In this document: piece by piece, positions 1-64,000 of the stretch
How the letters are laid out: every line of letters begins with the position of its first letter
Numbering within the stretch: the stretch's first letter is position 1
Translations under genes and position numbers: made by a program
Source: Haliotis rufescens
Taxonomy: Eukaryota
DNA: 64,000 nucleotides
Reading direction: 5' to 3'
NCBI RefSeq assembly: GCF_023055435.1
Contig: NW_025964001.1
Location: 21,018,001-21,082,000, forward strand
The notes under the pieces: generated by a model
The model's database searches: none
Seen by the model: only the letters and a program-made list of their open reading frames with translations
Told to the model about the DNA's origin: nothing

Positions 1-442
1 CTCCAAGAAAATTTATCACCTGTTTCACTAGCATATCTTAACATGTTAAATGGTTTCGTTTTGAAAAGAAATGAATCATATGGTTTAAAATGTAGTATTA
101 GGAACTGACGCCAGCAACACGGGAGCAGTTGTTTTGTGTAAACTCTTAGGTTAATTAATTCAAATTGTCTCAGATCTCAACGGGATAATTATACCTGTGT
201 TTGATCATTAAATTTAATAATCCCTCCACGTGCATTAATCACAGCGTTACCGCGATAATTGGACGACGTGCAATGCTCAGTATAAGATGTCAGCACTTTA
301 TATACAACTATAGATATCTGCATTTATTAATTTTCCTGACTATCTTAAAAGGTTTGATTTAAAAAATAAACTGTTTGCAAGTTTTAATTTATGATTTTCT
401 GCTAGTTAAGAAAGATAATATGTTATTGCAGTGACTGACAAA

Positions 443-622
443 AAGAGGATATATACATACTATTTAGTATGTATATAGTTATGGAATAAAAGAGGATATA
501 TACTAGTAGGTATATAGTTATGGAATAACAGAGGATATATACTATAATGTATATAGTTATGGAATAAAAGAGAATATATACTAGTATGTATATAATTATG
601 GGATAAAACGTATCTATAGGAA
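443..622. repeat. 39-bp minisatellite, ~4.5 copies
   Basis: Unit AGAGGATATATACTAGTAGGTATATAGTTATGGAATAA(A/C) recurs at 491, 530, 569; it explains the repetitive ORF 423..626. Confidence 0.9.
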
Positions 623-1264
623 GCAATAACCAAGAACCGCTAACATAGTGAAAGCATTAACATGACAATATATAATTTATTCTATGATGCCTTTTTTGTG
701 AATGTATATGAATAGATTTGACAGTGTTATATTTATTTGATTGATCATCCATCAATAAGGCTTTAGCAGCATGTTACATCTCATCACGTGTATCACTGCT
801 TATATGATCCAATAGATTTGAAACAAATCTGCCGTGTCTCTCTTACCATGTAACCGTACGAAACTCGTACCCAAAGTTTTATTTAATAGAAAGTGGTATA
901 TTTATATATCATGTACCAACATCATATATTGAGAAGTTATTAACACCAAATAAAACAAGCATGCAGAAACAAAGTAAGGCCCGACTGCCAGGAGTATTGC
1001 TCAGGGCATGGTTTATGATAAATCACTTGCATTCTCACACACGTTTCTGAAGGTAATATAATGAAACCTTGTATTTAAAAAGAAAGAACGGTTATGAGAA
1101 CTTATTGCTGATTGATTGCAATTGACTCGATGGTAAGTAATGCTGTTCCGTTAAATATATGATAATGTATAACCTATAATTTGTCACATTTCATCGGAAA
1201 CAAAACGCGTCAAACACTATGAGTAACTATGCAAAAACTCAGGCGCTTGGGAGTTTCCAAATTG

Positions 1265-1636
1265 TCAACCTATTCCGATGTGGAGTTTGGAGTATAAAAT
1301 GCGAAACTTTGTGTTTACTGAGCGCGGGTTTGCAAATAGTGTCGTGATTCCGTGAGCGGTTGACATGTCGGCGTTGAGCTCCCTCTCAGCGAGGCTCCGT
1401 CCCCGCTCTCCGTGGAGGGACGACGAGGGCTTCAGTCGCCTTTGGTTGTAAGACACTTGGTCGTCCACCGTCCGCTCTNNNNNNNNNNNNNNNNNNNNNN
1501 NNNNNNNNNNNNNNNNNNNNNNNNNNNNNNNNNNNNNNNNNNNNNNNNNNNNNNNNNNNNNNNNNNNNNNNNNNNNNNNNNNNNNNNNNNNNNNNNNNNN
1601 NNNNNNNNNNNNNNNNNNNNNNNNNGGAGGCCTCAT
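1265..1636 (-). CDS. Candidate coding exon/ORF of unknown product, interrupted by an N-gap
   Basis: GC-rich island in AT-rich surroundings. The minus-strand frame ERTVDDQVSYNQRRLKPSSSLHGERGRSLAERELNADM has G/C at most third codon positions. No family recognised; splice sites unclear. Confidence 0.3.
   Translation of the reverse strand: MRPXXXXXXXXXXXXXXXXXXXXXXXXXXXXXXXXXXXXXXXXXXXXXXXXXXERTVDDQVSYNQRRLKPSSSLHGERGRSLAERELNADMSTAHGITTLFANPRSVNTKFRILYSKLHIGIG
1479..1625. other. Assembly gap (N run)
   Basis: Run of N. Confidence 0.98.
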
Positions 1637-3934
1637 TACCTTACAGGCATCATAGCTTGTCGAAGAAATAATACAATTAGGGAAAGAAATTCGGAAAAGT
1701 GAGGCGGCGTATTTGTTTGAAGGAAGAAAATTGTAATTTAAATTTGCATTTTTATCAGATAAAGTTAATGTCAGGCTGTTATTTCAGATAAAAAGTATTA
1801 TTGTATTTAAAAATGTAAAAAAGGGAGCAAAACATCTCCACATTTATTAGGTGTAATTTCACATCAACAAAAATACACACATTTACATACATTACCTAAA
1901 ACGGTGTAAATATTTTCGTGACGCACAATGAAAGTGCATATGCGTAAAAATGAAACAAGCTGTAAAAACGAGACATTTTTCATATTATTATCTAGCGTTT
2001 CGTAAATATATGTTTTGCTTTAAATATGTTGAGTAATGTTCAGTGTTTCAGGAGATTAAGTCAGTCATGTATTTTGTTATACGATGTATAAAATAATTAG
2101 AAATGTATTAAATCATCACAAAAACACACACTGTAGGTCGACACAACCTGTTCTCGTACACATATGTTTGCAGAGTTCACAAAGCTAGGACAACCAGCTT
2201 ATTATATAGTATTCAAATATGCTAATCTCTCGTATCTCTTGTCTTTGTGTCCGTCCGACCTTCCCACTGTCCCCTGTCATGCCTGACATACAATGTGTGT
2301 CCTTCCGCCAAGATATATAGTCCCATCAGTAGATTTTATTGCCGTCCATGTCTACAGTGGTGGTTTTGAAACGCGGCATCCGCCTCGATGAAACACTAGC
2401 TATCTGTCTGAGAGCAACGTCATGGTCCATTTAGACCGTTTCGCTGATACCTACGTCCAGAGAGACCCCACAAGTACTGTGAGATATGGCCGTTCTGCCA
2501 GAATACAATCTTCAACCTCGACTGCAATTCCTTTTTTCCTAAAATAGTAGGAATTAATTTTGTTAATTTACATGTCAGAGTAGATTATGAACAGGTTAGT
2601 TCACATGTTGAAGGTCGCTCTCACTGGCTCACCCACTCGTCGTGCACCTATACGCGTTATGTCATTAACGTGGACAAACAACCAATGTTAACATTAAAAT
2701 GAAATGCAAACAACATATTAAAACGTGTATATTGATATGTTATATGACCAATGTGGATTAACAATATGAGAACTTTATTCATACTGAACATGATCTTTGT
2801 CATCTTCTGATTCGGACCTTTTCGGAATTGCCCTTTCTTCATAAACATTCTATAAACTATAACTTTCCAATACAGTAATTTATTACATTATTTCTCTAAA
2901 CATCGGTCCATTAAAGACCGGACACTGGGCTAATCTTTTCAAATAACATGTCTAACACATCAAATTGTCGCTTGGGCCTTTCATTTTAAACCTCATGCCT
3001 AGATATGTGATTTAGGTATTTCTAATTGTTTTCACACCCTCACCTACACACCATTGGAGTCCGTTGTTTTTATACCATACGTTTTTATGTCGAAAAGCCA
3101 AGAAGTTGCTTCCGATTATCGTCTTTGTTAGAATGAGAAAGTTTACAGCCCTTGTATTTCAGTTATATGACAGTTTGTCAGCTCGATGTGTGAGGAAAAC
3201 CTGAAGTGATGTTAATTTTTGACGTTTACCACTTTAGTGTAACCCACGAGCACGCGTTGTTGCTAACAAACCAGGATTCTTAATGAGGTCGAAACTGGGT
3301 TTCACATCATATCCTATCATAGAATTCTGGCATTCCTAAGGGACGCAACTCTGTACAGAAAAAATGTTGTGTCTTGGGCCACTGGGCCACCCTTGCGCCC
3401 TACTAAGCTAGACACTCATTATGTTGATCATAGTTTATTTCGAACATGTTTATCAAAATGTTAGAAATAGACAATATTTTACGGGGACATTAATGTAAGA
3501 GGCACACCCTCAACCTACTATTGTTCATCAATTATTTAGTGCAATTTAAAGGCAAAACACGTTCTGTATTCACTTGTTGTATACAAATTGGTAATTTTAT
3601 ATTCCATATGCGTTTGGTCTTGTGTTCTATACGACGATGCTGTCAGAATAACAATACGGTTGTATGAACGTTGAACAAAATATAAGTGCAATCAAGCAAT
3701 GCCAAACTGAATGTTAGAAGTCTTCTGTTATGAACTAACACACGTGTTTGATCAAAGTTATGGTTACTGCAGCTTACGTCACTGCGGTTGGCCGTCACAT
3801 TCACAGTGGCATCGTCGTTTCTTCATTATTGTATTCAGAGTAAGGAGACATGCCCTAGGAAGCAATGCCTTTTGTTATACGTTTTAGTAGAAACTATATA
3901 CTGGTAACATATTTACATCAGTCCGCCTGACTGA

Positions 3935-4035
3935 TCACAGATCACCTTTTCGCGAACACCTGGTACAATCATTATATGATAGGCATCCATAAACACATGC
4001 TCATGATATAGTCGGAATCGTACAATCGACTCTAT
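3935..4035 (-). repeat. Degenerate copy of an unclassified dispersed repeat (family X)
   Basis: Reverse complement reads AGAGTCGATTGTACGATTCCGACTATATCATG...ACCAGGTGTTCGCGAAAAGG, matching 4628-4715 and 6140-6225. Confidence 0.65.
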
Positions 4036-4161
4036 GCAGAGATTTCCTTTGGATATGGAAAGGGTTTTGTCTCTTTTGTTAACACATCTGTCCCGCCGCT
4101 TGCTGCCCTTCGATATAGAACATGACAAGTGTCTGCGATCTTAACGCTTCTATTTTTCCTG

Positions 4162-4517
4162 AGGCTTGGGACGATACACCAAATGTGCGACCCAGTAGGT
4201 ATCACGATACCTTACTTACGATCAGATATGTATCATGATCCTTGCATATGCTCTTATCTGGGGTCCCTAAGCCATCTTTTTCATAGACAGGATGGCCAAA
4301 TACCTGATTTACACTCGGCAGTGTGAAGCATGGGACAACGGATGAAAATATTTACGTTTTCACTATAAACTTTCATTACAAATTAGCGTTTAGTATAACA
4401 GTTATTAAAGCAAACATTTAAGGTAAGAATCGCACTTAGTGTGCGACTGTGATCGATACTTGTATTGAGAAGTAAACATAGCGAGCCCCCGATGCATCGG
4501 TGTATCGTCCTAGCACT
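4162..4517. mobile_element. Degenerate MITE with hAT-like TIRs
   Basis: Left end AGGCTTGGGACGATACACC is inverted relative to right end GGTGTATCGTCCTAGCACT; no clean TSD. Confidence 0.55.
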
Positions 4518-4597
4518 ACTTTTCCTCATGTTAATTAACTGTGAATTTGCAGGTCTGGACTTCTGTTTATGTAAACCACGTGTACTACCACCCTTTC

Positions 4598-4772
4598 CAT
4601 AATCATAAGATATCTCGACTAACAGCTGAGTCCATTGTATGATTCCGACCACATCATTAGCGCGTGTGTATTGATCATTATGAAATAGTGATGATACCAA
4701 GTGTTTACGAAAGGCGGGCGGATCCTGCCCAACGGTGGTACGCGTCATAAACACATTAAAGGCAAGTCAAGT
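4598..4772 (+). repeat. Family X dispersed repeat copy
   Basis: Aligns with 6111-6281 (AGTCCATTGTATGATTC...TAGTGATGA...ATCCTGCC...GGTGG...CGTCATAAACACAT...AAAGGCAA) and with 43606-43660. Confidence 0.75.
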
Positions 4773-4959
4773 ATTCACCTGATGTTAGTGTCCTTGATCT
4801 TCATCATCATTCTACATTGTAACCATATAGAGTCAGGTCCCGTTAATCCGACATTGTTGATTGCATATGATTGTGTCGGATTAACGAGTATGTCGGATAA
4901 ACGAAATTAAGTAGTATCAACGTTTGTGATCGAAAATCTATATTCATATTGTTATGTTA

Positions 4960-5208
4960 CATTGTCAGCGGAATATATTTCTAACCATGCAACCTCTAAA
5001 GTTTATCACAAAACTACGGTTACGGGCTGTATGACTGATTCAAAATACTTTAAAAAGCATCGCCTGCAATGGAATGGAAGTCGCCAGTTTGTAACCAGTG
5101 CCGCAAAGCTCAAGAAAGCTGCTTTCTTAGTGGCTAATGTCGACTTCCTCCTTGTCATTTCATTGGTCGGTCAAAGTTCGCGAGAGGTCGGTCTGACGTG
5201 ACCTGTAC
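4960..5208 (-). mobile_element. Degenerate, internally deleted copy of the MITE at 51472-52059
   Basis: 5076-5208 matches the reverse complement of 51533-51670; 4962-5040 matches the reverse complement of 51840-51930. Confidence 0.75.
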
Positions 5209-5606
5209 GTATCATATAATGATAATGATGATAAGGTAGTTAACGTTCTATGCATTATCAAGTCATGTACACTCTTTGCATACATTGTAAATTGTAGCCA
5301 CGTTTGGGTAGGTTTTTGTTAAACTCAGGGTGAATGCTGTTTTGAAAGTTAATATCACGCACTGCTATAGTTATATGATTAATAGGCTCACAGTACGATG
5401 TGATTCTAGCAAATCACGATTATATTGGAGCAATAAAATCCAGGTTCATGTGAACAGTGTTTTATACACAAATTAGTTTCAGAATCTTATTCAAATGAAT
5501 ATTTATCATATGAGAAAAGGAATACATTGTTATAATAACTGACAGAATAATAAAATTCTATCATATCTAACATTGTTTTTGGGAATGTGATTGTAATATA
5601 TATAAA

Positions 5607-5740
5607 TCAGTCTCAATTAACTGCCGAGACAGATTCTATTGGGCATTAAAATGCAACATAGCTGTTAAAGGTATATAACTTGACCACTGGGAAAAAATCA
5701 GTGATGACACCAGGTGTTCGCGGAAAGGGTAAGCATTTCA
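5607..5740 (+). repeat. Local duplication, paired with 6648-6779
   Basis: ATCAGTCTCAATTAACTGCCGAGACAGATTCTATTGGGC...GACCACT...TGATGACACCAGGTGTTCGC...GGTAAGC versus ATCAGTCTCGATTACCTGCCCAAACAGATTTCATTGGGC...GACCACT...TGATGGTACCAGATGTTCGC...GGTAAGC. Confidence 0.75.
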
Positions 5741-6110
5741 GTCCTACCGCGTGCATCCGCATTCGCACAATTTGCATACGAAAGTAAGTGTAAACAAACT
5801 AGACAATTTAGTGATAGATTAGAAAACCCAACGCATTTACTGATTTTGCTGAAACTGGAAAGAATATTTGTGAGTTTTGAGTTACGTCTTCAGTGTACAA
5901 GTGCAGATATTCGGCTGCTTACAAAAGAAATATGTTTAAGATATATGTTCGTAACTAACCTGGTGTTTGGATGATATGTCACATACGACAATGTAATCCC
6001 TTTTAGATTTATTAACAAGTCGCAACAAATACTATAACATGACATGTATGGTAATTTTACACCATATATATTCTTTCTTAATGGGTAAATAAAAGCGACA
6101 CAGCCCTTTA

Positions 6111-6281
6111 CATAACCATAAGATATATCTTCTAAAAGCAGAGTCCATTGTATGATTCAGACTACATCATGTGTTTATGAATCACCATCAAGTAGTGATG
6201 ATTCATGGTGTTTGCAAAAAGGTTAGCGTATCCTGCCACACTGGTGGCACCCGTCATAAACACATACAAAGGCAACTCAGT
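6111..6281 (+). repeat. Family X dispersed repeat copy
   Basis: Aligns with 4598-4772. Confidence 0.75.
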
Positions 6282-6814
6282 TAATGCAGGCTTTGCTGTT
6301 TGGACGAGGTCATTTTGATACTGGCGTGAAACACATAAATATAATGATTTCAATGGGGAAATTGATCCGATTGGAAAGGACGGGTATAGTCGGAATGAGA
6401 GCAGTGAACCATCTCTTATATCATACAGCACCAGTCGTACATTATATATATATATATCCCTACTTAATTATAATCAGGCCGTGTATTACGTTTACTTCCG
6501 TTTGATGTATTTCTATTGCCTTCCTTAAGCATGTTGAAAAAAATGTTGACCTATGTAACGTGGTACTTCTTATGACTTCGTTAAAAGATATCGCAGGTAG
6601 CAAGTAAAGAAACTAATGCTAACATAAAACGTCAACAACTGAGAATTATCAGTCTCGATTACCTGCCCAAACAGATTTCATTGGGCGTAAAAGACAAAAG
6701 AGCTTTGAAAATTGCATGAATGGACCACTTAAATCTCTGATGGTACCAGATGTTCGCAAAAATGGTAAGCGTGTCCTGCTCAATAAACCTAGAAGCATAA
6801 TCGGAGCGAATCAG

Positions 6815-6908
6815 GATTCGAAGCCACAATTATAGGTTTCTGGCGTGAGCAAGGGACACAACTCTGCACAGCGAATTGCAGCGACTTAGACTGGTCCACC
6901 CGTGCGCC
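6815..6908 (-). mobile_element. Head fragment of a tRNA-derived SINE (family D)
   Basis: Reverse complement ...CTGTGCAGAGTTGTGTCCCTT...AGAAACCTATAATTGTGGCTTCGAATCC matches 62111-62185. Related fragments at 3340-3400 and 30883-30934. Confidence 0.6.
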
Positions 6909-7573
6909 TCTCTATAAAGACACCATGACAACTCAGATATACTCTGTCTGAATTAGGATTTTTTAGTGGAAACCAAAGCTTCATCCGTAGACAGGATGGA
7001 TGTTTGGCTGATTTCTATTCTTAAACTGTTGTGTCTTGTAACGTGTATTTTAATGGTCAATATAAAGCGTTCTTGGGTTGCTCATGAAGGTAAAGGCAGG
7101 AGGCGTTCCGACATGGGAGGGGATGATCACAAGTGGCACGGTGGATGTTCAATAATAACAGGTTACAAACAAATGAAATCTTCTTTAGACACATCCATTA
7201 TTTATGTTTGCCAGAAGAGGCAAAGCACAACACGAATATATTTTTTATCGAACAATATTGAAAACCTTTTCTTGTTTATATTTCGGAGGTAAACTGGTCG
7301 GCACGTTCCTCTCATTCTGCATGCTTAAGCGAGAAAATCTTATCTTCTATGTGTTTATATGGTGTTGCGTTTACTCATTCATATATTCATTCATTTACGG
7401 TTTCTTCTGATCATGAGCATCAAACCCTAGCCACAGGTCGGGTCGAGATTTAACGTTTAGTTACCCATACCTGTAAATATCAACTGTGCCTAACATAAGT
7501 TGACTTACACAAAACAAACATTCGCTAGATGACAAATGCCATTGCTTAAGCGGGTCGTGTGTTGTACAGTACT

Positions 7574-7696
7574 GTTTGTTTGTTTGTTTGATGTTTAACG
7601 CCGCACACCAGCTATATGGCGGCGATCTGTAAATAATCGAGTCTGGACCAGACAATCCAGTGACTGACAGAATATATATCCGCGTCTTGTGATGCA
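7574..7696 (-). mobile_element. Family C retroposon, 3' fragment
   Basis: (TTTG)n tail plus GTTTAACGCCGCAC...CTGTAAATAATCGAGTCTGGACCAGACAATCCAGTGA, as in the full copies. Confidence 0.85.
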
Positions 7697-8069
7697 AACT
7701 GCTTAGTTAGTTGGTTAAACCTTTTATGAATTCTTAGTACAGTAGGTTCAATTCAGGCATGAAATTAGTGCAAACGTTAATTACAGTGTTAGTATTTTGT
7801 AATTGAAAGAATACATATACAATGTACTTCTCAAAATAAGTTTAAGATTGGATGGAAGGCTTGTGTTGCAATACCTATTATCTGTGACTGATTTACTACA
7901 TATAATAGTAATCATATACGAAAGTTATTTAAATTCCTTTGAGTGTTATACCATGACAACATAGATAGTGGCTTTTTGTCAAACATTTGAACATGTCTGA
8001 TATTTTTCATACCACTACTTCAAACCTTTCCGGAGCTTTTTAGAATTTACGTTTCCAATGGGCCAATAA

Positions 8070-8626
8070 GATACGTTAACACAAGAACTTAGGTACGACT
8101 GTAACATACATTAACATAAGAACATAGGTACCACTCCCGTAACATACGTTAACACAAGAACATACGTACCACTGCCGTAACATACGTTAACACAAGAGCA
8201 TACGTACCACTGCCGTAACATACGTTAACACAGGAACATAGGTACGACTGCCGTAACTAGGTTAACACAAGAACATAGATACCACTGTAACATACGTTAA
8301 CACAAGAGCATAAGTACGACTCCCGTAACATACGTTAACAAAAGAACATAGGTACAACAGCCGTAACATACGTTAACACAAGAACATAGGTACGACTGCC
8401 GTAACATACGTTAACACATGAACAAAGATACAACAGCCGTAACATACGTTAACACAAGAACATAGGTACCACTCCCGTAACATACGTTAACACAAGAACA
8501 TAGGTACAACAGCCGTAACATACGTTAACACAAGACTATAGGTACGACAGCCGTTACATACGTTAACACAAGAACATAGGTACAACAGCCGTAACATACG
8601 TTAACACAAGAACATAGGTACCACTG
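8070..8626. repeat. 38-bp minisatellite, ~14-15 copies
   Basis: Unit CGTAACATACGTTAACACAAGAACATAGGTACCACTGC; period 38 (8138 to 8176). Confidence 0.95.
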
Positions 8627-9245
8627 TTGTAGTCCCATTTAACAAAAGTAAAATACGTTACCACATGATGATGGTACCATTGGTATTGGGTTTGTTTTTT
8701 AAGATGAATGTAATATAAGTTAACACTGACAAAAATGATGCTTGATAGCTTATTGAAGGTGGAAAGATAGTTTAACACGGTGGTGAATGAGTGGTGATCA
8801 ATACTGTTCATCACGCTTTAGCAGCGCTCACGTAACATTAGGTGAGGTGACATCGGGCCTATTTTCGCCAACGATGCTTTCCTACAATAAAACGTTCAAC
8901 AATGCTGTAGGTTTTAACATGCATTGTGATTGCTCAGATTTGTTGCAATTTATTCTCTATGGTAGGTCTGTTTGTATAAAAAGTTAACCCAAAAGGAAAG
9001 TAACGGTGTCCAAGGGTTGACATGTAAAAGATACCAAAGCTTGGGGCATCGGCTGAACCCCGTTAAACCCGACAGTATCATTCCTGGTGACGTCATTTCG
9101 GACATGCTGCAACACTGGAATTTCTGCAACAATTAAGACAGTCTGCGACAGATTACATCATCACAATAGTTTCATAATTATACATATCTACTATTGCTAC
9201 CATATTACTCACCCTAAAATGAGGTGAGTTGATCTGAAATTGGGT

Positions 9246-9391
9246 NNNNNNNNNNNNNNNNNNNNNNNNNNNNNNNNNNNNNNNNNNNNNNNNNNNNNNN
9301 NNNNNNNNNNNNNNNNNNNNNNNNNNNNNNNNNNNNNNNNNNNNNNNNNNNNNNNNNNNNNNNNNNNNNNNNNNNNNNNNNNNNNNNNNNN
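9246..9391. other. Assembly gap (N run)
   Basis: Run of N abutting a SINE. Confidence 0.98.
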
Positions 9392-9557
9392 ATATATTGC
9401 TATATTGCACTGAGATACCATGCCGCAATGTGACATGAATACCCCACTCAGACACACTATACTGACCCAGACAAGACTAGTCCTTGTTTTAGCCCCTTAA
9501 TGCCGAGCCCCAGACAGGGTTACAACAAGTACCATCTTTTAACGTCTTTTGGTATGA
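9392..9557 (-). mobile_element. Meta/MESC-domain SINE fragment (family B)
   Basis: Matches 16860-17020 and the reverse complement of 19110-19250. Confidence 0.85.
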
Positions 9558-10867
9558 ACCTATAGTTGTTCACTGTCTGCTTAGTAAACACGTAGTAAAT
9601 ACGTCTAGCTATCTCCTATATGGTTTGTATTCAAGGCTTATTAAGAAATGTTTTAATGACTATTTCTCAATGAAGCGAGTACCAGGTTCTGTTTACACTA
9701 ACTGTATATTCTCAGTGGTGTCAGGCGGTTTTGAAACCCTGGAAAATTACTGCTAATACTACACAACGCAAAGCTATGTTAAACTATTTATAACATCTTT
9801 GGGGACACAAAGTAGGTTAAATAAAAACAAAAACCGACATGTCCAAAAGTACTTGTGCTATCTTGTGGTATGTATGTAAGGCGTAAACCCGGAACAAGTG
9901 TACATCGGGGATACTTAAACAGCATCACCGCTCGATGCGCCGACTTGACAGTTGATGGTACACATATGCCGACCAGGAGACTGCAAAGGTGTCAACAGCC
10001 TAGCTGTCCTGAATAGACACAGAATTGTTGAGAGGCGATCCGAGCTTTTTCAATACCTAAAAAACTATTTTATGTAGAGGGGAATGTCCGAGTAACTCTC
10101 CATTGCTTAAAAATAATGGAGCAGAGGCCCATTATTTTTAAGGAATGGAGAGTTACGAGGATATTCCCCTGCTTAAAACTCATCCCAACTTTTCCACTTT
10201 GACAAAATATTCTGTAGTTGAAAATATTTGAAAAATTCAAATGCTGCTTCAAGATAATGTACAGTTGACAAGCAACTCTCCATTCCTGAAAAATAATGGA
10301 GCGTTCAAAATATAGAATGACGTCACAGATGTGTTTTAATGGTAAAAAAATGTATTTCCATATGCGGACACTAGGTGTCCTGGCCCTGACTATATCACAG
10401 CATGTCTTTGATTATTTACTTAAGTGAAATATATTCATCTGAGGTTACATTTCTGGCAACCTCGGTCGAGTCTAGTTAACCATTGTTAATCAAGCATACC
10501 TTGGGGCAGAAACTGAAATGAAACACATTAAATGCTGCCTTCGACATAATACAAACATGCTGCCAGAAGCATCTTCATTCGGACCCCGTTATCTCGAATG
10601 TATAGGAGTCTCAAACCTATTCTCCGGTCCCGACCGCACCACTATGTAGATACATGTACATATATATTTGACAGCTTCTCTCGTATATCTTGGACATGCA
10701 TTGCTATAACAGGATGTAAACCAGTGTTTTATTGCTTAATAACGTTGTCATTGTACCGTTTCTGTTTGTTGTATTATAAAAGGACAGCAAAATTCAAAAT
10801 AACGCGTAGAACGTCAAACATACATATGCAAAATCAACATCAGTTGCATTTTAGGATTTCTTCTGGA

Positions 10868-10926
10868 CCCGCCGTGATATTGCTGGAATATTGCTAAAAG
10901 CGGCGTAAAATCAAACTCACTCACTC
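10868..10926 (+). mobile_element. Family A SINE, 3' tail fragment
   Basis: CCCGCCGTGATATTGCTGGAATATTGCTAAAAGCGGCGTAAAA followed by (ACTC)n. Confidence 0.85.
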
Positions 10927-11995
10927 AATTCCTTCTGGATGTGTCTGGGGTATCTACATGGCATTTGCCTTCAATGATCTGGACAATGGTTTCAGAAAAA
11001 GAAAAAAAACTGTTCTGTATTAAAAACAGAACATGTCTTCAACTTTATTGTACTCTTCTCTGGCTGAATTTATTTAAAACATTAACCTTCCGGATGGGGA
11101 GGTAACTCATCTATCGGCTTCCACTGTGTATACATCTACGTTTCTGCACCATGTTTAACCGCTCAAGATCGTATCTTCAGATCATCCCTTATAGATCTAC
11201 ACATATTTTTAACTCTTGATATTTCTATAAAGCCACTGAATATATAGTTGTGAAGTAGGACGTGTACATGTATTCTTCACTACTGTAGTGTAATTTGTTG
11301 TATGCATCAGGATTTGTTTGTTGATATTTTGTTTATAATGCATTTGTGACTGACAAACATTTTTCTAAATTCTAGTCATTTGATAATTTCAATAATTTTA
11401 TTTAAAACAGACAGTGGGAAATTAACATACTCTTATACAATATGCTCTTATACAATAAGTAGTAAGTATAAATGTGATATTTATAACTTGGGAATGTAAA
11501 ACATATTTAATTCTGATTATTGTAACACCTTATTTCAATATGCATTATACATGTTATAGATAGTTGCCCATTGATATGCACTTTCTATAAACGCGTTTGG
11601 ATTATTATAATACACAACGAAATGCACTTCGCCGTAAACATGCTTAAATTCTAAACATGTTTAGATTATTGGGATGTTATGTTTAGATGGTCTTTTGGCG
11701 GTGAGACGATAGCTCATTTCATTCTGGACGTGTTTAGATACAACACACCAAATGTGGATTTCGTTTGGGATTTTAACACATTCCTAAACATGTTCAGATC
11801 TGAACATGTCTTGTATGAGCTTTCATTCTAAACACATTTTATTGTGTATTTATTGTCGCTTATTGTGGGAGGATATCCGACGTTGAACAAATACTTCAAG
11901 TCCTTGTCTTCGAATTAAATAGATTCATTAGAACGCGAAGGTAAACCGTCCCTACATGTTATAAGTGCATAAAGTACTGGCAATCAGACTACCCG

Positions 11996-12035
11996 GTATA
12001 TAAAAAGTCTACATTGCCCAGAGTGACGGTGTCGC
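11996..12035 (+). promoter_or_regulatory. Possible TATA-box core promoter
   Basis: GTATATAAAAAG followed by a CpG-richer, leader-like segment; no downstream exon identified. Confidence 0.2.
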
Positions 12036-12709
12036 TGTGCTCTCGGGAACGAGGTATCGGTGTGTGGAGTTTGGAGATTTTAGCGTGCACACAGTCTTGC
12101 GAAGTTTCGTTGTTAGCGCACGTCATTGAACGAGTGTGATGCTGCTTAGCGTAACACATACTGTGGTCGTACAGACAACCGTTAATACAGGTTTCGAAGC
12201 AATCTCATTGATATCAGATATTATACTCCGATACTATACCTGTCTATGAGAACAGAGAGTTATCGTATCGATCTTCAAAGATCCGATTTGAATGGTTTTC
12301 GGTCATGCTTTTATGAAGAGACAACCAACTGGCAGAATCACAATGATTGCTAAGATCTTTTATCTGAACATACACAGTTTTAGATATGTTTAACTTGTCA
12401 CCTTTGCTGATGCCATCAATTTAAATCTCCCCTCTCTACCTAGTCATGCACCCTGTACCTTAAACCACCACTAGAAATGTATTAAATAGATGAATTGTTC
12501 GTATTGTATTTAAGGACAGGGTATATCAATAATTTCCAGTCAAATTATGAACGGGCTAGTTTTGCAAATATGCACCAGTGACATGTGATGCGCGGTTTCC
12601 TGTGTGGTGGCGCACCAATACACGGGAATTAATATCAACAATACAACTTTGTTTAGTTAACAAATGTTGTACAATGTCCACGCACTCACTCATACGCACT
12701 CAATATATG

Positions 12710-12866
12710 CAGCGTTAGAAATTGGCACCAGTCCTGTCGTCCTTACCAGACTGCCCAATAGTAAAGGTATCCTAAGGACTAGTAGAAATTGGCCCATTTT
12801 AAGGGGTTTTCCTTTATGTTATCATTATAAGGACTAGTGGACAAAAACTGTTAGTTTCTAACCCTG
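12710..12866. mobile_element. ~157-bp MITE with CAG...CTG termini (hAT-like)
   Basis: TIRs CAGCGTTAGAAA and TTTCTAACCCTG; TATATG on both flanks. Inverted relatives at ~29930-30080 and ~42905-43066. Confidence 0.75.
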
Positions 12867-14918
12867 TATATGCTAGTATAGATCGAACTGGCACACAGGT
12901 TAAATGTGCAAGCATCGTTCATCATATAATGTGAATATGTCTTCATAATCATCTTTTCTGCATACACATGTCCTATGTAAATATAAACACAGGGGTAGTC
13001 AATGCCAACAGAAAAGCGTCGGAAACAACCAAAGGCCGCAAATTCAAATGGCTTCCCGTTGGGTACACAATGAATATCTCTCTACAATGTATAGTTAGAA
13101 TATGCTTAGGATATGTCCATAACATCGTACTGTTCATTCATTTTCAGGATGACACGACGTTGATTTTAATTTTCAGATATCTTTAAACTTTGTTAATATA
13201 TGAACTGCTGGACAAAAGAATGTATACACCTGTGTGTGATGCTGGCTCAAAATCAAACAAACATGAAATGATTATTCGATGGTGATATATTTAATACGAG
13301 TATTAGTTGCAGTTGTCTTGGAACTTAATTTGCAATGTTTCGGCGAATGCTTTTGCCTAGTTTGGTGTCAAATCCAATTTTTAGACTTTCTTTTGTCCGT
13401 CAGTTTAAGTAACGCTAGCCTTTTTCCGAGATAAGTGCCTGTATTCACTCGTAGTACGGGTCATGAACGATGTTGGGAATGACTGAAGTTTCAGTTTCAT
13501 CGCTATTTCATTGTTTTTTTATATCACGGACATGCGTTTAGATGTTATATCACATATACTTCATTCCTTGTCATGCCCTATTGGCGAATAATGATTACGT
13601 TTCCAATAATCAAGTTTGAACAGGGCGGACCAGTGATGAATAGTATTAGTATGTCCAACGCCATCAGGGTACGATGATGCGTAATTATTGTTCTGTTACA
13701 TTGTTGTTTGCGCCGTACTCAGCACTATTCCAGCAATATACCAGCACATGCCTTCAGGGAATAGAAGATGTCAATACCGTACAAAGATAAAATGTACAAG
13801 GGTGTAACACCCATAATGCGCCGTGTAATAACATCTATAACTACCATGAATATAAGGATATCTGCACATCACCTGACATCACACACACTGAACACTATAT
13901 TCTTGCCAGCGGAAATACCATATGTGATAACATATATACAACATACCAATACTATCAGTACGGGGACACCTTCACGTTGCCATGTTTCAAGCATGAGCGC
14001 GGTATTGTAACGAGCCAATTAGTTGGTGCACTCTTCGTGTTGACAACCGGCATACACACACGCTTTAATGTCTCCTCACCATATTTGTAAAGCTGACATT
14101 AAGTGTTGACGAAACCACTCACTCAGTACAAAAAATGTCCACCAATTCCTTACCCCAGCACATTGCTATATTTCCTCAAACCACAACTCACTCACCGGAG
14201 GGGATGACAATTTGACAGCCTCTATATACACTACGGATGAAATTATTTCCAATAAACAAAACCGATGTTCCTCGATCTTATTTCAAATAAAACATAGCCA
14301 TGCATATAGATGGGTTTTATTCGAATCAATCTGTATTTCATAGCCAATAGGATAATGTGAGCGTTTACTCCAAAACAAGCACTGAGACTCCTCGAAGATA
14401 GACGAATACTGTTCTTATTACGTGTATGGTTAACCTGTATTTTTTGTTGAACTGTAAATGTACATAAGTATGTGCGATAAATACTCAATATAAGTTTCAC
14501 TTCAAGCACCTATCGAATATATTTTTAATTAACTATTTACATGCATTTTCGCCTGTTAAATATGTTTTGCGTTAAACTATTTCGGTATGCCCTAAAAATG
14601 GTATACAAATAAATGTGACATGGGAAAGAATAAAGTATTTTCTTTACGTAACTCTCTTAAAGTCTAGCGAGTGAAGTAGCAATATTCGCATAAAAAACAA
14701 TCGAATATAAATACATCTCACATATTTGTTCTGTTCATTATACCTTTGTTGAACGCTGGAAAACAGTAATACTTTCTAAACATGAAATACACATTAGCAT
14801 ACATGCCCTCATTAAATGGTGCTGTTTTGATCTAGTTATTTTGTTACTGGTTTAATAGACCTGTACACATATGAAATACTGAATGATATGACATTACATG
14901 TGGATGCTACATTGTATA

Positions 14919-15057
14919 NNNNNNNNNNNNNNNNNNNNNNNNNNNNNNNNNNNNNNNNNNNNNNNNNNNNNNNNNNNNNNNNNNNNNNNNNNNNNNNNNN
15001 NNNNNNNNNNNNNNNNNNNNNNNNNNNNNNNNNNNNNNNNNNNNNNNNNNNNNNNNN
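14919..15057. other. Assembly gap (N run)
   Basis: Run of N. Confidence 0.98.
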
Positions 15058-15799
15058 CTTTTCACTTATTACAAATAAAATGACTTGCAGGTGGAACTCT
15101 CATTTAAGGAAAGAACTAAGAAGAACATAAAATCAAGTCGTGGTTGTTCTTTTCTGTACGGTGCATGTACCGGTGGTGTATGTGTAACATTCGATGAAGG
15201 ATTAGTGGACTCCAGCATGGGATAACGGATAAGTAGAAGGTCACACCTCAGCCTTAACTACATGCATAACGTTTACCTGAACAAACTGCGTTCTAAATGC
15301 ACGGACAGATACAGTCAGGGTTAGTCCGGGATAAGATGGTTTTACATAAACATGTTAAAAAAGACATGTACTCTGTTTAGTATTAAATATTGAGAAAACG
15401 AGTAACAATTTATCTTACCCTCTGGCTTAAATATACAGTTTTATCCATTTCATTGTTGATTGTTGTACCGCGTGAACCTACGATAGTCCTGCGTTATTGA
15501 CTCAGGTGGAATAAGACTACTTTTAACTCAGAGTTCCGCGAATTCTAATTAGCTAGATTCGCGCAGATTTACACCTCTCAGTCTCTGTGATGTGCTGACG
15601 ATTTCGCCCGATTATGCAATGTATTTGCCGTCCCCACTAAATCCAAGACCGTCAGCTCAAGCTGCAGCATACGCCAACAGCTGCACGTGCATATACGATG
15701 CCGAAGAAGGGGGGAATGGGAAGGGCTGCATTTGGGATATACTCGCTGGAATCTGGTTCTTCATATAATGTCGGCGGTATTGTCCATAGATTTGGCTAT

Positions 15800-16012
15800 A
15801 CATATTCGATTGTAACGAATTCAAAGGTTCCTTTGAAATTCTCACTATAACGAGTTCCTATGGGCCTTTGATATTCGGCTACAGCAAACTCCAACGCGAC
15901 TTTGATATTCGGTTATAGCGAAGTCCAGTTGGCCTTTGATATTCGGTTATAGCGAACTCCAAGGGGGCCTCTGGTATTCGGTTCTAACAAATTCCAAGGG
16001 GGCTTTGAAATT
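15800..16012. repeat. Degenerate ~33-35-bp tandem repeat, possibly subterminal repeats of a DNA transposon remnant
   Basis: CTTTGATATTCGGTTATAGCGAA recurs 4-5 times. Confidence 0.7.
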
Positions 16013-16816
16013 GATAACTCCACATTTGAACTAAGCTCGTTGTTAATGACAGAATATACTATTTCTTGTCACTGAATCAAGTCATACATTTCCTTGGCAA
16101 ACGGCATTTTCAATTTTCATTCTGAAATACCTGAGGCTAAATATTTGTCAGTATTTTCTGGGACAAATTATCCTTTGTTTTATTTTTAAATCCCACTCCC
16201 AAAGAATATCAAATGGTCGGTGCCTGAGGCAGTGGAGGACGGCTCGCCTTTAAACATCTAAACATATCTGTTAAACATTCAAAGAAATCCCTGTCAGGGT
16301 ACATTAATTATGTGCACACATAAACAAATAAGCTTGAATGGTATTACTGCTTGTTTTCCCGTGAACCATCTTTGGGAAGCTTAATACAATGTAGTTTATC
16401 TCAAAGTTATAAATAACCTTTCCACCACACTGGCAATAAGATAATAGGCCCCAAGAAGAAGTAGTCAGAAAATAATAATTCAATATTTCAACTTTATTGC
16501 ATCGCAGGATTACAATGAATATAAGAGGCCTTGGTATCAATATATACGTATGTATGTTCTTTGTTTCATTTCCTTCTCTATAGCAAGATGAACATTTGCT
16601 CGATTCTGTTCTCATTGTGTGCTGTATAAGGATCAATGACTGAAATGAAAGGTGCAAATATAGTCTCGATTATCCACAAAAACAGATAAAGGGCAAAAAA
16701 GCGATGAACATTATATGAATGGATCACTGAAAAGGTGGGGTGAAGTGAAATGGAGCTTAACGTCGCGTCCAAGATGATTGCACTTATATATCACGTGCAT
16801 ACACGTGCGCATGCGT

Positions 16817-17067
16817 ATGTGTGGCTGCTTGTACTAGTCCGAACAAATGCCGATTTTATAGTGCTAGCCTACTGAGATAACATGCCGCTGTGTAACATGA
16901 ATACCACACTCAGACACAGTATACTGACTCCGATCCGACTAGTCCGTGTTTAAGCCCCTTAATGCCGAGCGTCAAGCCAGGTAACAACAAGTACCATCTT
17001 TTAACGTCTTTTGGTATGACGCGGCCGGGGATCTGGGCGGACGCGCTACCACTAGACCACGGAGGCG
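16817..17067 (-). mobile_element. tRNA-derived Meta/MESC-domain SINE (family B)
   Basis: Reverse complement has A-box TGGTCTAGTGG, then GTCATACCAAAAGACGTTAAAAGATGGTACTTGTTG...CTCGGCATTAAGGGG (Meta-like central domain) and a CA-rich tail. Confidence 0.85.
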
Positions 17068-17509
17068 ATCGGAGTACTGAAAAAGCTATTTACAAAGTTT
17101 TGATGTCTCTCTGAAAACATTTTTCTCAAAGGTGAGCCGGGAAGTAGGACCTTTTATTGTTTTTTTTATTGAGAAAAGAATGTTGAGGGAGGAACACTTT
17201 TTATATTTTCCCCAAAAAAATACCAACATACACAACTGGGAACTATTGAACTCTTTAATACAATGTCAGTTGTCAGTCATAGATAACAGTCTCTGCTTCA
17301 TATGATGGGGAACATTAAGAATGTTTTTCATTGGCAATACAAAGTGAATGACGCTCAGGATTTAAAGGGACACGTCGATTCCCGAGAAACCTTTCCTTTT
17401 TACAGCCTAAACAAGGTGCGTCCATATACATGTAGGTGTGACCACCATGTTAAAATTGTTTATATTTAGCTATTTTGAAGACTAAATATAGCATGGCCTA
17501 GCGATGAAT

Positions 17510-17635
17510 GGCTTTTCGCCGTTTCGCGACTTGGGATTCGAAAAATGGGCTTGACATTCTACCCGTATTGGGCGATCGAACCCAGGTTTTTGCTGTAACG
17601 AACCAGCACTTTAACCACAAGGCTACCCACCGGGC
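17510..17635 (-). mobile_element. Degenerate family A SINE
   Basis: AAATGGGCTT...ATCGAACCC...CTTTAACCACAAGGCTACCCACC. Confidence 0.75.
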
Positions 17636-17794
17636 CTAGGGCTGTCACTTGAGTGCCTGCTCAAGAGTGCCGCCAAAGAACAATGAGGTAATGTATCATA
17701 AGTTCTGCCCGGTCAAACCTTCCCTTTAACCATAGTGTTGGCAGTGGCAGTCAAGCATTTTCTTACAACCATCAAATAAACGTATCGTACTGCA

Positions 17795-17916
17795 TATCGT
17801 ATGAATACTCTGTGACACTGATTATCGTATGAATATTCTGTGACAGTGTTTACTTTATGAAAAATTCTGTGACATTTCTTACTGCATGAATACTCTGTGA
17901 CATTGCTTATTGTGAC
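17795..17916. repeat. ~28-bp degenerate minisatellite, ~4 copies
   Basis: ATGAATACTCTGTGACA recurs. Confidence 0.75.
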
Positions 17917-18519
17917 AACGAAAATGCTCGCTGCTGTATATGTACATGTAAACTGGGAAAATAAATAAAATAATTAAATCAGACGGTTACCTTTTCAGAA
18001 AATCGGTATTTTCATTCTTCTGCTTCCTTAATGATGCTTTCCCCGTGATGGTATCCGTTAGCGACTCGCGAATATACACGTGTGTATAAACCGTTCTTTA
18101 TGAGCTGCATGTACATTGACATCAAAATTTGAATCGGACTTAAAATGCCCTCGGCTTGTATATTACTGAGCATCAATAAACCTTGTAAATGTGATCGCTG
18201 TGCCGACATGCGTCTCTGTGTGTCGCAGGTCGGTGTGGTGGGGACGATGTTGAACGAAACACAGCTTCAGACGCAACATTTCCATATTGCATAGCGTTAG
18301 TGTACAAACGTCAGAGGAACTTGGGTATTAAACAAATATTAATCCATCAATTTAGAAAGCTATGTTACGTCTCTACACACACATACATACGTGTGAGCAC
18401 ACATACACCACCGACGCATGCACACACACACACTAGTTCCATTTTCTCCACATAAAATCACTGGGATAGATATTTCTCTGATAAATACTGTTATGGGTCA
18501 ATGAATCAATGAATAGATG

Positions 18520-19036
18520 NNNNNNNNNNNNNNNNNNNNNNNNNNNNNNNNNNNNNNNNNNNNNNNNNNNNNNNNNNNNNNNNNNNNNNNNNNNNNNNNN
18601 NNNNNNNNNNNNNNNNNNNNNNNNNNNNNNNNNNNNNNNNNNNNNNNNNNNNNNNNNNNNNNNNNNNNNNNNNNNNNNNNNNNNNNNNNNNNNNNNNNNN
18701 NNNNNNNNNNNNNNNNNNNNNNNNNNNNNNNNNNNNNNNNNNNNNNNNNNNNNNNNNNNNNNNNNNNNNNNNNNNNNNNNNNNNNNNNNNNNNNNNNNNN
18801 NNNNNNNNNNNNNNNNNNNNNNNNNNNNNNNNNNNNNNNNNNNNNNNNNNNNNNNNNNNNNNNNNNNNNNNNNNNNNNNNNNNNNNNNNNNNNNNNNNNN
18901 NNNNNNNNNNNNNNNNNNNNNNNNNNNNNNNNNNNNNNNNNNNNNNNNNNNNNNNNNNNNNNNNNNNNNNNNNNNNNNNNNNNNNNNNNNNNNNNNNNNN
19001 NNNNNNNNNNNNNNNNNNNNNNNNNNNNNNNNNNNN
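18520..19036. other. Assembly gap (N run)
   Basis: Run of N abutting a SINE head. Confidence 0.98.
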
Positions 19037-19286
19037 CCGCCTCCGTGGTCTAGTGGTAGAGCGTCCGCCCGGAGAGCGGAAGGTCCGGGGTTCGATCCTC
19101 GGCCGCGTCATACCAAAAGACTTGTTGTTACCCTGTCTGGTGCTCGGCATTAAGGGGCTAAAACAAGGACTGGTCGGCTCGGAGTCAGTATACTGTGTCT
19201 GAGTGGGGTGTTCATGTTAAACTGCGGCATGGTATCTCAGTGTGCTAGCACTATAAATCGGCATCAGTCCGAACTAGTACAAGCAG

Positions 19287-19340
<54 letters not shown>
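19037..19340 (+). mobile_element. tRNA-derived Meta/MESC-domain SINE (family B) with (CA)n tail
   Basis: A-box TGGTCTAGTGG, B-box GGTTCGATCC, Meta-like domain with a short deletion, and ~26 CA units at 19289-19340. Confidence 0.9.
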
Positions 19341-19342
<2 letters not shown>

Positions 19343-19879
19343 AATGATAGATATGTCATGCTCAAACCATCGACGGAGTGCCTTGGGGAAACGTTATAGG
19401 GTGGTTATCGCATGTCACTTTGAATACAAACCTTTGATCGCTGTGAAAAGTCATATAATATTTAATTCAGCCTAGCCTATATACAATTGTGCTTTTGGGT
19501 CACTGGGTTGCATTGAAAAGTGTGTAAATGTGATACATACAAAAAGTAGCATCACGTTACCAGTTGACAATGTTTATTATGAGCATTATACAGCAACCGA
19601 GATGCTCCTTTCATAAAATCGGTATTTGCAGTTGATAACAATCTTTTTAATGTAACCATAATAACAACTTTACGGAAATGATCTGAAAGATATAACTACG
19701 TCAGTTCGTTTTTGGTAGAACAAAGAAACACTAAATGAGTTTTATTTTTCTATTCTATTTTCACTAATTTGGCGTAATCTTAGGGCAGTATCAATTGCCA
19801 ATCTACCTTCATTCTACTTCATTATACATAAGCTAAAAAGACCAGGCCTGGGTCGAATGAATACGTTGCGAGGTGGTCC

Positions 19880-22785
19880 ATGTAACGTTGAACACACAGC
19901 ATTGAAGGACTGGTCACGTGTAACGTTGAACACAACATTGAAGGACTGGTCACGTGTAACGTTGAACACAACATTGATGAACTGGTCACGTGTAATGATG
20001 GACACACAACATTGAAGGACTGGTCACGTGTAACGTTGAACACAACATTGAAGGACTGGTCACGTGTAACGTTGAACACACAACATTGATGAACTGGTCA
20101 CATGTAATGATGGACACACAACATTGAAGGACTGGTCACGTGTAATGATGGACACACAACATTGAAGGACTAGTCACGTGTAATGATGGACACACAACAT
20201 TGAAGGACTGGTCACGTGTAATGATGGACACACAACATTGAAGGACTAGTCACGTGTAATGATGGATACACAAGATTGAAGGACTTGTCACGTGTAATGA
20301 TGGATACACAACATTGAAGGAACTGGTCACGTGTAATGATGGATACACAACATTGAAGGACTAGTCACGTGTAATGATGGATACACAAGATTGAAGGACT
20401 GGTCACGTGTAATGATGGACACACTACATTGAAGGACTGGTCACGTGTAATGATGGACACACAACATTGAAGGACTCGTCACGTGTAATGATGGATACAC
20501 AACATTGAAGGACTGGTCACGTGTAATGATGGACACACAACATTGAAGGACTAGTCACGTGTAATGATGGATACACAAGATTGAAGGACTTGTCACGTGT
20601 AATGATGGACACACAACATTAAAGGACTTGTCACGTGTAATGATGGATACACAACATTGAAGGACTGGTCACGTGTTATGATGGACACACAACATTGAAG
20701 GACTAGTCACGTGTAATGATGGAACTGGTCACGTGTAATGATGGATACAAAAGATTGAAGGAACCGGTCACGTGTAATGAAGGATTAACAATATGAAGGA
20801 CTAGTCACGTGTAAGGATGGATGCACAACATTGAAGGACTGGTCACGTGTAATGATGGACACACAACATTGAAGGATTAGTCACGTGTAATGATGGACAC
20901 ACAACATTGAAGGACTGGTCACGTGTAATGATGGACACACAACATTGAAGGACTTGTCACGTGTAATGATGGATACACAAGATTGAAGGACTGGTCACGT
21001 GTAATGATTGACACACAACATTGAAGGACTTGTCACGTGTAATGATGGATACACAGCATTGAAGGACTGGTCACGTGTAACGTTGAACACAACATTGAAG
21101 GACTGGTCACGTGTAACGTTGAACACAACATTGATGAACTGGTCACGTGTAATGATGGACACACAACATTGAAGGACTGGTCACGTGTAACGTTGAACAC
21201 AACATTGAAGGACTGGTCACGTGTAACGTTGAACACACAACATTGATGAACTGGTCACATGTAATGATGGACACACAACATTGAAGGACTGGTCACATGT
21301 AATGATGGACACACAACATTGAAGGACTAGTCACGTGTAATGATGGACACACAACATTGAAGGACTGGTCACGTGTAATGATGGACACACAACATTGAAG
21401 GACTAGTCACGTGTAATGATGGATACACAAGATTGAAGGACTTGTCACGTGTAATGATGGATACACAACATTGAAGGAACTGGTCACGTGTAATGATGGA
21501 TACACAACATTGAAGGACTAGTCACGTGTAATGATGGATACACAAGATTGAAGGACTGGTCACGTGTAATGATGGATACACAACATTGAAGGACTGGTCA
21601 CGTGTAATGATGGATACACAACATTGAAGGACTAGTCACGTGTAATGATGGAACTGGTCACGTGTAATGATGGATACAAAACATTGAAGGAACCGGTCAC
21701 GTGTAATGAAGGATTAACAACATTGAAGGACTAGTCACGTGCAATGATGGATACACAACATTGAAGGATTGGTCACGTGTAATGATGGATACACAACATT
21801 GAAGGACTTGTCACGTGTAATGATGGATACACAACATTGAAGGACTGGTCACGTGTAATGATGGACACACAACATTGAAGGACTGGTCACGTGTAATGAT
21901 GGACACACAACATTGAAGGAACTGGTCACGTTTAATGATGGATACACAACATTGAAGGACTGGTCACGTGTAATGATGGATACACAACATTGAAGGACTG
22001 GTCACGTGTAATGATGGACACACAACATTGAAGGACTGGTCACGTGTAATGATGGACACACAACATTGATGAACTGGTCACGTGTAATGATGGATACACA
22101 ACATTGAAGGAACTGGTCACGTGTAATGATGGATACACAAGATTGAAGGAACTGGTCACGTGTAACGATGGACACACAACATTGAAGGACTGGTCACGTG
22201 TAATGATGGACACACAACATTGAAGGACTCGTCACGTGTAATGATGGACACACAACATTGAAGGAACTGGTCACGTGTAATGATGGATACACAACATTGA
22301 AGGACTGGTCACGTGTAATGATGGATACACAACATTGAAGGACTGGTCACGTGTAATGATGGACACACAACATTGATGAACTGGTCACGTGTAATGATGG
22401 ATACACAGCATTGAAGGAACTGGTCACGTGTAATGATGGATACACAAGATTGAAGGAACTGGTCACGTGTAACGATGGACACACAACATTGAAGGACTGG
22501 TCACGTGTAATGATGGACACACAACATTGAGGACTGGTCACGTGTAATGATGGACACACAACATTGAAGGAACTGGTCACGTGTAATGATGGATACACAA
22601 CATTGAAGGACTGGTCACGTGTAATGATGGACACACAACATTGATGAACTGGTCACGTGTAATGATGGATACACAACATTGAAGGAACTGGTCACGTGTA
22701 ATGATGGATACACAACATTGAAGGACTGGTCACGTGTAATGATGGACACACAACATTGAAGGAATTGTCACGTGTAATGGGGGAT
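19880..22785. repeat. 38-bp satellite array, ~76 copies
   Basis: Unit ACACAACATTGAAGGACTGGTCACGTGTAATGATGGA(C/T); period 38. Confidence 0.98.
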
Positions 22786-25700
22786 ACAAAATACAACAAA
22801 GGGACACCTTTCAACCGTGTACGTCATGTAAATACAAAATTGCATTATAGTTTTACGATTCATTTGAAATGAATGTTATTAATTGGATTAAGATATAATT
22901 TCAGATGATTAGCATCTTGTCATTTCTTTCGTTTAATAACTGTCTATCGTAATTTATGTATGAACGATTTGTTATCTCGTAGTTCTTGCTTGTCCTTTTC
23001 GGACCAAAAAGGCAGGTGCTGAAGTACTAATTTCAGTTTTAATTGACTAGGAGCTAGGTGGCAAATCTAATGAAGAATCGAACAGGCCCCTGGTAAGCAA
23101 ACGAAGTTGGTAGAAAAAGTCCGGCCGTTAACTTTGAAGTTAGGAATGGGATTGGAGCGGCCTAGGGGCCGGTATTGACACGCACCTTACACCACACGTG
23201 AACAAAGCGAGAAAATAAGCTGGGCAATTTTCTACCGTGTGCCTTCGCATTCCAAAGTAGTCCATCTAATCAGGGCTTTTAATCCGTGTATCAGCATCAG
23301 AAATGATGCAAAACTGTGTAGATACAATCTAGGAGCCGTGTGCAAATTCTGGGAGAGATTTTTGGGAATTAAACTGAGATGTGTGGTATGTGTCCGCGAC
23401 TTGTTAAATTGTTTTAGAAATTTACTAACACGTCCATTTGATTTCGATTTTCTTTGAAATGAAAACTGTCTGAGACGGCTGGCGTTGAATGCCAATGCGC
23501 GGCAGTACCTGTCGGAGCGGGCCGCCACCTCGAGATCTGTCACAGGTGGAAACGACCGGAACACACCTACAACACAAGAATACGTCGCAAAACAAACGAA
23601 ACAATTAGTCGCTAGAAGGACTCGCAGTTAAGTAGGATGAGAAACAACTACCTAATGGTGTAGTGGCATTAATTCCTTCGGTAGTAAACTTCCTCAGCTG
23701 TCCCTAAAAGCATGAGTAATTCTTTCGAGATTGACAGGTTCAAGTCATTCCAACCGTGTACTGTCTACAATTACGGTTTAACACTGAAAATGTGTAATAT
23801 TCTCTACTGGTACTTTTCCAACAGGCACAGATTTATGTCTTTATTATCCATTTGCACATAATGGTCAAGGATATAAATTAAGAATAACCTGACACATTGG
23901 ATCTGGAGGCAATTTAACACCAAGCAAAAGATATAGCTGTATTACTGCCTCAAACACTCGCATAAGACGTCATAATGGAACGCACAAGAAAGGATAACAA
24001 AAATGTTATGATGATCTATTGCCTGGCTTTGGCTAAACAATGTAACATAATTTCAAATGAAATGTGAGTTTTATTGCCCAAGGCATATAGAAACTTATTC
24101 GAATTATTAAAAGGTTATAAATATATTGTAACAAATGTATTTGCTGTGTGTGCATGTGTGTGTGTACGTATGTGTGCGTGCGTGTGCGTGTGTGTGTGAC
24201 AAGCATTATATTGCTACATTACTACGCAAACAGGTATCACATTTCTACACAACTAGCAAATAATTTTATATATCGTTTTATGACCTCTCAGTTTTGAATA
24301 ATATGACTAGTAAAGTCGCTCTACAGTCATAGTAATTATGTGGTATACATTAGCGTTATATAGTCGGATTATAAAAATTTACAATGAAGCGTTGACGGTA
24401 GCCGTGGTATTTATGTGTGTTAATTAACATAAATGTTGATACTTTCCAACAACGCAAAAGGGACTGGAGTGAATATACAATTTGATCAACAAAATATGAT
24501 TGTGGGATAAATATGAAATAGGGTAAACTTAATCGCAGTGTTGGCGAGGATGAAAGCGGAATATTAAAATACATTTGTTACCCAGATACTACAATGTTAT
24601 CAAATTTCTGCTGCAATGTTTAGAATTCAGAGAAAGACATGGTCGAGGCGAAAAAATAGACATTACCAGGCAGACAATACATGTTGATTGAAAATCATAT
24701 CTTGGTAAAGGGGTGTTTCTGTACACAGTGATATACGATGTATAAGCAACGAGGTCAGAAAATTATATGTTTTGTGCTATAAAGCGTTTTCGACCATATC
24801 GTGAAGTATATGTTAAAGCCTTAAGAAATCGATAGCTCCTGATAAGCTCCATGTTAGATAGTGCCATGTGTATTCAGGTCACCCATTTATGCAACTTAAT
24901 TACTTACTGAAGACCGAATGTCTTTGTAGCGTTGGAAATCGAAGGCATGTTCTGATGGCCTTTTGAAATTGCAAGCGTGTCGTATCGTGTAATAATAACT
25001 AACCTTCGAACACAAGAGGCACACCATACTCATCTGCCGATAAAACTATACGACTAAGAAATTTAAGATGCCGTTAAGGTCTCTATGGAGCCTGCGTCAC
25101 AGACAGACATTTCACTCGCCGAAGGTTGGTATATAATGATGTTTAAGGGCGTGCAATATAAGATGTTATAGCACCCTGGTTGCACTGTATGATGAACGCA
25201 TGTTCAGGGCATGCATTTGCATAAAAAGTAAGTGTTTATTGCCTAACCCAGCACAGCGGTACTCCAGTATTAAACCAAGTGGCGTGCAGGAGGAAAGTCA
25301 CATTTATTTACATCGAGATTTTCAAATGTCCACAAAGAGTGCATTGGGCATCGCTGCGCCCCTGAAGACTATTTCAATAAATGTATACGTGATGAAAAAC
25401 ACTGTGTCTACGGACCATATTTTGTTGATTATGTGGAAGGGCCTTATTCACTAGATAACGGCCTAGAAATTGCAGTGTATACTGAAATGTATGCAGAAAA
25501 ATGATGTGGTGCCATGACACATGTAGTTTCAGGTTTAGCGTTTGAGTGGGTGTGTGTAGTGTTGCCATTTCTACAACTCAGCGCATATTTACAAAAATAT
25601 ATGTTAGTAGGGACATTATCACTTTGGTTAAAAGAGGTTACAGGAAAAATGTCACATAACACCGCTTATGATCCCCAGGGCTATGTAAGCAGTTTTCCGG

Positions 25701-26260
25701 GAAACAAATTCAAGTGGTTTAGAGTCCGCATGTCAACTAAAACTAAAACAGGACACAGACCATTTTTGGTATTAAAAAAAACTAAAGCTAAAAATTGAGT
25801 TGACACAAGACATGTTGTTTGGCCACAATTAAATTTATGCTATTGGATAGGTCTGCCAAATGTATGGATGAGTAACTGAACCATATTTTAACTCAGTGCA
25901 GGGCTGCAGTTTTAAAGTTCTTCAGTATGTAATAAATTCTGAATTTAAGAAGCGATCCATTGGTCAGTTTATTGCCGCGGAAACAAGTTTGCATGTGTAG
26001 TTTAAGGACAGTTCTTTGTCCATATATCAAAGTAGTTGTGGGTACTATGTACTGATTAATAAGAAGATATGATTTTGAACCAAGTCGGGCGTTTTGAATT
26101 GCGGTCCATGCTTTAGGTCTACTTTAGACATTTGAGTGACACACAAGGCTAAATTGTTGGGTCACAATCTATAGAACGTTTTTTCTTGTGTTAGTTTACA
26201 ATGATCAACGTTCAATTCGGTGACGGAAATACACACACATGTGTCCCACTAAGATGTGAT

Positions 26261-26583
26261 AACCTGTGAAGATCCGGGTTAGAATTGATCTTCAGCAACC
26301 CATGCTTGTCGTTAGAGGCAACTAACGGGATCGGATGGCCAGGTTCGCTGACTAGGTTGACGCAGTCCTCGTGTCCCATTTGGGTAGATCGGTGTCTACC
26401 CAATGTGCCTACAGTAAAATCATGAAATGATCGGGTCTGATGCTCAGATAGAGATGCACGACTGAAGATGACTATTACCTGTTTCACCTGTGATGGGAGA
26501 TAAACTTGTCCACACTGAGACAACGAAAACAATGAAGGTATAATACTGTAATATTGCTGAATGCGGCTTTAAACAACAAACAA
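26261..26583 (+). mobile_element. Family C retroposon, degenerate, with unrelated middle part
   Basis: Head CCTGTGAAGATCCGGGTTAGAATTGATCTTCAGCAACCCATGCTTGTCG...; tail AATATTGCTGAATGCGGCTTTAAACAACAAAC. Confidence 0.8.
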
Positions 26584-26601
26584 AAGAAAGATGTGATAAT
26601 G

Positions 26602-26864
26602 TGTATTTGTTTGTTGTTTAACGCCGCACTCAGCAATGTTCCAGCTTTATGACGGCGGTCTGTAAACAATCGAGTCTAAACCAGACAACCCAGTGATTGA
26701 CATCATGAGCATCGATCCACGCAATTTGGATCGATGACATGCATCAACCAAGTCAGCGAGCCTGACCAGCCGATCCCGTTAGTGACCTTTTACAATAAGC
26801 ATAGTCGTCATTTACGGCAAGCATGGTTGCTGAAGACCTATTCTACCCCGAATCTTCACGGGTC
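26602..26864 (-). mobile_element. Family C retroposon, full length, 13-bp TSD
   Basis: TSD AGATGTGATAATG at 26589-26601 and 26865-26877; 5' end GACCCGTGAAGA; (CAAA)n tail. Confidence 0.95.
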
Positions 26865-28828
26865 AGATGTGATAATGAAGGCTATGTTGATTCATTAGGA
26901 AGAAGATCAGTTTATGTTAGTGTCACATTCTGGTATACGCGTTAAACAGAGTTTGATGCCATGAAATGCATTAAATTAATTAAAATAACACTGAATACAA
27001 AACACATATGAAAAATATATTACACAGTAGAGTACCAACGATACCAGCCCACGGCATACCATTCTGCACACACAGCAAATTGTACACAATGTAACATAAT
27101 GTCCAGCTATATATAACGTATGGCCCAATATACAACAAGTACCATACATACATGTATGTTATAGAGGTCATGTATCGTGGATATATATATGGAACAACAA
27201 ACAATATGGTGTCACACATGTGGAATATATGATCAATTCGTCAATTTACCTACCAACAAATCAAACAGCGTGACTTTATTACATACCTCAGTCACTGAGC
27301 AATAACATGTAGCCTCACGCTAGTGATATATGCATCTCCTTTAAATTGTATATTATTACCTCCTGTTTCATTTATAACAATAATTATTAAATATATCCTG
27401 ATCATTCATAAATTTACTTGATTTAGGAGAGGCGTGCATACTTTGTTTATATTGTCTATTTCTCCGATGTGTTGTATTTACTTATTTATCATTGGTATAT
27501 GCAAAATAAAATAAATCAAGCATACCCTATTGTGTTGACAGATACGCATGAACAGCAGTCTGTCCTTGCTGTTTTAGTCACGCATGCAACACGTGTATAT
27601 TCGCCAGGCTACTGACCTGTTCATAACCGTGTCTGTGTCACACGATTGGGATCAAGTCAAACAGCGGCAACAACAAAGCCAAATATCAACATCTACAATT
27701 CTTTGGCAATGAGAAGGGTAACGTGAAATACATAGATAGTGTTACTAACGTTTTGTGATACATACTTAATTGAAACAAATATGATTGATTGGAAAAATAA
27801 GTTTCTTTGTGAAATATGTTTCGTAAAAAATATTATTTAACACAAATTCTCACAAACAGTGAAATATCAATTACTACGGGATTTGACATGCAATTAAAAG
27901 CAGTCACCCGGTATATTATAAATACTTTAGTCAAATTCGGAATCTATATATAGCAATACCTTACCCTTGCATAATGTATTGTATGTGTAATTTATAAAAT
28001 TAACCGGTGTCTGCAAAGCCAGCATATAACAAAGTGACCCAGCTCTTTCGAGCATAGTGTTACACACACCCATACAGTGGAATGCAAAATGTTTCCGGTG
28101 CGATTTTTTTTTTATGTATATACATTAAAATTGATAGATTAAAGTTCAGTTCAAATTCTAGAGTCAAGCGATGCGCTATGATCTGGTTAGTGGTAGCCTA
28201 CGATCATGATGTGATAGTGATAGGATTAACTGGGGTTATTATGAGACATTAAAGCCCGGAGGACTATCCCTCAATAGACATCCGGCTGGTATTGTATATG
28301 TGTGTACATGTCTATAGAGCAACTGAGCAATATATGCTGCTGTCAACCGTCGCCGCCCGTTCAGGTCATCGTGACCTAGCGCTGTTTTCCGGGACTTCTC
28401 AGTAGCAGGAAGTTGGACATATTCGACGATGTTAGCAAGTGAACGACACATTTGCAAAACGCTTGTCGGACTAAAAACAGATTAGTAGCTTTGGCCTAAC
28501 GTCTCGTTACCTTATTTAGGCTACACGTGACACAGTCACCGACATCTTGATCGCTTATGTTATTTATAGCAAATGGGTCTGCTTTATTTTAGAAGTTAAT
28601 GGTGATGAAGGCATGTGGTAATTAAATAGGGAATGTAATGAAAAGATTATAGAAGCTTGATTACCATACAACTTAAGAACGTAACTAGAAGATGTTCATA
28701 TGATTACATTGAATTATGTGTAGACAACATTTTACCAAACAAAATTATAACTTCTTTGAGTGGCATTTAGAAGTTGGAATGGTAACTAAGACAAAATTGT
28801 TATGGATGAGCAACTTCTTAATTACAAT

Positions 28829-28872
28829 TGGGCGACGTTTCGGTGTAGATTCTAACACCGTTATCAAGCAAA
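28829..28872 (-). ncRNA. Minimal type-I hammerhead-like ribozyme motif, probably a Penelope-like element remnant
   Basis: Minus strand reads GC-TTGATAA-CGGTGT[TAGAATCT]ACACCG-GAAA-CGTC-GC with the G shared: a variant CUGANGA box, a perfect stem II, GAAAC and a palindromic ACGT helix III with a GUC site. Stem I is degenerate. Confidence 0.6.
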
Positions 28873-29929
28873 TGATGTACAAACTAGGTATGAGCATGAT
28901 ATATATACATAACAATAGATAGATGTTTATATAACAGATAAGGTTGATGTACACTGATTGATATGTAGTTATGATAAACAAGTTTATACAAGAGATAGGG
29001 TTGATGTACAGTGATTGATGGGTATGGGGTATATCAATTATACACTGCCGGGCAAAAGAAAGAATACACCCATGTTTGATGGTGGCTCTAAATGAAACAA
29101 ACAAGAAACGTTTATTCGATGGTGATGTATTTGATACGGGACGGGTAACATAGTTATGTTTTGGACCATAGTTTGCAGTGTGTCGGCGATTGTTAGTAAC
29201 GTTTGTATAACGATTATAACATTTTGGTCTAATCCAATTTTCTAGGGTATATACTTCTGCCCGACATTTTAGCCTCATCCGGGTATTTAGTTCGTGCCTC
29301 CGTTATGTCTCATATTAGTGATCTGCACGAACAATAACGTTTTTTTACATCTCTCAGGAAGAAGTTTTATAAAAATAGTAATTATTGTCCAAATGAAAAA
29401 CACGCGTTGTGGAATTTACATGTTCCTCTCCAATATAACGTGCGTTTTGTGTACAACATGACAGATATAGAAAGAGGAAAAAGGAGTATAGCAGACAGCA
29501 CCACAGATGATAAACACAATTATATCATGTCATGTTGCATTGATATTACCTAGACTGACATTTAGTCCCAGAATTACGGTTATCCTATTAAAAAATATAT
29601 ATCCTTAAACGTCCAAATAAAATACAGATTGAGCCAAGAACAATGCTTGATTTCAGCTAGAGCTGCGGAAACCTAGATTTGCCACGTTATTCTTGCCTTG
29701 AGTTGGATTCTGTTTCAATTTATTCGCTAGGGTCTGGAAGACAGACCATGATATTACCTTGTTCTTGAATGGTGTAAAAGTCCTTTCACTGAAAGACTTA
29801 CCTTTGTCATGTTATCGGCCTTGTGCTCCACACAGATTTCTAATGTACACTGTATTTGATTTGAAAAATATGAATACAAAGTGTATGATGCATGTACTCA
29901 CTACAGTCTTTTCTTCAGGCTTACAGCTA

Positions 29930-30080
29930 TAGAATCTAACATTTTGTGTACACTATTCCTTATAATGATAACATATAGCAAAACACTTACAAATGGCAAA
30001 ACTTCTACTGGTCCTAATGATGCCTGAACTATTGGACAGTTTGGCAAGGACGATAGGACTTGTGCCAATTTCTATAGCTG
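29930..30080. mobile_element. Degenerate copy of the 12710-12866 MITE, inverted
   Basis: CCTTATAATGATAACATATAG...TTCTACTGGTCC...CTATTGGACAGTTTGGCAAGGACGATAGGACTTGTGCCAATTTCTA. Confidence 0.75.
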
Positions 30081-30949
30081 CATTATCTCGTGGATCTAAC
30101 TGTACGACTTGCACGTGTTCTGTTCCAAAATGCATGTGAAAATGTAAGAACAGATCTAATTCATTCCTTTAAAAATCAACAACAAAAAGTTACTGGTATG
30201 AATTTCATATTGTCTTAACAATTTTTTTGTTTCTAGAATTGGAAGCACAAAAAGATATTTCAGAAAGTGGGAAAAGTTTAGAACTGTTTAGAGCCTTTGT
30301 TTATTCTGCATGTATTAATATTTTGTATTTTACGTGATTGTGATGTCATACTTTCTGTACTGCGGACGGCAGGCAAATATGTTTCAATGAAATTGAACTC
30401 GTCATTACTCGTTTGTTTGTCTTAGACATTAGTTTTTCACAGATGATTTGCTTTTAATTAGATAGAAATATATTAATATTGGGTCAGAATCAAATTTACG
30501 ATTGGTTAGGTCCGTCTTTTATCTCTTAGGAGAATGTAAGTAAAGCATCTAAATGCACTTTAATACACACACGGACGAATTCACACCTGCCAAGCCGCAT
30601 TATAATGTAGTAGTAGTGTGAGTATCGTTCAATCTTTAAATTACCTTTATGTCAACACGATTCTCAGCGTTGTGTGAGTGAGTTATTTTTGTTTAACGCT
30701 GCTTTGACTAGTCGTTCAGTTATATAGCGGCGCGTCAGCTTGATGCGGGACATGACGCACGTTTAGACATTTACAAGTTTGTTGAAACTCACGAGCAAGA
30801 ATATGGTGCTGACTAACCTAGAAAAATAATTACGGTGAATCGAGGATCCAAAAGACGAAGATAGGTTTCCTTGCACACCGAAGGGACCTAACTCCGCACA
30901 TTTGCGGCGACTCATAGACTGGACCGCCCGTGCCACAAAATAGTTCATA

Positions 30950-31222
30950 TTTGTTTGTTTGTTTGTTTGATGTTTAACGCCGCACTCAGCAATATTCCAG
31001 CTATATGACGGCGGTCTGTAAATAATCGAGTCTGGAACAGACAATCCAGTGATTGACATCATGAGCATCGGTCCACGCAACTGGGATACGATGACATGCA
31101 TCAACCAAATCAGCGAGCCTGACCACCCGATCCCGTTAGTCGCCTCGTGCAACAAGCAAAATCGCCTTTTACGGCAAGCATGGGTTACTGAAGACCTATT
31201 CTACCTCGGATCTTCACGGGTC
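30950..31222 (-). mobile_element. Family C retroposon, full length, 11-bp TSD
   Basis: TSD AATAGTTCATA at 30939-30949 and 31224-31234. Confidence 0.95.
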
Positions 31223-31645
31223 TAATAGTTCATAAAGCGTGACATAAACATGTATGTGAAGCTGTGACGGTGGTAGATCCGATACGTTCAGTGAATAACA
31301 TACAGGCGAGATTTATTTACCATTTAACTGAAATGGTGCAAGCTCAAAAGCAACCCTTCATCACACGGTGGCCCAAAATGTCAGACCCTATCTAATCCCA
31401 CCACGATCGACACATGTTTCTACCAACGGAGTTAAACATAGATAAACAGGCGAACAAATCGGCAAGGTAGTACAAGACGGGTCGACGATAGGTATAGACT
31501 GGCAAAGTTTTAATTAGTTTATTTTTTAAATCCGACGCCGTATCACCGCGTTCTTTTTAACTATCATTAAGTGAATATTTATGAAAAATGAAAAGTTATT
31601 ATGAAAGGGAGTATTTTTCTTGACGTACTTAGGGGATGTGGGTAG

Positions 31646-31913
31646 TTTGTTTGGTTGTTTGTTGTTTAACGCCGCACTCAGCAATATTCCATCTATATGA
31701 CGGCGGTCTGTAAATAATCGAGTCTGGACCTGGCAACCCAGTGCTTGACATCATGAGCATCGATTCACGCAATTGTGAGTGATGACATGCATCAACCAAG
31801 TCAGCTAGCCTGACCACCTGATCCCGTTAGTCGCTTCTTACGACAAGCAAAGTCGCCTTTTGCGGCAAGCATGGGTTGCTGAAGACCTATTCTGTACCCG
31901 GATCTTCACAGGT
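31646..31913 (-). mobile_element. Family C retroposon, full length
   Basis: Colinear with 30950-31222; GGATGTGG on both flanks (probable TSD). Confidence 0.93.
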
Positions 31914-32072
31914 GGATGTGGAGTGTGGGTGTCTGAAGGTGTACTGTAGCACACCACAGCAGACAGCTCTTCACATGTTGCCACTCATGCATCTACTGGG
32001 TACTGCATCCCAATCTTGTGCCAATAACACGGAATGCAGACAGCTATTTATACCATTACCCAAGTGTACTCC

Positions 32073-34379
32073 TGATCAGGTAACATGATGAACCATTCTA
32101 CCCGGGCCACTAACGCCCTCCTCCCTTGTAGATCAGGTAACATGATGAACCATTCTACCCGGGCCACTAACGCGCTCCACCGTTGAAGGTCAGGTATCAC
32201 GATGAACCATTCTACCCGGGCCACTAACGCGCTCCACCCTTGAAGGTCAGGTATCACGATGAACCGTTCTACCCGGGCCACTAACGCGCTCCTCCCTTGT
32301 AGATCAGGTAACATGATGAACCATTCTACCCGGGCCATTAACGCCCTCCTCCCTTGATGATCAGGAATCATGATGAACCATTCTACCCGGGCCATTAACG
32401 CCCTCCTCCCTTGAAGATCAGGTAACATGATGAACCATTCTACCCGGGCCACTAACGCCCTCCACCCTTGTAGATCAGGTAACATGATGAACCATTCTAC
32501 CCGGGCCACTAACGCCCTCCTCCCTTGTAGATCAGGTAACATGATGAACCATTCTACCCGGGCCACTAACGCCCTCCTCCCTTGTAGATCAGGTAACATG
32601 ATGAACCATTCTACCCGGGCCACTAACGCCCTCCTCCCTTGATGATCAGGTCACATGATGAACCATTCTACCCGGGCCACTAACGCCCTCCACCCTTGTA
32701 GATCAGGTAACATGATGAACCATTCTACCCGGGCCACTAACGCCCTCCTCCCTTGAATGTCAGGTATCACGATAAACCATTCTACCCGGGCCACTAACGC
32801 CCTCCACCCTTGATGATCAGGTAACATGATGAACCATTCTACCCGGGCCATTAACGCCCTCCTCCCTTGAATGTCAGGTATCACGATGAACCATTCTACC
32901 CGGGCCACTAACGCCCTCCTCCCTTGAATGTCAGGTATCACGATGAACCATTCTACCCGGGCCACTAACGCCCTCCACCCTTGATGATCAGGTAACATGA
33001 TGAACCATTCTACCCGGGCCATTAACGCCCTCCTCCCTTGTAGATCAGGTAACATGATGAACCATTCTACCCGGGCCACTAACGCCCTCCTCCCTTGTAG
33101 ATCAGGTAAAATGATGAACCACTCTACCCGGGCCACTAACGCCCTCCTCCCTTGAAGACCAGGTAACATGATGAACCATTCTACCCGGGCCACTAACGCC
33201 CTCCACCCTTGTAGATCAGGTAACATGATGAACCATTCTACCCGGGCCACTAACGCCCTCCACCCTTGAAGGTCAGGTATCATGATGAACCACTCTACCC
33301 GGGCCACTAACGCCCTCCATCCTTGATGATCAGGTAACATGATGAACCACTCTACCCGGGCCACTAACGCCCTCCTCCCTTGAAGATCAGGTAACATGAT
33401 GAACCATTCTACCCGGGCCATTAACGCCCTCCATCCTTGATGATCAGGTAACATGATGAACCATTCTACCCTGGCCACTAACGCCCTCCTCCCTTGAAGA
33501 TCAGGTAACATGATGAACCATTCTACCCGGGCCACTAACGCCCTCCATCCTTGATGATCAGGTATCACGATGAACCATTCTACCCGGGGCACTAACGCCC
33601 TCCTCCCTTGAAGATCAGGTAACATGATGAACCATTCTACCCGGGCCACTAACGCCCTCCTCCCTTGAAGATCAGGTAACATGATGAACCACTCTACCCG
33701 GGCCACTAACGCCCTCCTCCCTTGAAGACCAGGTAACATGATGAACCATTCTACCCGGGGCACTAACGCCCTTCTCCCTTGTAGATCAGGTATCATGATG
33801 AACCATTCTACCCGGGCCACTAACGCCCTCCTCCCTTGTAGATCAGGTAACATGATGAACCATTCTACCCGGGCCACTAACGCCCTCCTCCCTTGTAGAT
33901 CAGGTAACATGATGAACCACTCTACCCGGGCCACTAACGCCCTCCTCCCTTGTAGATCAGGTAACATGATGAACCATTCTACCCGGGCCACTAACGCCCT
34001 CCTCCCTTGTAGATCAGGTAACATGATGAACCACTCTACCCGGGCCACTAACGCCCTCCTCCCTTGAAGACCAGGTAACATGATGAACCATTCTACCCGG
34101 GCCACTAACGCCCTCCTCCCTTGATGATCAGGTAACATGATGAACCATTCTACCCGGGCCACTAACGCCCTCCACCCTTGATGATCAGGTAACATGATGA
34201 ACCACTCTACCCGGGCCACTAACGCCCTCCACCCTTGAAGACCAGGTAACATGATGAACCATTCTACCCGGGCCACTAACGCGCTCCTCCCTTGAAGATC
34301 AGGTAACATGATGAACCACTCTACCCGGGGCACTAACGCCCTCCACCCTTCAAGATCAGGTAACATGATGAACCATTCA
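32073..34379. repeat. 57-bp satellite array, ~40 copies
   Basis: Unit GATCAGGTAACATGATGAACCATTCTACCCGGGCCACTAACGCCCTCCTCCCTTGTA; no indels seen. Confidence 0.98.
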
Positions 34380-35076
34380 GTGTCTCGCCAGTAATACGGC
34401 GAGTTTGAAAAAAAACCAGTTTGTAGGATTCTCCAGAGTCTTAGTGTAAATTAATTTAATATACGAACTTCGATGACACGACTATGACATTGAAATCTAA
34501 ATACAGTTATATGAGGCTGTAGTTACCACTCACTCAAACATTGAATATTTTTAGTTTCTCAAAAAGGACAAAATAAATGAAAACAGGTTCACATTAATGC
34601 CAAGCATATTTCACCTCTATCCCATTCTACTGGTGCAGACTGAAAGGGGTAAAACACTTGACATGTACTCTTAAAACAAAATAGGGGATATAACTTAACA
34701 TTTCCAAAAGTGTAAGGGATACCAGATTCTAGGCATAGTTGTATGATGATAATGAACGAATTGGGAACACATAACAACCGGAAGTGAAGTATGACAGTAG
34801 ATGTTGTGACCGAATGTTCTGATTCTTGGAATTAACATTTATATTTCATGACCCCTTACCTTTTTCAAGAGTATACTTGCTCTGCGCTACAGTTAAAAAA
34901 GAGAATTATTTTAGCAGCGTGAAATTAGATCTATAAGAGCATGCAAATTAAAGATAATGCTTTTTCTAAAACTCTCAGTGAAAGCCAGAAGGTACTTTCA
35001 TATACTTTGTAATAAGACTTTGTGATGAAAGTATTGAATATGGATAGATTTTGATTGATGGTATCAACTGTAAGCC

Positions 35077-35078
<2 letters not shown>

Positions 35079-35129
<51 letters not shown>
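35079..35129. repeat. (GA)n microsatellite
   Basis: About 25 GA units. Confidence 0.98.
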
Positions 35130-35131
<2 letters not shown>

Positions 35132-35814
35132 GCTTATTTAACTGAATTGTTACCCGAGTTATTGCTCATGTTCCTATCCCTGTCAACTAGACGTTTATTT
35201 TTCTATTATTAGAACTTATAACATGATCAAGTACAAACGTAAGGCACAAAATGTATATTGAGCATATCTGTGACACAGGTTGAACTTTTCACATGGTAGA
35301 ACCATCTTTACCTTTATCTATACTAATACCAGCTCGGATCATAGACTGAAATATTAGAATTGCATTTCCCGAAGCCCCCAAATCAGAGTTCTGACACGTT
35401 TACCTTAATTCTGCATCAGTTTTGTCATAGATGACAAATTTGGAAATATAACAAACAACATATGTACACTTGTTTTAATTTTAATAATACATTTTTAAAG
35501 TTTTTAATGTTTTTTTCTTATTATAGTTATATTTAGTTGTTCAATGAGTAGAGACCAGCCCATGCATTGAAAATTAATATTATCACATGTTTTGATTTTT
35601 TTCAATTAAATTAAGCTATCTATGTTATAGTAAAATTCTCACGTGTTAAAGGGAATTTTTAGTCAAATATTTAAACTGGATGCAAACGGCCAAACGGTGA
35701 ATTTACTCCAACAATTTAACTTTGAATCCTTGCGAGGTAAAGGGTCAATAAAAATATGTAAAAAAAAACACCAACCAGTTTGTGTGCTTTATCATTACAT
35801 CGTAATATTTTAAT

Positions 35815-37039
35815 TACGTGACGAAAGAAAAACGATGGCGGCAAAATAACGTGTCACCGTGAGGAGCACCCCCAAAAATCAATTCTTAGGTTAAACTGTA
35901 AGCTTTGGGACAATGACAGGTGCGCTGAAAGCTGGGTTGCCGTTACGTGTTTTGCTCGCCCACAATGCTGAGTGCGATTTACGGTACACTCAGGCTGTCG
36001 GTCCGGCCTACAAATAACTGACCCAGTTTTTCCACAGACATACACTCTATGCAACAGTCTCGTCGCCGGGAAACAGCCGTTACGGTCCGTTACGCATCAA
36101 TTACGTAACATGACATGGCACAGGCGACCTCGCGCGACCGCAGCAAGCGTAACACACGCCCCTCAGAGAATGACCCGAAGTGAACTTTAAAGATCTGCTT
36201 TTACCCTGGAGCTTGAATTTCAGTGATGAACATTCGTCGTTGTAGATAACACATGCATTGTACCCATAGCCTGTTTAAATTGACATTCGAAAAGGAGTTT
36301 TCATAAAATTGCAATAAAACTGTTAAAGTGACTTTAGAAGACAAAACTTGACGTTGTTTCCTGGATGTGGATAATTGTCACCTAACACATTCTCGTCACC
36401 GTAAACAAATAATTTTCGGTAAAAAGTTACATTAGCAATACTGTAGTCCACTTCCTCGTCTCTTAAGGCAGTGATGTAACACGTGATTCAAGATAGGGTC
36501 GTGATAGTGGCTACCCTACATTTTCCGTGTCCTCGGGTTCGCAATCTGGAAAAGTACTTGTAATGACACGATAAACCTAAACGTGATTTCGTCACCACCA
36601 ATTATCTACACTGGCAGATTTCTTGTCTATTTCGAATCTGGTGAAGGATTAATTATTAATAGGAAGTTATCCAATAGTGCAGCTTTAAATCAAGCTCTTC
36701 TCCAATCGAAACTGGTCGGTATCGCAACGTCTGTTCGCTTCGCTGCATGACATCGGTTGTGCGATGCGGACAGATTGTTTTGATCTGTTTTTGCCTTGAT
36801 TGACCCCCCCAGGAACTGTCAGTGCCTTGGTCGATGGCGTGGGACCCCACGGAATCGTGTGGCACCCCCGGGAGTAGAGTTGGTGCCCACTGATGTCCTC
36901 TAAGACCGAGAAAGGGGACGGGTAAGATCGCGACTCGCCTTCATCTTGCCATATCACTGCGTCGCTTTTGACAGTAGTGTCGGGAGGACACGCATGACAA
37001 GCCCCTTAGACTTGTGTCCCTCTGGTAACAGTAAAATTT
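35815..37039 (+). promoter_or_regulatory. CpG-rich putative promoter and 5' UTR
   Basis: Repeat-free and CpG-dense. CCAAT at 36598, 36671 and 36702; ETS-like CACTTCCT near 36449; GATGGCGGC near 35834. Lies upstream of a GTAAGT donor at 37120. Confidence 0.5.
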
Positions 37040-37119
37040 ATGGTATATTGCAGGCACAGGGACACAGACATTGATCAGGGGGAGGGCATGTCCGTGGTCC
37101 ATGATCGCGTCCATACACG
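37040..37119 (+). CDS. Candidate first coding exon (MVYCRHRDTDIDQGEGMSVVHDRVHT-R), unknown gene
   Basis: ATG at 37040 after an in-frame TAG at 37007; second in-frame ATG at 37088; consensus donor ACG|GTAAGT, phase 2. Confidence 0.45.
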
Positions 37120-38150
37120 GTAAGTTTGTTTACACTAACCCACTCACACTAAAGCGCGCCATTTTTGGGATTCCGGTAAACGCATGCTCCTTCCTTCCCA
37201 CGTGGGACGTGAAGCACGCGAGGTGTACGCGACACCAGTGCTTAATTACCGGCTCCCTGCTTGTTATGTAACCGAACGATACAAAGTGGTACAAAGTGGA
37301 ACGAGACACGCCATTACCCCCACCATGTGTAGCTTGACATACTGAACTAACACAATGTTAAACTAATGATGACCTATAAACAAATTGCTGGAGATGTGAC
37401 GTAATAATCAACAATAAACAACAATCACCCTTTCAGATGTGTGCAGTTATTATATAGTCACCTTAATAAAACATTCTTCGAAGACAATAATGTTGACAAT
37501 AAGAAAATGACTGTGATGTAATAGCGATGTGTACATATTGTATTACATAATGATACACTCACTGACAGCACGTGCATGGGGGTTAGAGGTAACAAGTAAT
37601 TATGAAACATAAGGATATGATATTGATTTTATCTCCCACATACATGATACTGACTATTATAAACATCTGGTGTTTATTTAGTTGTATATATATAAATATC
37701 ATTTACAGTATTGAATGTGAAATGTAAGTACAGTTCATGAAAATGATCATTTCTTATAGTAATGGAGAATAAAATATTATGTTTGAAAATAAATTTAAAA
37801 AATTGAATTTCATTAATATATGTGATGTTTGAATGTATCAGTAAATGAAGAAAATCAGATAAGAGCAATTTAATTTGAAATTCAATTACTATGTGTTTTA
37901 AACTTGTTTTATTAAACATATAAACTGAAGATATAAGCTATGGTGTGTTTCACAGTATCATGAGTAATGTTTCTTTTAGTATATCTTTATCGCTTATCAC
38001 ACATACAGATGTCATATGATACAGAATCAATGATAATGATATGGAATTGTGATAGTGGACTAGTTTGCTCCTTTGTTGTGTTGATGTGGGAAAACTATGT
38101 CATAATGGCTTGTCGCATATCACTGAAGAAAATTTAAGTGTATAAGGGAA

Positions 38151-38292
38151 GGGTGGGGTAGCCTTGTGGTTAAAGTGTTCGTTTATCACACTGAAGGCCT
38201 GTGATTTCTCAAATGGGTCCAGTGTGTGAATCCCAATGTGATATTGCAGGAATATTGCTGAAAGTGGCCTAAAACCATACTCACTCACTCAC
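38151..38292 (+). mobile_element. Family A tRNA-derived SINE, degenerate
   Basis: GGGTAGCCTTGTGGTTAAAG head; GATATTGCAGGAATATTGCTGAAAGTGGC tail plus (ACTC)n. Confidence 0.85.
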
Positions 38293-38865
38293 TTATTCAC
38301 ACAGTAAGTTCATAATTCCTTTGAAATATGTTACAACCAAGGATAAATTTAAACAAGCCTGCAATCACTTATGGTTTGGGACCATGGATAATGTTTTGAA
38401 AAAACAAGGGGAGCCTGGAGGTCCTTTAAAATGATACCTTATAACATTTGATTATGCCAAGGACCCCTCGATGTTGTGGTTATTTTTCGCACACTGTTTT
38501 GTATTTAATATTTAAGTGGAAAAAGACAAATTGTTCATCTCATGCACATACCGGTATGTGAGGTATATAAGAGACTGTAATTACAACCAGATACATTCTG
38601 TTATTACATATTAAAAACTCAGGGATTTACCGGATGCAAAATACTGCATAATGTACACATAAAAACTGAAAATGGACATAAAACAAATACTGGGACACAG
38701 AAAATATGTTTGAGAATGAATGCTGCTATTTTATCATTTAGTTCCACTTAAAATTTATTTCCGTACGGAAACTTGAAAAAGACAATACACAGTGGAACGC
38801 ATCACAATCTTCTAGCTCTAGCTTCGCTTCAGTTGGGGAACTTGTATCTGTTTTTAAATAGCAGC

Positions 38866-39019
38866 TGGGGTAGTCTAGTGGTTAAAGCGTTTGCTCGTCA
38901 CGCAGAAGACCCAGGTTCAATTCCCCACATGGGTACAATGTGTGAAGCCCAGTTCTGGTGGTCCCGGCCATGATATTGCTGGAATATTGCTAAAAGCGGT
39001 GTAAAACCAAACCTCACTC
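38866..39019 (+). mobile_element. Family A tRNA-derived SINE with 10-bp TSD
   Basis: TSD AAATAGCAGC at 38856-38865 and 39020-39029; A and B boxes present. Confidence 0.93.
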
Positions 39020-39436
39020 AAATAGCAGCCGCTGAGCATGCACAGTCCTATGTCACTTGTGGTAGAGTACTCTGGGACCTTTATTTTGTAGCTTGGGACT
39101 CCAATGTTTTTACCTTGGACCCCCAACAATTAAAGGCTTTGAGTCCCCTTCACCCTCAAAATACATAACCCATGTAAATCCCTCCAAACCTATCTCAAAC
39201 TGTTACCCACATGTGACAGAGAGTTGCATGGGTAACATTTGGTGTACACAGGTTGTGAAAATGTTGTGTTTTTGCCCAATAAACAGTTACCATCTGTACA
39301 TCTTCATACTGAAGGCAATATCAATGTGTGTGGGCTAGATGTTTGACAGGGTTATAGTGACATGGCTGCTGGTCCACTCAAACTTAGGCCATCTATCACA
39401 GAGGTAAACAAACCTCTTTGGTGCAGATTTCTGAGA

Positions 39437-41577
39437 GTGTGTGTTATAGTACCTAGTGTGACATAAGAGTTCCTGTGATATATTCAGTGTGATATAGGGT
39501 CAACGTTTGCTTTGTAGTGTAGTGTGACATAAGGGTCACTGTTTACTACATAGTGTGACATGAGGGTCACTGTTTGCTACCTATTTGATTAAGGGCCAGT
39601 GTTTTCACATTGTGTGACATAAGGTCAGTGTTTGCTACATAGTGTGACATAAGGTCAGTGTTTGCTACATAGTGTGACATAAGGTTAGTGTTTGCTACAT
39701 ACTGTGACTTAAGGTCAGTGTTTTCTACATAGTGTGACGTAAGGTAAGTGTTTGCTACATAGTGTGACATAAGGTTAGTGTTTGCTACATAGTGTGACTT
39801 AAGGTCAGTGTTTTCTACATAGTGTGACTTAAGGTCAGTGTTTTCTACATAGTGTGACTTAAGGTCAGTGTTTGCTACATAGTGTGACTTAAGGTCAGTG
39901 TTTGCTACATAGTGTGACATAAGGTTAGTGTTTGCTACATAGTGTGACTTAAGGTTAGTGTTTGCTACATAGTGTGACTTAAGGTTAGTGTTTGCTACAT
40001 AGTGTGACTTAAGGTTAGTGTTTGCTACATAGTGTGATGTATAGGTCAGTGTTTGCTACATAGTGTGACTTAAGGTTAGTGTTTGCTACATAGTGTGATG
40101 TATAGGTCAGTGTTTGCTACATAGTGTGACTTAAGGTTAGCGTTTGCTACATAGTGTGATGTATAGGTCAGTGTTTGCTACATAGTGTGACATAGGTCAG
40201 TGTTTGTTACATAGTGTGATGTATGGGTCAGTGTTTGTTACATAGTTTGACATAAGGTCAGTGTTTGCTACATAGTGTGATGTATAGGTCAGTGTTTACT
40301 ACACAGTGTGATGTATAGGTCAGTGTTTGCTACATAGTGTGATGTATAGGTCAGTGTTTGCTACACAGTGTGATGTATAGGTCACTGTTTACTACACAGT
40401 GTGATGTATAGGTCAGTGTTTACTACACAGTGTGATGTATAGGTCAGTGTTTGCTACACAGTGTGATGTATAGGTCACTGCTTACTACATACTCTGATAT
40501 AAGGTTACTGATTACTATATAGTGGGACGTATAGGACATTGTTTACTACATAGTGTGATGTATAAGTAAAGGTTTGCTACATAATGTGATGTATATGACA
40601 TTGTTTACAACATAGTGTGATGTAAAGGTCAGTGTTTACTACATAATGTGATGTATAGGTCAGTGTTTTCTACATAACGTGGCAAGTGTTATATGAGTTC
40701 AGTGTTTGCTACATAGTGTGAAGTAAGGTTAGTGTTAGCTACATAGTGTGACATAAGGTCAGTGTTTTCTACATAGTGTGACATAAGGTCAGTGTTTGCT
40801 ACATAGTGTGATGTATAGGTCACTGTTTACTACATAGTATGATGTATTGGCCACTGTTTACTACATAGTGTGATGTATAGGTCATTGTTTACTACATAGT
40901 CTGATGTATAGGTCACTGTTTACTAAATCGTGTGATGTATAGGTCATTGTTTACTACATAGTGTGGTGTGTAGGTCACTGTTTACTACATAGTGTGATGT
41001 ATAGGTCCCTGTTAGCTTTATAGTTTGATATGAGGTCACTGTTTGTTACATAGCGTCACCTTAGCTCACTGTTTACTACAGTGTGTCACATTAGGTCAAT
41101 GTTTTCCTACATAGTGTGATGTATAGGTCACTGTTTGCTACATAGTGTGATGTATAGGTCACTGTTTTGCTACATAGTGTGATGTATTGGTCATTTTTTG
41201 CTACATAGTTGTATGTATAGGTCACTGTTTTGCTACAAAGTGTGATGTATAGGTCATTGTTTACTATATAGTGTGATGTATGGGCCACCGTTTTGCTACA
41301 TAATGTGATGTACAGGTCACTATTTGCTACATAGTGTTATGTATAGGTCATTGTTTACTACATAGTGTGGCGTATAGGTCACTGTTTACTACATAGTATG
41401 ATGTATAGGTCACTGTTTACTTCATACCGTGGCGTATAGGTCACTGTTTGGTACATAGTGTGATGTATAGATCACTGTTTACTACATAGTGTGATGTATA
41501 GATCACTGTTTGGTACATAGTGTGATGTATAGATCACTGTTTACTACATAGTGTGATATAAAGGTCTTTGCTACATA
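39437..41577. repeat. 30/31-bp satellite array, ~70 copies
   Basis: Units GTGTTTGCTACATAGTGTGACTTAAGGTCA (30 bp) and GTGTTTGCTACATAGTGTGATGTATAGGTCA (31 bp). Confidence 0.97.
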
Positions 41578-42209
41578 CTGTTGTTATGTTACTCTTTGCA
41601 ACTATTTGTAACACTTAGGTTGCTTTTTCCTGCATGTCAGAAGATCAATGTTTGCCACATATCATTTATAGGTGTTTGTGTTCACTACACATTGCAATAG
41701 GAGGGCCGCTGTTAGCTACTGTTTGTGATATACATCCCTTTCATTGTATCAATTCATTGTTTTGCCCTGAACAGGTATACCAAGACACAGAGGCCATGAG
41801 TTAGTGAAGTGCATTGAAGAGTGAAGACCTATACATCACACTATGTAGTTTGGTTTAAAGCAGCTTTCAACAGTATTTAAGTCATAGTATGATCCGAAAA
41901 AATATGTGTCATACATTCACAAATTTATTTTTTCTCAGTTGCTCTTTTTTCAAATCTTTATCTAAATAATACTGATAAAGTCATGGACATAAATAGTGTT
42001 TTGGTTCATGCCAGGTCAAGGTATTCATAATACAGCACTATCAGTAGGACCAACAATGCTAAGATAATGTTACTAGTGCAGATACTTTCCAACATGGGTC
42101 ATACATGTGACACGTTGGAATGAAGGTGTGTCCATGTGGCGTTCATGCTTAATCAGAGGACAAGAGATAGGTAATGTGTTTCGCCTTTTCTGACAAAACA
42201 GTGTTACTG

Positions 42210-42367
42210 TCATGGGCGGATACAGCTTTTTTGAAAAGGAGGGGTGCACAATTAAGATTTATTTATTGTCTTTGGTGGTAATTTATACAGAAATAAAGAT
42301 TATTTTAGAAATAAAAAGGGGGGGGAGGGTGCGCACCCCCGCACCCCACCTCTGTATCCGCCCATGA
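42210..42367. mobile_element. PIF/Harbinger-like MITE
   Basis: Perfect 16-bp TIR TCATGGGCGGATACAG / CTGTATCCGCCCATGA; 3-bp TSD CTG. Confidence 0.85.
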
Positions 42368-42642
42368 CTGTGTAGGCAGTGCTGGTGTGTCCATGTGTAA
42401 TAGTGAGTGAGTGAGTGAGTGTGTTTGGTCTAATGTCTCTTAGAGCAGTATCTCAGTTACATCACAGCATATCAGCTTGATGTGGGAGGAAAGTCAGATA
42501 TATACAGGTGTCAGACATTTACCTCTTTGATGAAACAGTGTGTAATAAGACAATGACTGTCACTGAGTTAAGAATAAATGATATACATGTTGTGGTTCTA
42601 TTTATGTGGTCACTACTAATTTCTAGTACCAGCTATAACAAT

Positions 42643-42805
42643 CAGGGGTGGTCGGGTATCCTAGTGGTTTAAGCGTTTGCTCGACAAGCTGCAGACCCAG
42701 GTTCGAATCCTGACATGGGTACAGTGTATGAAGCCCATTTCTGGTGTCCCCTGCCCTGATATTGCTGGAACATTGCTAAAAGCGGCGTAAAACCATACTC
42801 ACTCA
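42643..42805 (+). mobile_element. Family A tRNA-derived SINE with TSD
   Basis: TSD CTATAACAAT at 42633-42642 and 42806-42815; B-box GGTTCGAATCC. Confidence 0.95.
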
Positions 42806-42904
42806 CTATAACAATTGGTTTTGGTTTTTATTATTTAAATCAACATTCATATGAAGAACAAGTTTTATCATACTTCTTGAAAATATTAAATATTTACAAC
42901 AATT

Positions 42905-43066
42905 CCTAACCGGCGAAAGAACCAAACGTTTTTAGTCCACTTGTCCTTTTAATGATAACATATAGCAAGCCTCTTAAAAATGGCAATTTTCTACTAGTCT
43001 TTGATATACCTTACTATTGGGCAGTTTGCCAAGGACTATAGGACTAATGCCGATGTCTATTGCTGC
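42905..43066. mobile_element. Copy of the 12710-12866 MITE, inverted
   Basis: Aligns with 29955-30080. Confidence 0.75.
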
Positions 43067-43105
43067 TTACCAGCAGTAATATAGCTATATTACACTCACT
43101 CACTC

Positions 43106-43280
43106 GGGCGGTCGGGTAGCCTAGTGGTTAAAGCGTTCGCTCGTCACGCCGAAGACCCGGGTTCGATTCCCGACATGGGTGCAATGTGTGAAGCCCATTT
43201 CTGGTGTCCCCCACCGAGATAATGCTGGAATATTGCTAAAAGTGGCGTAAAACCACACTCACTCACTCACTCACTCACTC
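43106..43280 (+). mobile_element. Family A tRNA-derived SINE, near consensus
   Basis: GGGTAGCCTAGTGGTTAAAGCGTTCGCTCGTCACGCCGAAGACCCGGGTTCGATTCCC head; (ACTC)n on both sides. Confidence 0.95.
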
Positions 43281-43838
43281 AAAGGCACTGTGTCGTGAGA
43301 AACCATTTCCAAAACAACTCTGTGGAATATGACCTTTGCTGTGGGTTCTTGGTCTCCATGACCTCCCCAGGTACCACTCAGTGGAGTGGTGGACACTTTA
43401 GTGATTCAAACTAGCTGTGTCATGTTGTTCTAGGGTATTCACATTGTCACCAAGATAAGGTTCTGGGCTTTTATGTTTCATATCTTACAGCAATTTAGGT
43501 TTTCAGGATGTAGAATGATTATGTTGCAAATATTATGTAAAGTTTTCATGCCGATGCCAGTTCAACTAGTCCTAAGGGATACACATAGTATGTTGGCACC
43601 ACAATCATAGGAAATCTCTTCTAAAAGCAGTCCATTGTATGATTCCGACATGACTATATCATAAGCAAAATCATTTGTCAAAGTAGGCTATTGCAATTTC
43701 GACTTGAATGAATAGAGCTAACATGAACCAAATTGGTTCAAAGTTTACTTTCTCCTGTGCACACGCAAACACACACTTCACACACTACAAACATGCACAA
43801 CACACACAGACACTTGCACATGTACATGAATAATCATT

Positions 43839-44102
43839 TTGTCGTAAAAGGTGACTATGTTTGTCATAAGAGGCGACTATGCTTGTCGTAAAAGGCGACT
43901 ATGCTTGTCGTAAGAGGCAACCAACAGGATCGACTGGTCGATCTTGCTGACTTGGTTGATATATGTCATCATATGCCAATTGCGTTGATCGATGCTCATG
44001 ATATCAATCATTGGATTGTCTGGTCCAGACTCGATTATTTACGGACCGCTGTCATATAGCTGAAAATTGTGGCGTTAAACAACAAGCAAAAAAAAACAAA
44101 AA
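43839..44102 (+). mobile_element. Family C retroposon lacking the extreme 5' end, with an expanded 22-nt module
   Basis: Four tandem TTGTCGTAA(G/A)AGGCGACTATGC-like units followed by the family C body and tail. Confidence 0.88.
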
Positions 44103-44243
44103 AACATGAACGCGTAGTTAATAACACATACACAAACCACACCCACACGTACATGTACATGCGCATTGCTATATAAGTGCAATAATCATGAACGTGTAGA
44201 TAATCACACACATACACACATCTCACACATGTACATGCACATT

Positions 44244-44298
44244 GCCGTCATAGAGCTGGAATATTGCTGAGTGCGGCATTAAACAACAAACAAACCAA
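44244..44298 (+). mobile_element. Family C 3' tail only (5'-truncated insertion)
   Basis: GCCGTCATAGAGCTGGAATATTGCTGAGTGCGGCATTAAACAACAAAC, flanked by repeated ACATGCACATTGC (probable TSD). Confidence 0.85.
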
Positions 44299-44878
44299 CA
44301 TGCACATTGCTATACACATGCAGTTATCTTGAACGCAACGTTACACACCAATTCACCTCGATCAGCTGTGATGCAAGTTATGCAAGAGGACATGTGATCA
44401 AAATCAACAGATATCCCATGAGCCACTGAACTGTCAACCAAGCACTGGTATTGCTACAGGTGTATGCTCTACATTAAACTTTGTTTTAAATATTGAACTG
44501 AACCGCTTTTGTGTTCAGTGTCTGTGACCTAGTCAGTGTTGTTGGATAGGCTCAAGCTTCATCCACTATGCAAGGGTATATCAGGTATGTTGTCAAAATC
44601 TCTTCATACTGCAATGGACTCTTTGTATCTTTTTGACAACAAAACTGAAAATTATTTATTTTCATATTCTTTTTAATAATAGTCATTCGTTGGAATATGT
44701 GATATTTGACGTGGAGATATACTTTTTGAATTCATTACATATTCAGTTGTATTTGTATTATTTCACAGAAAAGCTTAAACATTGTTGCTTTTCCAGAGGG
44801 ATGTCAAAGCCGTTTTTCTAGCAGAGTACTGCCGAAGTTTCCTTTTGTTTTGTATTCTACTTAAAACAGTTACAGAAT

Positions 44879-45053
44879 GTTTGTTTGTTTGTCTATTTGT
44901 TTGTTTAACATCGCACTCACCAATACTCCAGCAATATGACAGCTGTCTGTAAATAATGGATTTAGACCAGATTTCCTAGTGACTGACCTTGTGAGCATCC
45001 ATGAACGTAACTGGAATACGAGGACATGCATCAACCGTTAATTGCCTCTTACA
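44879..45053 (-). mobile_element. Degenerate family C retroposon
   Basis: (TTTG)n tail and a diverged body. Confidence 0.75.
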
Positions 45054-45948
45054 AGCCTTTGTTAATATGATTGGAAACAAACATTGTTTCTTCAAAATAT
45101 TTCTTTTCCAAGCCCCACTTTCTGTCAGTGTTAACATGTATACTCAGAGCAAAAAATCAAAATAGTTAATGCAAATAAGAAAAACTGGGGAAATATTATC
45201 TTATTGGAAGAATATAACTTTATTTGACAGAGATTGCTTAAATTTGACATTATCTTGCGTATGAATAGACACAATCGTTTCTTGTCAATAATGATTGAAA
45301 ATCCCTTAGCAGGAATGCATTATATTAATGCAAATATGCTGTTGAATGTTCATATTGTAACCATGATTTAACATGACATCATTGATTTTTATATGAGGTC
45401 CTATTTTATTAAGAAGGACATGTCTGTAGTATGTACTGGAAAAAACCTAGAAGCGTGTGTAGTAGAGAGTCACAGCTTGGCTTCATGGCAGTGGTTAGTT
45501 GGCCCCATGGTGGGTGCTGTAGTTTATTGTGGCCTGCGTCCTGGTGGAAGAAAGTCCAAAGCACCAAAGCAAAAGTGTTCTTGAAATCAAATAATAGGAG
45601 CTTGAGCGATGATCCGTTGAATTATTTAAGTTGTATCTCTGGTGGTACGCTTTCACGCCAAGTGCAACCAGCCAAGGGGAGAAAAGGTGGATAATGGCAT
45701 CTATCCTGTCTCACTGCATGGGTAGCTTTTTAAATGTATTTTATTGGTGCCTGGTGAGTATATGATAAGATCTTGTTGGTTGATATGTGAGTTATTACAT
45801 GTTGGTACTAGTATTGGTTCATCTATACCTGTCGCGGATGGTGAAATGTGCTCTCTGTTTGTGTTGAATTATATAGTTCCTGTTACCATTATGAAATTTG
45901 CTGGGTTCCCTATTCACATGGTCTTACATCAATTTTTTGTATTTTCAG

Positions 45949-46056
45949 TGGTCACCAGTCGAATGCTCAGTCTCAATTATTTGCCACTGCTGGTTGTTCA
46001 CCTACTTCCTATAAGGATGCCTGGATCTTTGACATGGCCAACCCAGCCAAGCACAG
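45949..46056 (+). CDS. Candidate internal coding exon (GHQSNAQSQLFATAGCSPTSYKDAWIFDMANPAKH), 108 nt, phase 2/2
   Basis: Strong acceptor TTTTTTGTATTTTCAG, donor CAG|GTAGGT, length divisible by 3, open frame compatible with exon 37040-37119. Confidence 0.55.
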
Positions 46057-46412
46057 GTAGGTCCACACCTACGTTATATACCAATACTGCCAAGCACAGG
46101 TAGGTCCACACCTATGTTATATACCAATACTGCCAAGCACAGGTAGGTCCACACCTACGTTATATACCAATACTGCCAAGCACAGGTAGGTCCACACTTA
46201 TGTTATGTACCGATACTGCCAAGCACAGGTAGGTCCACACCTATGTTATGTACCAATACTGCCAAGCACAGGTAGGTCCACACCTATGTTATGTACCAAT
46301 ACTGCCAAGCTCAGGTGGGTCCACACCTATGTTATGTACCAATACTGCCAAGCACAGGTAGGTCCACACCTATGTTATGTACCAATACTGCCAAGCACAG
46401 GTAGGTCCACAC
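46046..46412. repeat. 43-bp minisatellite, ~8.5 copies, containing the exon/intron junction
   Basis: Unit GCCAAGCACAGGTAGGTCCACACCTATGTTATGTACCAATACT. Confidence 0.97.
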
Positions 46413-47338
46413 TCTCATTATGAATGATACATATCCACTGCACCTCCAAACCGGGTTCAAACGTAATTCGGACCATAATGCATTTGGGGCTGGTCACGTG
46501 ACCCCTTTTGGAAACCATACCATGTGTTATAGATATATGGAAAGCTTTTGGAAATGTGCATTTGACACTATCACTAAATATGTCAAAACTACCAAAATAA
46601 AAACTTTATAGCCATTTGAAGTTATGAAAAATAAAAATTCCCAGGGATTTTTAACTGTGTATCAGTTAACGCCTCATAATTAAAGACCAAGGGCGAAAAG
46701 CCCTTAACAGTATGGCATCAGCAGAAAGAGCAGATCCTGGGCACTAATATCAATACAGACAAAGAAATGCCAGGGGGAATAAATGGTACAAAGAGTTTTT
46801 TAAAAAAAGGAATAAAAAGGAAGAAGTCTACTCACATACATATAACGTGGCAGAAGTCTATGCAGAACATTTCCCCAAATTACAGATACATTTTTGAGAT
46901 CCCTAGGGTATCCCTGTGAGTGTGTAAAAGAAACTAGTAATTTGACCTACATGTAATTCAAGGGATTTACCTGGCTTATTCCGATATGACCCTAATTCTA
47001 AAAATAGTTGTTGTAACCCCAGGCTGTTATAAGGATATACCAACTGTGCAATGATTCCACACACTAACATACTGGAAATGTCAATGATGTGTCAAAATGA
47101 GATTTAGCAAGGTCTTTAAATGTTTAAAACAGCAGTTCTGGGTCTCAAACAAAGACCCCCGATTATTTTCAATAGAATGTGTTTCAACTGTTTGTTAATG
47201 AAATTATCAAGTTCTGTGCTTGATATTATTAAAGTTAATCACTTTATCAACAATACTTCTTTTAACAACAGTTGTCAGTACTGTGGTCCAAATATGGTGC
47301 TACAGTTTTTACTTAACCTCAGGTGTGATAATCATAAC

Positions 47339-47431
47339 GTGGCCTAGTGGTTAAAGTATTTGGTCGTTGCACCAAAGACCTGGGTTCAATTCCCGACATG
47401 TGCACAATGGTATCCCCTGCCGTGATATTGC
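47339..47431 (+). mobile_element. Family A SINE, 5' part
   Basis: GTGGCCTAGTGGTTAAAG...GGGTTCAATTCCCGACATG...CCCCTGCCGTGATATTGC. Confidence 0.8.
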
Positions 47432-48268
47432 CTCACCAGTGTAATGCCTTTTGAAGAGCGGCAGTCATGCAACTCTAAGTGTTCATGGTAAGGGCTGCGA
47501 GCNNNNNNNNNNNNNNNNNNNNNNNNNNNNNNNNNNNNNNNNNNNNNNNNNNNNNNNNNNNNNNNNNNNNNNNNNNNNNNNNNNNNNNNNNNNNNNNNNN
47601 NNNNNNNNNNNNNNNNNNNNNNNNNNNNNNNNNNNNNNNNNNNNNNNNNNNNTAAGAGCACCAGTCATGCAGCTCCAAGTGTTCATGGTAAGGGCTGCGT
47701 GCCAGGAACTGTGACATCACTCACTCACTCAATCCTAACACCTCAACAGTGTAATACCTCTTTAAGAGCGCCAGTCATGCAGCTCCAAGTGTTCATGGTA
47801 AGGGCTGTGTGCCAGGCACTGTGACATCACTCACTCACTCAACCCCAACACCTCACCAGTGTAATGCCTCTTTAAGCTTTAAGAGCGCCAGTCATGCAGC
47901 TCTAAGTGTTCATGGTAAGGGTTTTGTGTTAGGAACTGTGACATCACTCACTCACTCACTCCCTCAACAGTGAAATGCCTCTTTAAGAGCGCCATTCATG
48001 CAGCTCCAAGTGTTCATGGTAAGGGCTGTGTGCCAGGCACTGTGACATCACTCACTCACTCAATCCCAACACCTCAACAGTGTAATGCCTCTTTAAGAGC
48101 GCCAGTCATGCAGCTCCAAGTGTTCATGGTAAGGGCTGTGTGCCAGGCACTGTGACATCACTCACTCACTCAACCCCAACACCTCAACAGTGTAATGCCT
48201 CTTTAAGAGCGCCAGTCATGCAGCTCTAAGTGTTCATGGTAAGGGCTTCGTGCCAGGAACTGTGACAC
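47432..48268. repeat. ~110-bp tandem repeat with an internal N-gap at 47503-47652
   Basis: Period 110 (47747 to 47857; 48078 to 48188). Confidence 0.95.
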
Positions 48269-50212
48269 ACTGTCTAATTCTCTGATGCTGCCTGCTTGAA
48301 TCGATCCGTCACACACAGATGAAAATGTTGAGGTTTGCAGCAGTCAGTTAAGGCTCTTTAAGTGGTTAAACTCCAAGTGTGCCTTGAATTAACAAAGAGC
48401 AGAAAATTCAATTTCTGGAGATTGTCCCCTCGTCGTAGCATCTATCTTGAAGTGGTGGCAGGAGTAATCAGCCGAGATCGTGTTGCCTGGTTACCTCTAT
48501 ATTCCTGCTAATCTTTTGGATCCATTGTTAACTCCTTTGTAGAGTGTGTGACCCATGTTTGACATTTTTTGGGCGACTGCATGAAAATTTCGAAAGGTTA
48601 ACTAGGATGTTCTTTGAATATTGGGTTATCAAGGTCAGGGTCAATAAACTACGGCCTGATTAACAACTGCCGGCAGTTTTATTTCAAGGGAGGATGATGT
48701 GTCTCCTTGGACAAATTTCAAGATCATCATCACTGAAATAAAATTTTAATGCTTTCTTGGATGAGTGAAAAAGAAGATTTCAAAGAACCATTTTATGTTA
48801 TAATAGTGAATGAGGAAGTGATTGATGATGTTGACAAAAAGTGATAGATTATCATGATCAAAGTCTACCCATGGTGCTGATTTTCATGATAGTCAGTGAC
48901 CGATCTTTTGGTATTCTGGAGGGGGCATGGAATTTTGTATGGAGACTAGATATATTTTTCATTATAACTATGAGCCAAAATATATATATATATATATTTA
49001 TTTATTTTAAACAACTTGCAACAGTGTATATTTTGTGGCTGACAATCTCATTTTTTTCAACAGTCTGAAACAAAATTATTTTTTGATAAAACCCCAGCCC
49101 CCCCGATTTTCAAATGGTTGGTCCCAAGTAACAAAATTTAATTACAGTGAAGGTTACGTACATGTGTAAGACCAGTAAGAAGACCTGGTATCAAAATCAT
49201 GATAACACGAAAATGGTAAGATAATGATAACAATGTCATTTGTGTTAATCATAATGAAACTTGAAACAACAGTAATGGAGTATGTAAGGTTTCCCCTTGA
49301 AACACATAAGGTTCAGAGTCCAAAATAATTTGTTTTTTTGTTTTTCATATCTAGACTTACAATTAGTCTCTGAAATGAAAATATTTTACAGAATAAACAG
49401 TTGTTAAATTATCTTTATAAAATATAATAAATAGGAACCAGGAGACTCTCTTCATTTTCTGAAACTGCAGTAATCTAGACTTGCTAACTACTATAGACTT
49501 GCTTCGGATCATTGGATATATTTGTTTCACAAACCTTCATGTAAAATATTTTATATGTATGTCTCATTTTGCAAATGTTAAGTTGTCGGTAGTAAATTAT
49601 ATTACAGATTTAAGACAGTCACTGATAATATATAAATATGCAAAGAAACAATATCTCTACCTTGACAGGTTATTAACTGATCTGCAAATTTAAAACATTA
49701 TTTGACGTATAATTTGGAAGACGGGTAGTCCCTGACCACATGGACTTCTGTGGTTATGTATACCGTGGTTGAACATCATGTGACTAAAATAGAATATTTT
49801 TAAAAAAACTTGTTTCAGGGTTTGTATGACAGATATCTCATATCCTACTGACCCTACTGACCCAGCAATCAAACAGGTCAAACAATTCTTGACCATATTT
49901 GTTTATAAACCAACAAAATGTCGATGATGATGGGTATCACTCCATAGTGTGTCCCTATCATTTCATCTATAAGGCCTTATTTTGTCGGTTGGCTTACAAA
50001 ACAGACCAACCCAAAAAATGACATTAGAAAAATGACTTTTTACAAAAATATTTTAGTTAGGTAAAAAGAAAATAAGTGCTGTTCATAAGAATATGTGTAA
50101 AAATCTTAATTCTAACCAAAAAAACAACCAGTTATCTTTTGCAATCGTTTTGCAATCATAATTGTGTGATGGTTTGACCTGCAAGTTCATTGGTAGCAGT
50201 TCTAGGCTAGAA

Positions 50213-50343
50213 GGGGCGGTCAGGTAGCCTAGTGGTTAAAACGTTCGTTCGTCACACCGAAGACCTGGGTTCGATTTCCGACATGGGTACAATGTGTGAA
50301 GCCCATTTCTGGTGTCCCCCGCCGTGATGTTGCACTCATTCAC
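50213..50343 (+). mobile_element. Family A SINE with 12-bp TSD and shortened tail
   Basis: TSD TCTAGGCTAGAA at 50201-50212 and 50344-50355. Confidence 0.95.
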
Positions 50344-50706
50344 TCTAGGCTAGAAATGGGATTTTAAAAATATATTTTGCTCGACCACCTACACTGAATT
50401 TTAGATATTCAAAAAATATTTTGTAGTCCAGCTAATAAGAATAAAAAGCCTAATGAATGTTGACTATAGTTTGATCTGCAAAGATCAGTGTGCCTACTCT
50501 ACCCAGTTCTGAAATGTCATGTCCGGTATGGACAAGCTAATATATTTTTAAGGATTATCTGATCTATGCTTGTTGTCCCTATATGACAACACGTAACATC
50601 ATTAAACTGATTTGAATATCAGTATTCTTCTAATCAGCCATACTGATTCTGCCAATAGGTAATATATCCAATATACTGATTCACATGTTGGTTTTCCCCT
50701 TATCTT

Positions 50707-50760
50707 ACTACTACTACTACTACTACTACTACTAGTACTACTACTACTAATAATAATAAT
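50707..50760. repeat. (TAC)n(TAA)n microsatellite
   Basis: Direct observation. Confidence 0.95.
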
Positions 50761-50761
50761 T

Positions 50762-50921
50762 ACCAACGGGATCAGGTGGTGAGGCTCGCTGACTTGGTTG
50801 ATGCATGTCATCGTATCCTAATTGCGTATCAATCTCTAGTTTGTCTGGTCCAGACTTGATTATTTACAGACATCCGTCGTATAGATGGAATATTCCTGAG
50901 TGTGGTGTTAAAACAACAAAG
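50762..50921 (+). mobile_element. Family C retroposon, partial
   Basis: AACGGGATCAGGTGGTGAGGCTCGCTGACTTGGTTGATGCATGTCATCG...GGAATATTCCTGAGTGTGGTGTTAAAACAAC. Confidence 0.85.
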
Positions 50922-51471
50922 AAAATAATATCAAATATACTGATTTATATTTAATTATCCTCATCATTAATGGTTCTAATTCACATATCAGTTTATTTCT
51001 ATTTAAGAAATAATATCAAATATACTTATTTATATATGTTCCCCACATGAATAAGCAGCATTAAGGGCTCCCATTAACATGTGAGCTTTTCCTATTTCAC
51101 AAGGATTATTAATGGTAAAGACTGCCCCTTGATGCCACTAGGTACCATATAACCCCTCCATATTGTGGGCAGTTGCTTCCAGTAAGGACTATAAGACTTC
51201 CATTTCAAGTGATGATAAATGTACTGTGGGTGTAGACTCCTGTCAGCCATTAAAACCCAGGTTCTGCTTGACATTTATGGTGGCAGGGTTACCAAGTGAG
51301 ATTGTCCAGACAGTGAACCAGTAGCCTTGAAACAACTGTAGTAGCTTATGGATGCCTTATGGCTGATGAGAAGAACTTGCCAACATGGGAGACATCTTTC
51401 AGTCTTACAGTTTTCCTACTCTTTATGTTTGGAAGTGGGTTATCTTTGGATGAGTGGTGTCGATTTTACTA

Positions 51472-52059
51472 CAGTCTCATTAAAATCAGATCTTAGTTCT
51501 CACTACTGCTGAGCAATGACCTGAGGACATCCCAGTACAGGTCACTTCAGCACGACACTTTTGCGAACATTGACCGACCAATGAAATTACTGACAAGAAA
51601 ACGATATTAGCCAATCGGAAAACAGCTTTACCAAGCTATAATCGGCAATAGTTGCAAACTGGTGACTTCCTCTCCAGACTATGCTTTATCAATATTTTGA
51701 CAAAGTTCTCAATTCAAAACTTGAAAACTGAACAAAAGGACATTCTGGAATGTCTAACAGATGGCCGACAGTACTTCCCACATCTCTGTTGCTCAAATGT
51801 TTATCCAACTGAAGTGAGTGATAGACGATGATTTTGACGGAATCAGTCGTACAGTCCATAATTGTCATTCGGAATGCCCCATGTTAACCTTTTAGAGGTT
51901 ACATGATTAGAAAACACATTCTGACTGTCAGTTTCTCGATCTGTTAAGTAACGCTCTGATTGGTCGGATGAAAGGTCGTTCTGACATGACTCGTAATGGG
52001 ATGTCCTCAGGTCTTTGTGTAGCGATAGCGAGAACTAAGAACTGATTTTAATGAGATTG
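51472..52059. mobile_element. MITE with long (>80 bp) TIRs and a near-perfect 9-bp TSD
   Basis: CAGTCTCATTAAAATCAGATCTTAGTTCTC...GACCTGAGGACATCCCA is inverted against TGGGATGTCCTCAGGTC...GAGAACTAAGAACTGATTTTAATGAGATTG; flanks ATTTTACTA / ATTTTACTG. Confidence 0.9.
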
Positions 52060-52649
52060 ATTTTACTGTGGAAGAATATTTCCTAAGAAAATCTTCATTT
52101 CTATAATTCAGCTATGACATTTTGAGTTGTACACCAAAAAACATTCTGTCCCCAAGACCCAAGAGAATAAATGAAAAAAGGAATCCAATTCAAGTCTAGA
52201 AAGACTTAGCAAGTCTAGATTGCCTCAGCTCTAACTTAAGCATTGTTCTGATATTCATTTAGATTTTATTTTTATTTTGAAGATATATATATTTGTAAAT
52301 AAGATGACACATTATTTCTGGGACTAAATGTTAGTCTAACCAGAAATATACACTGTAGGTTTAACACTGTACCCATGTGGGAATAGAGCCCAGGCTTTGG
52401 CTACAACCTGCTCCAGTTGCCTTTTGAAGTATGTAAATCACACACATATGTAAATGTCAAGGTTAACCACCCCCAAGTACCAGATAGGCTAAATGTTTAG
52501 GACCCTGTATTCTCTGTATTTAATACTCTGTCAGTAAAGTGTCTGTCCATTTTTTATGACCTTCCTAAAACTGTACGCTGATTCTCTTCCACCCATTGAC
52601 TGTAGTTGGCCATAATGAGATCCTACACTAAAGTTCCTAATTGTGGCTC

Positions 52650-52902
52650 TTGTTTATTTGTTTGTTGTTTAATGCCACACTCAGCAATATTCCAGCTATA
52701 TGACGGCGGTCTGTAAATAATCTTGTCTGGACCAGACAATCCAGTCATTGACATCATGAGCATTGATCCACGCAATTTGGATACGATGATGTGCATCAAC
52801 CAAGTCAGTGAGCCTGACCACCCGATCCCGTTAGTTGCCTCTTACGACAAGCATAGTCACTTTTTACGGCAAGCATGGGTTGCTGAAGACCTATTCTAAC
52901 CC
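52650..52902 (-). mobile_element. Family C retroposon, nearly full length
   Basis: Colinear with 26602-26864; lacks about 15 nt at the 5' end. Confidence 0.92.
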
Positions 52903-53810
52903 TTGTGAAGTTTCAGAAGCATGACTTATAGTCATTCCCCACTGCTCATCATGCAGATTACACATGAATTAGAGGCCCTCAATGGCTGCTTGGTACTGAT
53001 ATAGTAATTCCGTCGGAGGACATCTTAGCCTTCTCATCTATGAAGGTGCTGATCTGTAATAGCACAGTCTAGGAGGTTTCAACTTTTATCGACTCGTGTT
53101 GAAGATGTTGATGTATTTCATATCAAAGGAAATGAGGGTGAGATTTTATTCATAATCCAAAATCATTCAGCCAACTTTTTTCAGTTCATAAATAGTAATA
53201 ACCAGTGTGAAAAGTATAGCTAATCAGCTTCAGTGGCAGAGAGTTAAGTGATGTTATTTGATTGTGATGTTATGGTAATCAATATTCGACAAAATGGTCT
53301 GCAAAGTATTGTGACTTCATTGTAGCAACATCTCCTAGGAGAACCTAACGGCTAATATGCTGACTCCACCTAGCATTATCCAGATACCCATGAACATAGT
53401 TTTCAAACCTAGGGCCATTCTGTTCAGAATAGGTCCCCAGCACTCGCTCACTCGCTCGCCCACCCTCCTGCCTGCTTGCATGGTTGCTCCCCCAAACACT
53501 GATTAGCCCACCCACCCACTCATTCACCCGCCACCCACACACTCCCTCACACCCATCTTTAGGTATACTTCTTAATGAAAAACCATTTAAGGTTGTCATT
53601 TTCATGAATTCTTACATTGCCCATTAAGTTGTATGCAGAATCCTTTGATGTGTTTTACAACATCTATCATATAGGTTTGAGAATTCCCCCTGACAAAGCC
53701 TGTATGAAAAGTGAAGGCTCATTTATCACAGGGGGACGTAAATGTCGACAGGAGGATTGTAATGCACCTCAGACTATGGCCAACACAATTTATGTTTCTG
53801 ATTGAGATAA

Positions 53811-53928
53811 GGAGTAAGTATGGTTTTACGCCGCTTTTAGCAATGTTCCAGCAATTCCACGGTTGGGAACACCAGAAATGGGCTTCACACATTGTACCCG
53901 TGTTGGGAATTGAACCCACGGCTTCGGC
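53811..53928 (-). mobile_element. Family A SINE, 5'-truncated
   Basis: GGTTTTACGCCGCTTTTAGCAATGTTCCAGCAAT...CACCAGAAATGGGCTTCACACATTGTACCC. Confidence 0.88.
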
Positions 53929-56656
53929 CCTCCGCCCAATTTTCTGATTGCGACTAATAATTAATATATGTTCCAACTTATCTTTACAGTTTCAGATAGA
54001 TAAAAACATTTTACTCAGAAGCCAATTATTACAATGATTACCATTGAATAGTGTGGAAAAGATATGGAAGATAAAGCCTTAATGTTTAAGGCTTGTTACA
54101 TAGATTTGTTATCATTTTTATGAAGGTTCAAGTAACAGCACATGCATGATTTTACCTTCATCCATCACTTATTTTCTGAAAGAGCCACCCAAAATATTGT
54201 TGTTCTTTCTTTGTTTTCCAATATATTCTAATCAATAAATAGGTGTTAGCTGAAAAAACTTGAAATATCGAATAAATTCAATATACTGCCAAAATAAAAT
54301 ATTAGATTTTCGGCCTATTTTTCCATAAATGTGAGGCTGGAGGCCTTATCTGTACTGTATAGATGTGTATTGTTAAACAATCTGTTCAAGGCATCTGTGC
54401 ATGTCAGATGTCGACATATGTCATGCAGCATGGATGTTTTCTGAAGTAAAAAAAGAAGTTGACTCGCACAGTATTTTGCTTTGTCTGTAGGTACATTGGG
54501 ACAGTAAAATGGTGATATTGGTTGTTTGGTAGTTAGATGAGCAGGGATGAATATCTTATTATTTATTTTTACGACCTAGACAACTAAATTTGTAAAATAT
54601 TAACTCCAATTTAATAACACATCTCGTTGACGTCACGACTTATTAACGACACAACCCAACAAATGATAGACTGCCTGAACAGTTTTGTTTAGTTTACAAA
54701 AATCAGTACTTCTTATTCATTCATATTTCCTATGAATAAATTCCTCTTATGAATTATTGTGACATTTTGTCCTTTGTGCCAAATATTTTGATTGAAATTC
54801 ATTGTTTTTCAGCAAATTATCTCCAAGATGTGATTTGCTTGAATATTCATCACTGGAAAATGAGAGCAATTATTTCGCTTCATTAGTCCATATGTTGGGG
54901 GTAAATCCAAGCAGATCAAAGTGACTTAATAAAACTGTGAGCAGTTAACCCCCAAAGTTGGCAAGGGGAACTACGGGGTTAAATTGACTAGCTCTTAATA
55001 ATAATCAATGAATGATTTGTTGTGTAGCTAGGCTGACTGACCGTTGGGAGGGGAAAATCCAATTAACCCAAGAGGCGTCTCTCTTTGGCAGTGATGATTA
55101 CTTTCTACAGAAAATAACCACTGATGACATCGTGTGATTTAATAATGATAGGGACAAGCCTGTCGCTCAACTTCTTATGTCCTCGATGTCCCTAGAGCCG
55201 CAGCGGCCCCCGAACAAATTCACGTCTTTGTGTGTGAAATTAGTTTATCAACATACAAACTATCTGAATAATCTAATTACTCAATTATTGAAATAGAGTG
55301 GAAATAAATTACCAGCTTGTTAGAGACCATACTAATCTAATCAGGACCTGAAAATGAAGTGAACGCTCCAACCCTTCTGTTTCTGGTGTGGTAATGGAGT
55401 GAAATACAGATAGATATTGTGGAGAATATGGCAGCATTTATTCTGAGTAATGGCATCACTTGATTAGGGCTTAGGTCGAAAATACTTCCCAACACTTAAA
55501 TTTGTGAATTAAGTAAGAAAACGAACACTAATCAAGTGTTGTTGGATCTTGGAGTCATCCGAGGCGAATTTATCACATGAATGACCGGAGGGATTTTGTC
55601 CATAAGCATATAAGTTAAGAGCGGATGGGAATGTCATTTTGGGGAAGGCGGTTTATGTTGTGATGATGGTAAGCAGGTCAGAATTGTCTGTCAACCAGAG
55701 CGGTGGTACCGAGTATGTTTCATGTGTTGGCTGCCTACACCGCTTCAGCACACGTTGAACCAAAATTTCAACATTCCTGGTGAGTTCCGTTTCAAATTGG
55801 TTTATAATAACAGATTAGTTTTGAAATACGGTTTTAGTTGAAATTTAATCTAAAGCCATTTATGGTCGTGCTGATGACGTTGTTGTTTTGTTTGGTGTTT
55901 ATTAGACTTTATTAGTTTTGGTGGTACCTAGTCTTCATATTTTCATTCTTTGGGGATGCTTTCAAAATATGTAATCTTGGGATATTCTTAGGGACTTTAT
56001 TGAATAGTTTGTCATGGTAGTATTTCTAAAAGAGGAAATGTTTTGAGCGTATCCAGGTTTGTACATTGAATTTCACTGTATGTTTATTAATTACAGAAAC
56101 TTTGGTTGGTATGAACAAGAATGGAAAACAAAATGATGTAGCTCACTATTTATTTTCAAGCAAGCATCTAGTTTACGTTTGGTTGGGGGGGTGGGGGTGA
56201 TGTCGGGTGTGTGTGCAAAATAGTGCTGAATCTGTTTAAATTGCAGGATGTTTGCTATTTTTGCAGTACAAGTACAATGGGATGTCATTGATTGAACATT
56301 TTAATAATGATGTACAGATTAAGAAGTATCATGATACATTGATATCTCAATTAATAATCATATTAATTATTCTGTATAAATGAATTAAGTAAATCTGCAC
56401 TTTAATGCTTAATTTGGACTGGGCTGACCCATTTCATGTTTAAAATTGAATTTTCTGCTTCCTCACTGTCCATCTTAACCATGGTAATCTGGATAAATTA
56501 CACCGTTTCTGGGGCAGTGAATTATAAATTTAATGTCAATATTTTTGAATTTGTATGAGCACAGTCTCGATATTTATTATTTTGTATTAATACAGTATCT
56601 ATATTCATAATTTGTGTCAATACTTTATCAGCATTAAAAAGTTCCTAATACATCAA

Positions 56657-56848
56657 GTCCCGTGAAGATTCCGGGGTAGAATAGTTCTTCAGCAACCCAT
56701 GCTAGCCATAAAAGGTGACTATGCTTGTCTTAAGAGGCGACTAACAGAATCGGGTGGTCAGGCTCGCTGTCATGGTATCCCAATTATTTACAGACTGCCT
56801 TCATATAGCTGGAATATTGCTGAGTGCGGAGTTAAACAACCAACCAAT
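56657..56848 (+). mobile_element. Family C retroposon with internal deletions
   Basis: Head GTCCCGTGAAGATTCCGGGGTAGAATAG, two 22-nt modules, tail ATATAGCTGGAATATTGCTGAGTGCGG. Confidence 0.88.
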
Positions 56849-57340
56849 ATACTTTGACATCCCTACAAGTACAGGTATATGTTGTTTCCTTCTTATGCGT
56901 TGCAGACAAAGTGGCAGAGGCAAGTTTAAATACTTATAGATGTATCTATTTTTCTAATTCATCAAACATTAAATTGTAATAAAGATAGAGCTAAATTAGA
57001 TCACATTTGAATTATGCTTACCTATTAAACTGTAGAAAATTGAAACCGTTCTTTAATCATTTAAGTAATAGTTAGTTTCATTTTGAATGGAGCGTGTTTC
57101 TCGTACTGACAAGAAGGAATACTGTAAAGCCAACCAGAATGTATAATTAAGGTTTTCGATATGCCCTTTCACATTAGATGTGTCCAGATTTAAGGAATAT
57201 AAGAACTGAATTCTAAGAACATAGGTTTGTCTGCTACTATTGTGACATCATATAACTGTTGACAACAATGACAGATGTGTTATTATATCAGTTATCACTT
57301 TGTTAACATACAGAATGCTGTTCAATCACTGAAATCATTG

Positions 57341-58530
57341 TTATCCCCCCCCACGTAGAGTGGGTTGGTGGATATAGGAACTGAGTTCATCCGTCCGTTT
57401 TTCCATCCGTCCATCTGCATCTTAAAGGGGACAAATTTATGGCCCTTGCTCCATGCTTTTCAACCTGGTGCATACTGTGTAAAATGGGGAAACGTTTTCT
57501 CTTAAACTACGAAAACTACATGCATGGAAGTTTGCATGCTTTTATAAAAGATACTTATCAAGATTCAGTTAGAAAATTGGTGCCGTAAATTATTATTTTA
57601 CAGAGTTATGGCCCTTGCTCCATGCTTTTCAACTTCGTGCATACTGCGTGAAATGGGGACAAGTTTTCTCAGGAACTACAAAAATTACATGAATGAAAGT
57701 TTGCATGTTTATAGAAGAGAAACTTGTCAAGACTGAGTTTGAAAATTGGCATCTTCCCGAGGCAAGGGCGTTAACTGACTGTCAAAGTCCAGTTTCCACC
57801 CTTGCTGAGCTAGGCTGGAATTTCTGGACTCGATCGTAGAGCCACCAGTGGCTATTACAAGTAATGTCCCTTCTACGTCCTTTCTATTGACCAATCAGAT
57901 TCCACCTCTCATATCACTTACACTGGCGCCCAGTCAAGATGATCTGATTGATCATCAAGATGTAAATTGTAATAAAACGGGTCTTAGTTCACAAAGTGCA
58001 TCAAAACACATTAGAACCATGATCAAAAACATGAAAAGATTTATAAAATATCTGTTAACACCGAATTGACAGCATGCATGCTTTGCAAATCCTGCAATCG
58101 ACCAAAATCTGCACGGCAGTTTGCGAACTGGATGTCGAGTTCATTACACACTTTTGATTGGACTATGCATAGACTCGTTAGTACAGCCAAAATGTAACTC
58201 CATAATTCCAACCTAGTTCGGCAAGGGTTGAAAAGGGACTTTTATAGTCAGTTAACTCCCTTGCCTCGGGAAGATGGAAAATTGGTGAAAAGCTGATCAG
58301 TTGAAAAGCATGGAGGACAAGTCTTCTCAGAAACTACTGAAGTGACATGAAGGAAAGTTTGCATGCATATCTAAGAGATACTTGTCAAGAACGAATCTGA
58401 TGACATAAGTGACGCTAGTGCCTCTTCCTTGTAGGAGTCTTCTTTTTTAGTTTATATTCACTACTATTTGAACAAATAAAATTCTAATGTGCCCCATGGC
58501 GGGGGATAGTGATAACACTGTTTTCTTGTT
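57341..58530 (+). mobile_element. HINE / pearl(CvA)-like non-autonomous Helentron-type element with ~169-bp internal repeats
   Basis: 5' TTATCCCCC and 3' GGGGGATAG subterminal inverted repeats; TCCG/TCCA microsatellite near the 5' end; tandem units beginning TTATGGCCCTTGCTCCATGCTTTTCAAC at ~57437 and ~57606; 3' end CTTGTT. Confidence 0.8.
57750..58276. mobile_element. MITE with ~75-bp TIRs and a perfect 9-bp TSD, nested in the HINE
   Basis: CATCTTCCCGAGGCAAGGG...CCCTTGCCTCGGGAAGATG; TSD GAAAATTGG at 57741-57749 and 58277-58285. Confidence 0.95.
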
Positions 58531-59239
58531 GCATGTGTGCTTCATATATACTTTAATTTACTTGAACTATTGGGATAATGATTGTTGATATGTCATATGA
58601 TGTGGGAATTGCATGTAACACACAGATCCCAAACTGCATGAATGGCAAGGACAGTAATTATGTTTGTTTGAATCATTACAACATTGGCTGTTGTAGAAGA
58701 AGTTTCTCTTGACTATTTCGCCATGTACAAAAAGTTTTTGTCACAATTAAACCCTGAAATGTTAAAATTCAAACTTGCAATGCATATTTTTTGGGGGGTC
58801 AGTTCGTTGACAGGTAGGACATGTGAAATTCCCCATGAAGATCTGCTGCTTATTTAATTATTATTGAAACTTAGAAAAGACTCAAATTAAATAGTTATTT
58901 TCTAAAAGTTTTTCTTAGAAGAAACAAGACCCAGCAAGTTGGAACGTTTTCAAAAAAACATCCAAATTTTGTGTTGCTGTATGGTAGCTTGAATGTTTAT
59001 CTGGTACTCATAAGTTTTTGCAGAGAAAAATGGGGAAAATCCATGTGGGGGTAGTTAAAAAAGAAGATCAGCATATTTAGTTCTTTTCTGTTTTTTAATC
59101 TTGATTAAACTTAATGGTTTTGACCATATCACTTCTTCTCACAGTACAGTCTGCAGAAGTTGTGTGATTTAGAATGGAATCATTTTTGTCCTGATGATAA
59201 AACATCCAACTGGCTGCCATGACTTCATTTGACATTTGC

Positions 59240-59507
59240 CCTTGACCATGCCCTAAAAGGCCGGGGGTATATAGTTATACCAAGGTTCCGTCCGTCCGTC
59301 GGTCCGTCCGTCCAAAAACTTTGTCCGTGCAATTTCTCTTAATTATTCAGTGGATTCATCTCAAAAAGAAAAGAAAAAAATTGATTAATTTTCCATTTTT
59401 TAATGAATTTTTCAAACCCTAACCCTATCCATTATTTAATTTGAAACTACTGACACACTAGGCGGGTCGGGGGTATTAGTGAGCCACGCTCACTTTTGCC
59501 CTTGTTT
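59240..59507 (+). mobile_element. Short HINE-like element
   Basis: GGGGGTATATAG followed by (TCCG)n; 3' GGGGGTATT, hairpin AGTGAGC-CAC-GCTCACT, then CTTGTT. Confidence 0.7.
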
Positions 59508-59832
59508 CTTGAATTATTGTGACAGCCATAAAGCTAAAAACCTTGATGCTATTAGAATAATAAAAAATTAAATGAATACTTATAAGATGTGTGTTTGTGT
59601 GTGTGCAACACACATAAGCAAGTTTATTCTTCAATCTCTGAACTTGTAAGTTAGTTTATTAGGCTTTGTATGTATGTCCGTGTGTATAAACAGCAGAGGA
59701 AGATTGTTACATAGATGCTGTCGTCTATTCTTGTTAAATAAGTTCATCTCATAGCGACCTCTCAGACGTGGTACTTTCATGATGTGAACATGTCATTTGG
59801 TCAGTAAAATCAAACGTTCTTCTTCACATTAT

Positions 59833-59996
59833 GTGAGTGAGTTTGGTTTTACACCGCTCTTCTAGCAATATTCCAGCAATATCACGGCGAAGGACATCAG
59901 AAATGGGCTTCACTCATTGTACCCATGTCATTAATCGAACCCGGGTCCTTGGCGTGATGAGCTAACGCTTTAACCACTAGGCTACCTGACTGCCCC
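59833..59996 (-). mobile_element. Family A tRNA-derived SINE, full length
   Basis: Reverse complement of the 43106-43280 consensus. Confidence 0.92.
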
Positions 59997-61118
59997 TTCA
60001 TAAAGATGTAATTTCTCAATTGTCTAAAAACCACAGTGTCATTGAAGTAGACCGACAGTAGTTCTCTAAGGGACCCCCAGTAATTAATCTTAAGGATCCT
60101 TTTAAGTAATGAAATGGTGTAGTGTACTGTACCTTTTGATAATTACTTTAGAGCCTGGAATGAATCAATGATAGTGTGGACAGTGGTCATGATTGATGGA
60201 TGAAATAACAGACATCCATAACTGCTCTTGATGCGCTGTAGGTACAATGAATATTGTTGTAGTATATTCTTTTCTGTGTTCAATCTCAACATTTGTGCGT
60301 ACTGGATGCACATTTGTGTGCCGCGTAAATCCCTGGTTCTCTCATAAGGAGTTAATTAATTTTTCACTTGAGTGAAATAACAATTTTATATTTTCAGGTA
60401 AAATATGGTCCAGGTAAATACATTGAAAGTAGCAGCATCGTAGGCACAAAAGCTCACACACAAACACACACACAAGCCCCCATGCAAGTAAACACACAAA
60501 AATAAGCATATATGATATAAGTGGCAACACTCTAACCCCACCAGAGATATATTAACATCAAAAGGAATTTTTGGAATGAGAATGTTATTCTGTGGCGTCT
60601 TGTGGTTGTAAAAGGTTGACCTGATCTATCATAGCTACTTCCAGGGATTGTGGGAACAGAGAGAGTGTGTTGTGTACTGTCATCAAGCTGTGCAGAAACT
60701 TCTTGTGGTACACAGCATGTCATGGTGGTAGAAAATAAACACAAGTTCAACATGCACACTGAAAATCTTAAACCTGGTATGAAAAATGATCTGTGTAAAC
60801 ATCTGTTTATGTTTTCTTGACTGGGTAAACAGGGGGTAAAAGTGTTACGTAACTGGTGGCCAGATGACTGACGTTTCATGCAGTTTTTGTGACATGTTCG
60901 TCCTTCTTATGTTAATGAATTGTTTATTGGCCAGAGATGTTACAGAACCTGTAATCTAAAGTTATAACAAGTGGTATGGGAGATGAGGTTCCCGCTGAAC
61001 GCTGGGAAAATCTGTCAGTGTTCTAAAGGGACATGCTTTGTATTGTTGTTCTTGGTTTAATGCAGTCTGTGATGTATCCATGCCCTGTCTCGTGCTGTGT
61101 GTCTTCATGCAGTCTTTG

Positions 61119-61327
61119 GACCCGTAAAGGTCCGGGGTAGGAGGCGACTAACGGGATCGGGTGGTCAGTCTTGCTGACTTGGTTGATGCATGTCATCGAT
61201 CCCAACTGCATGGTTCGATGCTCATGATATCAATCACTTGATTGTCTGGTCCAGACTCGATTATTTACAGACCACCATCATATATCTGTAATATTGCTGA
61301 GTGCGGCATTAAACAAAAAACAACAAC
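61119..61327 (+). mobile_element. Family C retroposon with a deletion in the head
   Basis: GACCCGTAAAGGTCCGGGGTAG joined to GAGGCGACTAACGGGATCGGGTGGTCAG; tail present. Confidence 0.9.
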
Positions 61328-62110
61328 ATTCTTGTTTTCTAAAAATAATTAAAATATGCTTAAATGTCTTGCACAGAGAAGGTTTTCTAAGAAAAACAAG
61401 TTTATAAATGTGTAAAGTTTCTATGTAGAGAGTTTCTTTCATAAAGCACTCCCTGAATGTGAAAATTATTTTTGGACTTTTCAATTTGGATGCATTTAGG
61501 TGCATGTCTAACAGAGAGAGGTCTATTTTGAAACCAAGTGATGATTTGTTAATGAATATGTTGTATGGAGTAAGCCTTGATTGAGGATAATTTTGATTTT
61601 GGAAAAAAGAATAGTTTACTTCAACTAACATCTCCTGAACCAATGTAGCCTATGATGCTTAAACATTGCATGGATGGTCCTACCAAAAGTGTCTCAAATA
61701 TTTCTGATAAAATTCAGATTTTAAGGTTGACATTGCCACATAACAAGGTAGTCTTCTTAGAAACTACGAGACAAGAGAGCTACACTACATTAGGGTTTTG
61801 TAGGTTAGGTTAAGAATAAATATTTTTATATTCAGAGGTTGTACTTGTGTAAAAGATTATAAGTTTATTTTAGGCACTAACAGCTGCAATAAACAAGCCA
61901 TTGTTGACGAGGTTGCAAAAATACATAATTTTAGATCTCAAAACATGAATTGTTGTTACCATTACAATGAAATAATATTACACTGACACCATACTGTCCT
62001 TTCACATCAAACAGACCACATTACAAAGCCAATTAAAATTAACACTCTCCTTACTAGATGGCGAAAGATTGCACTACATACACTGTTCAGCTTGCATTGA
62101 TTGTAGAGGC

Positions 62111-62339
62111 ATTGGTGGCCCAATCATCAATTCTCTGTGCACAGTCCTGTCCCTGAGAAACCTATGATTGTGGGTTCGAATCCCACTTGGCCCATGTTAT
62201 ATTTCTAGGTTTGTCAGCACCATACCCGTGGCCATGTTTTACCATAAGTGTTGAAGGTCTTAAACCTACATCACTTCGGGCTTTCCTCTGAAATGAAAAT
62301 TTCGCTACCTGATATAACTAAAATCACTCACTCACTCAT
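62111..62339 (+). mobile_element. tRNA-derived SINE (family D), degenerate
   Basis: B-box GGTTCGAATCCC near 62173; GGGCTTTCCTC and GATATAACTAAAAT near the 3' end; (CACT)n tail. Confidence 0.65.
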
Positions 62340-63045
62340 ACACTTGTACCTGGTGAGCAGCAGTGCTTTGATCTCAACATGTAATTGACATTGTATACAG
62401 GAGTGCTGTGATGCTATTTCTTAAATGATTGATAAGCATCATTATACATGGATGTTTTCTAAACCCACAAATTCACATAAAAACTTTTAAAAGATCAAAA
62501 GAAATTCATGCAAATAATACCTCCATAGGTTTGCATTTATTGAATTCATTGAATTAAATACCTTGGTGGATATCAAAGTCAATCATGACGAGGTCCTTTT
62601 ACTTCAAATTCAATTTCTTGAATGTCTATTGATAAGTTGCTTGTACATGTATGTCGCTTCATTTTCTCAGTCAGGATGAAAGGGATGGGTTATGTCATAA
62701 TAAGTGTATCATTATTATTGGAAGATAAAAAGATGGACACACAAGTGACCCAGACAGTTATCATGAATGGACAATCTTTTTTCATTTTCCAAAAGGTTGC
62801 ATTGCCTTTCTTTCTTGTGCGCTCGCTCAATGCCAAATAATCCGAGAGCCACTTAGCTCACTGATTGATTAAAAAGCAAATCCCATCCATATGAGAACCA
62901 TCAATCACATTTCTCTAGTCCAAGGATCAACTTGATTTCTCGATGCCAGTTGGATAGGAAATTTATTCATAGGTACCTCATGCCTGTAAATTGTTGACTG
63001 TGGCTCTTTCTCCTCATCCATCAAATCTAGAGAGAGACCTGGCCG

Positions 63046-64000
63046 AGATGCTGGCTGTCTGGATCTAAACATGTAATACGCATAGTATACAGCGATGCCG
63101 ACTGCCTGGATCTAAACATGTAATATGCATAGTATACAGCGATGCCGACTGTCTGGATCTAAACATGTAATACGCATAGTATACAGTGATGCTGCCTGTC
63201 TGGATCTAAACATGTTATACGCATAGTATACAGCGATGCTTTCTGTCTGGATCTAAACATGTAATATGCATAGTATACAGTGATGCCGACTGCCTGGATC
63301 TAAACATGTAATATGCATAGTATACAGCGATGCCGACTGTCTGGATCTAAACATGTATTATGCATAGTATACAGCGATGCCGACTGTCTGGATCTAAACA
63401 TGTATTATGCATAGTATACAGTGATGCCATCTGTCTGGATCTAAACATGTAATACGCATAGTATACAGCGATGCTTTCTGTCTGGATCTAAACATGTAAT
63501 ATGCATAGTATACAGTGATGCTGACTGACTGGATCTAAACATGTAATACGCATAGTATACAGTGATGCCGACTGCCTGGATCTAAACATGTAATATGCAT
63601 AGTATACAGCGATGCTGCCTGTCTGGATCTAAACATGTTATACACATAGTATACAGCGATGCTTTCTGTCTGGATCTAAACATGTAATATGCATAGTATA
63701 CAGTGATGCCGACTGCCTGGATCTAAACATGTAATATGCATAGTATACAGCGATGCCGACTGTCTGGATCTAAACATGTATTATGCATAGTATACAGCGA
63801 TGCCGACTGTCTGGATCTAAACATGTATTATGCATAGTATACAGTGATGCCATCTGTCTGGATCTAAACATGTAATACGCATAGTATACAGCGATGCTTT
63901 CTGTCTGGATCTAAACATGTAATATGCATAGTATACAGTGATGCTGACTGCCTGGATCTAAACATGTAATACGCATAGTATACAGTGATGCCGACTGCCT
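63046..64000. repeat. 47-bp satellite array, >=20 copies, runs off the window end
   Basis: Unit TGGATCTAAACATGTAATACGCATAGTATACAGCGATGCCGACTGCC; period 47. Confidence 0.98.

What the first reader, a model, noticed from the sequence alone, without database searches (positions are those of the whole stretch)
26602..26864. tRNA-less short retroposon (family C) with a precise 5' end that folds into an H-type pseudoknot
Seen: about 12 copies of a ~270-nt element with TSDs and a (CAAA)n tail but no recognisable Pol III A/B boxes. Independent copies start at the same nucleotide (GACCCG at 26864-, 31222-, 61119+; GTCCCG at 56657+). The head GA-CCCG-T-GAAGATC-CGGG-GTAGAATA-GGTCTTC forms stem 1 CCCG/CGGG and stem 2 GAAGATC/GGTCTTC, with a 1-nt loop 1 and an A-rich loop 3. 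The copy at ~26262 has GATCTTC, changing the U-G pair to U-A and keeping the pairing. Established: several non-LTR clades (R2, RTE, Ingi/L1Tc) define their 5' end with HDV-like ribozymes. I could not fit this head to the HDV, hammerhead, twister or pistol consensus. Inference: it may be an uncharacterised self-cleaving or exonuclease-blocking RNA module, or a LINE 5' UTR internal promoter, on a bipartite non-autonomous element.
Basis: partly seen in the sequence, partly recalled or inferred. Interest (0 to 1): 0.8.

Follow-up and report, generated by a model that had tools for sequence, protein, structure and literature searches.

The report
Abalone SINE with LINE-derived folded head
This is one copy of a very abundant abalone short retroposon whose first 72-94 bases are not a tRNA but a folded RNA module borrowed from the leader of a jumping gene (LINE), a kind of element already reported in 2016, and nothing shows that it cuts itself.

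Summary
Window 26602-26864 (-) is one of 12 family C copies or fragments in the window. Six of them keep the same first base. The genome has at least 25,100 intact heads.

The head is not a new ribozyme. It is a 72-nt module (94 nt in the subfamily that duplicated its third hairpin). The same module sits in the 5' UTR of an I/Nimb-type LINE of this genome, directly behind a 58-nt HDV-like ribozyme. It also occurs in other invertebrate DNA. Such "LP-SINEs" were described in molluscs, Haliotis included, in 2016 (PMC4758252). This scan has met the same head in other windows, there called "family B".

Stem 1 is conserved and pairs in 88% of cells. It shows no compensatory change, and in this SINE a 7-bp closing helix competes with it. 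A second pseudoknot, hairpin-2 loop with the 3' strand, covaries and indirectly favours stem 1.

Self-cleavage is unlikely: 605 of 607 LINE modules keep the ribozyme in front. How the SINE's exact 5' end is made remains open.

The parts
26865..26876 (-). 5' target-site duplication of copy A (ATTATCACATCT)
   Evidence: Read directly. The same 12 bases recur at 26600-26589.
26858..26864 (-). 5' strand GACCCGT. It is also the 5' half of a 7-bp closing helix.
   Evidence: Stem 1 pairs in 88% of cells, with 0 of 4 pairs changed on both sides.
26832..26857 (-).
   Evidence: 7 of 7 pairs change on both sides across 42 aligned modules. The LINE has GTGGAA/TTCCAC here.
26820..26831 (-). Hairpin 2 (AGCA..TGCT) with a C-rich loop. 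One C is deleted in this copy.
   Evidence: 4 of 4 pairs change on both sides. The loop pairs with the 3' strand in other lineages.
26782..26818 (-). Two tandem 22-nt units carrying hairpin 3 (stem GTCG/CGAC, 7-nt loop TAAGAGG in intact copies). Both units are mutated in copy A.
   Evidence: The C2 subfamily and the LINE have one unit. 2 of 4 pairs change on both sides.
26772..26779 (-). 3' strand ACGGGATC, which closes the module.
   Evidence: The minimum-energy folds pair 5 of its bases (CCCGT with ACGGG). The full 7-bp helix with a bulged A appears in the duplex fold, -9.3 kcal/mol.
26658..26771 (-). SINE body (GGCTGGTCAGGCTCGCTGACTTGG...), shared with other LP-headed SINE families of this genome.
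26601..26657 (-). LINE-like 3' tail: stem-loop CGCCG...CGGCG (26657-26622), then the AAACAACAAACAAA-type repeat.
   Evidence: The core GCTGGAAYATTGC is shared with the tRNA-SINE tail and resembles the LINE 3' end.
26589..26600 (-). 3' target-site duplication of copy A. The same bases serve as the 3' duplication of copy B.
26261..26588 (+). Copy B: C2-subfamily copy, tail to tail with copy A. It carries an unrelated repeat inserted at about 26399-26544.
30962..31222 (-). Full-length family C copy.
31655..31914 (-). Full-length family C copy (head begins CACCTG).
56657..56849 (+). Family C copy with an internal deletion (head begins GTCCCG).
61119..61323 (+). Family C copy with a deletion inside the head.

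Best explanation
**What it is.** Family C is an LP-type SINE. It is a short retroposon copied in trans by a LINE, and it imitates both ends of LINE RNA.

**Shown**
- Its first 72 nt (94 nt in subfamily C1, which duplicated hairpin 3) are homologous to a module in the 5' UTR of I/Nimb-type LINEs of the same genome.
- Its last roughly 60 nt are a LINE-type stem-loop plus a short tandem repeat.
- The module has three hairpins kept by compensatory changes and two invariant loops (CGGGKUAGAAU and UAAGAGG). Selection therefore acts on the RNA fold and not only on a DNA promoter motif.
- In the wider family the loop of hairpin 2 pairs with the strand after hairpin 3.

**Inferred**
This gives a double pseudoknot, or alternates with a tRNA-like closing helix that is strong in this SINE.
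- The folded module is a 5'-terminal handle needed in cis. Most likely it is recognised by the partner LINE's proteins or keeps the RNA end intact. R2 protein binds a 5' pseudoknot of its own RNA in a comparable way (recalled, not checked here).
- The exact first base G is set by transcription start or trimming at the foot of the fold, not by self-cleavage.
For: **Homology with the LINE**
- The LINE (L062, minus strand) has endonuclease, reverse transcriptase and RNase H domains.
- It has its own target-site duplication and an (ACTC)n tail.
- It has a 58-nt leader that aligns end to end with RF02682 (27.5 bits, E 0.0048; below the gathering score of 44).
- The module follows directly. Its two loops and hairpin 3 nearly match those of the SINE, and hairpin 1 carries three compensated pairs.
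- The covariance model scores it at 84.8 bits.

**Spread**
- 25,100 exact SINE-type heads in the genome.
- 371 further modules of other lineages in the genome, against 0 for the reversed control.
- 11 of 11 metagenome contigs, 1 of 7 genome-collection hits and 1 of 3 viral-collection hits are true modules.

**Structure, on 42 rows**

| Helix | Pairs changed on both sides |
|---|---|
| Hairpin 1 | 7 of 7 |
| Hairpin 2 | 4 of 4 |
| Hairpin 3 | 2 of 4 |

- 86.8% of cells are paired, against 27-50% when the partners are slid.
- 0 of 500 shuffles reach the observed values.
- Hairpin-2 loop with the 3' strand: cognate duplexes average -6.43 kcal/mol, against -5.30 for permuted partners, and 57 of 10,000 permutations are as low (19 lineages).

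**Publication**
- PMC4758252, section 10 read in full: LP-SINEs in Littorina, Haliotis, Ostrea and Saccostrea.
- It reports about 70 bp shared with Nimb-17_LMi, I-3_DR and RTE-9_CPB.
Against: - No experiment or RNA read bears on function. The only raw reads on hand were size-selected small RNA of a related species. They show no pile-up at the SINE's first base.
- Stem 1 has no both-side change.
- The closing-helix test is not significant (2,042 of 10,000 permutations). Single-sequence folds differ between lineages, with z-scores only -1.1 to -2.3.
- My alignment rows were found with patterns that fix both loops, so loop invariance is partly built in.
- Many rows are single decayed copies. The 18-19 lineages for the permutation tests were picked by eye.
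- No LINE lineage with the SINE's own hairpin-1 sequence was found.
- No LINE with a (CAAA)n tail was found; none was looked for. The direct parent and the partner are therefore unidentified.
- The protein-handle role is an analogy only.
Confidence: 0.7

Rival explanations
1. The module is an exonuclease-resistant 5' fold, xrRNA-like. Read-through transcripts are trimmed 5' to 3' until the enzyme stalls two bases before the pseudoknot. That trimming makes the SINE's exact 5' end and protects the RNA.
For: - The topology resembles that of flaviviral xrRNAs as I recall it: the 5' end tucked into a loop pairing, plus a hairpin loop pairing with the downstream strand. The second pairing covaries.
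- The first pairing is compatible in 88% of cells.
- The SINE starts exactly 2 nt before CCCG.
- In the LINE the ribozyme would leave a 5'-OH that such enzymes do not attack. Retention of the ribozyme (605 of 607) therefore does not contradict this.
Against: - No Rfam family, xrRNAs included, matches at E up to 10.
- There are no reads with 5'-monophosphate ends at G1 in the small-RNA runs (a weak test).
- Both SINE families seen start with two purines (GA, GG) where the LINE has pyrimidines. This fits initiation better than trimming.
Confidence: 0.15
2. The head is only an internal promoter at the DNA level. This is the "LINE promoter" idea of the 2016 paper. The RNA folds are incidental.
For: - It sits at the extreme 5' end of SINEs. 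By the paper it also sits at the 5' end of three LINE consensus sequences (PMC4758252, section 10).
- The first base is a precise purine.
- Internal promoters in the first tens of bases are known for Drosophila I and jockey elements (recalled).
Against: - Thirteen of 15 hairpin pairs change on both sides while pairing is kept. A DNA motif would not require this.
- In the abalone LINE the module lies behind a ribozyme that marks the RNA start. There it is not at +1.
- A promoter role alongside an RNA role is not excluded.
Confidence: 0.2
3. The head is itself a self-cleaving RNA that cuts at its own 5' edge.
For: - The 5' end is precise.
- The first 33 nt align with the P2 and J4/2 parts of the LINE's HDV-like ribozyme far better than shuffles do (z 4.7 and 6.0, 0 of 2,000 shuffles).
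Against: - The same alignment shows that the P3-L3-P1' core is missing. The four bases that include the expected catalytic C are missing too.
- No ribozyme family hits the head, while the LINE leader does hit.
- If the module cut at its 5' edge, LINE copies would start there. Only 2 of 607 LINE-type modules lack the ribozyme junction.
Confidence: 0.04
4. The head is a strongly diverged tRNA or a tRNA mimic. A cloverleaf of 72 nt is made by Pol III and/or cut by RNase P at the first base of its acceptor-like helix.
For: - The C2 head folds as a four-way cloverleaf of tRNA size.
- A closing helix that starts at the first base is seen only in the duplex fold (7 bp with one bulged A). The tool's minimum-energy fold leaves bases 1-2 unpaired.
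- Hairpin 3 has a 7-nt loop with U at position 1 and A at position 5, as in T-loops (recalled motif).
- The stretch GGGKTAGAAT resembles D-loops of some tRNAs (recalled).
- The SINE has no run of four T in the copies read.
Against: - ARAGORN finds no tRNA in the window.
- The Rfam tRNA model gives no hit at E up to 10 around copy A, nor at E up to 1 in two other copies.
- The arms have the wrong sizes: a 7-bp first arm with a 12-nt loop, and a 2-4 nt linker before the 3' strand.
- The closing helix is weak in the LINEs and is not supported by the permutation test.
- LINE copies keep the ribozyme upstream.
Confidence: 0.06

Closest known systems
LP-SINEs of molluscs (Matetovici et al. 2016, PMC4758252; Hdi_LP / Hmi_LP in Haliotis)
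   Same: - A short element flanked by target-site duplications and ending in short tandem repeats.
- No small-RNA head.
- The first roughly 70 nt are shared with the 5' UTR of Nimb/I-type LINEs.
- The genus is the same.
   Different: - I could not compare sequences, because the figures and supplements are not held.
- The hexamers the paper gives before the Haliotis/Ostrea tail repeats (AATATA, ACTAAA) are not in this copy's tail.
- In the passages and section I read, the paper treats the head as a possible promoter and reports no RNA fold for it.
HDV-like ribozymes at LINE 5' ends (R2, RTE, L1Tc/ingi)
   Same: - The partner-type LINE here starts with a minimal HDV-like ribozyme.
- The SINE head resembles that ribozyme's P2 and J4/2 parts.
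   Different: The head lacks P3, L3, P1.1 and the catalytic-C stretch. It matches no ribozyme model, and LINE progeny do not start at it.
5' protein-binding pseudoknot of R2 RNA (recalled: Christensen et al. 2006; Kierzek et al. 2008)
   Same: A conserved pseudoknotted domain near the 5' end of a non-LTR element's RNA, next to an HDV-like ribozyme. It would explain why a parasite of the LINE keeps it.
   Different: No sequence relation was tested. Binding here is pure inference.
Flaviviral and plant-viral xrRNAs (recalled)
   Same: A compact junction with the 5' end in one pseudoknot and a hairpin loop paired to the downstream strand.
   Different: There is no Rfam match, the helix layout differs, and there are no stalling data.
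SINEU / Tx1 with snRNA-derived 5' ends, and pectinoid MESC SINEs with a LINE piece added in front of a tRNA head (both cited in PMC4758252)
   Same: LINE and SINE families share a 5' end module.
   Different: The modules are different. Contig L070 does show the present module followed by a tRNA-like stretch.

Membership tests
LP-SINE | Short non-autonomous element with variable target-site duplications and a 3' short tandem repeat | tested here: met
   The element is about 260 nt. Duplications of roughly 8-15 nt are seen by eye. Tails are (CAAA)n or (CAAC)n.
LP-SINE | Head homologous to the first roughly 70 nt of a LINE 5' UTR | tested here: met
   The module of an endonuclease/RT/RNase H LINE of the same genome aligns over 72 nt. 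The comparison with Nimb-17_LMi, I-3_DR and RTE-9_CPB themselves could not be made.
LP-SINE | Head not derived from tRNA, 5S, 7SL or snRNA | tested here: met
   There are no Rfam or ARAGORN matches on the head.
LP-SINE | Identity with the published Haliotis consensus (Hdi_LP/Hmi_LP) | not testable with these tools
   The sequences are only in figures and supplements, which are not held. The tail hexamers quoted in the text are absent from copy A.
HDV-like self-cleaving ribozyme | Nested double pseudoknot with P1, P1.1, P2, P3 and L3 | tested here: not met
   No hit to RF00094, RF02682 or RF01787 at E up to 10 on the head. The LINE leader hits all three. The alignment shows the core deleted.
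HDV-like self-cleaving ribozyme | Catalytic cytosine in J4/2 | tested here: not met
   The four bases holding it in the LINE ribozyme have no counterpart in the SINE loop.
HDV-like self-cleaving ribozyme | Cleavage at its own 5' edge | tested here: inconclusive
   The test is indirect. 605 of 607 LINE-type modules keep the ribozyme junction upstream. There is no biochemical test.
tRNA-derived SINE | Head recognisable as a tRNA | tested here: not met
tRNA-derived SINE | A and B boxes at tRNA positions | not tested
   No formal box scan was run. By eye, a B-box-like GGATCGATGC lies near base 150, too far from +1.
xrRNA | Match to a described xrRNA family | tested here: not met
   Nothing at E up to 10. 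That Rfam holds such families is recalled.
xrRNA | 5' end and a hairpin loop both locked in pseudoknots | tested here: inconclusive
   The loop-2/3'-strand pairing is supported. The 5' strand/loop-1 pairing is only compatible.
xrRNA | Xrn1 stalling | not testable with these tools
   This needs an enzyme assay.

The most novel reading that the evidence does not exclude
The module is a double pseudoknot: the 5' CCCG pairs with loop 1, and loop 2 pairs with the 3' strand. Its first half descends from, or gave rise to, the neighbouring HDV-like ribozyme, keeping P1/P2 and J4/2 but losing the catalytic core. It works as a widespread, undescribed 5'-terminal guard of retrotransposon RNA that stalls 5'-3' exonucleases. 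That stalling sets the exact first base of tens of thousands of SINE copies.
Probability: 0.15. Interest if true: 0.8.

Novelty: new member of a known kind. Interest (0 to 1): 0.42.

Why it matters
SINEs are defined by Pol III heads taken from small RNAs. LP-SINEs break that rule, and the function of their head has been open since 2016.

Three hairpins and one long-range pairing are kept by compensatory change from abalone LINEs and SINEs to other invertebrates. This shows that the head works as a folded RNA, which narrows the question to testable roles: end protection, protein handle, or initiation. It also shows a LINE that couples a minimal HDV-like ribozyme to this module.

For the scan, the practical point is that this head recurs in many windows under different family letters and should be merged.

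Tried and rejected
**Searches that led nowhere or gave negatives**
- Rfam around the copy gives only miRNA-like hits. They come from the tail-to-tail inverted repeat at 26540-26663, not from the head.
- Pfam on the three longest window ORFs gives nothing, and there is no LINE in the window.
- Tail-only matches in the window are other SINE families or truncated copies, not LINE 3' ends.
- MAFFT alone misaligned the closing strand, and the covariance-model alignment did so too. I therefore tested long-range pairings by cognate versus permuted duplex energies.
- The closing helix is not significant (2,042 of 10,000).
- Position 2 with loop base 19 changes on both sides in 9 rows and is unpaired in 18 of 40. 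Loop base 19 with loop 2 changes on both sides in 13 rows and is unpaired in 16 of 41. Both follow the same two lineages, so neither decides.
- GTCCCG starts (325 matches) are scattered over all subfamilies. Nearly all of the single-module rows shown in full keep GGGATC. So there is no compensation and no subfamily. Rows longer than 80 letters were cut in the output.
- CCCC-type SINE heads (1,238 matches) are ordinary SINE copies or 48-50-nt tandem arrays, not LINEs.
- Rfam at E up to 1 finds no HDV-like ribozyme in the 10 foreign contigs searched.
- Small-RNA reads are uninformative for a 260-nt RNA.
- Paper searches: LP-SINE terms find only the 2016 paper. HDV-like ribozyme plus mollusc/Haliotis terms gave 5 listings, none on this module, seen as listings only.

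**Rows left out**
- Searches used 18 and 19 of the 42 rows of alignment A2.
- I dropped near-duplicates of one lineage: SINE copies L061, L006, L025, L047:2697 and L103:7; LINE copies L091, L098, L088 and L099; L100 only; and L068.
- I also dropped rows that were truncated, cut by a contig end or too decayed: L085, L086, L087, L089, L093, L096, L101, L103:80, L070, L071, L062:1123, L047:1731 and L083:1-48. The choice was made by eye.

**Limits**
- Supplements and figures of PMC4758252 were not seen. They may hold the Haliotis consensus and target-site-duplication tables that would settle identity.

Full report
**The copy and its family.** On the minus strand the element runs from 26864 to 26601/26602. 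It starts GACCCGTGAAGATT and ends in a stem-loop followed by AAACAACAAACAAATACAC. The 12-nt duplication ATTATCACATCT flanks it.
- An 18-nt head probe finds 6 heads in the window, against 0.01 expected.
- BLAST finds 16 places. Twelve are family C copies or fragments. Four share only the tail core with other SINE families.
- Six of the 12 keep the 5' end. The rest are truncated at different points.

**Genome-wide abundance and 5' ends.**
- The first look gave 4,862 candidates, and 40 were scored. Of those, 35 start at query base 1 and 5 at bases 2-4.
- Among 35 full copies read with flanks, 25 begin GACCCG. The other 10 differ by 1-3 substitutions at the same place. Flanks are unrelated.
- An exact 22-23-nt head pattern occurs 25,100 times, and 0 times when reversed.
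- Subfamilies differ at the junction (GATC, GATT or GATTC before CGGG), in the loop and 3' strand of hairpin 1 (C2: TTAGAATTGATCTTC), and in having one or two 22-nt units.
- Earlier notes of this scan call the genome abalone. I did not verify the species.

**No small-RNA origin.** ARAGORN finds no tRNA in the window. Rfam finds nothing on the head at E up to 10. It finds nothing at E up to 1 in two further copies.

**Where the head comes from.** Earlier notes pointed to "LP-SINEs" and to LINEs with a ribozyme. One note's offset led me to a "family B" head that is in fact the C2 head (L061). Another led to a LINE. I checked that LINE myself.
- It has two open frames of 453 and 1,231 aa.
- The second frame carries endonuclease, reverse transcriptase and RNase H domains.
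- It has its own target-site duplication and an (ACTC)n tail. The sequence before the tail resembles the SINE tail core.
- Its first 58 nt align end to end with HDV-like ribozyme models: RF02682 at 27.5 bits and E 0.0048, below the gathering score.
- A 72-nt stretch follows directly. It has the same order of parts as the SINE head: CCCGT, hairpin 1 with the same 12-nt loop, hairpin 2, the same hairpin 3, and a G-rich 3' strand.
- Seven LINE copies with unrelated flanks all begin at the ribozyme's first base.
- This LINE group has 2,120 first-look candidates, and the 40 scored are 97-100% identical.

The 2016 paper (PMC4758252; section 10 read in full, other passages by search) describes exactly this kind of element in Littorina, Haliotis, Ostrea and Saccostrea. 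It suggests a promoter role and says the polymerase is unknown.

**Wider distribution.** A pattern anchored on the two loops found the following.

| Collection | Hits | True modules |
|---|---|---|
| Metagenome contigs | 11 | 11 |
| Bacterial genome collection | 7 | 1 (a scaffold filed under the Solemya velum gill symbiont) |
| IMG/VR | 3 | 1 |

A variant of the pattern that excludes family C and the main LINE found 371 places in the abalone genome. These include several more LINE lineages, other SINE families with the same body, and a tandem array with a period of about 640 bp.

**Structure.** I built a covariance model from 28 modules and aligned 42 modules with it.

| Helix | Pairs changed on both sides | Cells paired |
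|---|---|---|
| Hairpin 2 | 4 of 4 | 87.5% |
| Hairpin 3 | 2 of 4 | 95.1% |

- For the whole structure, no shuffle out of 500 reaches the observed values. Sliding the partners drops pairing from 86.8% to 27-50%.
- The alignment was fitted to the hairpins, which favours them. The raw MAFFT alignment already gave 6 of 7, 3 of 4 and 2 of 4.
- In stem 1, three pairs change only C to U opposite G.
- My patterns fixed the CGGG strand, so compensation in stem 1 could not have been seen.

**What the 5' strand pairs with.** In the SINE the 5' strand can also pair with bases 65-72.
- RNAfold prefers this cloverleaf for both subfamilies.
- Across 18 lineages, cognate 5' and 3' strands pair no better than permuted ones (2,042 of 10,000).
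- The 3' strand pairs better with the loop of its own hairpin 2 than with others' (57 of 10,000, 19 lineages). Whole-helix replacements occur: GATCGT with ACGATC in L065, and ATCTAT with GTAGAT in L092.
The module is then a double pseudoknot with a T-loop-like third hairpin.
- I put the chance that stem 1 forms in the SINE RNA at about one half.

**Not a ribozyme.**
- The SINE's first 33 nt align with the LINE ribozyme's P2 strands and the stretch before P2'. The z-scores are 4.7 and 6.0, and 0 of 2,000 shuffles reach the score. The LINE's own module gives only z 1.7.
- The P3-L3-P1' core is absent, and so are the four bases that hold the expected catalytic C.
- LINE-type modules are preceded by the ribozyme's last bases in 605 cases and not in 2. 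The second pattern would pass about 42% of random flanks.
- The RNA that is copied therefore still carries the ribozyme, and no obligatory cut happens at the module's 5' edge.

**How the SINE's first base is made stays open.**
- The only raw RNA reads were size-selected small RNA from a related species. They show no sense pile-up at the 5' end. They do show a discrete 31-nt antisense species in the body: 63 of 76 reads at that place in one run.
- Contigs of a probable RNA run of that species break at the same 5' boundary, with 146 different continuations. This only shows that the boundary is shared.
- Both SINE families seen start with two purines where the LINE has pyrimidines. This hints weakly at initiation.

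**Verdict.** The ribozyme idea is unlikely. The pseudoknot is plausible but unproven. The kind of element has been in print since 2016, and the scan has already met it in other windows. The RNA-level conservation is, as far as my two paper searches show, not in print.

Noticed in passing
window 26252-26876: Copies B (+) and A (-) lie tail to tail. The same 11-12-nt target (AGATGTGATAA/T) occurs three times: left of B, between the two tails, and right of A. This fits two successive insertions into one target that used the same two nick positions on opposite strands. It does not fit twin priming, which would put the heads inward.
   Followed up: partly
L062 9670-9727 (minus); G000:C223 about 1,716,670-1,716,727: An intact endonuclease/RT/RNase H LINE begins with a 58-nt, nearly P4-less HDV-like ribozyme (RF02682 27.5 bits, below the gathering score). 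Seven copies with unrelated flanks start at its first base.
   Followed up: partly
L062 9670-9727 versus SINE heads (L025, L047): The SINE's first hairpin is much closer to the ribozyme's P2 helix and J4/2 stretch (z 4.7-6.0) than the LINE's own module is (z 1.7). This hints that the ribozyme and the first half of the module are paralogues, or that they recombined.
   Followed up: partly
L105 (G000:C2:41312940-41313260), L111 (G000:C1:866900-867330): Tandem arrays with a 48-50-nt period are made of the unit 5' strand + hairpin 1 + hairpin 2 of the SINE head. Single SINE copies with this unit doubled also occur (L107, L110).
   Followed up: partly
G000:C57:2176615-2195177: About 30 listed matches spaced roughly 640 bp apart form a satellite whose unit contains a diverged copy of the module (L104).
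   Followed up: no
window 42646-42807 and 53812-53916: A tRNA-derived SINE family has a tail (…GCTGGAACATTGCTAAAAGCGGCGTAAAACCATACTCACTCACT) that resembles the 3' end of the ribozyme-headed LINE and shares its core with family C's tail. ARAGORN did not call its tRNA part.
   Followed up: no
L025 1558-1588 (+), antisense to the SINE body: A discrete 31-nt antisense small RNA appears in small-RNA runs of a related species: 63 of 76 reads start at one base in run X22 and 9 of 11 in X23. It is piRNA-like in size.
   Followed up: no
L081 (NZ_JRAA01000003.1), L083 (IMGVR_UViG_3300012776_000087): A scaffold filed as a bivalve gill symbiont and an IMG/VR 'viral' contig both carry this animal retrotransposon module, L083 twice. 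They probably hold host DNA.
   Followed up: no
L070 1178-1257 and downstream: In one metagenome contig the module is followed at once by a tRNA-like stretch (GGGGTGCGTGGTAGTCTAGTGGTAAC...). This is like the scallop SINEs in which the LINE piece sits in front of a tRNA head.
   Followed up: no
window 43839-43926: Copy E carries extra 22-nt hairpin-3 units, as another first-stage note says. The unit is the third hairpin of the module.
   Followed up: partly

What the first reader, a model, noticed from the sequence alone, without database searches (positions are those of the whole stretch)
46046..46412. Minisatellite has amplified a 5' splice site nine times
Seen: the 43-bp unit spans the end of candidate exon 45949-46056. 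CAG|GTAGGT therefore recurs with intron starts at 46057, 46100, 46143, 46186, 46229, 46272, 46315 (GTGGGT variant), 46358 and 46401. Use of any donor except the first reads AGG-TAG, an immediate stop at 46058-46060. Inference: competing identical donors would produce NMD-targeted or truncated isoforms, so VNTR copy number could tune gene output. If translation starts further downstream, they would instead vary 5' UTR length.
Basis: partly seen in the sequence, partly recalled or inferred. Interest (0 to 1): 0.7.

Follow-up and report, generated by a model that had tools for sequence, protein, structure and literature searches.

The report
Splice-donor minisatellite in abalone trachealess
The end of a real coding exon of an abalone trachealess gene, splice signal included, is repeated eight more times into the next intron; the spliced transcripts seen use the first signal, so the extra copies are likely tolerated passengers of a kind already known from human and lancelet genes rather than a dial on gene output.

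Summary
Observation confirmed. A single-locus 43-bp x 8.5 array (46046-46412) carries nine CAG|GTRGGT donors at the stated positions. The exon 45949-46056 is real and coding: exon 3 of trachealess-like (bHLH-PAS), present in RefSeq proteins of three Haliotis species and in Gigantopelta, always joined at donor 1. Of five probable-RNA assemblies laid, two splice donor 1 to exon 4, two read unspliced through donors 1 and 2, one does not reach the exon end; none shows a downstream donor, but contigs miss rare or repeat-internal junctions. The immediate stop is generic (6 of 6 phase-2 donors of this gene have it). The architecture is known: human F7 intron 7, CBS, lancelet 'mirages'. It is common here: a second donor-spanning array (108 bp x 14.7, stop-free in frame) lies in the same gene, 3 of 12 sampled consensus-donor arrays start at a coding exon end, and this scan found the same kind before on other DNA of this genome. 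Best reading: first donor wins, copies near neutral (0.72). Copy-number tuning through nonsense-mediated decay is unsupported but not excluded, since the donors are strong. Interest 0.2.

The parts
46046..46412 (+). 43-bp x 8.5 minisatellite spanning the exon 3 / intron 3 boundary (11 nt exon + 32 nt intron per unit; last copy is the 23-nt core only)
   Evidence: single locus in the genome
45949..46056 (+). trachealess-like exon 3, 108 nt, phase 2-2, residues 33-67 of P0002, just before the bHLH exon
   Evidence: conserved in Gigantopelta
45947..45948 (+). acceptor AG of intron 2
   Evidence: exon 2 letters as loose end before 45948 in X1, X7, X13
46054..46062 (+). authentic donor 1, CAG|GTAGGT
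   Evidence: exon 4 letters as loose end behind 46056 in X7 and X13
46097..46406 (+). eight pseudo-donors (intron starts 46100, 46143, 46186, 46229, 46272, 46315, 46358, 46401)
   Evidence: U1 duplex -11.8 kcal/mol, -11.4 for the 46315 variant; no junction seen
46058..46060 (+). in-frame TAG met on read-through of donor 1 (codon 69 from either first-exon ATG)
46057..46072 (+). predicted 6-bp hairpin over donor positions +1..+6, present in copies 1-8, absent from copy 9; not stronger than shuffles
36893..36921 (+). coding part of alternative first exon 1a
37054..37119 (+). exon 2 (66 nt), spliced to exon 3
46057..64000 (+). intron 3 (about 27.9 kb; continues past the window to exon 4 at G000:C223:21091991)

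Best explanation
This is a minisatellite that repeats the exon 3 splice donor of the abalone trachealess-like gene nine times, likely born by local duplication of the junction, and the extra donors are likely silent passengers because the first donor is the one used in the spliced transcripts seen. Shown: the array, the exon, its conservation, donor-1 splicing in two assemblies, single-locus unit. Inferred: the donor is older than the array (the same junction exists in Gigantopelta); a slippage or unequal-crossover event copied 23 nt of junction plus a 20-nt spacer, then amplified it; the spliceosome commits to the most upstream functional site as the RNA emerges (F7-type scanning / exon definition); any rare downstream product carries a stop at codon 69 and would be removed by NMD, so selection against the array is weak. 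The read-through contigs are inferred to be partly spliced pre-mRNA of a gene with a 28-kb intron.
For: X7 (4300-nt contig, depth 19) and X13 (depth 7.9) join exon 2-exon 3-exon 4 at donor 1; no loose end with exon 4 letters at donors 2-9 in 4 of 4 runs. P0002-P0005 (three Haliotis species) and P0007 (Gigantopelta) all show the donor-1 junction. F7: identical downstream pseudo-sites are functional yet unused, even when strengthened (PMC1557585); lancelet mirages do not disturb splicing (PMC3087553, PMC3902484 passages). The class is common here: second array in the same gene; 3 of 12 sampled AG|GTAAGT arrays start at a coding exon end confirmed by Pfam or PDB. X1 also covers unique stretches far down intron 3 (48513-48921 depth 13.8; 54372-56028; 60226-60663) and passes donor 9 unspliced (46384-46534), while the last 390 nt of intron 2 have no cover: fits pre-mRNA.
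Against: 2 of the 4 runs that cover the exon end (X1, X3) read through donors 1 and 2 and show no donor-1 junction at all. These donors are very strong, unlike the F7 site, and for duplicated strong donors the downstream one takes over at separations beyond about 30 nt and nearly fully at 45 nt or more (PMC3413131 passages); spacing here is 43. CBS and 6-16 arrays do use two extra sites (as cited in PMC1557585). All RNA evidence is assembled contigs with a guessed RNA label; steady-state RNA cannot separate 'not used' from 'used and degraded'. The spacer's origin from the flanks was not significant (9.5% of 1000 shuffles).
Confidence: 0.72

Rival explanations
1. One reading: downstream donors take a sizeable share of splicing, the products carry the stop at codon 69 and are degraded, so copy number sets trachealess output.
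For: Donors 2-9 are as strong as donor 1 by U1 pairing; extended exons stay 151-452 nt; proximity rule for strong duplicated donors; CBS and 6-16 use extra sites; F7 repeat number is listed as associated with FVII level in a review (PMC7849579 passage). X1 carries C>T at donor-1 position -3 (46054) and reads through.
Against: No downstream junction in 4 of 4 runs; X1 and X3 contigs run unbroken over donor 2 as well; F7 minigenes show no competition; copy-number variation not shown.
Confidence: 0.16
2. The array slows or blocks splicing at donor 1 (U1 crowding at 43-nt spacing, or the hairpin over each donor), giving a detained intron 3 in some tissues.
For: X1 (depth 15.7) and X3 (depth 6.1) have intron 2 removed or foreign sequence upstream of the exon but read into intron 3 with no exon 4 junction; predicted hairpin -7.2 kcal/mol over +1..+6 in copy 1, absent from the last copy.
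Against: Hairpin masking is within the range of shuffled units (13% and 20% of 300 shuffles reach it); a 28-kb intron gives the same picture from nascent RNA alone; library types are not on record.
Confidence: 0.08
3. Downstream-donor mRNAs are productive: the normal frame becomes a 68-codon upstream ORF and an ATG inside the last included unit restarts a protein with the whole bHLH-PAS core.
For: An ATG in frame with exon 4 lies 29 nt before donors 3 and 5-9; the stop is 204 nt from the start, near the zone where NMD can be escaped (recalled).
Against: Weak start context (C or T at -3, T at +4); a one-in-three chance frame; no such protein among the 5 cluster members or; needs downstream donor use, which was not seen.
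Confidence: 0.04

Closest known systems
Human F7 intron 7 37-bp VNTR (Borensztajn et al. 2006, PMC1557585; read abstract, introduction, first results section, discussion)
   Same: First unit spans the exon-intron boundary; 5-9 identical donors; similar period; only the first donor seen in spliced RNA.
   Different: F7 donor is weaker (UGG/gugggu) and holds 4 exon nt; here a near-consensus donor with 11 exon nt. F7 is shown polymorphic and tested in minigenes; this one is neither.
Lancelet 'mirages' (Adh3, globins BflGb6/9, troponin C, PGBD5; PMC3087553 and PMC3902484, passages)
   Same: Minisatellite-like tandem copies of an exon-intron boundary in a marine invertebrate, normal splicing kept, recurrent in the genome.
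   Different: Length instability is shown there, untested here; different phylum and gene.
CBS intron 13, 6-16 intron 2, lamin B2 and PDGF intron 4 minisatellites (seen only as cited in the introduction of PMC1557585)
   Same: Same donor-spanning layout; lamin B2 and PDGF use only the authentic donor.
   Different: CBS and 6-16 use two further sites, which was not seen here.
Trachealess / NPAS1-3 bHLH-PAS family (Pfam PF23171, PF00989, PF08447, PF14598 precomputed on P0002)
   Same: Host gene; exons 4 onward match P0002 at up to 99% in this genome.
   Different: Exon 3 is seen only in Haliotis and Gigantopelta among 19 N-termini compared.

Membership tests
Junction-spanning minisatellite (F7-type / mirage) | Tandem array whose first unit spans a real exon-intron boundary | tested here: met
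Junction-spanning minisatellite (F7-type / mirage) | Splice signal reiterated in the intron | tested here: met
   9 donors, 8 identical
Junction-spanning minisatellite (F7-type / mirage) | Local origin, not a dispersed repeat or transposon part | tested here: met
   8 of 8 genome matches lie in the array
Junction-spanning minisatellite (F7-type / mirage) | Authentic site used in mature mRNA | tested here: met
   2 of 2 fully spliced assemblies; 5 of 5 protein models with the exon
Junction-spanning minisatellite (F7-type / mirage) | Pseudo-sites silent | tested here: inconclusive
   0 of 4 runs show them, but contigs only; 2 runs read through
VNTR | Copy number varies between alleles | not testable with these tools
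   One assembly; run contigs collapse the array; metagenome scan found 0. Unit variants seen in X1 (46125, 46255)
Regulated unproductive splicing (AS-NMD) | A stop-bearing isoform is actually made and rises when NMD is blocked | not testable with these tools
   No raw mRNA reads or NMD-inhibited data offered
Regulated unproductive splicing (AS-NMD) | Stop placement is specific to the element | tested here: not met
   6 of 6 phase-2 donors among 14 mapped in this gene have a stop at the next codon
Trachealess-like gene | Exon in frame with bHLH and PAS exons | tested here: met

The most novel reading that the evidence does not exclude
Because these donors are near-consensus and 43 nt apart, the array diverts or detains a real share of trachealess transcripts (downstream donors plus NMD, or retained intron 3 as in X1 and X3), while a second, stop-free 108-bp donor array in the same gene could add 36-residue units between PAS-A segments; repeat length would then tune both dose and form of a developmental transcription factor, at one of many such loci in abalone.
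Probability: 0.1. Interest if true: 0.55.

Novelty: new member of a known kind. Interest (0 to 1): 0.2.

Why it matters
As it stands it is an ordinary example of a described class. Its use is as a test case: a strong donor duplicated at 43-nt spacing is where two published rules disagree (upstream scanning in F7 versus downstream preference for strong sites), and abalone offers many such loci in one genome. If copy number did set trachealess dose, it would be a simple heritable dial on a bHLH-PAS regulator in a farmed mollusc.

Tried and rejected
Kelch reading of the exon (Pfam Kelch_4, E 0.029, below cut-off): rejected once the gene was identified; PDB gave 0. The longer frame through the exon that looks like a signal peptide: no family, not the frame in RefSeq. 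The wide lay was swamped by dispersed repeats, so its joints and loose ends are cut. X6 covered only 45842-45976 and says nothing on the donor. Hairpin masking as a selected feature: not beyond shuffles for this unit nor for 11 other arrays. Spacer derived from flanks: inconclusive. Copies as recursive-splicing acceptors: rejected by eye, no pyrimidine tract before the repeated AG. Protein with the 108-bp in-frame insert: 0 of 172 candidates scored (weak). Other alleles in metagenomes: 0. Sacsin-like reading of L076/L077 is recalled only; Pfam and PDB did not confirm it, so they are not counted among the 3 of 12. Enrichment of arrays at donors: 2 of 14 donors here against 0.11 expected, but one was the selected finding, so not significant; 2155 versus 1304 control matches are overlapping hits dominated by long arrays. 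Literature on this locus: none in the listings (Haliotis, minisatellite, intron, splice; 2 papers, not read) or (trachealess, mollusc, bHLH-PAS, abalone; 7 papers, not read). No atlas result is available for the exon peptide. Supplements were not opened.

Full report
1. Observation. The array is there as described: 46046-46412, period 43, 8.5 copies, 96% matches. CAG|GTRGGT occurs nine times at the stated places and nowhere else in the window. Each unit holds 11 nt of exon end, 12 nt of intron start and a 20-nt spacer; the last copy has only the 23-nt core. Copies 1-3 share one spacer variant and copies 4-8 another, the polarity expected from stepwise local expansion (inference). The unit occurs only here in the genome. 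The region is rich in minisatellites: 48 arrays in 264 kb read.

2. The exon. Its phase 2-2 frame is residues 33-67 of Haliotis cracherodii trachealess-like, identical in H. rubra and one residue different in H. asinina, and clearly conserved in Gigantopelta, with the same junction into the bHLH exon. It was not seen in the other 14 of 19 N-termini compared. The gene runs from an ancestral-type first exon 2.5 kb upstream of the window, through an alternative first exon and exon 2 at 36893-37119, this exon, a 27.9-kb intron, and exon 4 onward. The organism is taken as Haliotis from these homologies. Both differences seen in this exon in run X1 (46015, 46054) are synonymous (with the frame). So the exon is coding, donor 1 is the old donor, and the 5' UTR alternative is unlikely.

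3. RNA. No holder is on record as RNA; 14 are guessed RNA and all are contigs. I laid 5 of them. X7 (4300 nt, depth 19) and X13 (depth 7.9) run exon 2 - exon 3 - exon 4 through donor 1. X1 (depth 15.7) joins exon 2 to exon 3 and then reads unbroken to 46114, with further pieces through the array and past donor 9 and in unique stretches far down intron 3. X3 has 163 foreign letters before 45948 (inferred to be upstream exons, not displayed) and reads to 46107. X6 does not reach the exon end. No loose end with exon 4 letters appears at donors 2-9 in the four runs. Limits: contigs drop rare variants; a junction contig leaving from inside the array may share only about 30 nt with it, and the shortest piece displayed was 35 nt, so donors 3-9 are weakly tested (inference about the method); degraded products would be missing anyway. 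Array sequence is present under three organism codes (A, B, C), so it is probably older than one population.

4. The stop. Read-through gives a stop at codon 69 from either first exon. This is not a feature of the repeat: 6 of 6 phase-2 donors among the 14 mapped in the gene have a stop at the next codon, because G|TAA, G|TAG and G|TGA are built into the donor consensus. By the exon-junction rule (recalled, mainly vertebrate) such mRNAs would be NMD targets.

5. Strength and structure. With U1 from this genome, the donor pairs at -11.8 kcal/mol; only 9 of 4244 GT sites in the window do as well and 8 are in the array. A 6-bp hairpin can cover +1..+6 in copies 1-8, but opening energy is within the shuffle range. 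An ATG in frame with exon 4 precedes donors 3 and 5-9 in weak context.

6. How common. The same gene has a second donor-spanning array, 108 bp x 14.7, outside the window, stop-free in the exon's frame. A genome pattern of three AG|GTAAGT at 33-58 nt period gave 2155 overlapping matches against 1304 for the reversed control. The first 100 rows were 12 arrays, all fetched; 3 begin at the end of a coding exon confirmed by Pfam or PDB (C2H2 zinc finger, calpain, N-acetylneuraminate lyase at E 0.006), 2 more look coding but were not confirmed, 7 show no exon. Earlier notes of this scan list at least six more donor arrays in this genome (unchecked).

7. Known systems. PMC1557585 (abstract, introduction, first results section, discussion) describes the same layout in human F7: pseudo-sites are functional but unused, only the most upstream working site is chosen; it cites CBS and 6-16 (two extra sites used) and lamin B2 and PDGF (none). 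PMC3087553 and PMC3902484 (passages) name the class 'mirages' in lancelets and report normal splicing. Against this, PMC3413131 (passages) reports near-complete use of the downstream of two strong donors at 45 nt or more. PMC7849579 (passages) lists F7 repeat number among variants associated with FVII level. PMC5954066 (ABCA7 VNTR) was seen as a listing only.

8. Verdict. A real, well-supported new member of a known and, in this genome, common class. Most likely the first donor wins and the copies are near neutral (0.72). Leak plus NMD (0.16), detained intron (0.08) and restart in the repeat (0.04) remain open because the donors are strong and two assemblies read through. Interest 0.2.

Noticed in passing
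L024:397-1985 (G000:C223:21122397-21123985): Second donor-spanning minisatellite in the same gene: 108 bp x 14.7, 37 nt of exon plus GAG|GTAGGT repeated 15 times, stop-free in the exon's frame; downstream donors would add 36-residue units in the PAS-A region and escape NMD.
   Followed up: partly
L026:7453-7547 and window 36893-37119: Two alternative starts: a mollusc-wide first exon 2.5 kb upstream of the window and an exon 1a + exon 2 pair inside it; both give 95 coding nt before exon 3. Exon 3 is symmetric and absent from other molluscs' models, so it may be a cassette exon.
   Followed up: partly
L072, L080, L081 (G000:C1): Donor-spanning arrays at exon ends of an N-acetylneuraminate lyase-like gene (46 bp x 43), a C2H2 zinc-finger gene (37 bp x 54) and a calpain (53 bp x 7); a paralogous pair L076/L077 (47 bp) looks similar but was not confirmed.
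   Followed up: partly
L023:1362-1447: Diverged partial copy of a downstream PAS exon (90% over 20 residues) with its own GTAAGT donor, 160 nt after another exon; possible pseudo-exon.
   Followed up: no
P0003 versus L024:397-433: The H. rubra model differs from the others exactly at the exon whose donor lies in the 108-bp array, partly reading that exon end in another frame; may be an assembly or annotation artefact.
   Followed up: no
window 32074-34378, 39520-41566, 47653-48271: Other intronic arrays on the sense strand carry weaker donor-like 9-mers many times (for example CAG|GTAACA x30, ATG|GTAAGG x6); the best U1 match of the window lies at 39744 inside one of them.
   Followed up: no
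G000:C46:11179277-11242436: Tandem U1 snRNA gene cluster, 42 scored copies, mostly at a 592-bp period.
   Followed up: no
window 46596-46816: Five AATAAA/ATTAAA hexamers within 400 nt after the array; intronic polyadenylation is possible, though X1 has cover beyond them.
   Followed up: no
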